From the IMG/VR virus record IMGVR_UViG_3300042885_000725, positions 5,591-69,590 of that record: a stretch of 64,000 nucleotides of DNA; one strand, 5' to 3'. Every line of letters starts with the position of its first letter. The stretch's first letter is position 1. Below, one piece after another: positions 1-64,000 of the stretch. The position numbers and the translations under genes are program-made. Source of the stretch: a virus. Below the pieces are notes generated by a model that was given only the letters and a program-made list of their open reading frames with translations, searched no databases and was not told the origin of the DNA.

Positions 1-89
1 TAAATCTGGCCTTCTCTGCGCAGGAAAGTGAATGTGCACTAAGTCTGGTTGACGAACCCCACTTAGTCAGTCATATAACTGTTTGCAAC

Positions 90-134
90 ACCCAGGAAAG
101 TTTCTCTGATCAAGAATTACTTCCTGGGTTTTTT
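90..134 (+). terminator. Rho-independent terminator / long hairpin
   Basis: ACCCAGGAA (90-98) pairs with TTCCTGGGT (121-129), followed by a T-run. Confidence 0.7.
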
Positions 135-149
135 ATTTAAAATAATTCA

Positions 150-157
150 TATATTTG
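150..157 (+). promoter_or_regulatory. Bacteroidota sigmaA-type -7 promoter element
   Basis: TATATTTG matches TAnnTTTG; lies just after a terminator and 20 nt before ATG 177. Confidence 0.6.
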
Positions 158-176
158 TGGAACCAACAAACTAAGT

Positions 177-404
177 ATGAGTAAGAGTAAAAAAAAGGAA
201 CCTATAGTCCTTGTAGAAATCAGTATTAATTCCGATGATAAATTTGAGATCAGACTCCAGAGAGTTGATAAATCTACTATTCCAGTTATAGTGGGTTTAT
301 TAGAAAAGGTAAAGTTTGATTTACTAGCAAGAGATTTTGACGAAGATGGTGCAGCTGAAGAGTTGCCGTCTGTGAATGTTACAAATAATAAATATGATGC
401 GTGA
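177..404 (+). CDS. hypothetical protein
   Basis: 75-aa ORF after a promoter, overlapping the next gene. Confidence 0.75.
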   Translation: MSKSKKKEPIVLVEISINSDDKFEIRLQRVDKSTIPVIVGLLEKVKFDLLARDFDEDGAAEELPSVNVTNNKYDA

Positions 405-688
405 TGATTGAAAGATATATGAGTAAGCCTACATATGTTGATGTGTTAAAATACATAGATGATGAAAGAGATTCTGTGTTTGCTTTTACAAACGGCAAAG
501 CTGAGTTTATTATACCAGCAAATACAAAGCAGTTGACATTATATGTGCATACTGATTTGGGTCCTAAGAAGTGTAATCCTAATGATTATATTGTAAAGGA
601 TAGTGAAGGTCACTTCAGTGTATTAACAGAAGGACAACTAGATGAACTTTTTTTAAAAGTAAAGAAAACAGAAAATAAATTATTATGA
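401..688 (+). CDS. small conserved phage protein (KP..V..HT..G..DYIVKD..G.F family)
   Basis: Resembles the widespread phage family YRKKPV.IEA..TLEG..GDYIIKG..GEFY; function uncertain. Confidence 0.55.
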   Translation: MMIERYMSKPTYVDVLKYIDDERDSVFAFTNGKAEFIIPANTKQLTLYVHTDLGPKKCNPNDYIVKDSEGHFSVLTEGQLDELFLKVKKTENKLL

Positions 689-768
689 GTAAAACAAGTA
701 ACAAGCAAAGAGTAGAAGCTTTGAAAGGATGGCTTCAATGGTTATTAATAACTAAAAATAAAAAGTAA
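685..768 (+). CDS. 27-aa hypothetical peptide (MSKTSNKQRVEALKGWLQWLLITKNKK)
   Basis: Fills the gap exactly, with ATGA and TAATG overlaps at its ends; not in the ORF track. Confidence 0.55.
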   Translation: MSKTSNKQRVEALKGWLQWLLITKNKK

Positions 769-1043
769 TGAGTGAGACAGTAGTGAGTATTCCGGAAATA
801 ATTGGAATGAATGAGACTAAAGTGCTTTCATTTGGTGAAGAGTTAGTAGGAATTGAGTTCAATCCATCTAATGATGCTGGTGTAGCTAAAGTAAAAGAAT
901 TGTATGCTGAGATTGCAAACATTCTTAAAGATGCTTACCAAGAGGGTCCAGGAAATCCAATTAAAAGTTTATTATTTGACCATGCTGTGGGAGAATTAGT
1001 AAGTGCACAAATGGCAGTAGTAAAAGTAATCACGTTTAAATAA
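768..1043 (+). CDS. Acb2/Tad1-hairpin-like protein (candidate nucleotide-signal sponge)
   Basis: FGEELVGIEFNPS..V..VK...A..I..L and C-terminal AQMAVVKVIT pattern of the Acb2/Tad1 hairpin family. Confidence 0.6.
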   Translation: MSETVVSIPEIIGMNETKVLSFGEELVGIEFNPSNDAGVAKVKELYAEIANILKDAYQEGPGNPIKSLLFDHAVGELVSAQMAVVKVITFK

Positions 1044-1050
1044 AAGAAAA

Positions 1051-1326
1051 ATGAAACTATTAGGAAAAAGAATTTTGATCAACATCCCGATTATTGAAAA
1101 ACCAATAATTGAATTATCTCCAGCTCAAGAAGCAGAGCGCGAAAGAGAAGCAATCAAGAAATGGACTGAATTAGAAATTCATGCTGTGGGAGATGAAGTA
1201 GAAAAAGTAAAAGCTGGAGACAAAGTGTATGTTCAAACATTTGCTTTAGAAGGTGCTGAGAAGATTGATCTTGACGGGTCAATTAAATTATTGGTAAAAG
1301 AGTTTGACATTGCAATAGTATACTAA
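1051..1326 (+). CDS. groES: GroES-like co-chaperonin
   Basis: MKLLGKRILI...AVGDEVEKVKAGDKV...LLVKEFDIAIV matches the Cpn10 signature; 91 aa. Confidence 0.8.
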   Translation: MKLLGKRILINIPIIEKPIIELSPAQEAEREREAIKKWTELEIHAVGDEVEKVKAGDKVYVQTFALEGAEKIDLDGSIKLLVKEFDIAIVY

Positions 1327-1327
1327 G

Positions 1328-1705
1328 ATGAATGAATTGCGTTATGAACATTATAACCGTCAAGTGATGAAAGATTTAAAAAAGAAAAATGTAAGCATGA
1401 CGGTTGAGCCTAAATGGATTGATCCTCAAGAGTATAACAAAAATATTTTGAACAACATGCCGAAGTGTACACCATTTAACACTCCTACCGAACAACCAAG
1501 TGCGTTAAGACCTAAGCATTACGGTGGAGCTGATAGTACATATGAAGTATTCAAAGTGTTAGAGGCTTGGGAACTTGATAAAGATTTCTATTTAGGTAAT
1601 GTAATTAAGTATGTTGCGAGAGCTGGTAAGAAAGATTCTTCAAAAACAAAAGAGGATTTACAAAAAGCTTTAGTATATTTGCAACGCAGAATTGATAGTT
1701 TATGA
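1328..1705 (+). CDS. DUF3310 (SaV / T7 gp1.7-like nucleotide kinase) protein
   Basis: PKHY...FYLGNVIKYVARAGKK...EDLQKALVYL motif. Confidence 0.8.
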   Translation: MNELRYEHYNRQVMKDLKKKNVSMTVEPKWIDPQEYNKNILNNMPKCTPFNTPTEQPSALRPKHYGGADSTYEVFKVLEAWELDKDFYLGNVIKYVARAGKKDSSKTKEDLQKALVYLQRRIDSL

Positions 1706-1908
1706 TTGTTGTATATTTAATTATTGGAATGATTGCTTTGTATGTTTTGTACGCATTGCATAATTTCTTGCGCCTTCCTACATATAATAAAGTTTATAAT
1801 ATGTGGCAAGAAGATGTTGAGAAAGTTAATAAAGCTAATTTGACAATAATCATTATGTGTACAATATCATTTATTATGGGGATTCTAACTGTAATAATGT
1901 TAAGTTAA
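1702..1908 (+). CDS. small membrane protein
   Basis: Two hydrophobic segments in 68 aa. Confidence 0.7.
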   Translation: MIVVYLIIGMIALYVLYALHNFLRLPTYNKVYNMWQEDVEKVNKANLTIIIMCTISFIMGILTVIMLS

Positions 1909-1929
1909 GTTTTTTTTATTTGTTTATTT

Positions 1930-1959
1930 AAGCCCTGGTTTATACTAGGGCTTTTTTTT
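1930..1959 (+). terminator. Rho-independent terminator
   Basis: AAGCCCTGGT / ACTAGGGCTT stem followed by a T-run. Confidence 0.85.
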
Positions 1960-2007
1960 GTAATAATTTTTTTGTATATTATATAGTAAATAACTAATTT
2001 TTTTATA

Positions 2008-2220
2008 ATGCCTGCAAAATTTGTACCTCAATCACCTGATCCTTTTTTAAAAGTTGATGCTGATACGACCCTAGTAAAGTATGGTCATATAAATTTTTTA
2101 CTTAACCAAATCAATACTAATGTGTATGCTGATAATGAAGCAGCTATGGAAGATGGATTGGAAATAGGAGATTTATATAGGAATAATTTAGGACAAGTGT
2201 TTGTAGTATTTAAACCTTAA
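2008..2220 (+). CDS. small fibre-associated protein
   Basis: YADNEAA...GLEIGDLY motif typical of Bacteroidota phage fibre termini; first gene of the fibre block. Confidence 0.55.
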   Translation: MPAKFVPQSPDPFLKVDADTTLVKYGHINFLLNQINTNVYADNEAAMEDGLEIGDLYRNNLGQVFVVFKP

Positions 2221-2233
2221 TAATTTTTATAAT

Positions 2234-3184
2234 ATGAGTTTTACAGGACAAATTAATTTTGGGTACCCTATAACGTCCCAAAACATTATTACAAATATAC
2301 CAGATAATGCTGTGTTACCTTTATCAATGGGTAGTAGTTTACAAGGTAATATCTTAGGTGTAACATTTGGAGATTTAAAATCTCAAGTAGCACCGGCAGG
2401 ACCAGTATTTACAAATGACAATACACCTTATGGAATAAATGCATTAGCTGTAACACAACAATTTTTTAATGTTGCTATAGGTGCATATTCAATGGATCAA
2501 AGTGTGAGTGGTGGTAACAATACAGCAGTTGGTGCTAATTCTTTAAGATATTCGGCTGGTTCCGCAAATACAGCTGTAGGTTTTAGTGCACTTAATAATA
2601 ATTCAACAGGTGAAACAAATACAGCTATAGGACAAGAAACCTTATTTAATAATACTACTGGTTATAGTAATGTTGCAATAGGTTATAAAGCATTGTATAA
2701 TCAAAGTGATAAATTTGGAAATACCGTTATTGGTGCTAATTCATATATTCTTGCAAATAGTAATAATAATACAATTGTTGGATCTTTTATTGGAGGTAAT
2801 ACAACTACAGGTTATTCAAATAGTATTATTGGTAGTAATACCTTTAGAAATAATACCACAGGTTCAATAAATACTGGATTAGGAGCTAACTGTTTAGATA
2901 ATAATACTACAGGTGAATTTAATATTGCAATTGGTAGTGGTGCATTAAATGATAATAGTACTGGTAACAATAATACTGCATTAGGTACAAATACTGGTAG
3001 TGGTAATTACAATGGTAGTATTATTTTAGGTCGTAGCGCAACAGCAACAGCAAACAACCAATTTGTAGTAGGATCCACTTCATATAATGCTGGAGCAATA
3101 GCTAGTGAAACAATTACAGCAAATAGAACATGGACAGTTAGAATCAATGGGGCTAACTATAAAATACCTTTATTAGCAATTTAA
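2234..3184 (+). CDS. fibre protein with YadA-head-like N-T-A-(I/V)-G repeats
   Basis: Many 14-aa NTAxG..AL..N beta-roll repeats. Confidence 0.8.
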   Translation: MSFTGQINFGYPITSQNIITNIPDNAVLPLSMGSSLQGNILGVTFGDLKSQVAPAGPVFTNDNTPYGINALAVTQQFFNVAIGAYSMDQSVSGGNNTAVGANSLRYSAGSANTAVGFSALNNNSTGETNTAIGQETLFNNTTGYSNVAIGYKALYNQSDKFGNTVIGANSYILANSNNNTIVGSFIGGNTTTGYSNSIIGSNTFRNNTTGSINTGLGANCLDNNTTGEFNIAIGSGALNDNSTGNNNTALGTNTGSGNYNGSIILGRSATATANNQFVVGSTSYNAGAIASETITANRTWTVRINGANYKIPLLAI

Positions 3185-3195
3185 TAATTTAAACA

Positions 3196-4050
3196 ATGGA
3201 TATTTTAAACTTTATATCATGGGTTAAAGGAAGTAGAATAGTTACTTCCGTAGATTCCTCTCAAACTTTATTACCTGTAGGTCTTAAAGATCCAAAAAGA
3301 GATGACGGTTATTTACCTGGTGCTATATCAGTAACTGATTTTTTAGCTTTATCACCAGGACTTCCTAGTTTTATTCAGTATAATGAAACTAATAAAACAT
3401 TTTGGAATGCTGGTTTTTCAAATGATACAAGTTGTGTTAGTTATGGTAACTATGCTTTAGATGGTGCTACAGGTTTTAGTAATACAGGTATTGGTGCTTT
3501 TGCATTATTTAATAATACCTGGTCATATAATACAGCAATTGGTGACCAAGCTTTGAAATCTAGTGCTGGACAACAAAATGTTGCTATAGGTTACCAAGCG
3601 TTAAATAGTAGTCAAGCTTCTTTCTGTGTAGGTATTGGTTATCAAGCCTTAGGTGGTATTACAGCAAGTAATGCAGGAACAAGAAATACAGGTGTAGGTA
3701 TGGAATCATTAGGATTTGTAACTACAGGAGATCTTAATACAGGAACAGGTTCCGGTAGTTTATTTAATGTAACTACAGGAACATCTAATACTGGTTTTGG
3801 TTTTAGCGCAGGTGCTAATATAAGTGTTGGAAGTCATAATACATTTATTGGTGCGTTTGCAAGTGCTGATGGTGCTAATATATCAGGTTCAATTGTAATA
3901 GGTAGAAGTGCTAGAACAACAGCAAGTAATCAATTTGTTGTAGGTAGTTCAGCATATAATGCAGGAGCCGTAACAACAGAAACAGTATCATCAACAAGAA
4001 CATGGACTGTTAAAATTAATGGTGTAGATAGAAAAATTTTATTAGCTTAG
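3196..4050 (+). CDS. fibre protein with YadA-head-like repeats, paralog of 2234..3184
   Basis: Same repeats and a shared C-terminus, IGRSA...NQFVVGS..YNAGA...RTWTV.ING. Confidence 0.8.
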   Translation: MDILNFISWVKGSRIVTSVDSSQTLLPVGLKDPKRDDGYLPGAISVTDFLALSPGLPSFIQYNETNKTFWNAGFSNDTSCVSYGNYALDGATGFSNTGIGAFALFNNTWSYNTAIGDQALKSSAGQQNVAIGYQALNSSQASFCVGIGYQALGGITASNAGTRNTGVGMESLGFVTTGDLNTGTGSGSLFNVTTGTSNTGFGFSAGANISVGSHNTFIGAFASADGANISGSIVIGRSARTTASNQFVVGSSAYNAGAVTTETVSSTRTWTVKINGVDRKILLA

Positions 4051-4073
4051 TAATAATTTAAAATTAAAATAAA

Positions 4074-4316
4074 ATGTCAGTAGAAAACAAATTTGTAGAA
4101 GAAGTAACAGCTGAACAAGCAGCAAGGTCTGTATTAGCAGCTTATGATAGTGTAAACTTAATTGCAGAATTAAAAAGAAAAAGAATACTATCTGAAGAAG
4201 AAACAGCAACTATAACACGTAATGTAGAGCATATTGCTATTATGTTAGGTAAAGAGTGGTTTGCTGCAGCATTAACTCCAGCACAAAAAACTGAATTGGA
4301 AGCATTGGTTAAATAA
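4074..4316 (+). CDS. putative fibre assembly chaperone
   Basis: Small helical protein directly downstream of the fibre genes; function inferred from position. Confidence 0.5.
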   Translation: MSVENKFVEEVTAEQAARSVLAAYDSVNLIAELKRKRILSEEETATITRNVEHIAIMLGKEWFAAALTPAQKTELEALVK

Positions 4317-4363
4317 TAAATTTTATATATTTACACTTTAAATATAAACCTAATAGATTTATT

Positions 4364-4528
4364 ATGACTCCAATTGAAGCAGTACAAGTATTAGAGCAAG
4401 CATTAAATGCAGCTAACTTAAAAGGTGTGTTTTCATTAGCAGATGCTAACAAAGTGTTAGTAGCTTTGAATACAATTCACAACTTAGAGGAAGTAAAAGC
4501 TTCTATTCCGGAATTAGTAACTGAGTAA
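4364..4528 (+). CDS. 54-aa hypothetical protein (MTPIEAVQVLEQALNAANLKGVFSL...)
   Basis: ATG 4364 to TAA 4528, followed by a terminator; not in the ORF track. Confidence 0.7.
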   Translation: MTPIEAVQVLEQALNAANLKGVFSLADANKVLVALNTIHNLEEVKASIPELVTE

Positions 4529-4548
4529 TTCCTACAGCACAAATTCTT

Positions 4549-4577
4549 AAACCCTGGATTAACTTCTAGGGTTTTTT
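4549..4577 (+). terminator. Rho-independent terminator
   Basis: AAACCCTGGA / TCTAGGGTTT stem plus T-run. Confidence 0.8.
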
Positions 4578-4629
4578 GTTTTTGTTAATTTTTTTAAGTA
4601 TATTAATATATAGTCTAAATATTTATCTC

Positions 4630-4995
4630 ATGTCAATAGGAAATTTAAAAGATACAGGAAATAAGGGTAATAACTTTCCTTATCAACTAAAAACTTTACA
4701 AGGTCTTCAGCAAATAGCTGATGGTATTTCTGGTTTTGCTCCTCCAGGCGGAGTAGCTACAGAAACAACTCTCTTAATAGTTGAGGCATATGTAGAAACA
4801 ATTAAGAAAAATTCTATATCTAAAATAGGCAGGATTCAAGGATCAGCAAATTATAATAGAGTTTTAGCTTATAATGCTAACAATGATGTTACAAGTGTTA
4901 CTCATACAGGAACTACTGAATATGGTGTAGAAACTATCATTGAAACACTCAGTTATGATGAAAATAGAAATGTAACAGAAATTCAATATTCATAA
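4630..4995 (+). CDS. putative fibre/structural protein (start revised to ATG 4630)
   Basis: The track's TTG start overlaps a terminator; MSIGNLKD start follows a TATATTA motif. Confidence 0.7.
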   Translation: MSIGNLKDTGNKGNNFPYQLKTLQGLQQIADGISGFAPPGGVATETTLLIVEAYVETIKKNSISKIGRIQGSANYNRVLAYNANNDVTSVTHTGTTEYGVETIIETLSYDENRNVTEIQYS

Positions 4996-4997
4996 TT

Positions 4998-5249
4998 ATG
5001 AAAAATAAATACAATCCAGTATCTGGTGAGTTTGATCTTGTAAACTCACTTCAAGACATAAGCTATGTACATACTCAATCTGTTCCTGCAACTACATGGG
5101 TTGTTATTCATAATCTAAATACTAAATGTTCTGTGCAGGTAGTTGATGAAGATAAGAATGAAATAATTGCTCAGATTGACTGGGTAGATAACAACACTGT
5201 AAACATAACATTTAATATTCCAGTTTCTGGATATGTTTATTGTAATTGA
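4998..5249 (+). CDS. small fibre-associated protein (H-N-L motif family)
   Basis: YVHTQSVPATTWVVIHNL...SVQVVD motif common in phage fibre modules. Confidence 0.65.
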   Translation: MKNKYNPVSGEFDLVNSLQDISYVHTQSVPATTWVVIHNLNTKCSVQVVDEDKNEIIAQIDWVDNNTVNITFNIPVSGYVYCN

Positions 5250-5305
5250 TAAAATAAAATTGTATATTATATTATAACTTAAATTTAAACTAAAAACAAA
5301 ACAAA

Positions 5306-6904
5306 ATGGCAGAAAAAAAGTTTTTTGTAGACATTAATCTACAAGGTAGTGCGTTAACTAACGCAAAAATTGGAACTAATTCAGGTATTGGTTCAACGGA
5401 AGGTGCATTTGGATATGATTCAGCTTCACACCGTTTACAATATTTCAATGGTACAGCTACTAAAGATGTAGCTAACTTATCTGATATTTCAGCTGTAACA
5501 GGTGGTTTGATCTTCCAAGGTGGATATGATCCAACAACTGATACTCCTGATATTACAGATGGAACAGCATTAAAAGGTTTCTTTTGGGTAGCAACTGCAG
5601 CAGGTACTTTCTTAGGAGAGTCTGTACAAGTTGGTGATTCAATTGTTGCTAAAGTTAATGCAGCTGGTGCAACAATTACAGACTGGTTGATTTTACAAGG
5701 TAACGTAGTTATTGCAACTGATTCAGTTGATGGTATTTCTCGTTTAGCTACACAAGCTGAGGCTGACGCTGGTACTGAAGCTGGTGCAGTAGTTATTACT
5801 CCTGCTACATTACAAGGTAAAATTGATGCTCAAATTACTCCTGAGATTTCTAACAAATTACCTCTTGCTGGTGGTACTATGTCGGGTAATATTGACATGG
5901 GTGGAAATAATATTGAAAATGCTGGTGTAGTTCAAGGTACCAGAATTCGTTTTACTGAAGCAGAAATAACAGAATTAAGTTCTTATCCAGCAGCAAATAT
6001 TACTTTAAATAATAGTATAGATGCTGATAATGCTCAAACTATCATCAACCTACCAGCACCAACAAACGGAGGTGATGCAACTAACAAAACTTATGTTGAT
6101 GACCAAGATGCATTGAAATTATCACTTACTGGTGGTACAATGACTGGTGCTATTGATATGGGTAACCATAATATTAATAGTATTGATGCATTAACGGCAG
6201 ATACCCTTACAGCTACTGGTTTTCATGCTGATTATTTATTTAAAAATGGTAATGATTCTATTGGATTAGGTGATAATTTAGACGCTCAAAACATAGCATC
6301 TATTATCAACTTACCAGCACCTACCAATGATGGTGATGCTACTAACAAGCAATATGTTGATAATAATACATCTAACAAATTACCATTAGCAGGTGGTACA
6401 ATGTCGGGTAATATTAACATGGATGGTGGTACTATTGAAAATTCTGGTGCAGTATATACAAATAATTTAGCATCTAGCCTTAATACAGAAATTCAATTAT
6501 TAAATGATTTACACTCTTTTAATGGTTCAAAAATAACTAACTTACCAGCTCCAACTGACGATGGTGATGCTGCTAACAAATTGTATGTAGACAATGCAGC
6601 TTCAACAGCTGAATCTAATGCTAATACTTATACTGATACAGCAATTAATTCTACGTCTTATTCTACTGTTATTGTATCAGCAGATTGGACTTTAAGAGGG
6701 TTTGATAATGCATATTATGTTACTATAAATCATAATTTAGGTAGTTATCCTTTATTTAGTGCTTGGGCAGCCGGAACTTCTGCTGATTTTACACTTGATA
6801 ATGCGTCACCTAATACAGGTTCAACTACTATTTTATCTAATATATTACCAACTGAAAATATAACAATTTCTTTTGTAAAAGCAAATGGAAATGGTGGTTT
6901 ATAA
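5306..6904 (+). CDS. tail fibre protein with three internal repeats
   Basis: Three copies of KLPLAGGTMSGNI.M...NLPAPT..GDA.NK.YVD. Confidence 0.8.
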   Translation: MAEKKFFVDINLQGSALTNAKIGTNSGIGSTEGAFGYDSASHRLQYFNGTATKDVANLSDISAVTGGLIFQGGYDPTTDTPDITDGTALKGFFWVATAAGTFLGESVQVGDSIVAKVNAAGATITDWLILQGNVVIATDSVDGISRLATQAEADAGTEAGAVVITPATLQGKIDAQITPEISNKLPLAGGTMSGNIDMGGNNIENAGVVQGTRIRFTEAEITELSSYPAANITLNNSIDADNAQTIINLPAPTNGGDATNKTYVDDQDALKLSLTGGTMTGAIDMGNHNINSIDALTADTLTATGFHADYLFKNGNDSIGLGDNLDAQNIASIINLPAPTNDGDATNKQYVDNNTSNKLPLAGGTMSGNINMDGGTIENSGAVYTNNLASSLNTEIQLLNDLHSFNGSKITNLPAPTDDGDAANKLYVDNAASTAESNANTYTDTAINSTSYSTVIVSADWTLRGFDNAYYVTINHNLGSYPLFSAWAAGTSADFTLDNASPNTGSTTILSNILPTENITISFVKANGNGGL

Positions 6905-6935
6905 TAATTAATAATTTAAGTATAGTATATTTACT

Positions 6936-6968
6936 AAAACCCACTCCATAATCGGGGTGGGTTTTTTT
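6936..6968 (+). terminator. Rho-independent terminator
   Basis: AAAACCCACTCC / GGGGTGGGTTTT stem plus T-run. Confidence 0.85.
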
Positions 6969-6976
6969 AAATACAC

Positions 6977-6984
6977 TATATTTG
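6977..6984 (+). promoter_or_regulatory. Bacteroidota -7 promoter element
   Basis: TATATTTG just after a terminator, 15 nt before ATG 6999. Confidence 0.55.
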
Positions 6985-6998
6985 TAAAAAATAATAAT

Positions 6999-8030
6999 AT
7001 GGCAGAGAAGAAGTTTTTTGTTGATGTTAATCTTCAAGGGAATAACATCAATAATTTAAAAGCAGATACATTAGATATTACTTCTAATTTAGCAAGTGCT
7101 AATACTAAAAGAATAGTGTATTGGTCTGACCAATATTATTATTCAGATGGAACATCTTGGATTGCACTAAGTGGAGGTGGTAGTAGTTTACCAACTGGTG
7201 GAGCAACAGGAGATATTCTAGCAAAAGCAAGTGGTACTGATTATGATGTAGAATGGATAAGTAACTACACAAGTACAGTACAACATGAAGTAAAACTAGC
7301 AGAAAACATAAGCAAAGGACAGGCCGCTTATGTATCAAGTGCAAACGGAACTAACATGCTTGTAAGCAAAGCTTCAAATGCTACTGAAGCTACGTCAAGC
7401 AAAACAATGGGTCTTATTGCTTCTACAGGAGTAACTAATGATATTGTATTTCTAATTACAGAAGGATTACTAGCTGGATTAGATACAAGCACAGCAACAG
7501 CAGGAGATCCTGTATGGTTAGGAACAAATGGAAACTTAATATATGGTTTAGTAAATAAACCAGTAGCTCCAGCACATTTAGTATTTATTGGTATTGTTAC
7601 CAGATCAAGTACTACTGTAGGAGAAATCTTTGTTAAAGTACAAAATGGTTTTGAAGTTTCTGAACTACATGATGTATCTTTAAATTTATTATCTGACACT
7701 GATATTTTATATTATGATAGTGCTGCTTATTTATGGAAAAATGGTACATTAGAAGATATATTAACTTTAACAACAACTGGTACATCAGGAGCATCAACAA
7801 TTACTGGTAATACATTAAATATTCCACAATATTCTGGTGGTGGACCTGTAAATGCTAAAAGACATGACTATTCAGCACCTTATGATTACAATGCTTTTGC
7901 ACCAGAAGGTACACTAGATACGGATACAACTTGGACTATAACAAGATTAACAATAAATGCTGATGGTACATATACATCCGGTGTAGCTACAGGAGCATGG
8001 ACTAATAGAACAAATTTAACTTATAATTAA
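6999..8030 (+). CDS. tail fibre protein (start revised to ATG 6999)
   Basis: N-terminus MAEKKFFVDVNLQG is near-identical to that of 5306; LPTGGATGDILAKASGTDYDVEW fibre motif. Confidence 0.75.
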   Translation: MAEKKFFVDVNLQGNNINNLKADTLDITSNLASANTKRIVYWSDQYYYSDGTSWIALSGGGSSLPTGGATGDILAKASGTDYDVEWISNYTSTVQHEVKLAENISKGQAAYVSSANGTNMLVSKASNATEATSSKTMGLIASTGVTNDIVFLITEGLLAGLDTSTATAGDPVWLGTNGNLIYGLVNKPVAPAHLVFIGIVTRSSTTVGEIFVKVQNGFEVSELHDVSLNLLSDTDILYYDSAAYLWKNGTLEDILTLTTTGTSGASTITGNTLNIPQYSGGGPVNAKRHDYSAPYDYNAFAPEGTLDTDTTWTITRLTINADGTYTSGVATGAWTNRTNLTYN

Positions 8031-8031
8031 G

Positions 8032-8190
8032 ATGAAACATAGTATAGTAATGAATTATATTAATGGGGGTTACTCATTAGTAATTAATAGTTTTGAAATT
8101 AATGTAGAAGGTGAAAGAGTATATATTGATAATAAAATATATACTGATAAAACTTTTGAAGAATGTATCGCTTTAATTAATGCAATCTAA
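8032..8190 (+). CDS. 52-aa protein, copy 1 (MKHSIVMNYINGGYSL...)
   Basis: TAATG-coupled to 8190; paralog at 9455; not in the ORF track. Confidence 0.75.
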   Translation: MKHSIVMNYINGGYSLVINSFEINVEGERVYIDNKIYTDKTFEECIALINAI

Positions 8191-9443
8191 TGGCTACTAT
8201 TACAACATTAAAAGCAGGTAACTGGTCAGACCCTACTGTTTGGAACGGTGGGGTTCTTCCTGGAGTAAACGATTATGCACAAGCAGGTCATGCAGTAGTA
8301 ATAGACCAAGATATTACTGTTCTTGGTTTAAGAATTACTGCAAATATTAATGGTTTTACAGTTAGTGGAAGTACAACAAGAACTATTAATTTAACTGCTA
8401 CTGATGCAATTGCTTACACAACATCAGCAGGTACATGGTTAAATATTACTAATACAGGAACTACAAATATTACTACATATTTTACTGCAAATGCTAACAA
8501 TGTTGCACAGAGTTATATTAGTTGTAATAGTACAGGTGGAACTATAAATATAAATATTTTAGGTGGTTGGACATTTCCAATAAATAGTGGAGGTTCTCCA
8601 GTTTTTTTTACAGGTACATCATCAAATCAAATTGTTAATATTACAGGTGATATATTTGAAAATAATTTGGCTCAACCTGCACTTCAAATACTAGGGACTA
8701 ACAATACAGTTAATATGACTGGTAATATTGCAACATCTACTCAATCAGCACAAGTAAATAGTATTTTAGTAGCAAGTGGTTCTGTTAATAATAAGTTTAA
8801 TTTAACAGGCAATATAAGTGGTGTAGGTACATTTTTAACAACAACTAATACAACTTTAAGTGTATCTTTAAACGGAATTTTACAAGGTGGTTCTGTTAAT
8901 AATATGATAAACTCATCTTCAACTGCTACATTTAAAGTTTCAGGAATAATTAGTCAACAAAATAATGTAAACCCTATTTTTGTTAAAAAAATAAGAATAG
9001 ATTCAGCATTAGATACAACATGGACTTATAATACAGATGTGGTAGGTGTTAATAAAACTTTATATACATCAGGAACAGCACAAGGACAACCTGCTATAAA
9101 TAATGTTAGAAGTGGTACAGTTTATGGTGCTAATTTTGAATATACAGGTACATTAATAATGGCAACACCAGCTAATGTAAGAAAAGGAGTACCAACAGAT
9201 GCAACAGTAGGAACAGCTGATTTAACAGTAAATGATTTTTGGAATAAGCTTACAAGTGAACTTACTACAAGCGGAAGTGTAGGTAAATTACTTACTGATA
9301 ATGTAGATACTCAAATATCTACAAGAGCAACTGATTCAGGTGTTATAAGTGAATTAAATACATCAAGTACAGATGTTGCAGTAAGAATGAGAAATGTATC
9401 AACAGTAGGAATTACTGGACAACAACTTGCAGGTCAAGGTTAA
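8190..9443 (+). CDS. beta-helix spike/fibre protein, copy 1
   Basis: AGNWSD..VW.GGV.P N-terminus; Thr/Asn/Gly-rich VNITG repeats. Confidence 0.7.
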   Translation: MATITTLKAGNWSDPTVWNGGVLPGVNDYAQAGHAVVIDQDITVLGLRITANINGFTVSGSTTRTINLTATDAIAYTTSAGTWLNITNTGTTNITTYFTANANNVAQSYISCNSTGGTININILGGWTFPINSGGSPVFFTGTSSNQIVNITGDIFENNLAQPALQILGTNNTVNMTGNIATSTQSAQVNSILVASGSVNNKFNLTGNISGVGTFLTTTNTTLSVSLNGILQGGSVNNMINSSSTATFKVSGIISQQNNVNPIFVKKIRIDSALDTTWTYNTDVVGVNKTLYTSGTAQGQPAINNVRSGTVYGANFEYTGTLIMATPANVRKGVPTDATVGTADLTVNDFWNKLTSELTTSGSVGKLLTDNVDTQISTRATDSGVISELNTSSTDVAVRMRNVSTVGITGQQLAGQG

Positions 9444-9454
9444 AATTTAAATAT

Positions 9455-9613
9455 ATGAAACATAGCATAGTAATGAATTATAGTGGGGAAGGTTATTCCT
9501 TGATAATTAACACATTTGAAATAAATGCTGAAGGTGAAAGAATTTATGATAGTTCACAAGTTTATGTAGATAAGACTTATGAAGAGTGTATAACTTTAAT
9601 AAATGAAATATAA
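9455..9613 (+). CDS. 52-aa protein, copy 2 (MKHSIVMNYSGEGYSL...)
   Basis: Same length as, and clearly paralogous to, 8032..8190; TAATG-coupled. Confidence 0.75.
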   Translation: MKHSIVMNYSGEGYSLIINTFEINAEGERIYDSSQVYVDKTYEECITLINEI

Positions 9614-10890
9614 TGGCAACTATTATAGCTTCTAAAGCAGGCAATTGGTCTGATACTACAGTATGGACGGGTGGTGTATTACCAGGTGTAAATGATTATG
9701 CTTCAACAGCATTTGCTATAACTTTAGACCAAGATATTACTGTTCTTGGACTAAGATTTACAACAACTGCAGGAGTAATTATTATTACTGGTTCAACTAA
9801 TAGAACAATGAATTTAACTGCTACTGATGCTTTTACTTATAGTAATACAAACCCAATAAATTCAAGTTATATAGTAATAACAAATACTGCTACTACTAAT
9901 ATAAATTCCTATTTTCCACTAACTGGTAGTAATTCAGGCACTAAAACAATTAATTGTAATAGTAATGGTGGTACTGTAAATATTGTTGCAACGGATGGCT
10001 TGCTATACAATGGAGATGCTACTACAAGACAAAGTACCCCGATTCTTTTTGGTGGTTCTTCCTCAAATCAAACAGTAAATATTACAGGTAATTTAGTATC
10101 AAATAGTCTATATCAGTTTTTTCTTACAATGGCAGGTACTAATAACACTGTTAATTTTATTGGGGACATTGGTACGTCATCAACTAGTACTCAATCTAAT
10201 TTTAATATGCTTAATGGTACTAACTGCACTTTAAACATAACAGGTACAATTATAGGGAATGCAGCACAATGTATAACAGGTCTTAATTCAACAGTAAAAG
10301 TAAATGTTAATGGTATTGTTCAAGGACAATCTACTGGAAATTTAATTGAATTAACAACTGGTAATGCTTTAGTAACCTTTTCAGGTGCCGTAACTAATCT
10401 AAATGATTTTGAAGCATTTTATTGTAAAAATTTAAGACTTAAAAACGGAGTAGAAACTCAAAAAACATATCAAACACAAGTTTTAAATCAAAATAAAACT
10501 ATGTATTCAAGTGCTACTGGAATAGGAATGCCTTTTGCTACTAATGTTAGAAATGGTGTAACTTATGGTGATGCAAGTCAATTTAGTGGTAGTATGATCG
10601 TACCAACTCCTTCTGATGTAAGAGTAAATGTTCCTACTGATAATACAGTTGGTACAGGAGATTTAACGGCAGAAGATATATGGAATAAACTAACTTCTGA
10701 AATAACAACATCAGGAAGTATAGGTAAATTATTAAAAGATAATTTAGATGCTTCAGTTTCTTCAAGAGCAAGTAACGCTGGTGTAGTTACAGAATTAAAT
10801 ACTTCAAGTGTAGATGTAGCGGTTAGATTAAGAAATGCATCAACTGTAGTTATTACAGGAGAGCAAATTGAACTTTCATGTGGAAATTAA
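9613..10890 (+). CDS. beta-helix spike/fibre protein, copy 2
   Basis: Paralog of 8190..9443 with conserved ends and a divergent middle. Confidence 0.7.
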   Translation: MATIIASKAGNWSDTTVWTGGVLPGVNDYASTAFAITLDQDITVLGLRFTTTAGVIIITGSTNRTMNLTATDAFTYSNTNPINSSYIVITNTATTNINSYFPLTGSNSGTKTINCNSNGGTVNIVATDGLLYNGDATTRQSTPILFGGSSSNQTVNITGNLVSNSLYQFFLTMAGTNNTVNFIGDIGTSSTSTQSNFNMLNGTNCTLNITGTIIGNAAQCITGLNSTVKVNVNGIVQGQSTGNLIELTTGNALVTFSGAVTNLNDFEAFYCKNLRLKNGVETQKTYQTQVLNQNKTMYSSATGIGMPFATNVRNGVTYGDASQFSGSMIVPTPSDVRVNVPTDNTVGTGDLTAEDIWNKLTSEITTSGSIGKLLKDNLDASVSSRASNAGVVTELNTSSVDVAVRLRNASTVVITGEQIELSCGN

Positions 10891-10972
10891 AATTTAAATT
10901 ATAAGGGTAGTTATATAAGAATATCCTAAAATTTTTTGTATATTATTATATATATTTATAAACTTATTAAAC

Positions 10973-11272
10973 ATGGATTCTAGTACACTAACAATTGTAT
11001 TATTCATTACAGCAACAATAGTTACTGTCTTTGGTTTCTTTTTAAAGAATGCCTATAATGATACAAGAAAAGACATTGAAATTTTACTAAAGGGAGCTCA
11101 ACATCATGCTGAGGAACTTGGTAAATTAAAAGGAAAGATAGAACTTGTAGAACAAGAAGCAAGATTGAAGTATCAAGCAATTCAAGAACAAACACAGTTA
11201 GAGATAAAGAATCTTGCAAGAAATGTAAGTGAGCTTTCAGATGCTGTAAGACAGTTTGTAATCAATAAATAA
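10973..11272 (+). CDS. lysis-associated membrane protein (holin/spanin-like)
   Basis: N-terminal TM helix plus coiled coil; upstream of holin and lysin. Confidence 0.55.
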   Translation: MDSSTLTIVLFITATIVTVFGFFLKNAYNDTRKDIEILLKGAQHHAEELGKLKGKIELVEQEARLKYQAIQEQTQLEIKNLARNVSELSDAVRQFVINK

Positions 11273-11276
11273 TCAT

Positions 11277-11504
11277 ATGGAAGGTCTAAGTTTAAAAGAA
11301 AGATTTAAAGCACCTACACCTAAGTTTTGGAAAAAAGTGCAAAGAATAGGATTAGTTCTAACTGCTGTAGGAACAGCATTAGCAACAGCTCCAGTATCTT
11401 TACCAGCTATAGTTGTAACAGTTGCTGGATATGCTGCATTTGGAGGAGGTTTAATAGCTACTATGTCACAGTTAACAGTAGATGATTCTCAAGTTGCAAA
11501 TTAA
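11277..11504 (+). CDS. putative holin
   Basis: R..APTPKFWKKV followed by two TM segments and SQLTV, directly before the lysin. Confidence 0.7.
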   Translation: MEGLSLKERFKAPTPKFWKKVQRIGLVLTAVGTALATAPVSLPAIVVTVAGYAAFGGGLIATMSQLTVDDSQVAN

Positions 11505-11514
11505 AAATTAAAGT

Positions 11515-12108
11515 ATGACAAACGTAAGAACCTATAATGATAAAGAATTACTAAATAAAGTAAAATCTTTACCATCATTTAAAAGTGTTCCTCAAGGTTA
11601 TTGGATACTTGGAATAAGATCTAATGAAGATGCAGCAAATAAGTTTGATGATAAATTTTATTTATTTAATGGTGAACTTTTTGTAACAGTAACAACAGGA
11701 ACTACAAATCCGGGTACACCTGTTTTAGAAGGAGGTTTTTTAAAGTATAATAAATTAGGAGCAGCTGTAGTTAAAGCAGATGAATGGTATCATGATGTTT
11801 GGACTTATGGTCTTCATTTGGGTAAGATGCCTGCATTAAAACAAGTAGGAAATTTTATTGTTTATAGAGATGGTGACAGAGATCAAAAATCAGAAGAAAT
11901 TGGGATTCCTATTAAAGGCTCTGGCTATGGTATTAACTTCCATGCTGCTACTTATGACAGTAACTTTAAAGGTCTTCAAGAAAATATTGGTAACTGGTCT
12001 GCAGGTTGTCAGGTAGTGAATAATAAACAAAAACATTTAGAAATTATTAAACTTGTGAAACCACAAAAGAAAGTTACTTATGTTTTATTAAATGAATTTG
12101 AAGTATGA
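11515..12108 (+). CDS. putative endolysin, L,D-transpeptidase (YkuD)-like Cys peptidase
   Basis: GINFH...IGNWSAGCQV His/Cys motif; follows the holin. Confidence 0.65.
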   Translation: MTNVRTYNDKELLNKVKSLPSFKSVPQGYWILGIRSNEDAANKFDDKFYLFNGELFVTVTTGTTNPGTPVLEGGFLKYNKLGAAVVKADEWYHDVWTYGLHLGKMPALKQVGNFIVYRDGDRDQKSEEIGIPIKGSGYGINFHAATYDSNFKGLQENIGNWSAGCQVVNNKQKHLEIIKLVKPQKKVTYVLLNEFEV

Positions 12109-12263
12109 AATTTAGAAACAATTGGAAATCCCCAACTAAACAGTGGGATAAGTTAATTTTAAAATTAAGGGTGTCAAGTCTTGATTTATTTAGTGTAGAA
12201 ATAGATGTGACTAGAGACTTCTACTCACTTACTATATTAAACTTTACAATTAAGAATAGGTAA
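12105..12263 (+). CDS. 52-aa hypothetical protein (MKFRNNWKSPTKQWDK...)
   Basis: ATGA overlap with the lysin; ends before a terminator; not in the ORF track. Confidence 0.65.
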   Translation: MKFRNNWKSPTKQWDKLILKLRVSSLDLFSVEIDVTRDFYSLTILNFTIKNR

Positions 12264-12291
12264 TACACATTACCGTAACTCACATTACTAT

Positions 12292-12322
12292 AATCCAGGT
12301 GTATAAAGCATCTGGATTTTTT
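12292..12322 (+). terminator. Rho-independent terminator
   Basis: AATCCAGGTG / CATCTGGATT stem plus T-run. Confidence 0.8.
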
Positions 12323-12326
12323 GTTT

Positions 12327-12381
12327 TAAACATAATAGATTTAAACTTTATTAGTATCTTTGTTTAAACTTAAAAAGTATA
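12327..12381 (+). promoter_or_regulatory. -7 promoter element (TATCTTTG, 12355-12362) flanked by two 17-bp palindromes
   Basis: TAAACATAATAGATTTA (12327-12343) and TAAACTTAAAAAGTATA (12365-12381) bracket the TAnnTTTG box. Confidence 0.55.
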
Positions 12382-12385
12382 AATT

Positions 12386-12676
12386 ATGTCAAACCAACAT
12401 GAAGAGCAAGAGTTAACTCAAGAAGAGTTAGCAGCAAGAAAAGAAGAAATGAAAGCATTTTATGATGATTCATTACCTTATTTAGAATCACAAGCAAAGT
12501 ATGAAAAGTTCTTAACTGAAATTGAGGAAGCAAGATTTAAGAGAGCAACTATTCAAATGCAATGGGCTAACATCATGGCTGCACAACAAGAGCAAGATAC
12601 AAGTGACCGTGAAGAGGAAAAAGAAACTGCGGAACAACATGCTCCTACAGCAGAAAGAAAACTTAAAAAATCATAA
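12386..12676 (+). CDS. hypothetical coiled-coil protein
   Basis: 96-aa acidic helical ORF. Confidence 0.75.
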   Translation: MSNQHEEQELTQEELAARKEEMKAFYDDSLPYLESQAKYEKFLTEIEEARFKRATIQMQWANIMAAQQEQDTSDREEEKETAEQHAPTAERKLKKS

Positions 12677-12678
12677 GA

Positions 12679-13068
12679 ATGGCAACAGTTAACCAAGTTC
12701 AAAAAAAGGTTAAGATGCCTAAATGGGATGTGGTTAAGTTTCAGATATTAACTCATTGCTATATTAACCGTATAGTGATGAGTGAATCTGATTTAAACTG
12801 TTTAACTCTATTAAGTTTTAACCAACCAATAGAGCTTACTCATTTTTGTTATGATGCTTCTTCAGAAGAGGACTGGATATTCAAGTCACCTCAAACTGTT
12901 AGAAACTGTGTAAACAAAGCTGAGAAGAATGGATTGATAGTAAAAGATCCAAATAATAAAAAACAAGTGATGTTAAATCCAGCATTGAAAATACAAACAG
13001 CAGGTACAATTTTACTTGATTATAAATTATTAGGTTATGAATCCGAAGAAAGCAGTCAACCTGTATAA
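12679..13068 (+). CDS. putative winged-helix DNA-binding protein
   Basis: FKSPQTVRNCVNKAEKNGLIVK..KQVMLNP fits a recognition helix plus wing. Confidence 0.6.
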   Translation: MATVNQVQKKVKMPKWDVVKFQILTHCYINRIVMSESDLNCLTLLSFNQPIELTHFCYDASSEEDWIFKSPQTVRNCVNKAEKNGLIVKDPNNKKQVMLNPALKIQTAGTILLDYKLLGYESEESSQPV

Positions 13069-13426
13069 AACAATTTCTGAGGAATTAGAAGTTGATAGTA
13101 ATTTAGTAGAGGACTTAATGGACTATGTATATAAAACATTAAAGAAAAATCTTACTAACTTATCTCATCCTAGAATTAATGTAGATGGTTTAGGACAATT
13201 TGTAGCTAAACCATATGCTATTAAAAAAGGTATTGAAACTATAGAAACAAAACTAATCACTCATGACACATCAACATTTGCCGCATACCAACATAAAAAA
13301 GTTTTAGAAATAAAAGTTGAGGCAATGAAGAATCTGCATGAGATGATTGTTAAAGAAGAAGAAAGAAAAACTAATTTTAAAAAATCTAAAGATGAAGCCA
13401 AACTTAAAGGAGATTTGGAAAAATAG
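13037..13426 (+). CDS. IHF/HU-like DNA-binding protein
   Basis: LYKTISEEL...VEDLMD...RINVDGLGQFVAK HU-like pattern. Confidence 0.65.
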   Translation: MNPKKAVNLYKTISEELEVDSNLVEDLMDYVYKTLKKNLTNLSHPRINVDGLGQFVAKPYAIKKGIETIETKLITHDTSTFAAYQHKKVLEIKVEAMKNLHEMIVKEEERKTNFKKSKDEAKLKGDLEK

Positions 13427-13697
13427 AACCCAAATCATGGAAGGTGTTAAGAATTCCATTATAAGAGATAGATTTGTTGAGGAGATAGCTGCAGCTAGAA
13501 TGCAACACTGTAATGCATGTGTAAGAAAAGATGATAAAGGTGACTCTTGTGCTTTAACAGGATCACAACCATGTTGTCAATTATGTGGATGCTCATTAAA
13601 ATTTAAAGTAAGATCTCTTTCATCAGACTGTCCTGATTTAAGATGGAAAGCCGTAATATCAGAAGAAGATGAAGACAAACTTGACGCACTTAAATGA
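13392..13697 (+). CDS. Zn-finger protein (start revised to ATG 13392)
   Basis: R..HCNAC...C...CCQLCGC.L..KVR.....CP..RW. Confidence 0.7.
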   Translation: MKPNLKEIWKNRTQIMEGVKNSIIRDRFVEEIAAARMQHCNACVRKDDKGDSCALTGSQPCCQLCGCSLKFKVRSLSSDCPDLRWKAVISEEDEDKLDALK

Positions 13698-14049
13698 TAC
13701 TGGTAAGTATGCAATGGGTGGTATAAACCAACCATTATCAATTACAGATTCAGATATATCATCTATTATTACTAGTAGCAACAGTGGTAAATGGGTACCA
13801 ATGGATGGTCCTTCTGAACCTAATATAATGCTTAGTGATGAAAAGGGTACTAAAAAAATTACAGCAGAATACCTTAGACAAATAGAAAGAAATAGTGTTT
13901 CAATATTTCTTAGATTACTTGTGTTTGAAGGTAAGTTTACAAAAGAAGAAACTGATAATATTAAAAACATGCTAGAGTCTAATGATTTAGCTTCAGTAGA
14001 ACTAGCATGTGTAATTTTAAAAAATGAAGGTTATGAGTATATACTTTAG
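13669..14049 (+). CDS. hypothetical protein (true start possibly 13714)
   Basis: ORF fills the gap between its neighbours. Confidence 0.6.
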   Translation: MKTNLTHLNDTGKYAMGGINQPLSITDSDISSIITSSNSGKWVPMDGPSEPNIMLSDEKGTKKITAEYLRQIERNSVSIFLRLLVFEGKFTKEETDNIKNMLESNDLASVELACVILKNEGYEYIL

Positions 14050-14872
14050 TGCAACAGATCATACTTACAAAAGCTTAGAAACTGAAGATAAAGTTAATTG
14101 GATAAGTGTAACAACTTTAGTTGCTCACTTTAAAAAACCTTTTGATGCTAAATCTATTGCTGCAAAAGTTTCTAAGAATAAGAGATCTAAATGGTTTGGT
14201 ATTGATCCAAAGAAGATACAAGAGATTTGGGAAACCGAATCTGAAAGAGCTGTGACTATGGGAACATATTATCACAATCAGAGAGAAGCGGATCTTTGTG
14301 CATTATCATCTCTTGAAGTTGATGGAAAAAACATACCTATTTTTATTCCTAATGAAACAACAGAAAGTGGTATAAAACTTGCACCTAGTCAGAAGCTAGA
14401 AGAAGGAGTATATCCGGAACATATGGTATATCTTAAATCTGCAGGTATCTGTGGTCAATCAGATTTAGTTGAAGTGGTGAATGGTAAAATAAACATCATT
14501 GACTACAAGACAAACAAAGAGATCAAGAAAGAATCTTTTGTAAACTGGGAAGGAGCTTCAGATAAATTACAATTTCCATTAGATGGTTTAGATGATTGTA
14601 ACTTTAATCATTATGCAATCCAGTTAAGTATTTACATGTACATCATGCTTAAACATAATCCTAAATTAAAACCAGGAAAAATGTTTATACACCATGTTGT
14701 ATTTGAAGTAGAGTCTGAAGATGAGTATGGATATCCAGTTATTAAACTTGATCATAATGGAGATCCTGTAATAAAAGATGTAATTCCCATGGCAATTCCG
14801 TATCTTGTAGATGAGGTTAATGCTTTAATGCATTATATCAAAGACAACAAAATAGTAATTAAAAAGAAATAG
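14033..14872 (+). CDS. PD-(D/E)XK exonuclease
   Basis: SVTT..., GT.YH, GICGQSDLV...IIDYKTN and HYAIQLSIY motifs. Confidence 0.85.
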   Translation: MSIYFSATDHTYKSLETEDKVNWISVTTLVAHFKKPFDAKSIAAKVSKNKRSKWFGIDPKKIQEIWETESERAVTMGTYYHNQREADLCALSSLEVDGKNIPIFIPNETTESGIKLAPSQKLEEGVYPEHMVYLKSAGICGQSDLVEVVNGKINIIDYKTNKEIKKESFVNWEGASDKLQFPLDGLDDCNFNHYAIQLSIYMYIMLKHNPKLKPGKMFIHHVVFEVESEDEYGYPVIKLDHNGDPVIKDVIPMAIPYLVDEVNALMHYIKDNKIVIKKK

Positions 14873-14873
14873 T

Positions 14874-15389
14874 ATGCTAGTAAGATTATTTGATGTACAG
14901 AATGGCACTGTAATTCCTACAGAACATTGTTATACACTGAAAGCTTTAAAGGATATTATGGACAATTATCCGGATGAATACTTAAAGATTTATCAGTATT
15001 TGTTTTACATGACTTGTCCTAATCCTGATATGAATCCATTTTTCTATACACCTGAAGTAGATAAAGAATCTTTAATCCTTCAGGAAATAGAAGCAGAGTT
15101 TTCTACAGAAGATGATGACATTGCTATTGGTTTGCTATTCTGTCAAAGAATGTATGAAACACCAACATCCCGAGCATATAAAGGTATTGCATCTATGCTA
15201 GATAGATTAGCAAAGTTTATGGAAACTTCTACTCTTACTACAGGTAGAGATGGTAACATGAACTCTATCATTGCAGCTGCTAAAAGTTTTAATGACATCA
15301 GAACTTCATTTAAAGGAGTGTACAAAGATTTACAAGAAGAACAATCCAGCAAAGTGCGCGGGGGAATCGGTTTAGGATATGATCAATAA
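14874..15389 (+). CDS. conserved protein upstream of terminase (putative terminase small subunit)
   Basis: Directly before TerL; C-terminal ...VRGG like crAss-like pre-terminase genes. Confidence 0.55.
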   Translation: MLVRLFDVQNGTVIPTEHCYTLKALKDIMDNYPDEYLKIYQYLFYMTCPNPDMNPFFYTPEVDKESLILQEIEAEFSTEDDDIAIGLLFCQRMYETPTSRAYKGIASMLDRLAKFMETSTLTTGRDGNMNSIIAAAKSFNDIRTSFKGVYKDLQEEQSSKVRGGIGLGYDQ

Positions 15390-15391
15390 TT

Positions 15392-17605
15392 ATGAGAGAA
15401 ATATATCAAGACATACCTACATGGGATAACGGTACATGGACCACTACTGACTTTAACTCCAGAGAAGAATTCTATGAATACTTATTGACCAATGTTTTTA
15501 AAGAACCTGGTAAGTATGAGTTTAATGATACTACCACAAGTTTATTTACACAAGAGTCTGCAAAGTTTAATAGAGATAAAGTTTACTGTACTGCTCCATT
15601 TAAATCTAAAGATTTTATTGCTTATTGGGATGACCAAAAAGCAAAATGTAGAAGAGGTGTTCTTATTAAAGAAAAAGGTAAAGTCTGGTATATGACCAGA
15701 GACTACTATATGTGGTTGAACTTCTTACCTATCTTTAACAAAGAGATTCAAAAATTTGGTTTTGCTGATATCCGGGATGCTCAGTATCATATGGCTTTAT
15801 ATGAGATATTAGCAGAACTAAACTATAATCACATTGCTATTCTTAAAAAAAGACAGATAGCTTCTTCTTATTACCACATGGCTAAACTTCTTAACCAACA
15901 ATGGTTTGAAGAAGGGGTTACTCTAAAGATTGGGGCCAGTCTTAAAGACTACATCAATGAGAAAGGATCTTGGAAATTTTTACAAGAGTACGCGGCTTTT
16001 CTTAATGAACATACTGCATGGTATAGACCAATGTCTCCAGACAAGGTTATGATGTGGCAACAAAAGATTGAAGTAAGAAGAGGAGACAGAAAAACAGAAG
16101 TAGGTCTTAAAGGTACTATACAAGGTATGTCATTTGAAAAGGATCCAACAAATGGTGTAGGGGGTCCGGTAAAATACTTCTTTCATGAGGAAGCAGGGAT
16201 TGCTCCAAGGATGGATAATACATATGAGTATATGCGTCCAGCCATGAGATCTGGTTTAACAACTACTGGAGTATTTATTGCTGCAGGATCGGTAGGGGAT
16301 TTATCTCAGTGTGAACCATTGAGAAAAATGATTCTTTATCCAAAAGAAAATGATATCTATTCTGTGGAAACAGACTTACTAGATAATAAAGGTTCTGTAG
16401 GAAGATCAGGGTTATTCATTCCTGAGCAATGGTCTATGCCTCCATATATTGATAACTTTGGGAATTCTAAAGTACAAGAAGCATTAGAAGCACTAGATGA
16501 TCAGTTTGAGAAATGGAAAAAAGAACTTGCTCCAGAGACATATCAGTTAAGGATTTCTCAGCATCCAAGAAATATTGAAGAAGCTTTTGCTAACAGAACT
16601 ATATCTAAGTTCCCAATGCATCTTGTAACAGCACAGCAAAGAAGGATTGAAGATAAAGAATATGCTTATGAATTCTTAGATTTAGGTAGAGATGCTAATG
16701 GTAAAATACTTCCTGAGCATAGTAACAGAAGACCAATTACAGAATTCCCAATTACAAAAAATACTGAAGATAAAACAGGAGTTCTTGTAGTATGGGAAAG
16801 ACCGGTTGAGAATCCTAGCTTTGGTATGTACTACGCAAGTATTGACCCCGTGGCTGAGGGTAAAACAACTACATCAGAATCCTTATGTTCTATCTATATT
16901 ATGAAAGCTCCTGTAGAAGTAACAAAGGTTACAGGTATAGAAACTGAAACATATATAGAACCAGATAAAATTGTAGCAGCATGGTGCGGAAGGTTTGATG
17001 ATATTAATAAAACACATCAGAGACTAGAGACAATTATTGAATGGTATAATGCCTGGACAGTAATTGAGAACAACATCTCATTATTTATCCAATACATGAT
17101 CTCTAGAAAGAAGCAGAAGTACTTGGTACCAAAAAGTCAAATAATGTTCTTAAAAGACCTGGGATCTAATAATTCAGTATACCAGGAGTATGGTTGGAAG
17201 AATACAGGAACATTATTTAAAGCTCACTTATTGAGTTATGCTATTGAGTACACAAAAGAAGAACTTGATGTTGAAACTAAATCTGATGGTACTATTGTAA
17301 GAACTAAATATGGTATTGAAAGAATACCAGACATTATGTTACTCAAAGAAATGGCTGCTTACTCAGATGGAGTCAATGTGGATAGACTTGTTGCCTTCTG
17401 TGCAATGGTTGCATTTATGAGAATTCAACAAGCAAATAGAGGTTATAGTAAAAGGGTCATCATGGATGATGCGGCCAAAAACTTGCAAAAGTCAGAAAAT
17501 TTGTATAAATTAAGTAGTAGTCCTTTCCGTCACATGGGTAGGAGTGCAGGTAGTTCATCAGGAGGAAAGAATATAAATAGATCTCCATTTAAAAATATAA
17601 GATAG
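15392..17605 (+). CDS. terL: terminase large subunit
   Basis: ILKKRQIASS (Walker A-like), FFHEEAG (Walker B), YASIDPV nuclease Asp, NVDRLVA; upstream of portal. Confidence 0.92.
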   Translation: MREIYQDIPTWDNGTWTTTDFNSREEFYEYLLTNVFKEPGKYEFNDTTTSLFTQESAKFNRDKVYCTAPFKSKDFIAYWDDQKAKCRRGVLIKEKGKVWYMTRDYYMWLNFLPIFNKEIQKFGFADIRDAQYHMALYEILAELNYNHIAILKKRQIASSYYHMAKLLNQQWFEEGVTLKIGASLKDYINEKGSWKFLQEYAAFLNEHTAWYRPMSPDKVMMWQQKIEVRRGDRKTEVGLKGTIQGMSFEKDPTNGVGGPVKYFFHEEAGIAPRMDNTYEYMRPAMRSGLTTTGVFIAAGSVGDLSQCEPLRKMILYPKENDIYSVETDLLDNKGSVGRSGLFIPEQWSMPPYIDNFGNSKVQEALEALDDQFEKWKKELAPETYQLRISQHPRNIEEAFANRTISKFPMHLVTAQQRRIEDKEYAYEFLDLGRDANGKILPEHSNRRPITEFPITKNTEDKTGVLVVWERPVENPSFGMYYASIDPVAEGKTTTSESLCSIYIMKAPVEVTKVTGIETETYIEPDKIVAAWCGRFDDINKTHQRLETIIEWYNAWTVIENNISLFIQYMISRKKQKYLVPKSQIMFLKDLGSNNSVYQEYGWKNTGTLFKAHLLSYAIEYTKEELDVETKSDGTIVRTKYGIERIPDIMLLKEMAAYSDGVNVDRLVAFCAMVAFMRIQQANRGYSKRVIMDDAAKNLQKSENLYKLSSSPFRHMGRSAGSSSGGKNINRSPFKNIR

Positions 17606-17607
17606 TT

Positions 17608-20337
17608 ATGCAAGTATATAACGCAATGCAACTTAAAAAAGGAGCTAAGGCTTCTCATAATAGGATGGGTAGTATTACCCAACCGTTGCAATTTATTCCT
17701 AAAAAAGAAAAAGATGATGAGTGGGCTGCTTGGAATCTTGATTGGTTAGAATGGAACGGGTTAAAACAAATCCGCAGAAATGCGCGCAGACTAATGAAGA
17801 ACTATAAGCTTGCAAAAGGTATTATAGATAAGTCAGACTATATAGTTGAAGAAAACAATGAAATGAAAGAGATTGTTGATGTATTAACTAGAGAAGACTG
17901 GTCTGCTTTAGAATTAAAATTCTATCCTATTATTCCAAATGTTATTAATGTTCTTGTAGCTGAATTTGCTAAAAGATCTACTAAACTTACATACAGAGCT
18001 ATTGATGAATTCTCATACAATGAGATGATGGAGCAAAAAAGAAAGATGGTGGAGGATACATTAATGGCTGAAGCAAGTACTCAAATACAAGCTGCATTAA
18101 TGGAACAAGGTCTAGATCCTGAATCACAAGAAGCACAACAACAATTATCACCTGAAAATTTAAAAACATTACCACAGATTGAGCAGTTCTTTAAGAAAGA
18201 TTATAGATCACTTGTAGAGCAATGGGCTTCTCACCAACATAAAGTAGATGTTGAAAGATTCCGTATGGATGAACTTGAGGAAAGAGGTTTTAGAGATATG
18301 CTTATTACAGACAGAGAGTTCTGGCATTTTAGAATGATGGAAGATGATTATGATGTAGAGTTATGGAATCCTCCGGTTACTTTCTATCACAAATCTCCAG
18401 ATGCAAGATATATTTCTCAAGGTAACTGGGTTGGAAAAGTAGACATGTTAACTGTTGCTGATGTAATTGATAAGTACGGATATGTTCTTACAGAAGAACA
18501 ACATGAAGCATTAGAAGCAATTTACCCAATTAGATCTGCAGGTTATGCAATAGGAGGTCAAAATGATGGTACTTTCTATGATGCTACTAAGTCACACGAA
18601 TGGAATACTAACATGCCTTCATTAGCATACAGACAGTATACTACAATGATGGCCGGATCTGTATATGATGGTGGAGATATTATTAATCAAATCCTTTCTG
18701 AAGGAGAAGATTACTATGACCAAGGTACAGCATACTTGTTAAGAGTAACTACAGGTTACTGGAAGTCTCAAAGAAAAGTAGGACACTTAACTAAAGTCAA
18801 AGAAAGTGGTGAAGTAATTAATGAGATCATTACTGAAGATTATAAAGTAACTGACAATCCAATTTATGATACAAGGTTATTTAAGAATAAAACTAAAGAG
18901 AATCTTGTATATGGAGAACATATTGACTGGATCTGGATTAATGAGGTTTGGGGTGGTGTAAAAATTGGTCCAAATATTCCTTCATTCTGGGGTATGAATA
19001 ATCCGGGTGGTTTCTCTCCTGTTTATATTGGTATAGATAAAAACCATATTGGACCTTTAAGATTTCAATTTAAAGGAGACAATAGTTTATATGGTTGCAA
19101 GCTTCCTGTAGAAGGAGCTGTGTTTTCTGATAGAAATACTAAGTCAACTTCTTTGTTAGATTTAATGAAGCCATACCAGATTGGATACAACATTGTAAAC
19201 AATCAGATAGCTGATATACTAGTTGATGAGTTAGGAACAGTAATTTTACTTGACCAAAATTCATTACCTAGACACTCAATGGGTGAAGACTGGGGTAAGA
19301 ACAATTTATCAAAAGCGTATGTGGCAATGAAGAATTTCCAGATGCTTCCTTTGGATACCTCAATAAGCAATACGGAAAACCCTCTTAACTTCCAACACTT
19401 TCAGAAATTAGACCTTTCACAAACAGAAAGGTTAATGTCAAGAATTAAATTAGCAGAACACTTTAAGCAACAAGCTTATGATGTGATTGGTATTAATCCT
19501 CAAAGAATGGGTCAACAGTTATCACAAATGACTGCTACTGGAGTTGAACAAGCTGCATCAGCATCATATGCTCAAACGGAAGTATTCTTTATGCAACACT
19601 GTGATTACTTAATGCCTCGCGTACACACAATGAGAACTGATCTTGCACAGTACTATCATTCAACAAAACCGTCAGCTAGGCTTTCCTACATGACATCCCA
19701 AGATGAGAATGTAAACTTTGAAATAAATGGTACAGACTTATTGATGAGAGATCTTAATATATTCTGTAGTACTACAGCAAATCATAGAGCAGTGTTAGAG
19801 CAATTGAAACAAATGGCTATGACAAACAATACTACAGGAGCTACAATTTATGACTTAGGTAAACTTGTACAAGCTGATACAGTATCAGAAGTTAATAGTA
19901 CTCTTAAAGCTGCTGAAGAAAAACAACAACAACAAAAACAACAAGAGCAACAGCAACAACAAGAAATGCAACAACAACAAATGGAGTCTCAAGAAAGACA
20001 AAAGAAAATGGAACTTGATGCTCAAGAGTTAAGAGATGAAAAGAATAGACAAAGAGATATTCTTGTTGCTGAAATTAGAGCTGCTGGTATGGGGTCTATG
20101 GTTGACTTAAATGAAAATAAACAATCTGACTTCTTAGATGCTATGAAAGATATTAAAGATACTGAACAGTTTCAAGATCAAATGAATTTACAAAGAGAAA
20201 AAGAAACAAACAGAATGAATAATGACTCTCAAAAAAATCAAATTGAAAGAGAAAAAATACAAGCTCAAAAAGAAATAGCAGATAAACAACTTGCTGTTGC
20301 AAGAGAAAATAAAAATAAATATGATAAAAAAGAATAG
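17608..20337 (+). CDS. portal protein
   Basis: 909 aa after TerL; YPIIPNVINVL.E, MKPYQI.YNIV.N and a Q-rich coiled-coil C-terminus typical of crAss-like portals. Confidence 0.88.
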   Translation: MQVYNAMQLKKGAKASHNRMGSITQPLQFIPKKEKDDEWAAWNLDWLEWNGLKQIRRNARRLMKNYKLAKGIIDKSDYIVEENNEMKEIVDVLTREDWSALELKFYPIIPNVINVLVAEFAKRSTKLTYRAIDEFSYNEMMEQKRKMVEDTLMAEASTQIQAALMEQGLDPESQEAQQQLSPENLKTLPQIEQFFKKDYRSLVEQWASHQHKVDVERFRMDELEERGFRDMLITDREFWHFRMMEDDYDVELWNPPVTFYHKSPDARYISQGNWVGKVDMLTVADVIDKYGYVLTEEQHEALEAIYPIRSAGYAIGGQNDGTFYDATKSHEWNTNMPSLAYRQYTTMMAGSVYDGGDIINQILSEGEDYYDQGTAYLLRVTTGYWKSQRKVGHLTKVKESGEVINEIITEDYKVTDNPIYDTRLFKNKTKENLVYGEHIDWIWINEVWGGVKIGPNIPSFWGMNNPGGFSPVYIGIDKNHIGPLRFQFKGDNSLYGCKLPVEGAVFSDRNTKSTSLLDLMKPYQIGYNIVNNQIADILVDELGTVILLDQNSLPRHSMGEDWGKNNLSKAYVAMKNFQMLPLDTSISNTENPLNFQHFQKLDLSQTERLMSRIKLAEHFKQQAYDVIGINPQRMGQQLSQMTATGVEQAASASYAQTEVFFMQHCDYLMPRVHTMRTDLAQYYHSTKPSARLSYMTSQDENVNFEINGTDLLMRDLNIFCSTTANHRAVLEQLKQMAMTNNTTGATIYDLGKLVQADTVSEVNSTLKAAEEKQQQQKQQEQQQQQEMQQQQMESQERQKKMELDAQELRDEKNRQRDILVAEIRAAGMGSMVDLNENKQSDFLDAMKDIKDTEQFQDQMNLQREKETNRMNNDSQKNQIEREKIQAQKEIADKQLAVARENKNKYDKKE

Positions 20338-20427
20338 TCTTAGCTATATAGTGCTCAAAAATTTTTAAGACTATTTAAATTTTTCAAGTTTATTTATTAT
20401 ATTAAATTATAAACTAAAACCAACAAA

Positions 20428-21702
20428 ATGAATAAAGATGCAACTAATCTTGATGAGATTCAAGATTCTACAACGGTAGAGCAAGTTGATGTTAACATTG
20501 ATGAACTATTTGGTAATCCCGGAGCTGCAAACATCATGACACCGGAAGATGGTAAAGCAGAGGAAAAACCAAAAACCATGTTCAGTGCTGAAAACATTGA
20601 CACCTCGTTCCTTGACAATAAACCTGCTACAGCTCAAGAAAAAGCTCAAGCTGTAGAAGACAAAGCAGAAGTTGAAGAAACTATTGCTGAGTTAGATAAT
20701 CTTATTAGTCAAAATGAAGAAGCTAGTACTAAGAATGGAAGACCTAAAGTAGATAAAGATGGTCTTTATGATTTAGCTCAAAAGATGATTGAAGAAGGTA
20801 CCCTTATTCCTTTTGATGATGAAAAACCATTAGAAGAATATAGTACTAAAGACTTTAGAGAATTGTTTGAAGCAAACTTTCAAGAAAGAGAGAATGCAGT
20901 AAAACAAAATGTTCCTAAAGAATTTTTTAATGCTCTTCCTGAAGAACTTCAAATTGCTGCTAAGTATGTAGCTGACGGTGGTCAAGATTTAAAAGGTCTT
21001 TTTAGAACTCTTGCACATGTAGAAGAGATTATTGATTTAGATCCTACTAATGAAGCTGACCAAGAAGAAATTGCTAGACAATATCTTTGGGCTACTAACT
21101 TTGGAAATGCTGAGGAAATTGAATCAGAAATTCAAGATTGGGCGGACATGAATAAGCTTGAACAAAAAGCTAATCAGTTTAAACCTAAGTTGGATAGAAT
21201 GCAAGAAGAAATTGTTGCAAGACAATTAGCAGAGCAGGAACATAAAAAAGAACAACAAACTAAACAAGCTAAAGCTTATACTGATAGTGTATATAATACA
21301 CTTGCAGGAGGTGAAATTGGTGGTGTTAAATTGGATAAGAAAATTCAAAGTATTCTTTATTCAGGATTAGTTCAACCTAACTACCCTTCAATCTCAGGAA
21401 AGAATACAAACTTGTTAGGACACTTGTTAGAAAAGTATCAGTTTGTTGAACCTAATCATGGTTTAATTGCTGAGGCACTTTGGTTACTTCAGGATCCGGA
21501 AGGATACAGAACTAAAATCAAAGAGCAAGGTTCTAAAGCTGCTGTAGAAAAAACAGTAAGAAGTTTGAAAACTGAAGAGTCTAGAAAATTATCTAGTTCT
21601 TCAACTAACACCGGTGCAGGAGAAGAAAACAGACCATCTTCAAATAAACCACAAAAAACAATACAGCGTCAGAATACAAATATATTCAGACGTACATTTT
21701 AA
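20428..21702 (+). CDS. putative scaffolding protein
   Basis: Acidic, helical, between portal and MCP, with a short basic C-terminal tail. Confidence 0.7.
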   Translation: MNKDATNLDEIQDSTTVEQVDVNIDELFGNPGAANIMTPEDGKAEEKPKTMFSAENIDTSFLDNKPATAQEKAQAVEDKAEVEETIAELDNLISQNEEASTKNGRPKVDKDGLYDLAQKMIEEGTLIPFDDEKPLEEYSTKDFRELFEANFQERENAVKQNVPKEFFNALPEELQIAAKYVADGGQDLKGLFRTLAHVEEIIDLDPTNEADQEEIARQYLWATNFGNAEEIESEIQDWADMNKLEQKANQFKPKLDRMQEEIVARQLAEQEHKKEQQTKQAKAYTDSVYNTLAGGEIGGVKLDKKIQSILYSGLVQPNYPSISGKNTNLLGHLLEKYQFVEPNHGLIAEALWLLQDPEGYRTKIKEQGSKAAVEKTVRSLKTEESRKLSSSSTNTGAGEENRPSSNKPQKTIQRQNTNIFRRTF

Positions 21703-21726
21703 TTAGTAACTAATAAATAAATATAA

Positions 21727-23346
21727 ATGGCAACTCCAGTTTTAAACAATGGTATATTTCTGCGTGATACTGCATACAATGCAAGTTCACACGTAGATTC
21801 TTACCACTTAGTAAACATGTTGAAAGATGCTCAACCAATGGATTTAGGTCCGGTTGACTTATGGGCTATGTCCCAAAAAGTTGAAATGCCTTTGTACCAA
21901 ATGTCTTCTTTCGGTGGAAAGAATGTAATTATGGTAGACAATGCAAGAGGTGAATATAGATGGCAGACTCCTGTATCTATTGATCTTCCTTACATTATTG
22001 AGGACATTGAACCGGATAATGAATTCAAAGGTATTGAGGGTTCAACTTTCAGAATTAAATTAAACAGACGTGAGTTTGGACATGGTGATATGTTCACCTA
22101 TGACAAATACAACGGTGTTGAACTTTATGTAACAGCTGAAGATATCTTACCTGTAGGTGATGGATTTATCTATACCGTACAGTTAGTAAACAATGATAAC
22201 TTCAAGTTCTTGGATAACAAGTACTTAGCTAACGGAACTAAAGTTTTCCGTAAAGGTTCTGCTCGTGGTGAATATGGTGAGAGATTCTCTGACATCCAAA
22301 CTAGAGCTGGTTTCCGTGAATTCTACAATTATGTAGGAGGTGCAGAAGCTCACGTTCATTACTCTATCTCTTCTAGAGCAGATTTGATGATCAAAGGTGG
22401 TATGAATGCAGATGGTACAGTTCCTGTAACTGAGATCTGGAGAACATTTGATACAAACTTAAATGATCCTTCAATCAATAGCTTAGATGATATGGTTAAG
22501 ACATTAGGTAAAGACAAAGTTAAAAAAGCTTTTGACAATGGTGATTTATCTAGAACTTTCTTAACTACTATGGAAGCTGCTCACTTATCTAAGATTGCTC
22601 AAGATATTGAGACTTACTTAATGTGGGGACAAGGTGGTAGAATCAAACAAGATGGTCCAGATGATTTAAGATTGTCAGTGGGTCTTTGGAAACAGTTGGA
22701 TAACTCTTTCAAAAGAATCTACAACAAAAACAATTTTACATTGGATTTATTCCGTGGTGAGATCTACAACTTCTTCAACGGTAAAGTTGAGTTCCAAGGT
22801 CCAGATCCAAAACGCTCTCTAGTTGTTCAAACTGGTATGGGTGGTATGAGAATGGTAAATGAGGCTATCAAACGTGAGGCAGTATCTTCAGGTTTATTGA
22901 TCCAAGCTGCTGATATCGGTGCTATCACTGGTAAAGGTATGGACTTAAACTTTGGATTTGCATACACTTCATATGTTATCCCATTCTTGGCTAACGTGAA
23001 ATTTGTATTGAATCCTGCATTTGACAATGTTCATACAAATGATATTGAGAACCCAATCATTGATGGTTTCCCATTATCTTCTTATTCATTCATTATCTTT
23101 GATATCACTGATAATACAAATGATAACATCTACTTATTGAAATTATCTTGGGATAATCAATTGAAATGGTGGTATCAAAATGGTACTATGGACTACATGG
23201 GAAGAACTCAAGGGTTCCAATCTTCAGGTCAGTTCAATGGATACCGTGTAATGATGTCTCAAACAATGCCTGCTATTTGGGTTAAAGATCCAACTAAAGT
23301 ATTGAAAATTGTTATGAGAAACCCAATCACTGGCGGATCATTCTAA
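21727..23346 (+). CDS. major capsid protein
   Basis: 539 aa; crAss-like position; strongly biased codon usage (ttc/aac/cgt); followed by a strong terminator. Confidence 0.85.
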   Translation: MATPVLNNGIFLRDTAYNASSHVDSYHLVNMLKDAQPMDLGPVDLWAMSQKVEMPLYQMSSFGGKNVIMVDNARGEYRWQTPVSIDLPYIIEDIEPDNEFKGIEGSTFRIKLNRREFGHGDMFTYDKYNGVELYVTAEDILPVGDGFIYTVQLVNNDNFKFLDNKYLANGTKVFRKGSARGEYGERFSDIQTRAGFREFYNYVGGAEAHVHYSISSRADLMIKGGMNADGTVPVTEIWRTFDTNLNDPSINSLDDMVKTLGKDKVKKAFDNGDLSRTFLTTMEAAHLSKIAQDIETYLMWGQGGRIKQDGPDDLRLSVGLWKQLDNSFKRIYNKNNFTLDLFRGEIYNFFNGKVEFQGPDPKRSLVVQTGMGGMRMVNEAIKREAVSSGLLIQAADIGAITGKGMDLNFGFAYTSYVIPFLANVKFVLNPAFDNVHTNDIENPIIDGFPLSSYSFIIFDITDNTNDNIYLLKLSWDNQLKWWYQNGTMDYMGRTQGFQSSGQFNGYRVMMSQTMPAIWVKDPTKVLKIVMRNPITGGSF

Positions 23347-23356
23347 TAATACCTAG

Positions 23357-23394
23357 AATAGGTAGGGGATTAATTTCCTCTACCTATTTTTTTT
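23357..23394 (+). terminator. Rho-independent terminator after MCP
   Basis: AATAGGTAGGGGA / TCCTCTACCTATT plus T-run. Confidence 0.85.
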
Positions 23395-23428
23395 AATTAA
23401 TTTTACAAAAACAAAAACCAACAAAACA

Positions 23429-24445
23429 ATGGAAAATTTCACAATGGTTGAGACCGGAAAAGGCTCAATTAAAAAAACAGCTATTGCTGTAAGACCTTAC
23501 TTTGACAGCTCCGCTTCTAACATGGGATTAGAAGAATATGGTATGAGCTTATTTGATGGAGTAACACATAATGAGCAACTATCTTGTTTAGATAACAATG
23601 GTGTTGTAAGATATGTTACTGGATTAAATGAGTTTGCTCCGGAAATCAAATTACTTCCTATAGAAGAGAAAGAAGCAAGAGTAAGAGAGATCAGAATAGC
23701 AGTTGCAGAGTTAGAGCAAGAACTTGCTGCAAATGTTATTGATATTGATGATAAAGAATTCTGGAATAAGGTTATATTATTAAAACCTAACAACTCAGAA
23801 TTTTGGAATAGAATTAGTATGTCATGTGGTAATGAACCAGTATTCCTGGATCCTAAAGACCCATATGATAGAATTAAACTTTATGCAATTGAAGCTGGGG
23901 GATTCTCATTAGTTTCAAAAAGTTTAGAAGATGCTAGAGCAAAAGCTGTTCCACCAAAGTTTTACTTAGATAAAGAAGAGGAAACTGTAATGGTAAGAAC
24001 AGAGTACAAAAAATTACGTAACAAAGCTCTATCTGAATTGCAAAAATTATATGACAAAAATAGTACTAAGTTATTCTACATTGCAAAAATTGTAGATATC
24101 AACAGTACACAATATAGAAAATCTACTCAAAATGATACTATCTATGAGAACATGGATAACTTCATTGCAGGTTTAGGTGGAGAATCAAACAAAGAAAGAG
24201 CTGCTAAAACATTTATGGAAGTAGCTAATATGGATATGGAAACACTAAAAATTAAATCAATTGTTAGAGATTCCGTATTTTTTAAGTATATTGTTAATAA
24301 GGCAGATGGTTATATCTATCATACTAAAACTAACGCGTTGTTGGGTAGGAATGTATCTGATGTACTAGAGCACTTGAGAAATCCTTTAAATGAGGATATC
24401 TTAAAAGACTTAAATGCTGCTTGTGAAAAGTATTGGAACTCTTAA
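23429..24445 (+). CDS. conserved post-MCP protein (crAss gene 75-like)
   Basis: Synteny; ..FW....L...LD..DP.D pattern and C-terminal LGRN......L.NP.N. Confidence 0.6.
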   Translation: MENFTMVETGKGSIKKTAIAVRPYFDSSASNMGLEEYGMSLFDGVTHNEQLSCLDNNGVVRYVTGLNEFAPEIKLLPIEEKEARVREIRIAVAELEQELAANVIDIDDKEFWNKVILLKPNNSEFWNRISMSCGNEPVFLDPKDPYDRIKLYAIEAGGFSLVSKSLEDARAKAVPPKFYLDKEEETVMVRTEYKKLRNKALSELQKLYDKNSTKLFYIAKIVDINSTQYRKSTQNDTIYENMDNFIAGLGGESNKERAAKTFMEVANMDMETLKIKSIVRDSVFFKYIVNKADGYIYHTKTNALLGRNVSDVLEHLRNPLNEDILKDLNAACEKYWNS

Positions 24446-24457
24446 AAATAAAATAAA

Positions 24458-24628
24458 ATGAAATCTGCAAATGTAACTGGTACTAAATCTAAGAAACTAA
24501 TGGGTGTTACAAAAACTCCAACAGGTAAAGTAGGTGGTACAAACAAAGCTGTACAAGCAATTAAATCTCCAACAGGTAAAGTTGGAGGAATTTCTAAAGC
24601 ACCAAAAAAAGCATCTCCTTGTAAATAA
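24458..24628 (+). CDS. 56-aa Lys-rich protein with two K(T/S)PTGKVGG repeats
   Basis: ATG 24458 to TAA 24628; not in the ORF track. Confidence 0.7.
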   Translation: MKSANVTGTKSKKLMGVTKTPTGKVGGTNKAVQAIKSPTGKVGGISKAPKKASPCK

Positions 24629-24655
24629 GGGGATGTTTAATTTTATTTTAATATT

Positions 24656-24937
24656 ATGGCAAAGAAAAAAGTAGAAGAAGCTGTTGTTGAGAAAGTAAAG
24701 ACTCCAAGAGCTCCAAGAAAAAAAGTTGTAAAAAAAGTAGTTAAAAAAGTTGAAGCAACTGTAGAAGAAGTTTTACCAGTAGTTGAGAATGCTGTATATG
24801 AAACAACTAAAATTATTTCTGAACACAAAGAATTAGTTGAAGAAAAAGCTGAAGAGATTAAAGAAATAGTAATTGAATCAGTATCAACAGCTGCTAAAAT
24901 TAAATCTTTTTTCAAAAACTTATTTAAAAAGAAATAG
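24656..24937 (+). CDS. small Lys/Glu/Val-rich protein
   Basis: KKVVKKVVKKV low-complexity N-terminus. Confidence 0.7.
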   Translation: MAKKKVEEAVVEKVKTPRAPRKKVVKKVVKKVEATVEEVLPVVENAVYETTKIISEHKELVEEKAEEIKEIVIESVSTAAKIKSFFKNLFKKK

Positions 24938-24939
24938 TC

Positions 24940-25182
24940 ATGGCAAAAGTAAGTAAAGCAATTGCTACTCCGGTAAAGAAAGAAATGGACAGATGGGAAA
25001 TTGAATCTGCATTATCTACTTTGAAGAGAGCTGATGAAATCAGAAAAGATCCTAAAATGATGATGCATGTTGCAAAGCATGCACAAGAACAAATTAAAGC
25101 ACTAGGAGGAATAGTTACTTCAGGTAAAGCTCCAGCAGCAAAAACTGTAGCGAGACCAGTTAGAACTTTAAAAAGAAAATGA
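24940..25182 (+). CDS. small basic protein
   Basis: 80 aa; WEIESALSTLKRADEIRKD motif. Confidence 0.7.
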   Translation: MAKVSKAIATPVKKEMDRWEIESALSTLKRADEIRKDPKMMMHVAKHAQEQIKALGGIVTSGKAPAAKTVARPVRTLKRK

Positions 25183-25334
25183 TGGCAAAGCAAATGCTAA
25201 AAAGAAAAGACGGTAGTGTTTCCCAGAGAGGTCTCTGGGATAACATCCGTGCTAATGAAGGTTCTGGAAAGAAACCTACAGCAGCAATGCTAAAACAAGA
25301 GAAGAAGATTAAGGCAAAAACAAAAAAGAAATAG
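25182..25334 (+). CDS. 50-aa basic protein (MAKQMLKRKDGSVSQRGLWDNIRAN...)
   Basis: Overlaps the upstream stop; GLWDNI motif of small basic phage proteins; not in the ORF track. Confidence 0.7.
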   Translation: MAKQMLKRKDGSVSQRGLWDNIRANEGSGKKPTAAMLKQEKKIKAKTKKK

Positions 25335-25336
25335 TC

Positions 25337-25867
25337 ATGGCAGCTAAAGTAAAAGTTACTGCAGGTGGTGAAAAACATGTAGTATATAAAAAGACTACAA
25401 AAAAAGGTGAGGGAAAGGTTGGTAATATAATGGTTAACCATCCTACTAAAGATAAAGGTCAGTGGGATACAATAGATCTTACTGCAAAAGGAAGAGCAAA
25501 AACAGTAGCTCAGGGTGTAGCAGCTACAAAGAAATGGCATAAAGATAATCCTGATTACAACTATCAGGGAAAAGGTTTATCTAAAATGAAAACTGGTGGG
25601 TCTACGGCAGCTTGGACTAGAAAAGAAGGTAAGAATCCTACGGGAGGATTAAATGCTAAAGGAGTTGCTTCCTACAGAAAAGAAAATCCAGGAAGTAAAC
25701 TTAAAATGGCTGTGACTACTAAGCCATCAAAGCTTGATCCAGATAGTAAAGACGCTAAGAGAAGAAAAAGCTTTTGTGCTAGAATGTCAGGAGTTGATGG
25801 ACCTATGAAAGATGAGAAGGGAAAACCTACTAGAAAGGCATTAGCTTTAAGAAAATGGAATTGTTAA
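25337..25867 (+). CDS. basic protein with C-terminal DUF6321-like domain
   Basis: WTRKEGKNP.GGLN.KG...RRKSFCARMSG...ALRKWNC. Confidence 0.7.
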   Translation: MAAKVKVTAGGEKHVVYKKTTKKGEGKVGNIMVNHPTKDKGQWDTIDLTAKGRAKTVAQGVAATKKWHKDNPDYNYQGKGLSKMKTGGSTAAWTRKEGKNPTGGLNAKGVASYRKENPGSKLKMAVTTKPSKLDPDSKDAKRRKSFCARMSGVDGPMKDEKGKPTRKALALRKWNC

Positions 25868-25879
25868 AACTTATATATC

Positions 25880-26278
25880 ATGAAAAAAATGCAAGCAGGT
25901 GGTACTAAAACTTATAAAGGTACAAAAGGTGCTACAACAATTAAAAAAGAATCTAATACTTCTGTTCCTAATGTAGTCACAACTCATAAAGGTAAAAAAG
26001 GAGTTACCACTAAAACTAGTAATGATTTATGGAAAGGTCCTGATATTACTCATCAAGGTAAAAAAGGTATTACAACTAAAGAAAATAATACTAGTATTTC
26101 ACACACTAGCAAAAAAGGTACAACACAAACTTTTAAAGGAATAAGTACTTCTTATTCAAATAAAAAAGGTTATACAAATGTTGTTAAAGATAAAGATGGT
26201 TCTAAAAAAGTAACATACATAAGTAAAGCAAAACCTAACACCGGTGTTTTTAGTAAAACAATAAAACCTAAAAAATAA
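25880..26278 (+). CDS. Lys/Thr-rich repeat protein
   Basis: About five imperfect T(H/Y)xGKKGxTT repeats. Confidence 0.7.
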   Translation: MKKMQAGGTKTYKGTKGATTIKKESNTSVPNVVTTHKGKKGVTTKTSNDLWKGPDITHQGKKGITTKENNTSISHTSKKGTTQTFKGISTSYSNKKGYTNVVKDKDGSKKVTYISKAKPNTGVFSKTIKPKK

Positions 26279-26284
26279 ATAGTT

Positions 26285-26677
26285 ATGGCAAAGTGTATGA
26301 AATGTGGTGGAGCTAAGATGCAATCTGGTGGCTCTACAATGAAAACAACAGTAGGATCTGCTAAACCAAAAGCATTAATGTTTGGTATTCCTAATGGTGG
26401 TTCTACGGGACCTAATAAACAAGGGATTGATACAATGAAAAAAGGTGGTTCTAAAGTAACTGCTGTTAAACATTCATGCCCTCCAGGTACAGTTAGATCT
26501 GCTACAGGTGGATGTGTATCTGAAAGACCAAGCTTTAAAAAAGGTGGTTCTACATTTGGTATGCTATCTGTTAAAGCTGGTGTAGATAAAAATCCTAAAG
26601 CTACTGCTGCTGATAGAATTGCTGGTGCAAAAATGAGCAAGAAAAAGATGGGTGGTGCTACTAAAAAGAAGTGTTAA
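26285..26677 (+). CDS. basic protein with multiple xxxGG motifs
   Basis: MKCGG, MQSGG, MKKGG, FKKGG, KKMGG. Confidence 0.7.
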   Translation: MAKCMKCGGAKMQSGGSTMKTTVGSAKPKALMFGIPNGGSTGPNKQGIDTMKKGGSKVTAVKHSCPPGTVRSATGGCVSERPSFKKGGSTFGMLSVKAGVDKNPKATAADRIAGAKMSKKKMGGATKKKC

Positions 26678-26679
26678 TA

Positions 26680-26826
26680 ATGGCTGAGAAGAAAGATAAG
26701 AATTGGATACAAAAAGCAGTTAACCCTAAACATAAGGGTTACTGCACTCCAATGTCTAAACCTACTTGTACACCAAAGAGAAAAGCTTTGGCTAAGACAT
26801 TTAAAGCAATGGCTAAAAAGAAATAA
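26680..26826 (+). CDS. 48-aa basic protein (MAEKKDKNWIQKAVNPKHKGYC...)
   Basis: KNWIQ.A motif; fills the gap exactly; not in the ORF track. Confidence 0.7.
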   Translation: MAEKKDKNWIQKAVNPKHKGYCTPMSKPTCTPKRKALAKTFKAMAKKK

Positions 26827-26828
26827 TT

Positions 26829-27305
26829 ATGGCAAAGAAAAAAGAACTTCCAAAAGCAATGATGGGTAAAATTATTAAACCTATGGTTCGTGCTGTAGCA
26901 GCAACTGGTAGAGTTGCTGGTAAATCAACTGTTAGAGGTGCTAAGGCATTTGGTAAATCTGCTACTAATACTAGTGTAAAAGATTTCTTAAAGGGTAGTG
27001 ATATTAAAGCTGGTGTAAAAGGTTTTGCTAGAGGTGTGAAATCTGGAATAAAAACTGAAAAGGCTAAAGCTGCTGAAAGAGTAGTTGCTGAAAAAGCTAA
27101 AGTTGATAAAGCTAAGTTAGTGTCAGAAGAGAAAAGATTGATGGATGATTTAAATGCACAAAAAACAAATAAAACAACTTCTGGTAAAAAACCAATGAGT
27201 CCTCAAATGAAAAAAAGAATTAAACAAGCAGTGGTTATTGGTACAGTTGCGGCAGCTGCAGGAATTAAATATGCCAACCGCCCAAGAAGAACTTTAAATG
27301 ACTAG
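26829..27305 (+). CDS. basic protein with C-terminal hydrophobic segment
   Basis: LPKAMMG N-terminus; AVVIGTVAAAAGI segment. Confidence 0.65.
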   Translation: MAKKKELPKAMMGKIIKPMVRAVAATGRVAGKSTVRGAKAFGKSATNTSVKDFLKGSDIKAGVKGFARGVKSGIKTEKAKAAERVVAEKAKVDKAKLVSEEKRLMDDLNAQKTNKTTSGKKPMSPQMKKRIKQAVVIGTVAAAAGIKYANRPRRTLND

Positions 27306-27307
27306 TA

Positions 27308-28006
27308 ATGTTAAATAGCACTATTGAAATAAAAGTAAAACAGCGTCTTAACAAATTAGATTCTCAAGACTATGACAACATTCAATGTTGGCAAATAGTT
27401 GAGGCATTTAATAAAGCTCAGGTAGAATGGGTGAGAAGACAGCTGCATGGAACTAATGCTTTTAAAGAAGGAGATGAATCTAGTAACAGAAGAAAAGATG
27501 ATCTTCAAAGATTACTTGTATCTGAAAACTTATCTTTAGGAAAAAGAGATTTGTATTATACATCTTCTTTACCAGGTGATTACTTAGCTTGGAAAAGAGT
27601 AGATGTATATGCTAATAAAGAATGCTGCGATAAGAGAAAGATGGTAGTATATCTAGCAGAGGAAGATGATTTGAGTTTACTTTTAAGAGACAAGGCTAAA
27701 GAACCAAGTTTTGAGTGGGGAGAAACATTTGCTACTCTAATGGATAATGGTGTTAAAATATACACCAATGATAAATTTGATATACCTAATGCATCACTGA
27801 CTTATTATAGACAGCCTGTGAGGGTTCAGTTTTTAAACTGCTCAGACCCATACACCGGAGCTGCTTCTACAGCAGATGTATTATGTGAATTCAAAGATGA
27901 TATTATAGAACTAATAATAGATGATGCAGTAAGTATACTAGCAGGAGATATTGAATCAACAAATCAATATACTAGAAACTCACAATCATCAGAAAGAAAT
28001 AACTAA
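27308..28006 (+). CDS. putative head-tail adaptor / ring protein
   Basis: LNKLDS...FNKAQ...R.DDL..L...YYRQP...I...AV pattern of crAss-like ring proteins; synteny. Confidence 0.65.
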   Translation: MLNSTIEIKVKQRLNKLDSQDYDNIQCWQIVEAFNKAQVEWVRRQLHGTNAFKEGDESSNRRKDDLQRLLVSENLSLGKRDLYYTSSLPGDYLAWKRVDVYANKECCDKRKMVVYLAEEDDLSLLLRDKAKEPSFEWGETFATLMDNGVKIYTNDKFDIPNASLTYYRQPVRVQFLNCSDPYTGAASTADVLCEFKDDIIELIIDDAVSILAGDIESTNQYTRNSQSSERNN

Positions 28007-28011
28007 TAGAT

Positions 28012-28464
28012 ATGCAAAGAATGTTAAAGAGACCAGGTGCAACTAAAGCAAGTAGTGAATATGCTACTGCTCCAGCTAATGGTAATGTAGAATCCCTTAC
28101 AGCAGCTTGTGTAAGTGAATTAATGAATGCTGCAACAAGTTTCCACAAGTTACATTTAAAAGTAACTGGTACAGGATCATATGCTGCACACAAAGCTCTT
28201 AATGATTTATATGATGCTTTACCTGGACATGCTGATGATTTAGCAGAAGGTTTCCAAGGTGCTAGTGAAAAACTATTATCTTATGGAGAAGCTGCTCCTA
28301 GAAAACTAGATACTGTTGCTGACGGTATTGATTATTTAAAAGATATGTGTGATATGGTATGTAAGTTGCAAGACAAAATGCCTTACTCAGAAATTGTAAA
28401 TGATCTTGACACAATCAAATCAACTATGAATTCTGCAAAATATAAATTACTTTTCTTAAAATAA
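28012..28464 (+). CDS. Dps/ferritin-like protein (DUF5856-like)
   Basis: FHKLHLKVTG.GSYAAHKAL..LYD......DDLAEGFQG...YKL.FL four-helix-bundle signature. Confidence 0.75.
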   Translation: MQRMLKRPGATKASSEYATAPANGNVESLTAACVSELMNAATSFHKLHLKVTGTGSYAAHKALNDLYDALPGHADDLAEGFQGASEKLLSYGEAAPRKLDTVADGIDYLKDMCDMVCKLQDKMPYSEIVNDLDTIKSTMNSAKYKLLFLK

Positions 28465-28530
28465 TTTTGATATTATAAAAACTTTTACTATATTATAAAT
28501 AGTGTTATTTATTAATTAAAACAAAAAACA

Positions 28531-30117
28531 ATGAGTTATTTTAATCATGCATTTCAAAAATCCTTTGTAGGAGTTAATGCTCTAGCTCCAATGGGGCAAG
28601 GTTACACCGCGTTAAATCAAGGTGTATTAGGAACTAAAGGAAACATTTTAGCAGCTGGACAGTATGCTTTTGTTAATCCTAAAACTTGGTTAGTTCAACC
28701 AACTACATTTTCTGGTACTGGATGTTGCCCATTAATTTTGGCTTCTGGTTCATTATTTTCAAAAGATAAAATTGGACCTTTCCATGGTGGATATTTAGAG
28801 TCTAATAAATCTAAAGAAATTAATCCAAAATATGTAAGCAAATTTTATTTTGCTCCTTCTTGTCCAGCATCTCAAAATGTTATCCATGTTGGATATACTC
28901 CATTTACAGATGATCAAGTGTTAACACTTACAATCAGTGCTGCTGGTGCAAACATTACAGATGGTGTTTACAATGAAGTTGAATTTTCTGGTGGTTCAGG
29001 TTCTGGATTTATTGCTAAAGTTACTGTTGTTGGCGGTGTAGCTACTGTAGTAGAAATTGTTAATGGTGGTACAGGTTATGCAGTAAGTGATTCATTAACT
29101 TCTATTGCTGGTCAATTATTATCTAACGGATCTCCTGTTACAGAAGTTCAGTTAAGTGTTGCTACAGCTGGTGCTAAACAAGGTTGTGAAAAAGAATTTT
29201 TATGTGGTGAAACTTATAACTTACGTTTAGATATTAAAGGTTCTCCAGCATTAAGATTTTTAAATCACAATGCTTACTTAACATTAACTGCTTACACAGG
29301 ATGTTGTCCAGCTGGATCAATTTCTCCAGTAGCAGTTGATTCAACTGAAGTATTTATCAAATGGGCACAACAAATTGTTGACTCTCCATTGATTTCTCCA
29401 TTTGTTTATCCTGTAGTTTCTGCTGAAAATAAATCATTATGGTACAAACCAGGAACTGATACATCTGCATTAACTCCTCCAACGGGTTACACAATTGGTG
29501 GTACTTGGGATCATTATGTATCTCCAGGACATTCAAATGGTGATTACGCAGGTATGACATTATTTGGTGCTTATGTAGATACTAAATTTGGTGATTGTAC
29601 ATTCCAAGTTTCTGACTTCTATGAAAAAGAACCAGTAAGATTATATGCTTCTGAGGTTGACTTAAATGGTGATCCATGTGACTTCCAAGGATTGTGTGTA
29701 GTTACTGAGTGTCAAGGAAGACAAGCTAATGGTTTAGGTGAAACTGTATTGAGAGATGTAATTCTTTCAGAAAGATACAGACAAAACTTCTTCCATTCTG
29801 ACTTCCGTATCCGTGAGATTACTCAAGGAAACCAAATGTTAAATGTTATTGATAGAGATTTGTCTTACAACAGATTTTATATCCAACATCATGTTCCACG
29901 TTTCAACAATGCATCTAGTACTTTTGACAATGATCAATACTTATTAGAAGTTATTGTTGCATCTGATGTAACTCCAACAGATGGTGCACAAGGACAAGCT
30001 TTTACTAACTTTGTTGAAAACTGGTTAAATGCTTGTGGAAATAACTGTGATGGTTTAGAAACATTTGAATGTGGTTCAGACTGTACTCCAGTTATAGATA
30101 TTCCTGAGACAATCTAA
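28531..30117 (+). CDS. abundant structural protein (auxiliary capsid/decoration-like)
   Basis: Has its own TATATTA motif and terminator, biased codons, crAss-like synteny; inserted GGSGSG..VNGGTGY domain. Confidence 0.6.
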   Translation: MSYFNHAFQKSFVGVNALAPMGQGYTALNQGVLGTKGNILAAGQYAFVNPKTWLVQPTTFSGTGCCPLILASGSLFSKDKIGPFHGGYLESNKSKEINPKYVSKFYFAPSCPASQNVIHVGYTPFTDDQVLTLTISAAGANITDGVYNEVEFSGGSGSGFIAKVTVVGGVATVVEIVNGGTGYAVSDSLTSIAGQLLSNGSPVTEVQLSVATAGAKQGCEKEFLCGETYNLRLDIKGSPALRFLNHNAYLTLTAYTGCCPAGSISPVAVDSTEVFIKWAQQIVDSPLISPFVYPVVSAENKSLWYKPGTDTSALTPPTGYTIGGTWDHYVSPGHSNGDYAGMTLFGAYVDTKFGDCTFQVSDFYEKEPVRLYASEVDLNGDPCDFQGLCVVTECQGRQANGLGETVLRDVILSERYRQNFFHSDFRIREITQGNQMLNVIDRDLSYNRFYIQHHVPRFNNASSTFDNDQYLLEVIVASDVTPTDGAQGQAFTNFVENWLNACGNNCDGLETFECGSDCTPVIDIPETI

Positions 30118-30137
30118 TAGAAAAAAATAATAACTTT

Positions 30138-30177
30138 AAAAGGAGAGTGAGAGTTTCAAACTCTTCTCTCCTTTTTT
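30138..30177 (+). terminator. Rho-independent terminator
   Basis: AAAAGGAGAG.GAGAGTT / AACTCTT.CTCTCCTTTT. Confidence 0.85.
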
Positions 30178-30190
30178 ATTTTAAGGAATT

Positions 30191-30760
30191 ATGGCAAATC
30201 ATATATTAAGTTTAGATATACCTACGGTAACAAATACCTGTGTAATGAAGATCTTTGATACTAGTGTGTATCAAACTGAATCTCCTAATATTCCTATTGT
30301 ATGTCCTACACTGACTATTACTGTACCAGGTTTTAGTACCTCAGTAGAAATTATTGGACAAAAGATGTTAGATTTTGTTGAGACAGGTCATATTAATTTA
30401 ACGGCTTGTGATCTTGGATTACAAACTCAAAACTGTGGAACAGACTTTGTTAATATACCAGATGGTATTTATGCAATTAAGTACAGTGTTTCACCAAACA
30501 ATTTAGTTTTTGCTGAGTATAATTATTTAAGAATTTCTCAAGCATTAAATAAATATTACAAAGTATTATGTAATATTGATCTGGCAGCATGTGATCCTCC
30601 AGCAAAGATTAAGGAGAAATTAGAGAAGCTAAGATTGATAAAAATGTATTTAGAATCTGCTAAGTCAAAAGTAGAATTTTGTCATGAAGCTCAAAAAGGA
30701 ATGAGTTTATATAACTACGCATTAAAACTTTTGAATAAATTTGAATGTAATAATTGTTAA
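30191..30760 (+). CDS. putative tail hub/collar protein
   Basis: IPDGIYAIKYSVSP motif; synteny with crAss-like hub genes. Confidence 0.55.
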   Translation: MANHILSLDIPTVTNTCVMKIFDTSVYQTESPNIPIVCPTLTITVPGFSTSVEIIGQKMLDFVETGHINLTACDLGLQTQNCGTDFVNIPDGIYAIKYSVSPNNLVFAEYNYLRISQALNKYYKVLCNIDLAACDPPAKIKEKLEKLRLIKMYLESAKSKVEFCHEAQKGMSLYNYALKLLNKFECNNC

Positions 30761-30780
30761 ACTTTTAAAAAACCAACAAA

Positions 30781-30969
30781 ATGAATTGTAATAATTGTAA
30801 TGCAAGAATGTCTTGCGGATGTCAAAAAAGAAGAGCTAGTGATGGAACATCTTGTTGCTCAAGTTGTTTAGCCTTTTATGAAAAAAAATTACAGGCAGAA
30901 AAAGAAATAAAAACTATCAATGCGCCAAATAATACTTTGGGTGCTGATAGATACACATCAAATAAATAA
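30781..30969 (+). CDS. small Cys-rich protein
   Basis: CNNC..CGC..CCSSC in 62 aa. Confidence 0.7.
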   Translation: MNCNNCNARMSCGCQKRRASDGTSCCSSCLAFYEKKLQAEKEIKTINAPNNTLGADRYTSNK

Positions 30970-30977
30970 ATAAAAAA

Positions 30978-32900
30978 ATGGCAGGATTATCACCACCAGA
31001 AGTTGAATATTTAGATTGCATGGGTCGTGTAATAAATGTTACACCAAACCCTGTTATTCCAAATACACCTGTTACAGGAACAGTTACTATTCCTTACACG
31101 GGTGGTAATGGTCAAACGTATTCTTCAGATGTAATAAATTCAACATATAATACAGGTTTAATAGCAACACTAGTACCGGGTGTTTTATCTAATGGTACAG
31201 GAGGAACTATTGTATTTAATATAAGCGGACAAGTTGCAACTAGTGGAACAACTGCAGTATTTAGTTTTTCATTTGGGGGGCAGTTTTGTGATTTTGGAAT
31301 TCAAGTTCCTGAATATTATCCTCAAGGTAATCAGTGGTATGTATTGTATCCTTGTTATAACAATGATTCAGATTTAAAAGTTTTATTTTCAAAAGCTACA
31401 GCATTAGCTGATCATGTAAATGAAAGTAGATATTTACACTGGGGTGAATGTTTAAATCTACCACCTGATTTTTATGAACCTTGTGGATGTTATAAAATTA
31501 AGAAATGGACAGGACCTACACCAACAAAAAACTTATATCCAAACATAAATGAGAATAATATTGACATTAGTGATAACTGTAATGATTGTAATTCATATTG
31601 TTTAAGTGTTGATGGTTCAGGTACTGTGTCTTATATATCTAGTGAAGATCAACAGGTAACAACAAATCTTCCGGCATTAATTTGTACTAAAACTGCATTA
31701 TTCACACCATCAACAGCTTCTCCTACAGTAATAGAATTATCTGAATGTAGTTCTTCTGAAGATTGTCAAATTGAATGTTATAAATTAACCAATTGTAAAA
31801 CTGGTCAAATTATACATAGTAATAGTAAACCACTATTTGCTCCATTTGCAGGAAGTGAAATTGTAGAACTCTATGAATATGAAGGTTGCTGGAGTGTTGA
31901 AATGGGAGATGATTGTGAATGTCTAGTAGATGTAACAATTAAAAATTCATATGTAGATTGTATTACTTGTTTACCTATTGTAGCTTACAGATTAGTAAAC
32001 TGTGAAGATGAGAATCAAGTAAAATATACAGAACAAGATTTATTAATTTATGTTGATAAAGTTGTTACACTTGATTGTGGTGATTGTTGGACTGTAGAGC
32101 AAATAGATTTTAAACCACCTTCAGTACAAAATATAGTTATAACATATACTTATGATACATGTATAGAATGTTCTAGAGCATATTGGATATTATATGATTG
32201 TGCAGGTGAATTAGAACCAATTACTACATATACAGATTTATCTGAAAGTTATGCTTTAAATAATATTTTAAGACTTGTAGGTTATCCAAGCTGTTGGTCA
32301 ATTCAAACATCACCTACACCAGATTTTGAAAATGCTTTAGATATTGTAGTAGCAAAACAATTTGAAGAATGTGCTGATTGTTTAGCAGCAACAGTATGTA
32401 AGTGTACTAGAGTAACTTCTTTATTAACTACAGAAGATGCTAGTTTTACATATATAGATTGTTTTGATAACTTACACACTATTACTTTAGGAGCAGGTGA
32501 ATCTTCAGCAAAGTTTTGCTCAAGTAGATTTACAAATATTTCATCAACTGACTTTAAAGTAAAATATACTGGTGAATGTGTTGATGATCCAAACACTACA
32601 AATAATAAAACTTGTCCTGTTGATATAAAGGGTAGATTAATCAGACCAGGTTATAAAGCTCCTGTAGCTAATGCAGATAAATTTGAAAGAGTAACTTGTG
32701 AAACAGCTGAAGTATTATACAAACAAGTATTACAACAAAGATATGGTATAAGCAATTGTTGTCCAGAAGATGATGAAAATTTAATTCTTAAAAAAGAAGT
32801 CATTGATTTAGAAGCTTTAAATGATCCAGATTTTGATTGTCCCTTACCATCTGCTTGTTGTGCACCTTCACAATGTAGCTGTGGAAATTGCATAAGTTAA
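30978..32900 (+). CDS. Cys-rich repeat structural protein
   Basis: Several Y.L.(N/D)C...CW.V...Y..C..C repeats of about 70 aa; N-terminal PYTGGNG domain. Confidence 0.7.
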   Translation: MAGLSPPEVEYLDCMGRVINVTPNPVIPNTPVTGTVTIPYTGGNGQTYSSDVINSTYNTGLIATLVPGVLSNGTGGTIVFNISGQVATSGTTAVFSFSFGGQFCDFGIQVPEYYPQGNQWYVLYPCYNNDSDLKVLFSKATALADHVNESRYLHWGECLNLPPDFYEPCGCYKIKKWTGPTPTKNLYPNINENNIDISDNCNDCNSYCLSVDGSGTVSYISSEDQQVTTNLPALICTKTALFTPSTASPTVIELSECSSSEDCQIECYKLTNCKTGQIIHSNSKPLFAPFAGSEIVELYEYEGCWSVEMGDDCECLVDVTIKNSYVDCITCLPIVAYRLVNCEDENQVKYTEQDLLIYVDKVVTLDCGDCWTVEQIDFKPPSVQNIVITYTYDTCIECSRAYWILYDCAGELEPITTYTDLSESYALNNILRLVGYPSCWSIQTSPTPDFENALDIVVAKQFEECADCLAATVCKCTRVTSLLTTEDASFTYIDCFDNLHTITLGAGESSAKFCSSRFTNISSTDFKVKYTGECVDDPNTTNNKTCPVDIKGRLIRPGYKAPVANADKFERVTCETAEVLYKQVLQQRYGISNCCPEDDENLILKKEVIDLEALNDPDFDCPLPSACCAPSQCSCGNCIS

Positions 32901-32934
32901 TAATATTTTGTATATTAAAATAAGAAGTAAAGAT

Positions 32935-34038
32935 ATGAAACCACTTAATTTAGATAGTAGCCCTTGTAGTCCGGTATCAAGTAACTGTGTTATTTGGCAA
33001 GGACCAAATATTCCTTGTATAAAATTATGTACAGGAGATACAATTACTGATGTAGTACATGCATTAGCTACACAATTATGTAATATAGTTGATGAAACTA
33101 ATATTTCTACATTAGACTTATCTTGTTTGAATATTGGAACAGGTAGACCAAGTAATATTAATCAGTTACTTCAAATCTTAATTGACAAAATATGTGAATT
33201 AAATAATGTTACTCCTACAACACCAAAGCGTGGTTCATGTCCTACAGATTGTATTGTACCAGTAGCAGCATGTTTACAAACAGGAGGTCAAACAACAATG
33301 AAGTTGTTGGATTATGTACAATTAATTGGTAATACTATTTGTTCACTTTTAGATAGTATTACTACAATAAATAATTCAATTACAGATTTAACTGTAAGAG
33401 TAACAGAGTTAGAATCAATACCTCCTACACCTCCTTACATACTTCCTGAAGTTGCACCAGATTGTAATTTATCAGCAAATGTTAGGGCGCAAGTTAGGTA
33501 TCCAATAAATATTGTTCTTGAAGCATTAATAAATGATGACTTTAATGGTTATTGTGCATTACTTTCAACAACAGGTTTACCAGGAGATATTGAAACAGCT
33601 TATACTTCTCAAACTGTAGATGGTACAAATTCTTCATTATCTGACTGTAATGTAACATTAAATCAATTATTTTCTGCAACTTGGATAAATAACCCAAGTA
33701 ATTTAAGTGAAAGTTTTATTGACTTATGGTTAACTGTTCAAGATCTTAGAAATGCGTATAAAACATATTTAGTTACAGCTGAGGATTCTACAATGGTTGT
33801 TACAACAGAAACAACTACTACTTCATGTGGACCTCAAGTTAATTTTAAAATTAAATCTAACATCCCAGCTGGAAAATCTGGTAGAGGTATTGCTGTGTTT
33901 TCACAAACTACAGAACCTACAGCAACAGATTTTAATACTCAGTATGCAAATAAAGAAGGATTTACTGTTAACTTTATACCAGGAAATAATCAAATTAAAC
34001 CTGGTGATATTTGGATTGAACCTTGTAGTAGATCATAA
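32935..34038 (+). CDS. Cys-rich fibre-like structural protein (start revised to ATG 32935)
   Basis: CSPVSSNCVIWQG..IPC..LC domain plus coiled coil; follows a TATATTA motif. Confidence 0.7.
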   Translation: MKPLNLDSSPCSPVSSNCVIWQGPNIPCIKLCTGDTITDVVHALATQLCNIVDETNISTLDLSCLNIGTGRPSNINQLLQILIDKICELNNVTPTTPKRGSCPTDCIVPVAACLQTGGQTTMKLLDYVQLIGNTICSLLDSITTINNSITDLTVRVTELESIPPTPPYILPEVAPDCNLSANVRAQVRYPINIVLEALINDDFNGYCALLSTTGLPGDIETAYTSQTVDGTNSSLSDCNVTLNQLFSATWINNPSNLSESFIDLWLTVQDLRNAYKTYLVTAEDSTMVVTTETTTTSCGPQVNFKIKSNIPAGKSGRGIAVFSQTTEPTATDFNTQYANKEGFTVNFIPGNNQIKPGDIWIEPCSRS

Positions 34039-34050
34039 ATAAAATAAAAA

Positions 34051-35625
34051 ATGGGAAGATATAAAGTATTTAAAGGTACAGAATGGGTTGACATATGTGA
34101 CTGCCAAGTTAATATAAGAAATGCAAATAATGACTGGCAATTATTAGACCCTAGAAACTGTCCTACAAGGTATTGGACAGGTACTGAATGGTGTGATATT
34201 ACATGTGGTTGTGTTTGTGCAAGTGGTTACATATTGAATCCTTCAACAGGTGAGTGTGAACAAAAAGCAACAATACCTGCTACAATAACAGGAGGTGTTA
34301 CTTATCCTATTATTGGAGGATATAGAACTATATATTATTCACGTTATGGTGCTGCATTATATCCTAATATAACAAATATGACACTTCCTGTACAAGGTGT
34401 GCAAGTAGGTGGTGGTTCATATACACTTTATCAAAGTCCTTATCCAGGTTCAATATTAACTAAGACTTTATCTGTTGCTGGTAACCAAATATTTGATCCA
34501 AGTAATACAATTACTAAAGGTAGATTAAATATATCAAGTATTTGGGGAAACGGTTATGGTGTAGGTATATGGCTCACTGTAAGATTTTGTGTTAATATTT
34601 CTACAACTAAAACATATATTTTTGCTATTGCTGCAGATAATCAAGTAAAAGCTAATATAACATCAACTACATTTAGAGGAGGTGTGACTAACTTTAATCT
34701 TGTAAATCTTTGGGCAGGTTATTCACCAAATGTTACTAACTCGTCTGTTTCAGGACCGTTTGATTATTGGCATATGTTTCCTATTGATTTACCTGCAGGG
34801 GATCACGTATTTGAATTATCTGGATATAATATAGTAGACCAATATGCTTTTGGAGGTGAAATTTATGATATATCTGTTAATGATTTACAAACTTTAATGG
34901 CATCTACAACAGCAACACCTGCTGACTTTGATCCGTATGTTATATTTTCAACAAAAGATTTAGTTCAAACTCCTCCGTTAGTGTTACCTGGTCCTAATCA
35001 ACCAGGTCTTACATATAGTTGCCCAACAGGTTATACTTTTACAGATTGTGAGGGAGCACCTAAATGTACTATTGATAATCATTATCCATGCGAGGGTGTA
35101 CTAAAATGTTCAAGTGGTAGTTTAACGGGTTCAGGTGGAGCTGGTATTTATAAGGTACCTTTACTTGTAGCAGCAAATGTATGTGATGTACAAATTACAT
35201 TTAGTGTACGTAGTGTTCCTGATTCATTAGCAATAATGGATTTTAATGAAACTATCTACTATGCACAAACTGGTTATTTTGGTAGTGTTAATTTTATACC
35301 ACCTACAGGTTCTTATACTTTTGGTCCTACACTATCACAAAAAATTTATACTTATAGTCCAGGATCTTATGGTAACTTTATAGTAGATACAACGGCTCCA
35401 GATCAAACATTAGAAATAATAGCACAACAGTTTCCTGTTACAAATACTGATCCTGATAAAATACCACTTGCATGGGATCCTGCTATTCCAAATCAAACTG
35501 CAAGAACTATAACATGGAATAAAGGTGTTACAGCTAGTGATGTTTTAGTAATGATCAGAATTGTAGGTCATCCAACTGAGGATACAGCTTGGGATATACA
35601 AACATTAACTTGTGTAAATTGTTAA
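34051..35625 (+). CDS. Cys-rich fibre/adhesin-like protein
   Basis: CASGY/CPTGY repeats flanking a beta-rich domain (YIFAIAADN..HMFPIDL.AG.H). Confidence 0.65.
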   Translation: MGRYKVFKGTEWVDICDCQVNIRNANNDWQLLDPRNCPTRYWTGTEWCDITCGCVCASGYILNPSTGECEQKATIPATITGGVTYPIIGGYRTIYYSRYGAALYPNITNMTLPVQGVQVGGGSYTLYQSPYPGSILTKTLSVAGNQIFDPSNTITKGRLNISSIWGNGYGVGIWLTVRFCVNISTTKTYIFAIAADNQVKANITSTTFRGGVTNFNLVNLWAGYSPNVTNSSVSGPFDYWHMFPIDLPAGDHVFELSGYNIVDQYAFGGEIYDISVNDLQTLMASTTATPADFDPYVIFSTKDLVQTPPLVLPGPNQPGLTYSCPTGYTFTDCEGAPKCTIDNHYPCEGVLKCSSGSLTGSGGAGIYKVPLLVAANVCDVQITFSVRSVPDSLAIMDFNETIYYAQTGYFGSVNFIPPTGSYTFGPTLSQKIYTYSPGSYGNFIVDTTAPDQTLEIIAQQFPVTNTDPDKIPLAWDPAIPNQTARTITWNKGVTASDVLVMIRIVGHPTEDTAWDIQTLTCVNC

Positions 35626-35641
35626 CATAATAATTAAAAAA

Positions 35642-36232
35642 ATGAAAAATAACTGTCAAGACTGCGGTTGTGATGATACACTTCCAATAGGACCTTGTTT
35701 AGATCCTACAGGATGTCCTGAGCCTGATAAATGTGATAACACATTTGACTTAGGTTGCATTACTTATACAGGAGAACCATTAACATGTGGTGGTCAGACA
35801 TTATTAGATACTAATGATTCTCTTGAAACAGGATTACTTAATATTACAGATAAAATTTGTGATAGTCTAGATACAAGTGTTGCATTTTTTGATGTTACAT
35901 TTACTCAACCACAAGCATTAAGATTAGTAGCAAATGTTTCAGGTGGTGTTGCGCCTTATACATATCAGTGGACTGCAGAAAAAAGCAATGTTCCTACAGG
36001 ACTGATTATATCAGGATCAACAAATACAAGCATATTAAACTTTACATCACCTAATCAAAATTTATCTAAAGGTTCAAGACTTTCTGTTCAAACTATAAAT
36101 ACAAATAAACCATGGATGTATAGACACGCCTTTATACATTTAAAATTAAAAATTACTGATAGCACAAATAAAACTAGTTATAAAAATTATGTATATTATA
36201 CATTACAACCACAAACTGATTTTAGACAGTAA
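35642..36232 (+). CDS. Cys-rich structural protein
   Basis: C..P..C....D..CI.YTG domain plus GGVAPYTYQW (SprB-like). Confidence 0.65.
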   Translation: MKNNCQDCGCDDTLPIGPCLDPTGCPEPDKCDNTFDLGCITYTGEPLTCGGQTLLDTNDSLETGLLNITDKICDSLDTSVAFFDVTFTQPQALRLVANVSGGVAPYTYQWTAEKSNVPTGLIISGSTNTSILNFTSPNQNLSKGSRLSVQTINTNKPWMYRHAFIHLKLKITDSTNKTSYKNYVYYTLQPQTDFRQ

Positions 36233-36277
36233 ATAAAAAAATTAATTAATAACTTTATAAAGTAAATATTATATACT

Positions 36278-37654
36278 ATGCCGGCTTGCAAAAATTGTGG
36301 TGGAAGTAACAATAAAGTAGTTTATAACTACACACCTAAGATACATACTATATGTCCTTCACCTGCTGGTTGTCCTGATGACAACAAGTGTTCGGAAATA
36401 TTAGATGCTGCTTGTGTTCAATATACAGGAAATGATATTATTAAATGTTCTACAGAAGATGTTGTTATTCAATATGATTCTGCAGAAGAAGCTTTTGTAA
36501 AAATAATAGATTTACTTTGTGAAAAGTTACCTCAACCTATATCATCTTTGTTTGCTGATATTGTAGAAGAAACTGATGAAAACGGATTCCCTAAATTAAG
36601 TGCTATTGCTGTTAATGGAGTAGGTCCATACACATATGAATGGAAATTAAAAAATGATAAACTTGCTCCACATTACATAGAAGGAAGTAATACACAAGTT
36701 TCATTAAGATTAAACTGTTTAGGTGAAAATGGTTTTAATGTAAATTTTCCTGAAGATACAGAAGATCCTTTATACAATATAAAGGTATCAAATGTATATT
36801 TAAAAATTACTGATGCAACAAATGCTACTGCATTTACACATTATGATTATATCTATAACTGTTACTTACCAGTGGCTAATGATCCTATAGAACAAGAATA
36901 CATAGGTTCAGAAAAAATGTACTTTTGGGAGTATGCGGATCATCCTATAGTAATGACATTTGTATTTCAAGATGATATAACTGAACTACCAACATGTGAA
37001 TCAGTTAAAACTTTTAATTGTGATGGAGACTATGCTACTGAATACAGAGAAAAAAGAGATCAGCTTTTAAAAGACATGAATGAAAATGCTTTGAGTTATG
37101 GTGCTGGTGATCGAAATATATTCCCTCCTTATTTTAGATCTTTAGACTATAGTATTTGGGAAAGAGATGGAATGGGTACACAAGTATATGCAGGTTTACA
37201 ACATATTGGTAAAATAATAAATGTACAAAAAGGTTGTCCAACATGTTCTTTTTCTTATTATTGGAATAGACCTATGCCAAGTTATAATAATAAATCAATG
37301 GCAGAAAGATACCCGGAAAGTGAATATCCGTGTACATCTTTAAATTCTTATCCTAAGCTTTATCAAACTATAGAAGAATATCCTCCAGGTCAATGGGGTG
37401 ATATTTTAAAACTTGCGTTTGGTACTGAACCTGGTCCTGACTATATGTGGGATCCAATTGATAATGTTTGGAGTATAACTTTATATGAAGAAGGTGTTGC
37501 AGATATACATACAACTATGCGCGCTAAGAGAGATGCCTGGTTAAAATCTCTTAATGAAATGTGTTTAGCACAAACACCTTTTACACTAGCAAATGATTAT
37601 ATAGGATTGCATTTATATAAATATGCACAAATGAAACCTTATTATATAAATTAA
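36278..37654 (+). CDS. Cys-rich structural protein, pair 1 large subunit
   Basis: CSEILDAACVQYTG and GVGPYTYEW; paralog of 38295. Confidence 0.7.
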   Translation: MPACKNCGGSNNKVVYNYTPKIHTICPSPAGCPDDNKCSEILDAACVQYTGNDIIKCSTEDVVIQYDSAEEAFVKIIDLLCEKLPQPISSLFADIVEETDENGFPKLSAIAVNGVGPYTYEWKLKNDKLAPHYIEGSNTQVSLRLNCLGENGFNVNFPEDTEDPLYNIKVSNVYLKITDATNATAFTHYDYIYNCYLPVANDPIEQEYIGSEKMYFWEYADHPIVMTFVFQDDITELPTCESVKTFNCDGDYATEYREKRDQLLKDMNENALSYGAGDRNIFPPYFRSLDYSIWERDGMGTQVYAGLQHIGKIINVQKGCPTCSFSYYWNRPMPSYNNKSMAERYPESEYPCTSLNSYPKLYQTIEEYPPGQWGDILKLAFGTEPGPDYMWDPIDNVWSITLYEEGVADIHTTMRAKRDAWLKSLNEMCLAQTPFTLANDYIGLHLYKYAQMKPYYIN

Positions 37655-37659
37655 ATATT

Positions 37660-38289
37660 ATGAGCTTATTAAAAAATATTGATATTTGGAAAGGTATTAT
37701 ACCTAGAGTATGCAATTTTGATCTTGAGGATTATTGTCTTATTGGTCTTGTTGGTAATAATACTACAGGTATGAATGGTGTACAACCTGATAATTCTTTT
37801 TTTCCAGACGGTCTATTTACTTCAGCAAGAGCTACAGCAGATGCTTATATAAAAGCTGTTAATGAATTTATTTTAGCTACTATGTCTCATTACACAGATG
37901 GCGAAGATGATGATGGTAATCCTTATCCAACTTGTGTAACAGAAGCTGAATGGAATGCTATGTGGAATTTAATAAATGGTCCAGATGGACCTAATATAAA
38001 ATTTAAAGAAATGGATATTAAAAGATCATTGTTTTTTAATTCCTTAATGCCTAATTCTTTTAAAAGAACTGATGTTGATAATACCAGGCGTATAATCTAT
38101 TATGTTAGACCTTATGAAGGTCCAAATGATAATGTACTAATTCCTTATAGTATTGATTACAGTACTTTATTATATCCTACACAACAAGCATATCTTGAGT
38201 GTACTAAAGCAGTAAGAGATTTAAATCAGTCAGTAAAAAGAATAATGAAGGCACTTAACAATGATTCATTTCCATTAAACCAACCTTAA
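37660..38289 (+). CDS. hypothetical protein, pair 1 small subunit
   Basis: KNI.(I/V)W...IPRVCNFD.EDY shared with 39709. Confidence 0.7.
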   Translation: MSLLKNIDIWKGIIPRVCNFDLEDYCLIGLVGNNTTGMNGVQPDNSFFPDGLFTSARATADAYIKAVNEFILATMSHYTDGEDDDGNPYPTCVTEAEWNAMWNLINGPDGPNIKFKEMDIKRSLFFNSLMPNSFKRTDVDNTRRIIYYVRPYEGPNDNVLIPYSIDYSTLLYPTQQAYLECTKAVRDLNQSVKRIMKALNNDSFPLNQP

Positions 38290-38294
38290 TATTT

Positions 38295-39668
38295 ATGGCA
38301 CGTTGTAATTTATGTAATCAAAATAATAATCCTATAGTAACACCTCCTGTAGATTGTCCTACACCTATTAGGTGTGATGAGATAATGGATGCTTTGTGTG
38401 TATTATACACAGGAGACAAAATTAATCTTTGCCTTACTAATGAAGTTGTTATAAATAGATTAGACAACTTATCTGAAATACTACAAATATTAGTAGATAA
38501 AATATGTTCTTTAGAGCAAAAAAGTTTTGTGACTGTTGAGATAATGCATAATAATTCAGGAGCACCCTTTCCTACCTTGGTATCTCAAGTAACCGGAGGA
38601 GTAGGTCCTTACACATATCAGTGGAGAGCTGCTAATAATATAGGTTTTTCAGATAATGCTTTTATTAGTTCATCAACTGTAATGGGTGGTCATAGAGTAA
38701 TAGGTTCTAAAACTAATCCTTCTATAAATTTAGATTCTATAAACATTATGGGTATTGAGTCTAAATATTTTATGGATAACATAAAGCACTCATATGTAGA
38801 ACTTATTGTTACTGACTCATTAGGTAATAAAGGAAATGCATATTACAATTATACTTCATCTTGTTATGAAACAGTACCTGTAGCATCAACACCAAGACCT
38901 GCATTTTTAGGGGATAATCTTAGAACTAATACAGGTTATCCTGGAGCAACATGGAAATTTCCAACACTAGATTTTTGTGATCTTTATAGTAATATGACAA
39001 CATGTGATGATCTTAAAAATCTTTATTGTGTACCAGGTTATGAATGGGGATCGGATGTTGATACTCTATACAGAGGTGAGTATAATACATATCTACTGAG
39101 TTTAGATCAAAATTTTGGAGCAAGTCGCACTGGTACACCTGTTTCACAATTAATAGATTTAGAACCGCAAATAGATTCAATAAAGAATTTAACAAGCTTA
39201 TTGGGTTTTAGACCGGATGGTTTCATGACATTTTCAAATTTAGAATCTTGTCCTCAATGTAGTAAAGAAGCATGGACTGTTATTACATATAATGGAGATA
39301 CTCTATCTGAAATATTTCCTTCATTTACAAATCCCAATTGTGATTTTTATTGGATTGAACAAAGTGATGTGTTTCCTACTGTAGGTCAACCAGGACAACT
39401 TTTTAATAATACAAATTATCCAGGTGATACATATGCATGGAATCCTAGTGCAGATAGTTGGGATTTAGGTTTGGGTAGTTTGATTGTAGATAATTTTCTT
39501 TCTGATACAAATCAATTAGGTAATTTATTAACAAATGAATATAAAAGAAAGTTAAATGAATTTATGCAGGCTCATTTACCTTTAGTACAAGCTAATTTAT
39601 ACGCTCCTTTACACAGATGGAAATATGATGTTATAGACTATAATGCTTGTAATTGTGGTAGACAGTAA
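38295..39668 (+). CDS. Cys-rich structural protein, pair 2 large subunit
   Basis: CDEIMDALCVLYTG and GVGPYTYQW; paralog of 36278. Confidence 0.7.
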   Translation: MARCNLCNQNNNPIVTPPVDCPTPIRCDEIMDALCVLYTGDKINLCLTNEVVINRLDNLSEILQILVDKICSLEQKSFVTVEIMHNNSGAPFPTLVSQVTGGVGPYTYQWRAANNIGFSDNAFISSSTVMGGHRVIGSKTNPSINLDSINIMGIESKYFMDNIKHSYVELIVTDSLGNKGNAYYNYTSSCYETVPVASTPRPAFLGDNLRTNTGYPGATWKFPTLDFCDLYSNMTTCDDLKNLYCVPGYEWGSDVDTLYRGEYNTYLLSLDQNFGASRTGTPVSQLIDLEPQIDSIKNLTSLLGFRPDGFMTFSNLESCPQCSKEAWTVITYNGDTLSEIFPSFTNPNCDFYWIEQSDVFPTVGQPGQLFNNTNYPGDTYAWNPSADSWDLGLGSLIVDNFLSDTNQLGNLLTNEYKRKLNEFMQAHLPLVQANLYAPLHRWKYDVIDYNACNCGRQ

Positions 39669-39708
39669 TAAACTATAAAAAATTGAGCATAAAATTAAAT
39701 TAAGAATT

Positions 39709-40344
39709 ATGAGTTTTATAAAAAACATACAAGTTTGGAATAATCAAATACCTAGAGTGTGTAACTTTGATTATGAAGATTATACAACTTCCGGTTGGGT
39801 TGGTAACAATTGTAGAATCCGTACAGATCCTCAAGACAATTACAATAACTTATGTATAGAGGATACCGCTACTACAGCTAGAGCAACTAGAAATGCATAT
39901 GTAAGAGCATTAGATGAGTTATTTGATTCTATATATGAATTTTATTTTAATCAAGAAAACACAACCTATGGTATTGCTCGTTCTGAAAATAATATTTGTA
40001 TAACTCCTGCTAAAAGACAAGCTTTCTTAGATGCTTACTGGGGACCAACAGGCTTAAAGCAAAAACTTTGGGATGTACTTTTTATAAAACAACCGCAATT
40101 ATTTAATGCTATGACTCCAGCATGCAGTAATGAGAAATATAATGGAATACAAGAACGAACTGAATCTTGGAGAAGTGCATATGATGAGCCAAGTAGTCCT
40201 GTGACATATGAAATTGATTTTACTAATTATCAGACTATGAACTATTACATATTAGATGAGTACCAGTTAGCTTTTAAAAACTTAATGCAAGACGTAAAAA
40301 ATACTTTAATAAAATTAACTAATGCTCCTTTAACTATTAGTTAA
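39709..40344 (+). CDS. hypothetical protein, pair 2 small subunit
   Basis: Paralog of 37660 (IPRVCNFD, GxVGNN, ARAT..AY). Confidence 0.7.
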   Translation: MSFIKNIQVWNNQIPRVCNFDYEDYTTSGWVGNNCRIRTDPQDNYNNLCIEDTATTARATRNAYVRALDELFDSIYEFYFNQENTTYGIARSENNICITPAKRQAFLDAYWGPTGLKQKLWDVLFIKQPQLFNAMTPACSNEKYNGIQERTESWRSAYDEPSSPVTYEIDFTNYQTMNYYILDEYQLAFKNLMQDVKNTLIKLTNAPLTIS

Positions 40345-40398
40345 TCAAAATATTTAGTTAGTTGAAGTTTGTTGGTTTATTCTTACAACTACGGACAG

Positions 40399-40426
40399 AC
40401 CCCTGCACTTGTAGGGGTTTTGTTTT
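40399..40426 (+). terminator. Rho-independent terminator
   Basis: ACCCCTGC / GTAGGGGT stem plus T-rich tail. Confidence 0.8.
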
Positions 40427-40431
40427 ATAGC

Positions 40432-40439
40432 TATATTTG
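40432..40439 (+). promoter_or_regulatory. Bacteroidota -7 promoter element
   Basis: TATATTTG just after a terminator. Confidence 0.5.
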
Positions 40440-40468
40440 CTAATATAACTAATTTTTACTATATTATT

Positions 40469-41050
40469 ATGAGAGAGTTTAAGACACCTGATTTATCAGC
40501 ACCGAGATATAGACCTGAAGTATTTCATCTCTTAGACAAAGAGTTCTTTGATGGATTTAAAAAGAAGTATCCTAGATATGCTAAGTATGAAAACAGCATG
40601 TTAAAGAATATTGCAAAGACATTCAATAGAACTGTATATAACATGGTGGTTGATACTAGAGATGGTGTTCAACTACCTGATCAAATTGGATGGCTTTTTG
40701 TAGGAACATGTCAACAAAGTAAGAAAAGAAATGTTGACTTCTCTAAATCCAGACAGTATGGTGTAGAAGTAAGTAATAATAATTTTGCTACGGATGGAAA
40801 GTTAGCAAAGATATTTTTTACAAACTATGCACTAAAACATAAAATGAAAAATAGAGAGTACTGGGGTTTTGTTGCTTGTAGAGATTTTAAAAGACTAGTT
40901 GCTAAATCATATCCGGAAAACTGGAATATGTACAGAGTAGTAGAGAACAATAAAAAAATCAAAAAACTATATCAACAAATATACTATGCAGGTAAGGAAG
41001 CCTTACTTACACAAAATGCTCTTAAAACATATAATGAATTTGAATTATGA
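40469..41050 (+). CDS. IHF-like protein (crAss-like tail-block IHF homolog)
   Basis: I..TFN..V...V...DGVQLP..IG.L pattern; position before ring/muzzle genes. Confidence 0.55.
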   Translation: MREFKTPDLSAPRYRPEVFHLLDKEFFDGFKKKYPRYAKYENSMLKNIAKTFNRTVYNMVVDTRDGVQLPDQIGWLFVGTCQQSKKRNVDFSKSRQYGVEVSNNNFATDGKLAKIFFTNYALKHKMKNREYWGFVACRDFKRLVAKSYPENWNMYRVVENNKKIKKLYQQIYYAGKEALLTQNALKTYNEFEL

Positions 41051-41718
41051 CAACAGTTGGTGAAGCAATATCAAGAATGAGAAACACTCTTAAAGCAGTT
41101 AAAGAAGATCCATTCTTAACTGATAGAGTAATTTATTATTCTCTTATAAAGTATGGTCAAACATTACTTAAAAGAGAAGACAACCAATATAGACTTATGA
41201 AAATAAGTTCTATATTTTCTGTATTACCTTTTGTTGAGCTTATTGATGTAGATAAGATAGAGGCTGGTTGTACTGGAGTATATTCTGGATGTTACTTTAA
41301 AAGAACTAAAACTAAGATCCCATCTATACTCAATGGTATAATGGGACCTATTATACGTACTGTATCTTCAATAGATGGTAGTGAAGTTATGTTTAGAACA
41401 AATCCTAGTACTTGGATTTCTATAACTAAATCTACTACTTTTAAGTATAATAAAAGAAAATACTTTTGGTTCTTAAACGGTTATTTATATCTACCAAATA
41501 TAGATTGGGATGCTATCAGAATAGAGGCCATCTTTGATGGAGATATTACTGCTTACCAATGTGAACCAGAAGAACAGTGTAAACTTAAACAAGATCAACC
41601 ATTTCCATTTCCGGATTATTTATTTTCAGAAATAGAACAGTTTGCTTTAAAAGAATTAACCATGATTGCTCAGATGCCAGTTGATGGAAGTGATGACAGT
41701 CAAAATATTTTAAGATAA
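41047..41718 (+). CDS. putative tail ring protein
   Basis: Synteny; YFWFLNGYLYL...I.AIF..., FPFPDYL pattern. Confidence 0.6.
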   Translation: MTTVGEAISRMRNTLKAVKEDPFLTDRVIYYSLIKYGQTLLKREDNQYRLMKISSIFSVLPFVELIDVDKIEAGCTGVYSGCYFKRTKTKIPSILNGIMGPIIRTVSSIDGSEVMFRTNPSTWISITKSTTFKYNKRKYFWFLNGYLYLPNIDWDAIRIEAIFDGDITAYQCEPEEQCKLKQDQPFPFPDYLFSEIEQFALKELTMIAQMPVDGSDDSQNILR

Positions 41719-42770
41719 TGGATTTCAACTATACACTCCGCTACAGAACATTTGACCAATTAATGGAAGATGTTCAGATTGATCTTCCTAGCTTTGCTTT
41801 GGAGAATATGATTGAGCCACAACAGTTAATTAAACTAGCTAGAAAGATAAACTATGATCTTGGTCTTAGAATTAATCAAACTAAGGAAGTGGTACTAGAC
41901 ATATGTCATGGAAGAGTTAAGCTCCCAGATGACTTCTATGTGTGGAATTTTGGTATGTCTTGTCATGAAAGAACAGAGCATATTGGTTATGATGGTAAAG
42001 TTGGTGGAACTAATATACAAGAAGTACCATATGGTACAGTAAAGTATAAAGAGTTTCCTGGAGGTGTAGATAGTTGTGCTGTAGGAACGGTTAATTGCAG
42101 AACCTGTAATTCTAATCCTTGTAACCACACAGCAGCTTGTGGGTCTAATACACCTATTACAAATACAACTCCTGAGTATGATCCTGAGAATCCTTATGGA
42201 AATACATGTGTAGCCCCTAGAGTATTTATGAATTGTAAAGGAGAATCTTATGAGTTAATTCAAGTTGTACACTCAGGTCTTACAAGAAAATATAATGTGC
42301 TTGTTCAATTAAGAATGAAACCAAGTCAGAATATAGATTGTGAGTGTCCTAACTTATATCACAATGGTCCAGATGAAGGTTGGATTAAAGATGGATTTCT
42401 TTTTACTACTTTTCAAGATGGTCATGTGTATGTAAACTACCAAGGAGAACTACAAGATGAGAATGGAAATTTAATGGTTCCTGATCATCCAAGACTTAAT
42501 GATTACTATGAGTATGCTTTCAAGAAAAGAATTCTTGAAAACTTATATTTAAATGGTGAGGATGTAGCTCAAAGACTACAGGTTATCCTACCAGAGTTAA
42601 AAGATGCTAGAGTGAATGCATTAAGTTTGGTTAATACTCCAAACTTTAAAGAACTAGAACAGGTATGGTGGACAAACAGAAGAGCTCAGTATTCTAAATA
42701 CTATGATATGTTCAAAGCTCCTACTGTTGGAAACTACGCTAGATTGAATTATAATACTAAAGTTATTTAA
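41718..42770 (+). CDS. tail tubular/ring protein (P22 gp4-like) with Cys-rich insertion
   Basis: R..LPDDF..., DG.VYVNY.G...DE.G.LMVPD motifs; directly before the muzzle gene. Confidence 0.65.
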   Translation: MDFNYTLRYRTFDQLMEDVQIDLPSFALENMIEPQQLIKLARKINYDLGLRINQTKEVVLDICHGRVKLPDDFYVWNFGMSCHERTEHIGYDGKVGGTNIQEVPYGTVKYKEFPGGVDSCAVGTVNCRTCNSNPCNHTAACGSNTPITNTTPEYDPENPYGNTCVAPRVFMNCKGESYELIQVVHSGLTRKYNVLVQLRMKPSQNIDCECPNLYHNGPDEGWIKDGFLFTTFQDGHVYVNYQGELQDENGNLMVPDHPRLNDYYEYAFKKRILENLYLNGEDVAQRLQVILPELKDARVNALSLVNTPNFKELEQVWWTNRRAQYSKYYDMFKAPTVGNYARLNYNTKVI

Positions 42771-42771
42771 T

Positions 42772-45700
42772 ATGGCCGACATGCAAGATACTTCCCAAAA
42801 TATAACGGATAGTTTTATAAAGGGTCTAAATAAAGATTCAGATCCTTCTTATGTTACAGACGGTATGTGGACACATGCTGTCAATATGGTTAATAACTCT
42901 AAGACAGGTAAAGTAGGTTCTATATCAAATGAGGCTGCAAACTATTTATGTTTTAATACAGGTACATACATGCCTACTAATGTTACTGAAAAATTAGTAA
43001 TAGGTACAGTATATCTTTTTTCAGATAAATGGATAATTTTTACCGCAGGGCATAATTTAAATGGTCAACCAATCAGCTCTGAAATAGGTTTGTTTCAAGA
43101 AGAAACATGTTCTTATAAGCCTATTGTTATTGATGCTTGTTTAAATTTTGATAAAAGATATTTAATATCTGGTGTATCAAGATTAAAAGAAGATTGTACT
43201 TGGCAAGTGTATTGGTCTGACGGATTAAATCCTGATAGATATTTAAACATTGGAGATCCTCAAACTTGGCCGGGAGCAGATTATTCTTATATTACATCTA
43301 TTGGTGTAAGTGCAAATTACTACCAAGGACCAGGAGCAACTAAAATATTATGGCCAGGAGTACAATGGATAGAAAAATGTGATGTTGTTAATGATTGTAA
43401 CATATGCGTAAATACAAACAAATTAGATTGTGAGCACATAAGATTAGCAAGATTAATGACTACTCCTTGTTTAAACTTAACAAGGGGTCAACAAGGAGGT
43501 ACACTGGCTAACGGAACATATTTTGCTCTTATAGCATATACCATTAAGGGTCAGAAAGTAACTGATTACTTTGCACAAAGTAATTATCAGTTTATATATT
43601 CACCACAAGATCTTCAAGGATCTCTTACGTTAAATATATCAGCAGATAATAAAAACTTTGATGAGTTTCAATTAGTAATAGTAAAGTGTGTTAACCAACA
43701 AACTGTAGCACAGTTAATGGGTATCTATTCAACTAATACATCAACTATAAGTATTGATCAAATTGATAATGGAGGTAATATAACTATACCTCTTGAACAA
43801 TTACCATTACAAACTCCAGTATTTGAAACTTCTGATCAAATGGCAGAGGTTAATAATTATTTACTTAGAGTTGGTCCAAGAAGTAAGTTTGATTTTAATT
43901 ATCAACCTTTAGCTAACTTAATTAAAACTAAGTGGGCTTCTGTAGAATATCCTGGAGATTACTATATGAAAGGTGGTAATAAAACTAACTACATGAGAGA
44001 TGAAGTATATTCATTTTTCATTAGATGGATCTATAACACAGGAGACAAAACATCAACATACCATATTCCAGGAAGACCTCCTAGAGATTTTATTGTTCCT
44101 AATGTAGGTACAAAAGTAGAAGATGAGGATTTAATTGGTAATGTTAATTCATTATATGCTGATGATAAAGTATTTGAAGTATATAATACAGCTAGAATAG
44201 ATAACGCATCTACAGTTGTTGGTACTAAAACTGATGATGGAGGAGAAGTTATAGCAACAGGAGACATGGGTTATTGGCAATCAACTGAAAAGTATCCTGA
44301 TAATAGACCTGATATATGGAACCCATCAGCTCACTGTTGGACAGGTCAAGGTGCAACTATTAATCCAGAAGAATTTGATTTATGTGGTAAACATGTTAGA
44401 CATCATAAATTTCCTGAAGACTATACAACAGATAGTACTTCTGATAAAGTAACACACTTTAGAAGAAATGTTAATACTCAAGATAATGTTAATGATTATT
44501 TCATTAGATTAATGGGTGTATACTTTGAGAATATCACTTTACCAAAAGATAATGACGGTAATGATATACCAGGTATTGCAGGATATGAAATACTTAGAGG
44601 ATCAAGAGAAGGTAATAAAACTATTGTTGCTAAAGGTTTGGTAAACAACTTTAGAACCTATCAAGTTCCTGGTTCAGGTAATATGAGTACAACCGGTCTT
44701 TACCCTAATTATCCGTTTAATACTATACAACCTTTAAGTAATACTTTAGGAACAAATGTGGCTGGATATAATGATCCATTTATTAAAGCTGGTATAAGTT
44801 CATTATATAATCAAACTGTACCAGAAGATATCTTTAGTTTCCATTCACCGGATACTATGATGACTACACCATTTTTATCCACTACAGAATTTAAAACATA
44901 TGGTCCGTTATCAGGATATAGTATTCAAAATTTTAATACACCAACAGACCATCCTAAATTTAAATTACTATCTGATGTTGTAATCATACCTCTTGTATTA
45001 GCGGGTATTATTGAAGCTATCATATCCGCAATAGGTAAAAGAACTGATGTTTCACAAGGTCCTGCTTATCAAGATATGCATATTCCAGAAACTAAAACAG
45101 ATGAAGAACTTAGTGGTTCTGGTGGTGGCGGTGGTGCTTATAGTAATTTTCAAACTAGTGGTACTGGAAACATTAATACATATATGTCTGATATTAAGAT
45201 ATCAGGTAATACTATAGAAACAGTAGATAAACAAGTTACAATACCTTCGGCTGTATCAACTACTATTGGTACTTTTGATGGTTTAGTTAGTGGTTATAAG
45301 AATACTATAGGAACACTGGCTGATGCCATAGTAGGTGGAGGCCAATTAGAAGCAATTTATACAAATGGTGCAAAAAGTAATATATCAAACAATGGTAGTG
45401 TTTATACAGGACGAAGTCTAACTACAGAATGGTCAAGATCAAGTTATTTACCAACAGCTCTAAGTGTTTTTGCAAATGCTGGTTCACTTGCTTATTATTT
45501 TTCAGAAGGTGTTAGAGTAATGTTAAATATAATATATGCTGTAACTAGCTATAAGCAATTTGCATTACAACAAAAAGCATATGGTTTTTATTCCAATATG
45601 GAAAAAAATCCAACTACAGATACTACTAGATTTAAAATGGAAGATGGATTTTATTTAAGAGATAATATTCAATCTGTATCTAGGTATCAAGATAACACAG

Positions 45701-48228
45701 GTGTTTATAGATCATATAACATTAATAATTTAAAAAGATCACCTAAAGTAGTTATAAGAACTAAGAATGGTGCAAATCAAAATAAAGGTCCGAAGTTATT
45801 AACAGGTGATAAATCTTTGACAACATTAGGAACTTTACTACAAGCACAATCTAGTTTTGGATCAGTATTACCACCTGGAACTAATTTACCAGATTTTAAA
45901 TCAGATGTAAATAGAGCTTTTTCATTACCTATTCAAAGTCACTATGGTGCTATAAGAGGTAGAGTAAGAAACCAGTATGGTCAATTAGATTCTATTAAAC
46001 AATTACCAGTAGGAACATGTGAGCAAAAGCTTTCTAATTATACAATTAACCCTGTTGACTTGGTTTGTAACTCTGTAAATATTCATAAAAAAGTTATTTA
46101 TAGATCTCCTGTAATGTTTGGAGGTGATACTTATATAAACAGATACACTGAAAAAGATACAATGTGTTTCTTTTATGATTGGTTATATAATCAACCAGAT
46201 GGTTTTGAGTATAATTATTTTTTAAGAAGTATGATTCCAAATCCAAGATTTAGATTGAATAGTACTTTATATGATTCAAGTGACTTAGCAAGTATATTTA
46301 CAGATTTTGGAGGTTTTGTTTCAGGTGTTAATGCCGCACAAGGTACAGGTTATAAACCATCCCAATTTTATAATTTAGATTACTATGAAAATTCAAGCAA
46401 GAAATATAATTATAGTAATGATACAGCAGCTAACTATCCTGGATTTTTTGTATGTAAAGAATCATATTTTTATTTAGGTGTATCATCAATAAAAGACTTT
46501 TTTGTAGAGTCTGAAGTACTTGTAGATTTTAGAACACAACCTGAAGAAATAGCTAGAAAACATTATAATCCATATAACTTTACAGATTATAATGCTATGT
46601 TTGATACTAACCCAAATATATATGGGGTAAATAGTTACAATCAATATGACTATTCATTAAGTGTATCTAAGTTGTATAATCAATACTTCTCATTAGGTAG
46701 TATACAAAATAGATACTATGATCCTAATGTAGCTGACTTATGTTATACTTACTATCCTAATAGAATTATTTACTCATTGCCTCAACAAGATGAAGCAATA
46801 AAAGATAGCTGGTTTGTTTATTTAGTAAATAACTATAAAGCTTTTAAATCTCAAGTTAGTGGTGTTAAGTCAATAAACAAATCTGGTATTGTAATTACAT
46901 TTAAGAATGATAGTCCTGTAATGTATCAGGGTGTAGATACTCTTCAAACTGAATTAGGTACTAAGGTTACTTTAGGTGACGGAGGTTTATTTAGTCAAGC
47001 ACCACAGCAGTTAACTAATGCTGATAAAGCATATGAGTATGGTGCATCTCAAAATAGACTATCTGTAATATCTACACCGGTAGGTATATTTTACATGTCT
47101 CAAGCGGCTGGTAAAATATTCTCAATTGGTGAAGGTCTGCAAGAGATTTCTCAGCAAGGTATGAAATGGTGGTTCACTTTGTTCTTACCGTACAAATTAT
47201 TACAAGATTTTCCATTGTATCCTTATCAAGATAATCCTGTAGCAGGTATTGGATGTCAAGCAGTATTTGATAATACTAATACCATTCTGTATTTCTGTAA
47301 GAAAGATTATCAACTTAAAGATGCCTACAAAGGAAAAGTAACTTATATCCCACTTAAAGGAGATAATACGGGTGATTACTTTATGATAAATGGTAACATA
47401 ACTGCTAAGTTTAAATTAGGTGATCCAATGTTATTTAGAGATGCTTCTTGGACTGTAAGTTATGACCCTAAGAATCAGTTCTGGATTAGTTTCCATGACT
47501 GGCATCCAGATCTATTAATGCCTACAAAAGATGTATTTATATCTACAAAAGGTACTGGTGGATGGAGACATAATTGGATATGTGACAATTACTGTAATTA
47601 CTATGGTGTAGATTATGCATGTGAAATAGATATTCCAATTGTAACAGGTCAAGCTGTTACTACTACAAGATCAATTGAATATATTCTTGAAGCTTATAGA
47701 AAAACTGATAACTGTGTGGATTCATATCAAGTATTAGATTATAATTTTGATACTGCCGTAGTATATAACTCAGAACAAGTATCAGGTTATTTAAATCTTA
47801 ATATTTATCCTAAGAATGATCTTGTTCTAGCAAGACAGTTTCCAAGAGTTAGTCCTGCTACAGGAACTTCATTTGATATTTTATTTACAAAAGAAGAAAA
47901 TAAATATAGATTTAGTCAGTTCTGGGATATAACTAATAATAGAGGTGAGTTTCCAATTGGTTCTCAATACCCTATTACTCAAAATCAATATATACCCGGA
48001 ACTACAACTTTGATTGGTAATTATTCAAGTGAAAGCACATGGGTTACAGAACCTGATGGTTTCAGAAGAGTATTGAATCAAAATAATCTTGACTATTTAA
48101 AATCAGAATTTGAAAGAAAAAAATTCAGACATTACATGAGTTTTGTTAACTTCAAGAAAAATAAATCTGGTAAAACAAATATTATTTTGAAAATTAATAA
48201 TAGTAAAAATGAAATTTCTCTAAGATAA
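42772..48228 (+). CDS. tail stabilisation / muzzle protein (P22 gp10-like)
   Basis: 1818 aa; F.KGLNKD.D start, YMRDEVYSF.I, FGGDTYI.RY, WTVSYD....WISFH. Confidence 0.75.
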   Translation: MADMQDTSQNITDSFIKGLNKDSDPSYVTDGMWTHAVNMVNNSKTGKVGSISNEAANYLCFNTGTYMPTNVTEKLVIGTVYLFSDKWIIFTAGHNLNGQPISSEIGLFQEETCSYKPIVIDACLNFDKRYLISGVSRLKEDCTWQVYWSDGLNPDRYLNIGDPQTWPGADYSYITSIGVSANYYQGPGATKILWPGVQWIEKCDVVNDCNICVNTNKLDCEHIRLARLMTTPCLNLTRGQQGGTLANGTYFALIAYTIKGQKVTDYFAQSNYQFIYSPQDLQGSLTLNISADNKNFDEFQLVIVKCVNQQTVAQLMGIYSTNTSTISIDQIDNGGNITIPLEQLPLQTPVFETSDQMAEVNNYLLRVGPRSKFDFNYQPLANLIKTKWASVEYPGDYYMKGGNKTNYMRDEVYSFFIRWIYNTGDKTSTYHIPGRPPRDFIVPNVGTKVEDEDLIGNVNSLYADDKVFEVYNTARIDNASTVVGTKTDDGGEVIATGDMGYWQSTEKYPDNRPDIWNPSAHCWTGQGATINPEEFDLCGKHVRHHKFPEDYTTDSTSDKVTHFRRNVNTQDNVNDYFIRLMGVYFENITLPKDNDGNDIPGIAGYEILRGSREGNKTIVAKGLVNNFRTYQVPGSGNMSTTGLYPNYPFNTIQPLSNTLGTNVAGYNDPFIKAGISSLYNQTVPEDIFSFHSPDTMMTTPFLSTTEFKTYGPLSGYSIQNFNTPTDHPKFKLLSDVVIIPLVLAGIIEAIISAIGKRTDVSQGPAYQDMHIPETKTDEELSGSGGGGGAYSNFQTSGTGNINTYMSDIKISGNTIETVDKQVTIPSAVSTTIGTFDGLVSGYKNTIGTLADAIVGGGQLEAIYTNGAKSNISNNGSVYTGRSLTTEWSRSSYLPTALSVFANAGSLAYYFSEGVRVMLNIIYAVTSYKQFALQQKAYGFYSNMEKNPTTDTTRFKMEDGFYLRDNIQSVSRYQDNTGVYRSYNINNLKRSPKVVIRTKNGANQNKGPKLLTGDKSLTTLGTLLQAQSSFGSVLPPGTNLPDFKSDVNRAFSLPIQSHYGAIRGRVRNQYGQLDSIKQLPVGTCEQKLSNYTINPVDLVCNSVNIHKKVIYRSPVMFGGDTYINRYTEKDTMCFFYDWLYNQPDGFEYNYFLRSMIPNPRFRLNSTLYDSSDLASIFTDFGGFVSGVNAAQGTGYKPSQFYNLDYYENSSKKYNYSNDTAANYPGFFVCKESYFYLGVSSIKDFFVESEVLVDFRTQPEEIARKHYNPYNFTDYNAMFDTNPNIYGVNSYNQYDYSLSVSKLYNQYFSLGSIQNRYYDPNVADLCYTYYPNRIIYSLPQQDEAIKDSWFVYLVNNYKAFKSQVSGVKSINKSGIVITFKNDSPVMYQGVDTLQTELGTKVTLGDGGLFSQAPQQLTNADKAYEYGASQNRLSVISTPVGIFYMSQAAGKIFSIGEGLQEISQQGMKWWFTLFLPYKLLQDFPLYPYQDNPVAGIGCQAVFDNTNTILYFCKKDYQLKDAYKGKVTYIPLKGDNTGDYFMINGNITAKFKLGDPMLFRDASWTVSYDPKNQFWISFHDWHPDLLMPTKDVFISTKGTGGWRHNWICDNYCNYYGVDYACEIDIPIVTGQAVTTTRSIEYILEAYRKTDNCVDSYQVLDYNFDTAVVYNSEQVSGYLNLNIYPKNDLVLARQFPRVSPATGTSFDILFTKEENKYRFSQFWDITNNRGEFPIGSQYPITQNQYIPGTTTLIGNYSSESTWVTEPDGFRRVLNQNNLDYLKSEFERKKFRHYMSFVNFKKNKSGKTNIILKINNSKNEISLR

Positions 48229-51200
48229 TGTATAATAAGAAAGCTCTATCTAAAGCTACAGCTGAGTTGGACAAAGCTAAAGCTCCTAAGAAACCTAAAG
48301 ATATAATCACTGATCCAATGGGTCAGTGGAAATATCCTGGTTTACCTACTAGAATTCCTGGTAATGACATCACTATGCAAGGAGTAGGCTATCCTGTATT
48401 AGGTGTGGCTAATAATGGTCAGAGAAAGATAATGCTTCCGGGAGCAGACTACACTTTTCCTGGAGCAGAGTATGTAGATGAATATCCTCAAATGAGAAAA
48501 GGAGGAGAGAGAAAAAGAAGAAAGACTAAAAGCATATCTGGTACTAATAAGATCATGCAAAAAAATCCTTTGTTTAAAGATTATAAAAACAGAGTATATG
48601 ATCCAAATGTAGATTACTTTCAAAAAGGTGGTGTAAAGGGTAACTGGAAAGTTAGAGAAGAACTTTATGATGGGGAAGATGAATACTTTAGAGCTAACCC
48701 ACATGTAGGTGGTATGGCTGCTGAAGATGATACAGTTATTTTAAATCCTTATTCTAAATTATCTAAAGCTGAAAAAGATGCAATAATTAAAAATGAAAAA
48801 GCCAGGCTTACTATGAGAAATGGTTACGCTAGACCAGATTTCAATTTAACAGAAGAACAAGCAAAAGCATTTGAAAATTATTCACCAGACTTACAAGATC
48901 AAAAAGAGACTATTGTAGGAAGAATATTGTCAGGTGATCCTAGTCAAGGTAATGCTACTAAGCAACAAAGAGAATATGCTGAAGAACTACAAAGATTCAT
49001 GGATATGCATAAGGACACTGTATTAACAAATACATCAGGTCCAAGAAACTTTCAAGATGGTGGTCCACAAAATAATACTTCTGAAGAAAGATTTAAAAAA
49101 AGATTAATGAAAAGATATCCTGGCATGCAGGGTGTTTATGGAACTGACGGTGAAAATTTAAGTATTATCAAAGACCCAAACTATAAGGCTTCAGATCATG
49201 GTTTTGGAAATATAGAATTTATGTTTCCTGGTCAAGATTCTGTAACTTATACTGATGATTATCAATATAAAAATCCTACACCAGATCAATATACTACTGT
49301 TTATAACCCTAAAGGTGCAAACAGAGGTGATGTATTTTTAGACATGATGCATGGAATGAGAGATGATGAAGAGTATCAAAAACTATTACAAAACTTTGGA
49401 GCTACTGTAAAAAAAGGAAGAGGACGAGATATGGATCATTGGTATAATGTAGAGGCTCAAGAAAATCCTAATTATGTAGAAGATGGTAGAGAAGTTTGGG
49501 ATAACAATTATATTGATGGTATTTTAAGAGCTGAGTTAGCTAATAAAACTATAGGAAGAAGAGTAAAAGGAAATGACTATAAGTTAGAAAGAAGAGGGTC
49601 TACAGATGAAATAAAACAAGCTGCCAAAGACATAAAAAAATATCTAAAGACTCCACAAAAACCTAAACAATATGTAGGACCTGTTATTGAAAATAATGGT
49701 TTTATTACTCCTGAATATGAAGATGGTGGTTATATAGAAGCAGATCTTACAGATGATGAAATAGAAGAATACAGAAAAGGCGGTTACATAGTAGAAGACA
49801 TATCTGTACCAGAACTTAATCAAGCTCAGAAAGGTGGGTCTAACACTACAGTTCACACTGATAAAAATGGTACTAAGACTACCAAGTATAGAGATTCTCA
49901 TAATGTTGTTCATTATAAAGTTGAAACCAAAGATGGTAAAGTTTATAATAAACAAGACAAAAGTCTTTCAGTAGGACAAGCAGCAAATGATACAAGGACA
50001 CCTACGGAAAGAGCAATTGAAATGCAGAATTTTTATAAAGCTCATCCTGGTTTACAACAAGATTATTTAAAACCTGGTACAGCTGCTTACATAGAAGCCC
50101 ACGATGGACCAATGCAATCTGTAGATGACTTCTGGACATTACCTATAGGTATGACAAGTGCGGGAGTTAAAGGTACAGTTGGTTTAGCAAAAGGTTTAAC
50201 TTCTCTTGGTCGTAATGCTCTTAAATCATCATTAGTTCAATCAGGTAAAGCTGGAACAAAAGCTTTACTTAATAAGTCTTTGGTTAAAAGTTTACCTGGT
50301 TCAAGTATTAATAATCTAGTAGCTTCAGGATTTGCTGGTACTGCATTAACTGATATAGTAACTGGTAAAGTTGCGGAACCTTGGAAAAAAGCTAATAAGT
50401 CTGGTAAAGGTTCTGACTATGCGGATGCTGTTGCTGAAAATATGTTTACAGCTTTAGATGCTTATCCTTTATATAATGCAGCAGGTAAAGGTCTTAAACA
50501 ATTAGGTAAATATGCTAAAACTTTACCAGGGAAACTAAGTAAAACAAAAGCAAATTCAATACCAAAAAGAGCAACTAGTATAGGTTTAGATACGTACTCA
50601 GGAGATAGTTTTACACCAATACGTATTGGAGGTAAAAAATATAAACATGCTGGTCAAGAATGGTATAATGTTGATCCAGGAGATTATCCAGGAATGACTT
50701 GGGAAGAAACACAAAAACAAGGTTTACAAGATGCTGGTGAAAGTTTAAATTATTTGTTTAAAAAGAATCCTAATTATAGTAAAGAAATATTTGATAATGT
50801 AGGTGACTTTGATTATAAACAGTTTTCTGAAGGAGATGAAGCCTTGAAAAAATTAAAGTCTGCTATTACTTCAGAACCAATTATAGGTAAAGCTGATGTT
50901 TACAGTAATACTGAACTACAGAAAAAAATTCAAAACTATAAAAACTGGAGAAATGAAATAGATGAAATATATAAAGAATATAAAAAACTTGATCCTTCAG
51001 GTAATTCAAGTAATAGTGATTTACGTAATTTACATCCTCATTTGAAAAAAAGATGGGATGCTTTAAAAAATATTGATAAATCAATAACAGATAAGTTTAT
51101 TACTAAAGAGCAAGAGAAACTTATACGTGAAAATTATCCTGAACTTATATCTACATTAGATACAAGAAATGATTTAAGTAGACATTCTCTTAAAATATTA

Positions 51201-51428
51201 GGAGAAGATAAGTTAAAAAAACCAATGCCACAAGAAGCAATTGATATTTTAAAATCACTGAATTTATACAAAAAACCTAATAAGAATTTGCTTAGGTTTG
51301 AACCAGGTAAAATGAATAAATTAGGAGGATTGGTTAAAGCTCAAAAAGGCGGTATAGTTTTAAAACTTACTTCTAAAGAAATTCAAGATTATATTAAACA
51401 AGGTTATATAGTTGAGGATGTTGAGTAA
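48228..51428 (+). CDS. putative virion cargo protein, modular with xxxGG junctions
   Basis: Follows the muzzle gene; N-terminal DPMGQWKYPG..TRIP..ITMQGV domain; multiple QKGG/QDGG motifs. Confidence 0.65.
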   Translation: MYNKKALSKATAELDKAKAPKKPKDIITDPMGQWKYPGLPTRIPGNDITMQGVGYPVLGVANNGQRKIMLPGADYTFPGAEYVDEYPQMRKGGERKRRKTKSISGTNKIMQKNPLFKDYKNRVYDPNVDYFQKGGVKGNWKVREELYDGEDEYFRANPHVGGMAAEDDTVILNPYSKLSKAEKDAIIKNEKARLTMRNGYARPDFNLTEEQAKAFENYSPDLQDQKETIVGRILSGDPSQGNATKQQREYAEELQRFMDMHKDTVLTNTSGPRNFQDGGPQNNTSEERFKKRLMKRYPGMQGVYGTDGENLSIIKDPNYKASDHGFGNIEFMFPGQDSVTYTDDYQYKNPTPDQYTTVYNPKGANRGDVFLDMMHGMRDDEEYQKLLQNFGATVKKGRGRDMDHWYNVEAQENPNYVEDGREVWDNNYIDGILRAELANKTIGRRVKGNDYKLERRGSTDEIKQAAKDIKKYLKTPQKPKQYVGPVIENNGFITPEYEDGGYIEADLTDDEIEEYRKGGYIVEDISVPELNQAQKGGSNTTVHTDKNGTKTTKYRDSHNVVHYKVETKDGKVYNKQDKSLSVGQAANDTRTPTERAIEMQNFYKAHPGLQQDYLKPGTAAYIEAHDGPMQSVDDFWTLPIGMTSAGVKGTVGLAKGLTSLGRNALKSSLVQSGKAGTKALLNKSLVKSLPGSSINNLVASGFAGTALTDIVTGKVAEPWKKANKSGKGSDYADAVAENMFTALDAYPLYNAAGKGLKQLGKYAKTLPGKLSKTKANSIPKRATSIGLDTYSGDSFTPIRIGGKKYKHAGQEWYNVDPGDYPGMTWEETQKQGLQDAGESLNYLFKKNPNYSKEIFDNVGDFDYKQFSEGDEALKKLKSAITSEPIIGKADVYSNTELQKKIQNYKNWRNEIDEIYKEYKKLDPSGNSSNSDLRNLHPHLKKRWDALKNIDKSITDKFITKEQEKLIRENYPELISTLDTRNDLSRHSLKILGEDKLKKPMPQEAIDILKSLNLYKKPNKNLLRFEPGKMNKLGGLVKAQKGGIVLKLTSKEIQDYIKQGYIVEDVE

Positions 51429-51486
51429 ATTTTTAAAGTTTAAACAATAAATTTATTTTTAGTATATTAAATTATAATCTTTACAA

Positions 51487-54075
51487 ATGGAAAGAAGAAC
51501 AGTTAGAATTTACAAAGCTCCAAACGGACAAGGTGAATATATAAATAAGACAGGTCAATTTTTGAAGAAAGCACAAATGGGTGCTGAAACAAGAAGTGAT
51601 GAAGTCATGCAGCAAAAACAATTAGAACCTATAATGCAGTTTGTAGCGGGAGCATTGGATAATGACATGGAGCCTGAAGAAATCATGAAGATATTGGTAT
51701 CTAAAGGTCTTCCTAAAGAACTAGTATATTCAGTTATATCAAATGTAATGCAAGAGCGTGAGGCTCCAGTAGAAGAGGAAGAAGAAAGTAAGAAAGAACA
51801 ACCTGCTGAAGAATCTAAAATTGGACAATCAGAGTTTCAACCTATTGGTGAAGAAGAAGCTCCTGTAGAAGAAGATCAGGGAATGGATTATTATAATTCA
51901 TATGCTGATGAACCAGAACCAACAATTGAAGAAGAGTATCAAGATGGTGGACCAATTCTTTCTTATGGTGATTTAGAAAATAACCAAGAAGAAGAATCTA
52001 TTGATATGTCTCCGGAGTTAGTTCAGAAATTAACTTCACTTAAAGATTTTATAGACAAAGCTCCTTCAAATGATTTTGAAGGTTTTGATAAAGATATTAG
52101 TGAATATGAAGGTAATTATACACCGGTTGAATGGGATGTATTAGGAGATGGTTATGGTTACTATAAAAAAGGAGGTTCTAAAAAGAACTTTACAAAGAAT
52201 GTACTAGCTCTTATTAAAAAACAAGAAGGTGGTGATAACCAAGACATTGCTCAAGGTAATAAAAAAGATACTTTAACAAATGAAGTTTCTAAAATTAAAT
52301 CTTCATTCACTGACAAATTAAAAGAAGTATCAAATAAAGCTGCTATAGATTCTATCTATGAAAAGATGATGAAGTCTAATGATCCTGAGTTAATGCAATC
52401 TGCACAAGAACTTGCTCAAAACAGACAGAAGTCAAGTCAAATGGGAAGCTTTGAACCTGTAGCACAACAAGGTGGTTATGTAGGAGAAGAGCAACCTGAC
52501 ATGTTTAGTCAAGGTGGTTTTGATATGCCTGAAGCACAAAAAGGAGGAATGCAAAAACTTGGTGACTTCTTATTAGGAGAAAAATATACTACAGCTAATA
52601 ATCCATATACTGTTAAGACTGGTGCTTTGTATAAAGATCCTTTGACAGGTTTAACTCCTGTAGCAAGAACTGTACATAAGAGAGGTATATTAGGAAGACC
52701 TAAAAAATATACTGATTATTATACTAAATCAAGTAAAGTTGATCAAGACTTTATAAATAATTTTTCTGAAGGTAAACCTAAAGCAAATACTAAAAAGTCT
52801 GAAGATATAAAAGTTGATTCAAAAAAACGTGAGTATAATATACCTGATGAGCAATATGAAAAATTGTCTAGAAGAGATAAAAGACAAGAAAGAAAGTGGG
52901 CTAAGTTAGAAAATGAAACAAAAGAATTTAACAAAGGTGTTAATTTTGTTAATGTTGATGAGGAAGAGAGAAAGCAAAAAGAAAAAGAACTTAAAGCAGC
53001 AATGAAAGATGCTGCCGCATGGTCTACTAAAATTGGTATGGATACTCCAGAATGGTGGGATAATGGAACTACTGAAGCTGCATTACCAGAAGGACTTTCT
53101 CCAGAAGATATTGAATACCTTGATGCTCAAGATATTGAACTTGAAAAAGCTAATATGATTCCTATTATGGAAAGGCAAAAAGCAGCTAAAAATAGATTGA
53201 AATTATACAATCAAGATAAATCAGATGAAATCTATGCTGCTAAAATTAGAGATAATGCATATAAGCAATTTAGTAATGCAGGAGATTTTAGACCTGATCT
53301 TTCTAAATTTATACAAAACCCTGAAGATATTAAAAGACAAAAAGAAGAAGAGGAAGCAAGAAAACAAATGCAAGAAGAAGGTAGAGAAGCTGAGTATGAA
53401 AAAAGATACGGTGGTTTACCAAAAGCTCAAACTGGTCCAACAGTTAAGTCTGGAACAAGTGCTTTAAATCCCGCATCTGATCCTACTGCTAATTCAGGTA
53501 ATTTAGCTGGTATGTTAAAACCACAAAATAATCCTAATTCATTTATGGGTGCGTCTGCTCCATTTATGAATCAAAATGCACCTGTTAATAAAGATGCTAA
53601 AGTTGATGCAATTCAAATGGATCCTAATCAAACTAAAGATCAAAAAATTACTTCTTTAGATTTTGGTAATCCTGATGAAGATAACTTAGTTGCTCAAGAT
53701 GTAGAAACAAAAAGAAACTTTGATGGTACTAACTTTAATAATAAATTTAATGCTGCTGCTGATATGTTTACAGGCTTTATGGGTAGACTAGATTCTGCTA
53801 AGAAAGAAAAAGAAATGTATCAAAATAACTTTAATGCTGATAGTCTTTATGGTGTATCTACTAATAAAGACAAAGGAGATTATGTAGCTTATGGTCAACA
53901 AACAGGAATGTTTAGACCTAATGAAACAGGTCAAGAAACTATGGGTAGATTTGCATATGGTCAATACGGTGGTTACATGCAAGAGGGAGGATATACTGAG
54001 GGAGATGAAGTTGATATGACTGAAGAAGAACTAGCAGAATTTATTGCTAACGGAGGTGAAGTAGAATATTTATAA
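51487..54075 (+). CDS. putative virion cargo protein (acidic, xxxGG motifs)
   Basis: Low-complexity acidic protein with about ten GG motifs. Confidence 0.65.
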   Translation: MERRTVRIYKAPNGQGEYINKTGQFLKKAQMGAETRSDEVMQQKQLEPIMQFVAGALDNDMEPEEIMKILVSKGLPKELVYSVISNVMQEREAPVEEEEESKKEQPAEESKIGQSEFQPIGEEEAPVEEDQGMDYYNSYADEPEPTIEEEYQDGGPILSYGDLENNQEEESIDMSPELVQKLTSLKDFIDKAPSNDFEGFDKDISEYEGNYTPVEWDVLGDGYGYYKKGGSKKNFTKNVLALIKKQEGGDNQDIAQGNKKDTLTNEVSKIKSSFTDKLKEVSNKAAIDSIYEKMMKSNDPELMQSAQELAQNRQKSSQMGSFEPVAQQGGYVGEEQPDMFSQGGFDMPEAQKGGMQKLGDFLLGEKYTTANNPYTVKTGALYKDPLTGLTPVARTVHKRGILGRPKKYTDYYTKSSKVDQDFINNFSEGKPKANTKKSEDIKVDSKKREYNIPDEQYEKLSRRDKRQERKWAKLENETKEFNKGVNFVNVDEEERKQKEKELKAAMKDAAAWSTKIGMDTPEWWDNGTTEAALPEGLSPEDIEYLDAQDIELEKANMIPIMERQKAAKNRLKLYNQDKSDEIYAAKIRDNAYKQFSNAGDFRPDLSKFIQNPEDIKRQKEEEEARKQMQEEGREAEYEKRYGGLPKAQTGPTVKSGTSALNPASDPTANSGNLAGMLKPQNNPNSFMGASAPFMNQNAPVNKDAKVDAIQMDPNQTKDQKITSLDFGNPDEDNLVAQDVETKRNFDGTNFNNKFNAAADMFTGFMGRLDSAKKEKEMYQNNFNADSLYGVSTNKDKGDYVAYGQQTGMFRPNETGQETMGRFAYGQYGGYMQEGGYTEGDEVDMTEEELAEFIANGGEVEYL

Positions 54076-54085
54076 TCTTAATAAG

Positions 54086-57000
54086 ATGAAAGTAAGAATT
54101 AAAAAAGTACCGCAAGCTAGAACAGGATACCAAGTACAAGGTTCTTTAGCTAATGATGTGCCAGCTATGGGTGGTGCAGATTACAATACTTATATAGGTA
54201 AACCAAGTCTAAAAGCTAGTAAGTATATGACGGCTGTTCCTAGAGAAGAAGCTAATCTAGAAGCAGAAGGAGGAGAAACTGTATATGGTGATATCAATGG
54301 TGATGGAATGCCAGAACACAAAACTATCAAAGGTCCTAGACACTCTGGCGGTGGTGTTCCATTAAACTTACCTGATGACACTTTTATATACAGTGACTTC
54401 AGAGGTATGAACATTAAAGAACCTGAGTTCTTACAAATGTTTGGTAAAGGTGGTAAGGGTAACAAAAGTTATACCCCAGCTGCACTTGCTAAACAATATG
54501 ATATTGAGAAGTACAGAAAGATTCTTCAAGATCCAGATTCAGATAAAATTGATAGAAAGACTGCGGAGTTGATGATTAAGAATTATCAAAATAAACTTGC
54601 TGCATTAGCGTTAGTACAAGAAGGTAAGAAAGGATTTCCTCAAGGTATGCCAGCTGTAGCAAAACCAATGACTGCAGAAAATCAATATACTGAAGATACA
54701 TTTGTTGATCCTTCTGTAAAGCAATTTGCTTCTCAGATAGATGGTAAGTTGAAAGAAGCAGAACAAAATGAAAATACTGCAGAACAAGATCCGGATTTTG
54801 CTCAACAAGCTCAACAAGCTCAAGAGATGAATGAAGGACAACCTGTTGCTCAACCAGGAGAAATGGAACAACCGATGGCACAATACGGTATGGCTATGGG
54901 TGGATATGATCTACCTTTTGCACAATCAGGTATAGAATTAGGTCCTATTTATACACCAAAGTCTGATGATTACAATTATGACAGAAATCAACCTGGTATG
55001 CAAGAGTACCTTAAAACTATTCAAAGATATAATGAGTTAAGAGGTAAACCTGAATTTGTTCCTGTTGGAGAAGGACCATTAGATAAAAACCAGACGAGAG
55101 AGTATAGGAATTTAATATATGATATAAATGAACATTATGGTCATGGAACTGCGTATGATCCAGAAACTGGAGAACCTATACCTCATAAAAAACTTACACC
55201 AGAAGAACAATTAAAAATGTATAAACAAAATGTGGAAGATTGTCCTTGCATGAAAAAAGTAATTGTACAAGGAAAGTCTCAAAATAAATGTGTACCCTGT
55301 GAACAATTAGAAATGGCTCAGTATGGTATGTCCATGGGAGGTTATGATTTACCTTATGGTGATGATATGCCAGAAGCTGAATATGGTATGTCTATGGGTA
55401 TTACTTCTAAGAACTATATGGGAAGACCTAAGTCTGCTATGTATGCTAGAGGTGGTGCTTTAAGAACATATCAAGGTGCTGAAGGTGCTAGTTCTACTGG
55501 TGCTGCCGGAGGTGCTCCTGCAGCTACAACAGATGATGGTACATTAGATGTTACAGGTTTAGATCCTGATGCATCTAATAAAAAATATCAAATATGGATG
55601 AAACACAATCCAGGTAAGGAACCTAAAATAATGTTAAATGGTAAACCTGCTAAATATGTACCACCTACAAAACCTACAGGTGACTTACCTTTGTCAGATT
55701 TAAAAGCAATAAATGAAATAGGCTATAAAATGTTAGAGAAAGAAATAACTAATCCTAATTCAAAAGTTAGAGCTACATTAATTGAAGAAGCTCAAGCAGC
55801 ATATAAAGACCCTAAAACAGGTGGTAAAATTGGTATAAGTAAATACAGAAAAAATAGAGCTGTTCCAACTGGTGATGAAATTATAAATGGAATCTTAACT
55901 GGAAAGAAAAGAAATGATGCAATAAAAGAATCCGGTATGGATATGAGATATCTTAATAATGGTGCTACAGCTTTTGATACTTATGACGAATTAAAAAAGA
56001 GAGGTATTGTTACATCACAAGATGAATATGATAAAAAGAAAAAAGAATATGAATCTAAAGGTTGGGATAATAAAGATAAAATTGCAAAAACATTAAAAAT
56101 TACTTTACCAACTCCCGATCAAACTTTGATAGAACAAACTGGTGCACATGGTATTGCTAGAATGCAAAATAATAAAGTTAAAGGTGCATATAATAAATGG
56201 GGAGATGATGATGCATATCAATTAGAAACTTTATTTGGTAGAGGAGATCATGATATACAAACTAATACTGGTGGTAATGATGAAACTGAAATGGCTGCCT
56301 TATATGGAGATAATTATAACACATTATCACCTATTGAAGGTTTTGCTGGTCAATCAACATTAGCACATGGGGCAAATCCAAATACAGCTCAAGGAAAGTT
56401 TGAAGCTGTACCTGAAGAAAAGAAAGAACAAGTTAATGCCGAACCATGTCCTTGTACAAGAGCTGACGGAAGTACTTATGAGCTTCCTAGAAATGCTGAT
56501 GGTACTTGTCCTCCATGTGAAACAGAAGGTGAAGCAACAACTCCTCAAAAAACAGAACCTAAAATGTGGTTGCAAGATAAAATCAAAACAGCAGGTGCTT
56601 TTGGTGATTTAATGAGTGCTAAGAAATACACGCCTTGGGCTGCTAAGTATGATTTGAGAACACCAAAACCTACATTCATGGATCCAACAAGAGAACTTGC
56701 TGCTAATGCTGAACAAGCAAATATCCAAACTCAAGCTTTGGGTCAGTTTGCAGGTCCTCAAGCTTTGTCAGCTAGATCTTCTGGTGTAATGGGTGCAGCT
56801 AGTAAAAATGCGGCAGATGTATTAGCTAAATACAATAATGCAAATGTTAACATTGCTAACCAGTTTGAATCAAATATTGCTAACATTGAGAATCAGGAAC
56901 AACAATTAAATACAGCTTCTCAACAAAAATTATATGATCAGAATACTATTTCTAATCAACAGTATGATAATACTAAGAGAGCATTAAGAAATAATTTAAT

Positions 57001-57343
57001 GAATCAAACTACATCAGGTATAACAAACAAGATGAAAACAGATGCCTTAAATCAATTGTATCCACAATATCAAGTACATCCTGAAACAGGTGGGGGAGTT
57101 GATTATGATCCAACTAAAGCTAAACAAATTAAACATGAAATGTCTGGGGATAATGAGCAAGCATATTATGAAGAATGTTCTAAGCGTTATAAAGATGAAG
57201 CAACAATTCAAAAATGTGTGGATTCTAAAATGAAAAATGCTCCTTCAGGTGGAGGTAACTCTGGTAGAAATGCTTTTGATGCACATAATGCTAAAGAAGG
57301 AGGGTTTGTTTATGGTGATGTAACTTATCCATTTATACTATAA
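54086..57343 (+). CDS. putative virion cargo/ejection protein
   Basis: EAEGGET...GPRHSGGGVP..L....IYSD domain, AQYGM.MGGY repeats and an N/Q-rich coiled-coil C-terminus. Confidence 0.7.
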   Translation: MKVRIKKVPQARTGYQVQGSLANDVPAMGGADYNTYIGKPSLKASKYMTAVPREEANLEAEGGETVYGDINGDGMPEHKTIKGPRHSGGGVPLNLPDDTFIYSDFRGMNIKEPEFLQMFGKGGKGNKSYTPAALAKQYDIEKYRKILQDPDSDKIDRKTAELMIKNYQNKLAALALVQEGKKGFPQGMPAVAKPMTAENQYTEDTFVDPSVKQFASQIDGKLKEAEQNENTAEQDPDFAQQAQQAQEMNEGQPVAQPGEMEQPMAQYGMAMGGYDLPFAQSGIELGPIYTPKSDDYNYDRNQPGMQEYLKTIQRYNELRGKPEFVPVGEGPLDKNQTREYRNLIYDINEHYGHGTAYDPETGEPIPHKKLTPEEQLKMYKQNVEDCPCMKKVIVQGKSQNKCVPCEQLEMAQYGMSMGGYDLPYGDDMPEAEYGMSMGITSKNYMGRPKSAMYARGGALRTYQGAEGASSTGAAGGAPAATTDDGTLDVTGLDPDASNKKYQIWMKHNPGKEPKIMLNGKPAKYVPPTKPTGDLPLSDLKAINEIGYKMLEKEITNPNSKVRATLIEEAQAAYKDPKTGGKIGISKYRKNRAVPTGDEIINGILTGKKRNDAIKESGMDMRYLNNGATAFDTYDELKKRGIVTSQDEYDKKKKEYESKGWDNKDKIAKTLKITLPTPDQTLIEQTGAHGIARMQNNKVKGAYNKWGDDDAYQLETLFGRGDHDIQTNTGGNDETEMAALYGDNYNTLSPIEGFAGQSTLAHGANPNTAQGKFEAVPEEKKEQVNAEPCPCTRADGSTYELPRNADGTCPPCETEGEATTPQKTEPKMWLQDKIKTAGAFGDLMSAKKYTPWAAKYDLRTPKPTFMDPTRELAANAEQANIQTQALGQFAGPQALSARSSGVMGAASKNAADVLAKYNNANVNIANQFESNIANIENQEQQLNTASQQKLYDQNTISNQQYDNTKRALRNNLMNQTTSGITNKMKTDALNQLYPQYQVHPETGGGVDYDPTKAKQIKHEMSGDNEQAYYEECSKRYKDEATIQKCVDSKMKNAPSGGGNSGRNAFDAHNAKEGGFVYGDVTYPFIL

Positions 57344-57403
57344 ACTTATGACGTTTACAGAGAAATTAAAAATTTTATAGATTTACAATAGAAAAAATTA
57401 GCT

Positions 57404-60400
57404 ATGGCAACATATATACAAGGTGTTACAGATTATATTCCTGATTTTCAACCATTTCAGCCGGATTATAATTTTTATTCAAATGTTTTGCAAGCAAAGC
57501 AAAATCAATATGATACAAATTATAAATCATTAAATAATTTATATGGACAATTGTACTATCAAGACGTTACTAGAGATGATAGTAACAAAATGAAAGATGG
57601 TTATCTTAAAAATATTGACTTTGAGTTAAAGAGAGTATCTGGATTAGATTTATCACTTGATCAAAATGTTGAACAAGCTAAACAAGTTTTTAGACCCATA
57701 TATGAGAATAAGAACTTGATGAAAGATATGGCTCTTACAAAGAACTATATGAATGAAAGATCAAAAGCTACTTCTTTATTAACAAGTAAAAATAAAGAAG
57801 ATAGAATGAGTTATTGGGATGAGGGTATTAAAGATATGGATTATAGATTAGAGGAATTTAAGAATGCTGATGCTTCTAAAGTTTTAAACTTTTCTAATAT
57901 ATCTTACACACCTTATGTAAATGCTACTAAACAATATCTTGACATGGCTAAAGAATACAATTTATCAGTTGATATTACTCAGCCTGATAAATCTGGTATG
58001 TATATGGTTAGACAAAAGAATGGTGATCTTATTATTCCAAGTTTACAAAAATTATTTCTTTCAGCATATGCTAATGATCCTGCTTTACAAAAAGTAAAAG
58101 CAACGGAAGCTTATGTAAAAAGAAAAGATGAAGCAAAAGCAAGAGCTCCAAAGTATAATAATAATGAGGTACTTGCTGAGAAAGAATACTTGAAAGAACA
58201 GTTTTTATTTTTAAAAGATTTTGCTAAACAAAAAACTGAACAATCTGAGGATGCTGTTACTACATCTAACAACAAAAAAAACAGTGTTGAAAGTGACATA
58301 AAAAGTGGAGATGTAAATCCATTTCAACCAGCATTCTTACAGAAGATAGCTCAAGCTATTGAAGTAGATGATATAGTATATCAACATAACAGAAATATAA
58401 GTGATGAGTTAATGTCAGGTGTTAAAACATATAATGGAGCAACTGATATTACAAGTGTAGAAGGTTTAGATTTAGATAATATTGAGTTAGCAAGACAGAA
58501 AGTAGATCTTTTACAAGCAAACTATATTGCTGAAAAAGAAATAATGGATGCTGCAGATAGTTATTCTAGAAATGGGATGATAATTGATTATAAGGTTAAT
58601 CCAATTGGATTAGAGAATATGAGACATTCTAATAATCTTACAAGAGATGCTATCAACAATCAATATGCTAATCAAAGAGCTACTAATAAACTTGTTGCTG
58701 ATAGACAAAATGTTGCTCTTAAATGGCAATTAGATAATGGTTATGCTGAAATAAATCCTGCTACGGGAGAAATTGTTCCAATAGAAACTACTCCTCAATA
58801 TGAAGAAAAAGATGAAGTTGTTACAGCAAATGATGGTGTAAATCAGTTAAAACATAATAGAAAAGTATTATTTGAACAAGTTGATAAATTTGTTCCTGAA
58901 TATGTAGACACTTGGATTAACACTATTAAAAATGGATTACAACTTGGTAGAATAAGTAAATCTGATTTACCTTACTTACTTGGACAAAATCAAGAATGGG
59001 GTCCTAAAATGTGGAATAAGATTATTACAGATTATGATGATCCAGATAAAAGACAAGAGCTAATTAAAGAACTTACTGTTAACCAGAAAATTTTTGATTA
59101 CAGAGAAAGGATGGATAACTGGGCTCAAAAAAATAAAGGTCTTGATGTTGCTAACACTTATAATAAAAAAAGTACAACATCTGGATATAAGCTAGATAAA
59201 ATGAAAACATTTTATGATGCTCATATGATGATCTTAAAAGAAAACAAAGGTAGAATTATTAATACTTTGAGTAGTGCTTTAAAAACTAAGGGTATCACTG
59301 ATGATAAATTAAGATATACAATCATTAATGAATACATGGATAAATACATCACAGGTAAAATTTATGAGGATAGTGACTTTAATGACCATCTAGAAAATAT
59401 ATTTAATAATTTTAAAAAGAAAGGTGTTAATCAAGAGACTCCAGGATTTTTCTCTAGAGTTGGTAAATTTATTGCATCCGCTCCATCTATCGCAGGTGCT
59501 TATTTTTCACCTGATCCTGTTAATATGTATAAGGCAGGTGAAGCACTTAAAGGTGTTACTGAAGGTAGTATAATAAGTATTATGAATGATGCCTACGAAG
59601 GTGTTGTTAAAAATCCTGATCATAAATTAGGGTTACTATCTTATTTACCTAGTTCAAAAAGTTCTGCAACAGGTACAACTGGAGTAGGTGCTACAGCATC
59701 TTCTATTGATGTAAACTTGGGTAGAAAAGATGATAACTATGGTATGTTTAGTCAATTCTTAGAAGATTTAAGAAAAACAAACTTTAATCAAGCTGATATA
59801 AATACACATAGAGTATCCTTAAAAGGTAATGTTTTAGATCCTGATTATAAAGTAGATGTTAATTTAAATAACAATTTAAAAAACATAATGTTTGATCTTT
59901 CAAATCTTGCTAAAAATAAATCTCAAAAAGGTGCACCTACTGTATTTAAACTTTCACAAACTCAAATCGGTGCTGAAAGTCCTGATCTAGGAGCAATGAG
60001 AGTTAAAAATATTCCTGTTGAAATTATTGAAAAATATTTTGACAAAAAAAATGCAGCTGACTTACAGATTATTAATGATATCAAAACAAATGGTATTACA
60101 TACATAGCTCCAAAGAGTTCATGGAATAATAGTTTATTTCAATCCAGCAGAGTTACTCCTACAGAAGCAATATTAAATACTGGTAAAACAATACAATACA
60201 TTGATCCTTCTTATGGACATAAAGTAATTTTAAATAGAGATCCTGTAACAGGTAAGTATATGTATAATGTACTTATAAGAGGTATTGATGATGAAGGTAG
60301 ATATGCTGAAAAAGATTTTAGTGACTTTGCACAAAACTTTGGAGGAAATATAGATTCTGTAGAGTCTGATATCATGGGTGAAATTGCAAAAGTAAATGAC

Positions 60401-60517
60401 CGTATAGATAAAACTTATAAAGATTTTCATAGACAAGGATTTGAAGAGGGTGTAAAAAGACTTAATGAGTCATTTGGTAGTAAATCTTATAAAAATGCAG
60501 GATATAAAGTATTGTAG
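57404..60517 (+). CDS. putative virion cargo/ejection protein
   Basis: MATY.QG...QPFQPD....L..KQ.QYD helical N-terminus; synteny. Confidence 0.7.
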   Translation: MATYIQGVTDYIPDFQPFQPDYNFYSNVLQAKQNQYDTNYKSLNNLYGQLYYQDVTRDDSNKMKDGYLKNIDFELKRVSGLDLSLDQNVEQAKQVFRPIYENKNLMKDMALTKNYMNERSKATSLLTSKNKEDRMSYWDEGIKDMDYRLEEFKNADASKVLNFSNISYTPYVNATKQYLDMAKEYNLSVDITQPDKSGMYMVRQKNGDLIIPSLQKLFLSAYANDPALQKVKATEAYVKRKDEAKARAPKYNNNEVLAEKEYLKEQFLFLKDFAKQKTEQSEDAVTTSNNKKNSVESDIKSGDVNPFQPAFLQKIAQAIEVDDIVYQHNRNISDELMSGVKTYNGATDITSVEGLDLDNIELARQKVDLLQANYIAEKEIMDAADSYSRNGMIIDYKVNPIGLENMRHSNNLTRDAINNQYANQRATNKLVADRQNVALKWQLDNGYAEINPATGEIVPIETTPQYEEKDEVVTANDGVNQLKHNRKVLFEQVDKFVPEYVDTWINTIKNGLQLGRISKSDLPYLLGQNQEWGPKMWNKIITDYDDPDKRQELIKELTVNQKIFDYRERMDNWAQKNKGLDVANTYNKKSTTSGYKLDKMKTFYDAHMMILKENKGRIINTLSSALKTKGITDDKLRYTIINEYMDKYITGKIYEDSDFNDHLENIFNNFKKKGVNQETPGFFSRVGKFIASAPSIAGAYFSPDPVNMYKAGEALKGVTEGSIISIMNDAYEGVVKNPDHKLGLLSYLPSSKSSATGTTGVGATASSIDVNLGRKDDNYGMFSQFLEDLRKTNFNQADINTHRVSLKGNVLDPDYKVDVNLNNNLKNIMFDLSNLAKNKSQKGAPTVFKLSQTQIGAESPDLGAMRVKNIPVEIIEKYFDKKNAADLQIINDIKTNGITYIAPKSSWNNSLFQSSRVTPTEAILNTGKTIQYIDPSYGHKVILNRDPVTGKYMYNVLIRGIDDEGRYAEKDFSDFAQNFGGNIDSVESDIMGEIAKVNDRIDKTYKDFHRQGFEEGVKRLNESFGSKSYKNAGYKVL

Positions 60518-60519
60518 TT

Positions 60520-63500
60520 ATGGCGAAAAATAAGTTTGAAGTAGGTTCTTCTGGATTTAATGTTAACAATCTATCTAATGTAAATAAAATACCTGATGCT
60601 AATAGAGCACTATCCGGTATTTCACCTAATTCACCAAAAGTTAATCCTGTTTCAAATACAGAATTTTTTGATGGGATTGGTACTAGAATAAAACAAATTG
60701 CTGGACAAAATCAAGATAAAAATGAATATGGTAAAGTGTTTGCTTATGATAACAGTCCTTCCGGACCAACATTTAGAGCAAGATATAAAGCTTATGGTCA
60801 AGAAACTTTTAACAAAATAGGTTTTGATCCACGTATTGATAATGAGGCTGTGTATAACCAAAACACAAATACATTTGATGATATGAAAAGATGGGCTACT
60901 AATGCTGCCTTACCAATGGTAGGTCTTGGATTTTTGTCCCCTGTTAATTCTTACGCTAGTGCTTTAGGCTCTGGTGATATTGGAGCTAGTACACAAGAAG
61001 CTAAAGATTATGAATACTATAATGCCTTAGGATACTCAAGTAAAGGTGGTCTAGGTGGATTTACAACAAACTTGCTCAACTCTGTATCTTACTCAGCAGG
61101 TATCTTATTAGAAGGTGTTGCTGAAGGTATGGCAATTGGTGCCGGTGTTGGTTTTGTTGCTGGAGAAGGTGTTGGTGCAATACCTGGTTCTATCATTGGT
61201 GGTGCTGTAAAAGGTATTGAGGCATTCACAAAAATACCTAAAGCTTTATACCAATCAGTAGCAAGTTTAGGTAAGATAAATACAGCAATCAAGGAATTAA
61301 AAAATATAAATAATGCTAAGAACTTCTTTGTAACTGTAGGAAAAGGTGCAGGTAAGTTTTTAAACCCATTAGAAAATACATATGATGCATACAAATCATT
61401 AAAGCAAGTTGATGACATATCTAGATTAGCTAAGACAGCTAAAACTGCCGGTGCATTTTGGCATGATATTATGGGTATGAATATGGCCCTTTCTGAGGGT
61501 AGATTAGAAGGCGGTTTTGCAGAACAAAATGTGTATAATAAATTATACAATGATCATTATGCAAAATATAGTAAAGCTCCATCAACTGAAGAACAGCAAA
61601 AAATGATGGCGCAAGCTAAAAAAGCTGGTTTCAATAATACAATGTGGAATACTAATTTAGTATTTTACTCTAACAAAATTGCATTCCCTTCTATTACAAG
61701 AGCTGGTTTCTTAAAAGGAGCTCCAAGATTTAATTTTGGTAGAGTTGTTGGTGAAGTAGGAAAAGAATTTCAACTTATATTTAATCCTGCAGATGATGTA
61801 GCTAAATCCTATTATTCCAAAGAAGCAATCTCTTTAAAAAATTCTTTAAAAGCATTAAAAAATCCAAAGAAATTAGGAGCTGGTGCTCTTAACTATTTTA
61901 AAAAGAATCTTGTTGAAGGTTTTCAAGAAGTATCACAAGAAGCATTAGCTGCGGCTAATGAGAAATATTATACTGATACTTTTTATAATCCGGCAGCAAG
62001 AGGTTATATGTACGGTTTTGGTGCAATAGCAGATGGTTTTAATAAACAAATGAGTGAGCAGGGGGCTGAAGTATTTGGTTCAGGATTTTTAATGGGAAGT
62101 TTACTAGAAGGACCAAGTAAGTTATTTAAGTTTGGTACTAAAAATTTCAGTAGACTATATACAGACAAAGCAGTATATGAACAAAATCTAAAAGAAAGAG
62201 GAGCTCAAGCTGATAACATTGTTAATGCATTGAATAACATGCATCAAAATGCTAAACACTTTTTTGATCCAAGAATGAGTAATTACTCTACACAAATGCT
62301 ATTAGCTAAAACTGTAGATAATCCTGATAAAGCAAGTACAAAAGAGATTAAAGATTTAGAATTTGCTGCTTTCCAAAGTTCTGTACTTACTTCTTTGAGA
62401 ACAGGTACCTTTGATATGTTTGTTAAAAATCTTGGTGAATATAAATCATTGTCTTCTGAAGAACTAGAAGAAGCATGGTCATTAGAACCGGGTCAAGGAG
62501 AAAAAGCTTTACAAAATATTGATACAGCAATAGCCTCTGCTAAAGTTACTGAAGCAAGATTCAATTATGCTAAAGATAAGTTTAAAGACTTTATTGATTT
62601 AAATAATTATAAAGAAGGCTCTCCTGAACATCAGGCGGCTACAATATATAACCAAGCATACCTAGAATCTATAAATAGTTTTGTGTTCCTACAGAACAGT
62701 TTTGATAACGGACTAAAGAGAATGCAAAAGTTATATGGTACAGCAAGTAAAATTAAAGCATTAGCAGGAAGTCCTTTTGCTAATTTTAGTATTCTTTCTG
62801 ACTCAGATAAATTAAGTGCTCAGATTAATTACTTAATGGAAGAAATTGATTCAGCTATTTCAGTAGGTGATCCAAAACTAGCTGAAGAAGTAAGAAGAAA
62901 AAGAACATTACTTAATGCATTAAATGAATTCCATACAAGTCAAGAAAATATTACTGGTCAAAGTCTTATTGAAGTATTAAATAACTTACAAGAAGATGGT
63001 ACCATTTCTGATCCAAGATTAAATGATTACTTAGGTAGTTTTGAAAAAGTATTAGAAGCAATTGCAATAAACAATAAAGAAGATGGTGCTTTTGAAGACA
63101 GAGATATAGTTAAAGCTAATTTAAGAGCTGAACTTGATAATGATGGAGGTACGCAGAATTTGTTTAACTCACTGTTTGATATTCATCTGTTAAGACATGA
63201 GAATGCTTCAATTGCTAAGTATGTAAACATGTTAGCTGATCCACAAGGTTTTTATGATCATATCAATAAGAACTTTGAGTGGATGAAGAACATGTATAAC
63301 AATAGAAAAGAATATTACAAAGAAATTGTAAACAAAGAAATTACAGATGTAGAAAAGAATGAAGTATTAAATGCTTTAGCTTCTAAAGGTATATTTGTTG
63401 ACTTAGATGAGTTTGCTGAATGGTGTAATAATCCAGACTATATGCCATCATACTTTATTGATACTACAAAAGAGATGATTATTAATCAAGATAGTATTTT

Positions 63501-64000
63501 ATATCCTGATTATGCTAGAATATTTACTGATGCATCAAATGTATTAAAAACAAATCCTGCTGGAGATCCTGCTACATTACAACAACAATATGATGACAGA
63601 TTAGAGGAATTAAAAAAACAAAAATCTGAAGAAGTAAATAAATCTAATGAAGATTTTGAACAAGCATTTCAAGATGAGACAGGTGTTTCTTTACAAGATG
63701 CTTATTCAAAAAACCAAGAAGCTTATGATGCTAATGAGAAATTAGAAAAAGATAAAAAAGAAGCTGAGGTAAAAGTTACAAAGCTTCAAAATTTATTAGA
63801 ACTAATTGGTAAAGATCCGGTAGATTCAGTTGAAATTGTAAAACTTACAGAAGAGCTATTAACTCCAGAAGAAATAGCTGTAGTTGGTGAAGAGATGGAT
63901 GAAGCTTTGGTTGATGCCATAATGGACCGCAACTTTAAAAAAGCTGATCAAGAAACAATGTATAAAGCTGTAGATATTATATATGCTTTAACAGAAAAAT
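60520..64000 (+). CDS. giant ejection protein, N-terminal part (truncated by the window edge)
   Basis: ATG 60520; frame open where checked, through to the window end; Gly/Ala-rich hydrophobic hairpin and EGFQEVSQE motif; absent from the ORF track, consistent with having no stop. Confidence 0.75.
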   Translation, partial: MAKNKFEVGSSGFNVNNLSNVNKIPDANRALSGISPNSPKVNPVSNTEFFDGIGTRIKQIAGQNQDKNEYGKVFAYDNSPSGPTFRARYKAYGQETFNKIGFDPRIDNEAVYNQNTNTFDDMKRWATNAALPMVGLGFLSPVNSYASALGSGDIGASTQEAKDYEYYNALGYSSKGGLGGFTTNLLNSVSYSAGILLEGVAEGMAIGAGVGFVAGEGVGAIPGSIIGGAVKGIEAFTKIPKALYQSVASLGKINTAIKELKNINNAKNFFVTVGKGAGKFLNPLENTYDAYKSLKQVDDISRLAKTAKTAGAFWHDIMGMNMALSEGRLEGGFAEQNVYNKLYNDHYAKYSKAPSTEEQQKMMAQAKKAGFNNTMWNTNLVFYSNKIAFPSITRAGFLKGAPRFNFGRVVGEVGKEFQLIFNPADDVAKSYYSKEAISLKNSLKALKNPKKLGAGALNYFKKNLVEGFQEVSQEALAAANEKYYTDTFYNPAARGYMYGFGAIADGFNKQMSEQGAEVFGSGFLMGSLLEGPSKLFKFGTKNFSRLYTDKAVYEQNLKERGAQADNIVNALNNMHQNAKHFFDPRMSNYSTQMLLAKTVDNPDKASTKEIKDLEFAAFQSSVLTSLRTGTFDMFVKNLGEYKSLSSEELEEAWSLEPGQGEKALQNIDTAIASAKVTEARFNYAKDKFKDFIDLNNYKEGSPEHQAATIYNQAYLESINSFVFLQNSFDNGLKRMQKLYGTASKIKALAGSPFANFSILSDSDKLSAQINYLMEEIDSAISVGDPKLAEEVRRKRTLLNALNEFHTSQENITGQSLIEVLNNLQEDGTISDPRLNDYLGSFEKVLEAIAINNKEDGAFEDRDIVKANLRAELDNDGGTQNLFNSLFDIHLLRHENASIAKYVNMLADPQGFYDHINKNFEWMKNMYNNRKEYYKEIVNKEITDVEKNEVLNALASKGIFVDLDEFAEWCNNPDYMPSYFIDTTKEMIINQDSILYPDYARIFTDASNVLKTNPAGDPATLQQQYDDRLEELKKQKSEEVNKSNEDFEQAFQDETGVSLQDAYSKNQEAYDANEKLEKDKKEAEVKVTKLQNLLELIGKDPVDSVEIVKLTEELLTPEEIAVVGEEMDEALVDAIMDRNFKKADQETMYKAVDIIYALTEK

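Follow-up and report, generated by a model that had tools for sequence, protein, structure and literature searches.

A Gly-Gly motif and a mini-domain in a polymorphic family of probable phage cargo proteins

Proteins encoded behind the muzzle gene of a crAss-like phage carry a recurrent pentapeptide ending in Gly-Gly, and this observation, first made in a sequence-only reading of the DNA, is confirmed, all motif strings and coordinates having proved exact on re-check. Two of these proteins, P0001 and P0002, are large, are probably carried inside the particle and belong to a very large, unannotated, polymorphic phage protein family with a fixed chassis, which is absent from GenBank phages. We tentatively regard the motif as a hinge combined with a recognition signal for loading modules into the virion. 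The interpretation in the sequence-only reading, that internal proteins are made as polyproteins and cut at, or recruited to the prohead by, xxxGG sites, is partly supported.

Methods

The window, meaning the whole stretch of DNA analysed, comprises 64,000 nucleotides (positions 5,591 to 69,590 of IMG/VR virus record IMGVR_UViG_3300042885_000725). Motifs were counted in a strict form, [MFYA][QRKE][KDEQR]GG, and in the looser form [MFYA]xxGG taken from the sequence-only reading, with 2000 shuffles per protein as controls. TerL, portal, MCP and muzzle were among the 19 other large ORFs of the window (12026 aa) that served as controls. Because the strict pattern had been framed with the window in view, relatives provided the independent test: strict motifs were counted in non-redundant ORFs from 30 IMG/VR loci.

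Results

Strict motifs numbered seven in P0001 (0.13 expected) and five in P0002 (0.11 expected), and 0/2000 shuffles reached either count. P0003 held a single one (0.14 expected), which 268/2000 shuffles reached, and is not enriched in this form. Loose motifs were found seven times in P0001 (1.34 expected, 0/2000 shuffles), six times in P0002 (1.00 expected, 3/2000) and six times in P0003 (1.88 expected, 21/2000). The 19 control ORFs were at background, with no strict motif (0.47 expected) and 11 loose ones (11.06 expected), which bears out the remark that the motif is sparse in portal, MCP and muzzle. The muzzle protein of the window carries no strict motif, and the 1037-aa ORF at 57404, a large helical protein of the virion module, has none either. 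The claim that three adjacent proteins share the motif thus stands for P0001 and P0002, but P0003 is only weakly enriched, and in the loose form alone. Bare GG pairs were barely raised in P0001 (10 against 8.5 expected), and the signal lies in the residues before GG; the motif codons vary, although most are GGT GGT, which places it at the protein rather than the DNA level.

In the relatives, the motif marks the first two post-muzzle genes. The ORF1 family held 69 strict motifs in 17249 aa, with 21/21 proteins positive, and the ORF2 family 45 in 13348 aa (14/14 positive). Six motifs were counted in 14119 aa of the ORF3 family (5/17 positive), one in 39316 aa of the muzzle family, and 10 in the 50885 aa of the remaining ORFs, where 6/115 proteins were positive. 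In 28/30 loci the ORF1 homologue is immediately preceded by a muzzle homologue, which served as synteny anchor. Conservation is one-sided: positions -3 to -1 and the GG are conserved, and outside the mini-domains described below the sequence from +1 onward is nearly free.

Table 1. Features of the window that carry or adjoin the motif (positions in the window; aa, residues of the protein).
Feature	Position	Strand	Details
P0005, small basic protein, 132 aa	25880..26278	+	N-terminus MKKMQAGGTK
P0004, small basic Gly-rich head-module protein, 130 aa	26285..26677	+	
Muzzle protein gene, 1818 aa	42772..48228	+	Pfam PF25731 crAss_MUZ, E 4.3e-23; PHROG virion structural protein
P0001, probable polymorphic cargo/ejection protein, 1066 aa	48228..51428	+	
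P0001 conserved N-terminal domain, aa 1-93	48228..48506	+	last residues MRKGG (48492-48506)
P0001 basic linker, aa 94-135	48507..48632	+	last residues FQKGG (48618-48632)
P0001 FQDGG, aa 275-279	49050..49064	+	within lineage-specific insert aa 136-496; low-pLDDT coil
P0001 YEDGG, mini-domain 1 (YIEADLTDDEIEEYRKGGYIVEDI), then ISVPELNQAQKGG; aa 497-537	49716..49838	+	
P0001 AQKGG and C-terminal mini-domain (IVLKLTSKEIQDYIKQGYIVEDVE), aa 1038-1066	51339..51425	+	HMM match aa 1038-1065, i-E 5.4e-15
P0002, 862 aa, mostly disordered by prediction	51487..54075	+	
P0002 motifs			YQDGG 51937; YKKGG 52162; KQEGG 52219; AQQGG 52462; FSQGG 52504; AQKGG 52534; KRYGG-LPKAQTG 53401-53436
P0002 GQYGG, MQEGG and C-terminal mini-domain (YTEGDEVDMTEEELAEFIANGGEVEYL), aa 825-862	53959..54072	+	
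P0003, third post-muzzle protein, 1085 aa	54086..57343	+	weakly enriched
P0003 own variants			PQARTG 54113; AQYGMAMGG 54878-54904; AQYGMSMGG 55316-55342; YARGG 55442; AKEGG 57290

P0001, for which no Pfam or PHROG family match was found, consists in order of an N-terminal domain, two basic linkers, an insert, mini-domain 1, a payload and a C-terminal mini-domain. Alignment A1 (18 sequences) has 35 invariant columns, 33 of them within aa 24-87 of the N-terminal domain. Homology to P0001 stops at aa 88-93 in many relatives and at aa 135-137 in at least 12, and in some a SET domain replaces the N-terminal domain. The linker segment 'SRSLEATNKLF...DPN..Y[FY]QDGG' is conserved among representatives. 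Three GG pairs spaced 18 aa apart occupy aa 497-537, of which G519 and G536 are invariant in A1; mini-domain 1 was matched by the HMM at aa 497-525 (i-E 1.8e-14) and is included in alignment A3.

Part of the motif belongs to this new mini-domain of about 30 aa, GG..ELTxxEIxxYxxxGYxVEE, or more fully GG-x(2-8)-(E/D)-L-(T/S)-x-x-E-I-x-x-Y-x-x-x-G-(Y/G)-x-V-E-(E/D)-hydrophobic, which closes both P0001 and P0002 (HMM match in P0002 at aa 830-862, i-E 1.4e-12, also in A3). According to A3, its GG is a helix-to-strand turn that alternates with QG or NG. Searched among 1.84 billion representatives, the profile matched 1185 clusters, of uncharacterised phage proteins, at E<=1e-3. In the best 149 of these 1185, the mini-domain lies at the extreme C-terminus of 128, 148 have 2-4 copies, and strict motifs number 515 against 12.9 expected, 248 of them outside mini-domains against 11.4 expected there.

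ORF1 relatives range from 208 to 2241 aa and have only the motif-bearing chassis in common. The minimal members (208 and 261 aa) are chassis without payload, and larger ones add payloads that start after one GG and finish with the next. In 41 sampled of 149 listed relatives, the payloads included SET (6), SLT (2), VanY (1) and two lysozyme families (2 each), a diversity on a fixed chassis that supports the proposed exchangeable payload. In 6/7 SET-bearing members, the end of a strict motif is found 15-17 aa past the SET domain. In a fusion form of 2241 aa (locus L006), a complete 'C-terminal' tag at aa 1492-1519 is followed by EMQSGG and further sequence.

The motif was correctly seen to segment the post-muzzle proteins, in the gene position of the crAss001 cargo proteins, and it may also fall at boundaries of globular blocks. 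In the poor AlphaFold models of P0001 and P0002 (mean pLDDT 42 and 44), motifs fall in coil between predicted secondary-structure blocks, and of 537 homology endpoints in ORF1-family proteins, 27.7% come within 5 aa of a motif, against 5.5% for random positions. ORF2-family indel boundaries, however, were at the random level (10/84 within 5 aa, against 11.3%).

In P0002, the GG pairs at aa 229/230, 329/330, 642/643, 828/829, 834/835 and 856/857 are invariant in 13 sequences of 24-71% identity, and YKKGG and KQEGG flank a helix. P0003 has weak collinear similarity to gp040, a virion protein of Cellulophaga phage phi4:1 (E 0.001 and 0.007), and no significant match to crAss001 gp45.

Two small basic ORFs of the head module, P0004 and P0005, also bear the motif, which the sequence-only reading had not mentioned. 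P0004 (K+R 20%, D+E 3%, 5 Cys) has three strict motifs, MKKGG and FKKGG among them; with related forms the list is MKCGG, MQSGG, MKKGG, FKKGG and KKMGG, where MQSGG, with S at -1, falls outside the strict form. Its homologue in the complete relative G002 is identical in nearly every aligned column, keeps every motif, and is the only other ORF with at least two strict motifs in that 124-ORF genome. The G002 ORF at the position of P0005 has the N-terminus PKAQLG.

Discussion

Gene position and relatives with proteomics suggest that the post-muzzle genes encode virion-internal cargo or ejection proteins. The chassis shared by P0001, P0002 and their family comprises an N-terminal domain (about 90 aa, sometimes replaced by a SET domain); short basic linkers ending in (Tyr/Phe/Met/Ala)-(Gln/Lys/Arg/Glu)-x-Gly-Gly; mini-domains of about 30 aa, one internal and one C-terminal; and, between these, exchangeable payload cassettes. 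Motif and mini-domain may act as assembly signals: Gly-Gly would form a flexible hinge, and a partner in trans would recognise the end tag and the residues just ahead of Gly-Gly. Each module could then dock separately in the lumen of head and tail, in the manner of the separate segments of crAss001 cargo protein C1, and the hinged chain could thread through the tail on ejection. This hinge-plus-recognition reading, which we put forward with somewhat less than even confidence, builds on what the sequences show: the motif is enriched, conserved and restricted to these proteins, gene order is kept, payloads are diverse and much of the chain is predicted to be disordered. Virion location, a docking role and absence of cleavage are inferred. 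In its favour, the motif is common to the otherwise dissimilar P0001, P0002 and P0004, no GG-type or prohead protease was detected in complete relatives, and in these fast-evolving, largely disordered proteins invariant columns are few and include the GG pairs, a pattern typical of short linear motifs that a partner reads. Against it, conservation on the near side of GG only points more to a protease site than to a docking motif, and about half of the ORFs of a complete relative have no family hit, so that a novel protease may be among them; the ORF2-family indels also count on this side, as does a giant protein encoded in this gene block in relatives, which contains a conserved HExxH domain. 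In the small basic proteins, the few residues ahead of the motif (as in MKKMQAGG of P0005) resemble propeptides, and a tag preceded by a GG site has the expected look of a removable targeting signal.

The main rival, which we consider less probable, is polyprotein processing. Here an endoprotease, either of the host or a phage enzyme not recognised as such, would cut behind Gly-Gly or between its two residues while the head assembles or afterwards, freeing payload enzymes, removing the N-terminal domain and C-terminal tag once targeting is complete, and breaking the small basic proteins down to peptides. The one-sided conservation with small residues at presumed P2 and P1, the two positions ahead of the cut, fits such a site, as do its location in coil or disordered linkers and just behind folded SET domains, its occurrence in proteins unrelated to one another, some of them small and basic with a short N-terminus ahead of it, and the internal tag of the L006 fusion form. 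The search for a protease that the proposal called for gave no support: Peptidase_C39, C5 (adenain), C48, S77 and S78 were found in 0/5 complete relatives, and Pfam scans of the 86 ORFs of one complete relative yielded no protease besides lysins and DUF2201_N. The sole candidate is the HExxH domain, encoded outside the window, where LHEF[SA]HP with downstream EE is conserved in five relatives at 37-85% identity; a preprint on crAss-like phages places a zincin-like protease domain in virion proteins adjacent to RNAP and calls fused polyproteins 'likely cleaved' (10.1101/2020.03.07.982082). Cleavage is further opposed by the alternation of the mini-domain GG with QG or NG, which marks a structural turn, by Pro directly after GG at 2/12 strict sites of P0001 and P0002 and at 12/515 in the best 149 of 1185 representatives, and by fragments as short as 18 aa if every site were cut. 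P0004 is very similar to its G002 homologue over the whole length, which suits a folded protein more than a precursor of peptides.

The crAss001 structure bears on the same question. As its published account describes, cargo proteins C1 (gp45) and C2 (gp46) are encoded directly after the muzzle and are largely unstructured, and cryo-EM resolved two segments of gp45, one inside the tail barrel (214-245) and the other bound to the portal (425-552), as given by Bayfield et al. 2023 (PMC10172136). A[FY]GG occurs four times in gp45 against 0.105 expected, for a pattern chosen after the fact, and these sites flank both resolved segments. The portal-bound model 425-552 begins with AFGG, an ordered, uncut site, so no cut was made directly after GG there; for the mass spectrometry reported for gp45, a single gel band was digested in bulk with trypsin (PMC10172136), an approach in which cut gp45 could go unnoticed.

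Less probable still, a purely structural motif would be recognised by nothing: Hydrophobic-x-x-Gly would cap a helix and Gly-Gly form a flexible joint, in long, partly unfolded ejection proteins that must pack, unfold and pass the tail channel. Several motifs do coincide exactly with the ends of predicted helices (GG230 and GG249 enclose helix 232-246, GG642 follows helix 633-640, and a GG follows each of helices 509-517 and 846-854), the mini-domain GG is itself a turn, and ejection proteins are described as mosaic and conformationally plastic (PMC8954989). However, neither Gln/Lys at -2 nor Tyr/Phe/Met/Ala at -3 is required of a cap or hinge in contexts that are unrelated and disordered, two other large helical proteins (the muzzle and the 1037-aa protein) lack the motif, and GG invariance over 24-71% identity exceeds what a mere linker would lead one to expect.

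We give very little credence to the view that conserved chassis segments persist mainly as recombination joints, short homologies for swapping payload cassettes between phages. Inserts do run from one GG to the next and ORF1-family breakpoints cluster at motifs, but such clustering is expected anyway because motifs lie in conserved islands; varying codons, protein-level conservation at 24-40% identity and the presence of the motif in the non-mosaic P0004 speak against it. Chance or composition in Gly- and Lys-rich proteins, for which only the near-expected bare GG count of P0001 speaks, is refuted by the shuffles, the relatives and the 149 representatives.

Among known systems, crAss001 gp45 and gp46 resemble the window proteins in gene position, in predicted disorder and perhaps in short segments that dock separately, and gp45 also in its aromatic-GG motif; they have no detectable sequence homology to P0001, P0002 or P0003 and no mini-domain, and A[FY]GG has no Gln/Lys position. 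In phage phi4:1 (NC_021788), gp040 and gp041 share the post-muzzle gene position and were found in virions by MS/MS proteomics according to the record notes. With a pattern fixed beforehand, [FYMA]Q.GG occurs four times in gp040 against 0.078 expected (NFQAGG, SYQNGG, TFQIGG, KFQSGG); phi4:1 lacks the mini-domain, and its identity to the window phage is about 25% even in the muzzle.

Recruitment to the prohead through xxxGG sites is plausible; adenovirus, ASFV and bacteriocin leaders are analogies only. Adenain, a clan CE protease, matures adenovirus core and capsid precursors at GG sites with a hydrophobic residue at P4. The likeness lies in a hydrophobic residue before Gly-Gly and in several unrelated internal proteins, small basic ones included; in the window proteins, however, that residue would be at P5, no clan CE protease was found in complete relatives, and adenovirus belongs to another virus realm. 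In T4, a cleavable sequence targets internal proteins to the capsid, and in phiKZ and SPN3US the prohead protease processes inner-body or ejection proteins; Glu is the last residue of these sites, which S77-type proteases cut. These too are internal, ejected proteins with a short shared signal for head targeting and processing, but no S77-type protease was found in the five complete relatives, and the present tag is C-terminal and about 30 aa long. Encapsulin cargo-loading peptides are short conserved C-terminal tags that bring unrelated cargo to the interior of an HK97-fold shell; the mini-domain end tag is likewise short, conserved and C-terminal on otherwise unrelated cargo, with a putative loading role, and has no sequence relation to them.

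Podovirus ejection proteins with lytic domains (T7 gp16 type) are mosaic, and MuF fusions are polymorphic phage-borne effectors. No homology of the window proteins to MuF or gp16 was detected, but both share with them a conserved delivery part and variable enzymatic payloads, among them peptidoglycan hydrolases (SLT, lysozyme and VanY). The window family differs in its chassis, its repeated pentapeptide and mini-domain, and its SET methyltransferase payloads. The window phage, unlike crAss001, has three post-muzzle proteins of the cargo kind, two of them in the family absent from GenBank phages, and its system is best read as a new variant of mosaic ejection proteins.

Genome and gene neighbourhood

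The window covers positions 5591-69590 of a viral contig 69.6 kb long (58% complete according to CheckV), with a GC content of about 31% and nearly all genes on the + strand. Because TerL, portal, MCP and muzzle genes are present (see table), the phage was classified as a crAss-like, muzzle-bearing podovirus. The closest isolates are distant, with about 24-27% muzzle identity, and comprise Cellulophaga phages phi4:1 and phi17:2, a Leptolyngbya phage and Flavobacterium phages. Three ORFs follow the muzzle gene (P0001, P0002 and P0003; their homologues in relatives are referred to as the ORF1, ORF2 and ORF3 families). The order muzzle, then P0001 homologue, recurs in 28 of 30 related loci; in crAss001, cargo proteins C1/C2 (gp45/gp46) occupy the same position directly downstream of the muzzle gene (PMC10172136). 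From gene position, P0001-P0003 of this uncultured phage would lie inside the virion and be ejected.

The last ORF overruns the contig end, so the window lacks the RNAP-like giant proteins and whatever enzymes may be encoded beyond them. The DUF6321 domain of a 176-aa window protein corresponds in PHROGs to the C-terminus of far larger phage proteins. Tail-spike and virion-structural PHROGs were matched in the region of G002, a complete relative, that corresponds to the two adjoining ORFs at the start of the table.

Features of the window and of three loci from relatives (window coordinates unless a relative is named)
Feature	Coordinates	Length (aa)	Remarks
ORF, probably a paralogue of the next	8190-9443	417	GG contexts VW[NT]GG and NS[TN]GG in identical order in both ORFs
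Adjoining ORF	9613-10890	425	
TerL	15392-17605		
Portal	17608-20337		
ORF between portal and MCP	20428-21702	424	Acidic, Glu/Lys/Gln-rich, helical; no family match; probably a scaffolding protein
MCP	21727-23346		
DUF6321 protein	25337-25867	176	E 5e-25
P0005	25880-26278		Very basic head-module protein; N-terminus MKKMQAGG; repeated KKG.TT pattern
P0004	26285-26677		Very basic head-module protein; MKCGG, MQSGG, MKKGG, FKKGG, KKMGG
Muzzle protein	42772-48228		Pfam PF25731 crAss_MUZ, E 4.3e-23
P0001	48228-51428	1066	First ORF after muzzle
P0001 GG pairs 500/501, 518/519, 536/537	49716-49838		Recur every 18-19 aa; helix predicted in 2/3 intervals (P0001 and P0002 together)
P0002	51487-54075	862	Second ORF after muzzle
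P0002 GG pairs 229/230, 248/249	52162-52233		Same spacing
P0003	54086-57343	1085	Third ORF after muzzle
Last ORF	60520-63999		Runs off contig end; G002 counterpart 2398 aa
G002 giant protein	G002 29496-40292 (L040:496-11289)	3598	Circularly permuted YpsA SLOG (PF12694, E 7e-7) at aa 3235-3316; two HExxH strings
G002 giant protein	G002 40295-46228 (L035:2295-8225)	1977	Zincin-like motif at about aa 211, kept in 4 other relatives; LysM at 1654-1693
ORF1 homologue of L006	L006:10001-16726	2241	Complete 'C-terminal' mini-domain at aa 1492-1519, EMQSGG, then about 720 further residues

Enrichment and specificity of the motif

The motif strings and coordinates listed in the sequence-only reading were all correct on checking. 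Its loose form, [MFYA]xxGG, and a strict form, [MFYA][QRKE][KDEQR]GG, were counted against shuffled controls. The sequence-only reading had ascribed the motif to all three proteins; this held under both patterns for P0001 and P0002, while P0003 was not enriched in the strict motif and weakly in the loose one. Strict counts were 7 against 0.13 expected in P0001 and 5 against 0.11 in P0002 (each reached by 0 of 2000 shuffles), and 1 against 0.14 in P0003 (268 of 2000). Loose counts were 7 against 1.34, 6 against 1.00 and 6 against 1.88, respectively (0, 3 and 21 of 2000). The 19 other large window ORFs (12026 aa in total) held 0 strict motifs against 0.47 expected and 11 loose ones against 11.06. 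Bare GG in P0001 was about at chance level (10 against 8.5 expected), so the signal lies in the residues preceding GG. P0003 has repeated variants of its own, conserved within its family (AQYGMxMGG twice, AEYGMSMG once, and PQARTG).

Since the strict pattern was fixed after inspecting the window, its real test was in relatives, using non-redundant ORFs from 30 IMG/VR loci. It was present in 21/21 proteins of the ORF1 family (69 in 17249 aa), 14/14 of the ORF2 family (45 in 13348 aa) and 5/17 of the ORF3 family (6 in 14119 aa), compared with 1 in 39316 aa of muzzles and 10 in 50885 aa of the remaining ORFs (6/115 proteins), several of which, unclassified by BLAST, stand at the ORF2 position by coordinates. 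Across the complete G002 genome (120.8 kb, 124 ORFs) it was confined to ORF1 (4 copies), ORF2 (1 copy) and a basic protein of 131 aa (3 copies). Outside the mini-domains described below, the consensus is Y/M/F/A at -3, Q/K at -2, K/D/E at -1 and GG, with a weak preference for S/A at +1. A DNA-level signal resembling Shine-Dalgarno AGGAGG was rejected, because codon choice at the motif is not fixed, with GGT GGT the most frequent.

A terminal mini-domain and its family

A unit of about 30 aa, the mini-domain, was defined first by a regular expression and then by an iterated HMM, and takes the form GG-x(2-8)-[ED]-L-[TS]-x-x-E-I-x-x-Y-x-x-x-G-[YG]-x-V-E-[ED]-hydrophobic. When the full contig was searched in six frames, three copies and no others were located: two in P0001 (aa 497-525 and aa 1038-1065) and one in P0002 (aa 830-862), which forms the end of that protein. 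Searched against 1.84 billion cluster representatives, the profile retrieved 1185 proteins at E<=1e-3, 392 of them at E<=1e-10. Among the best 149 of the 1185, 148 hold 2-4 copies, and in 128 a copy lies within 5 aa of the C-terminus; these 149 also contain 515 strict pentapeptides against 12.9 expected, or 248 against 11.4 outside the mini-domains.

The mini-domain was not found in crAss001 or phi4:1, matched no Pfam or PHROG model and gave no match to GenBank phages in tblastn at E<=1, including with a 49-aa stretch as query. A predicted complex of two copies scored 0.00 (mark 0.42) and has no bearing either way. Literature searches returned no description of the pentapeptide or the mini-domain; both are previously undescribed, mosaic enzyme-carrying ejection proteins being a kind already known.

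Chassis and payloads

P0001-P0003 matched no family in Pfam or PHROGs and no GenBank phage in tblastn, and seven ORF1 relatives matched nothing in Pfam. P0001 relatives differ widely in length, with 363-2241 aa in the loci and 208 to about 3000 aa in the library representatives. What they have in common is limited to islands at aa 1-93 (ending in MRKGG), 94-135 (ending in FQKGG), about 497-537 and the last 30 or so aa, two of these islands being the mini-domain copies. The minimal members (208 and 261 aa) are a bare chassis, consisting in order of an N-domain, MRKGG, a basic 'SRSLEATNKLF...DPN..YYQDGG' linker, mini-domain 1 with 'ISVP.L..AQxGG', and the C-terminal mini-domain. In bigger members, insertions are placed after YQDGG and after AQxGG; in P0001, an insert of 360 aa starts behind FQKGG (aa 135) and closes with YEDGG (aa 501), and a further block of 500 aa separates AQKGG (537) from AQKGG (1042). 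The ORF1 homologue of L006 appears, from its sequence, to be two cargo genes fused into one.

Payloads were surveyed with Pfam in 41 of the 149 listed proteins, taking every second one within the size limit. SET was matched in 6, SLT, Phage_lysozyme2, Phage_lysozyme and PG_binding_1 in 2 each, and VanY, LysM, DUF2272 and DUF7210 in 1 each. The "exchangeable payload" proposed in the sequence-only reading was supported by this fixed chassis with variable inserts and payload domains. P0001's own payload was not recognisable with Pfam, PHROGs or ESM Atlas, the last giving no match for aa 538-1036 that scored 0.9 or higher; a PT-TG lead there (0.83) was at chance level and was dropped.

SET (lysine methyltransferase-like) domains stand at the N-terminus of library proteins P0015, P0044, P0069, P0080, P0093, P0096 and P0150, in place of the usual N-domain, and in 6 of the 7 a strict motif ends 15-17 aa past the Pfam SET match. 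Such modules on cargo-family proteins suggest that a protein-modifying enzyme is injected. In P0015 there is, in addition, a histone H1-like HC2 match that is weak and does not reach the cut-off.

Small basic head-module proteins

The motif also occurs in P0004 and P0005, which may be internal DNA-associated proteins. P0004 is Gly-rich with 5 Cys and, as aligned, is nearly identical to its G002 homologue, with every motif retained, in contrast to ORF1 and ORF2 of G002, which are only about 41% identical to P0001 and P0002. In the ESM Atlas, P0004 falls within an unannotated viral cluster.

Comparison with crAss001 and phi4:1

Homology to the crAss001 cargo proteins was not supported for P0003 against gp45 (best BLASTP E 0.83) or for the window ORF at 57404 against gp46 (best E 0.36). 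A by-eye suspicion that the P0003 N-terminal domain is homologous to the portal-binding domain of gp45 was not supported in BLASTP and in a profile search of the PDB, which includes gp45 (0 matches). Judged from their sequences, virion proteins of both phages carry lineage-specific versions of the motif. In gp040 of phi4:1, whose record lists it as a virion protein on MS/MS evidence, [FYMA]Q.GG occurs 4 times against 0.078 expected (0/5000 shuffles). In gp45, A[FY]GG, a pattern picked post hoc, occurs 4 times against 0.105 expected (0/5000), and the generic [FYM].{0,2}GG 9 times against 3.4 (reached by 43/5000). Muzzles and other neighbour genes of the two phages showed no enrichment.

The gp45 sites lie on either side of the two segments resolved by cryo-EM: AYGG (207-210) and AFAEGG (259-264) flank residues 214-245, bound in the tail barrel, and NAFGG (424-428) and FAYGG (559-563) bracket residues 425-552, bound to the portal wing. 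The crAss001 study takes gp45 as intact, bridging 420 Å through the portal (PMC10172136); since the mass spectrometry it describes was a bulk tryptic digest, intactness was left unprobed there. The gp45 peptide map of that study (Extended Data Fig. 3, Extended Data Table 3) might include peptides that cross the GG sites or stop at them.

Interpretation of the motif

The reading we rank first, at somewhat less than even probability, is that the motif acts as a hinge-plus-recognition signal for loading or docking in a polymorphic family of ejected proteins.

Endoproteolytic cleavage at the motif, as proposed in the sequence-only reading, ranks second and is rather unlikely. Conservation is one-sided around the motif, sites lie in linkers and directly behind a folded domain, short propeptide-like stretches precede the motif in the small basic proteins, and the layout of a site followed by a terminal tag has the look of a removable targeting signal. 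A fifth point in its favour is a conserved LHEF[SA]HP with downstream EE, without a Pfam match, in a giant virion-block protein of about 1950-2630 aa from the same gene block of 5 relatives; the region encoding it falls past the end of the window's contig. By its sequence this domain recalls the zincin-like protease domain that a preprint (10.1101/2020.03.07.982082) described for crAss-like phages in RNAP-adjacent virion proteins of the gp65 type.

Against cleavage, the proteases that had been proposed were not found: Peptidase_C5 and Peptidase_C48 (at E<=1), Peptidase_C39 and the prohead proteases Peptidase_S78 and S77 were each matched in 0/5 complete relatives. Pfam scans of 86 G002 ORFs (82 measuring 100-1200 aa, plus three giant ones and one at a boundary) gave nothing of this kind beyond lysins (Peptidase_M15_3, Glucosaminidase) and, in the replication region, a DUF2201_N metallopeptidase plus VWA protein. 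No protease was present among the PHROG families listed (25 of the 44 matched in one case, 25 of the 35 in the other), no HExxH in window ORFs from 42772 to 63999, and the ORF between portal and MCP was rejected as a protease, being scaffold-like. Within the mini-domain, GG forms a turn, and QG or NG can stand in its place; the modelled gp45 domain starts with AFGG; and at two window sites GG is followed by Pro.

The likeness to known GG-directed systems is also incomplete. Adenain-type (clan CE) sites follow (M/I/L)-x-G-G-x with a hydrophobic residue at P4; here Y/M/F/A stands three residues ahead of the first Gly (-3), a position that would be P5 if the cut follows GG, with Q/K at P4. Double-glycine leaders are single and N-terminal (15-30 aa), whereas the window motifs are internal and repeated. 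It is less likely than not, though conceivable, that crAss-like phages and their muzzle-bearing relatives mature the cargo they eject with an unrecognised endoprotease cutting at aromatic-(Gln/Lys)-x-Gly-Gly sites, for which the conserved, co-encoded HExxH domain would be a candidate. If they did, Gly-Gly-directed, adenovirus-like maturation would exist in tailed phages: the N-terminal domain and C-terminal tag would be removed after loading, payload enzymes (SET methyltransferases, wall hydrolases) set free and small basic peptides produced, and the lineage-specific A[FY]GG sites would account for the presence of gp45 pieces at two places 420 Å from each other, the portal and the tail barrel.

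A passive helix cap or hinge has a lower probability still. AlphaFold2 with family alignments predicted both proteins as mostly disordered (mean pLDDT 44.4 for P0002 and 42.1 for P0001, values too poor for fold searches), and in these models the motifs lie in coil, often directly at helix ends.

That the motifs mark recombination joints appears very improbable. In the ORF1 family, 27.7% of homology breakpoints (n=537 endpoints) lie within 5 aa of a motif against 5.5% of random positions, a clustering that is partly built in because motifs sit within conserved islands. Whether indels end at motifs, a check named in the sequence-only reading, was examined in the ORF2 family and not supported, with 10/84 boundaries within 5 aa against 11.3% for random positions. 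Motifs are what is conserved in that family: GG pairs 229/230, 329/330, 642/643, 828/829, 834/835 and 856/857 are invariant (13 sequences, 24-71% identity). Chance can be practically dismissed.

Significance

The observation was confirmed to reach much wider than the window sequence alone could reveal. How several megadaltons of protein are loaded into the head and tail of crassviruses and related phages and then pass through the tail is a standing question, for which the motif and end tag offer a mutable handle. They delimit a family of >1000 unannotated protein clusters, forecast which parts are chassis and which payload, and suggest that injected enzymes, SET methyltransferases and wall hydrolases among them, serve in early takeover of the host. 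Docking signal and cleavage site are two sharp alternatives, separable by virion proteomics. If the tag suffices for loading, foreign proteins could be packed into phage particles.
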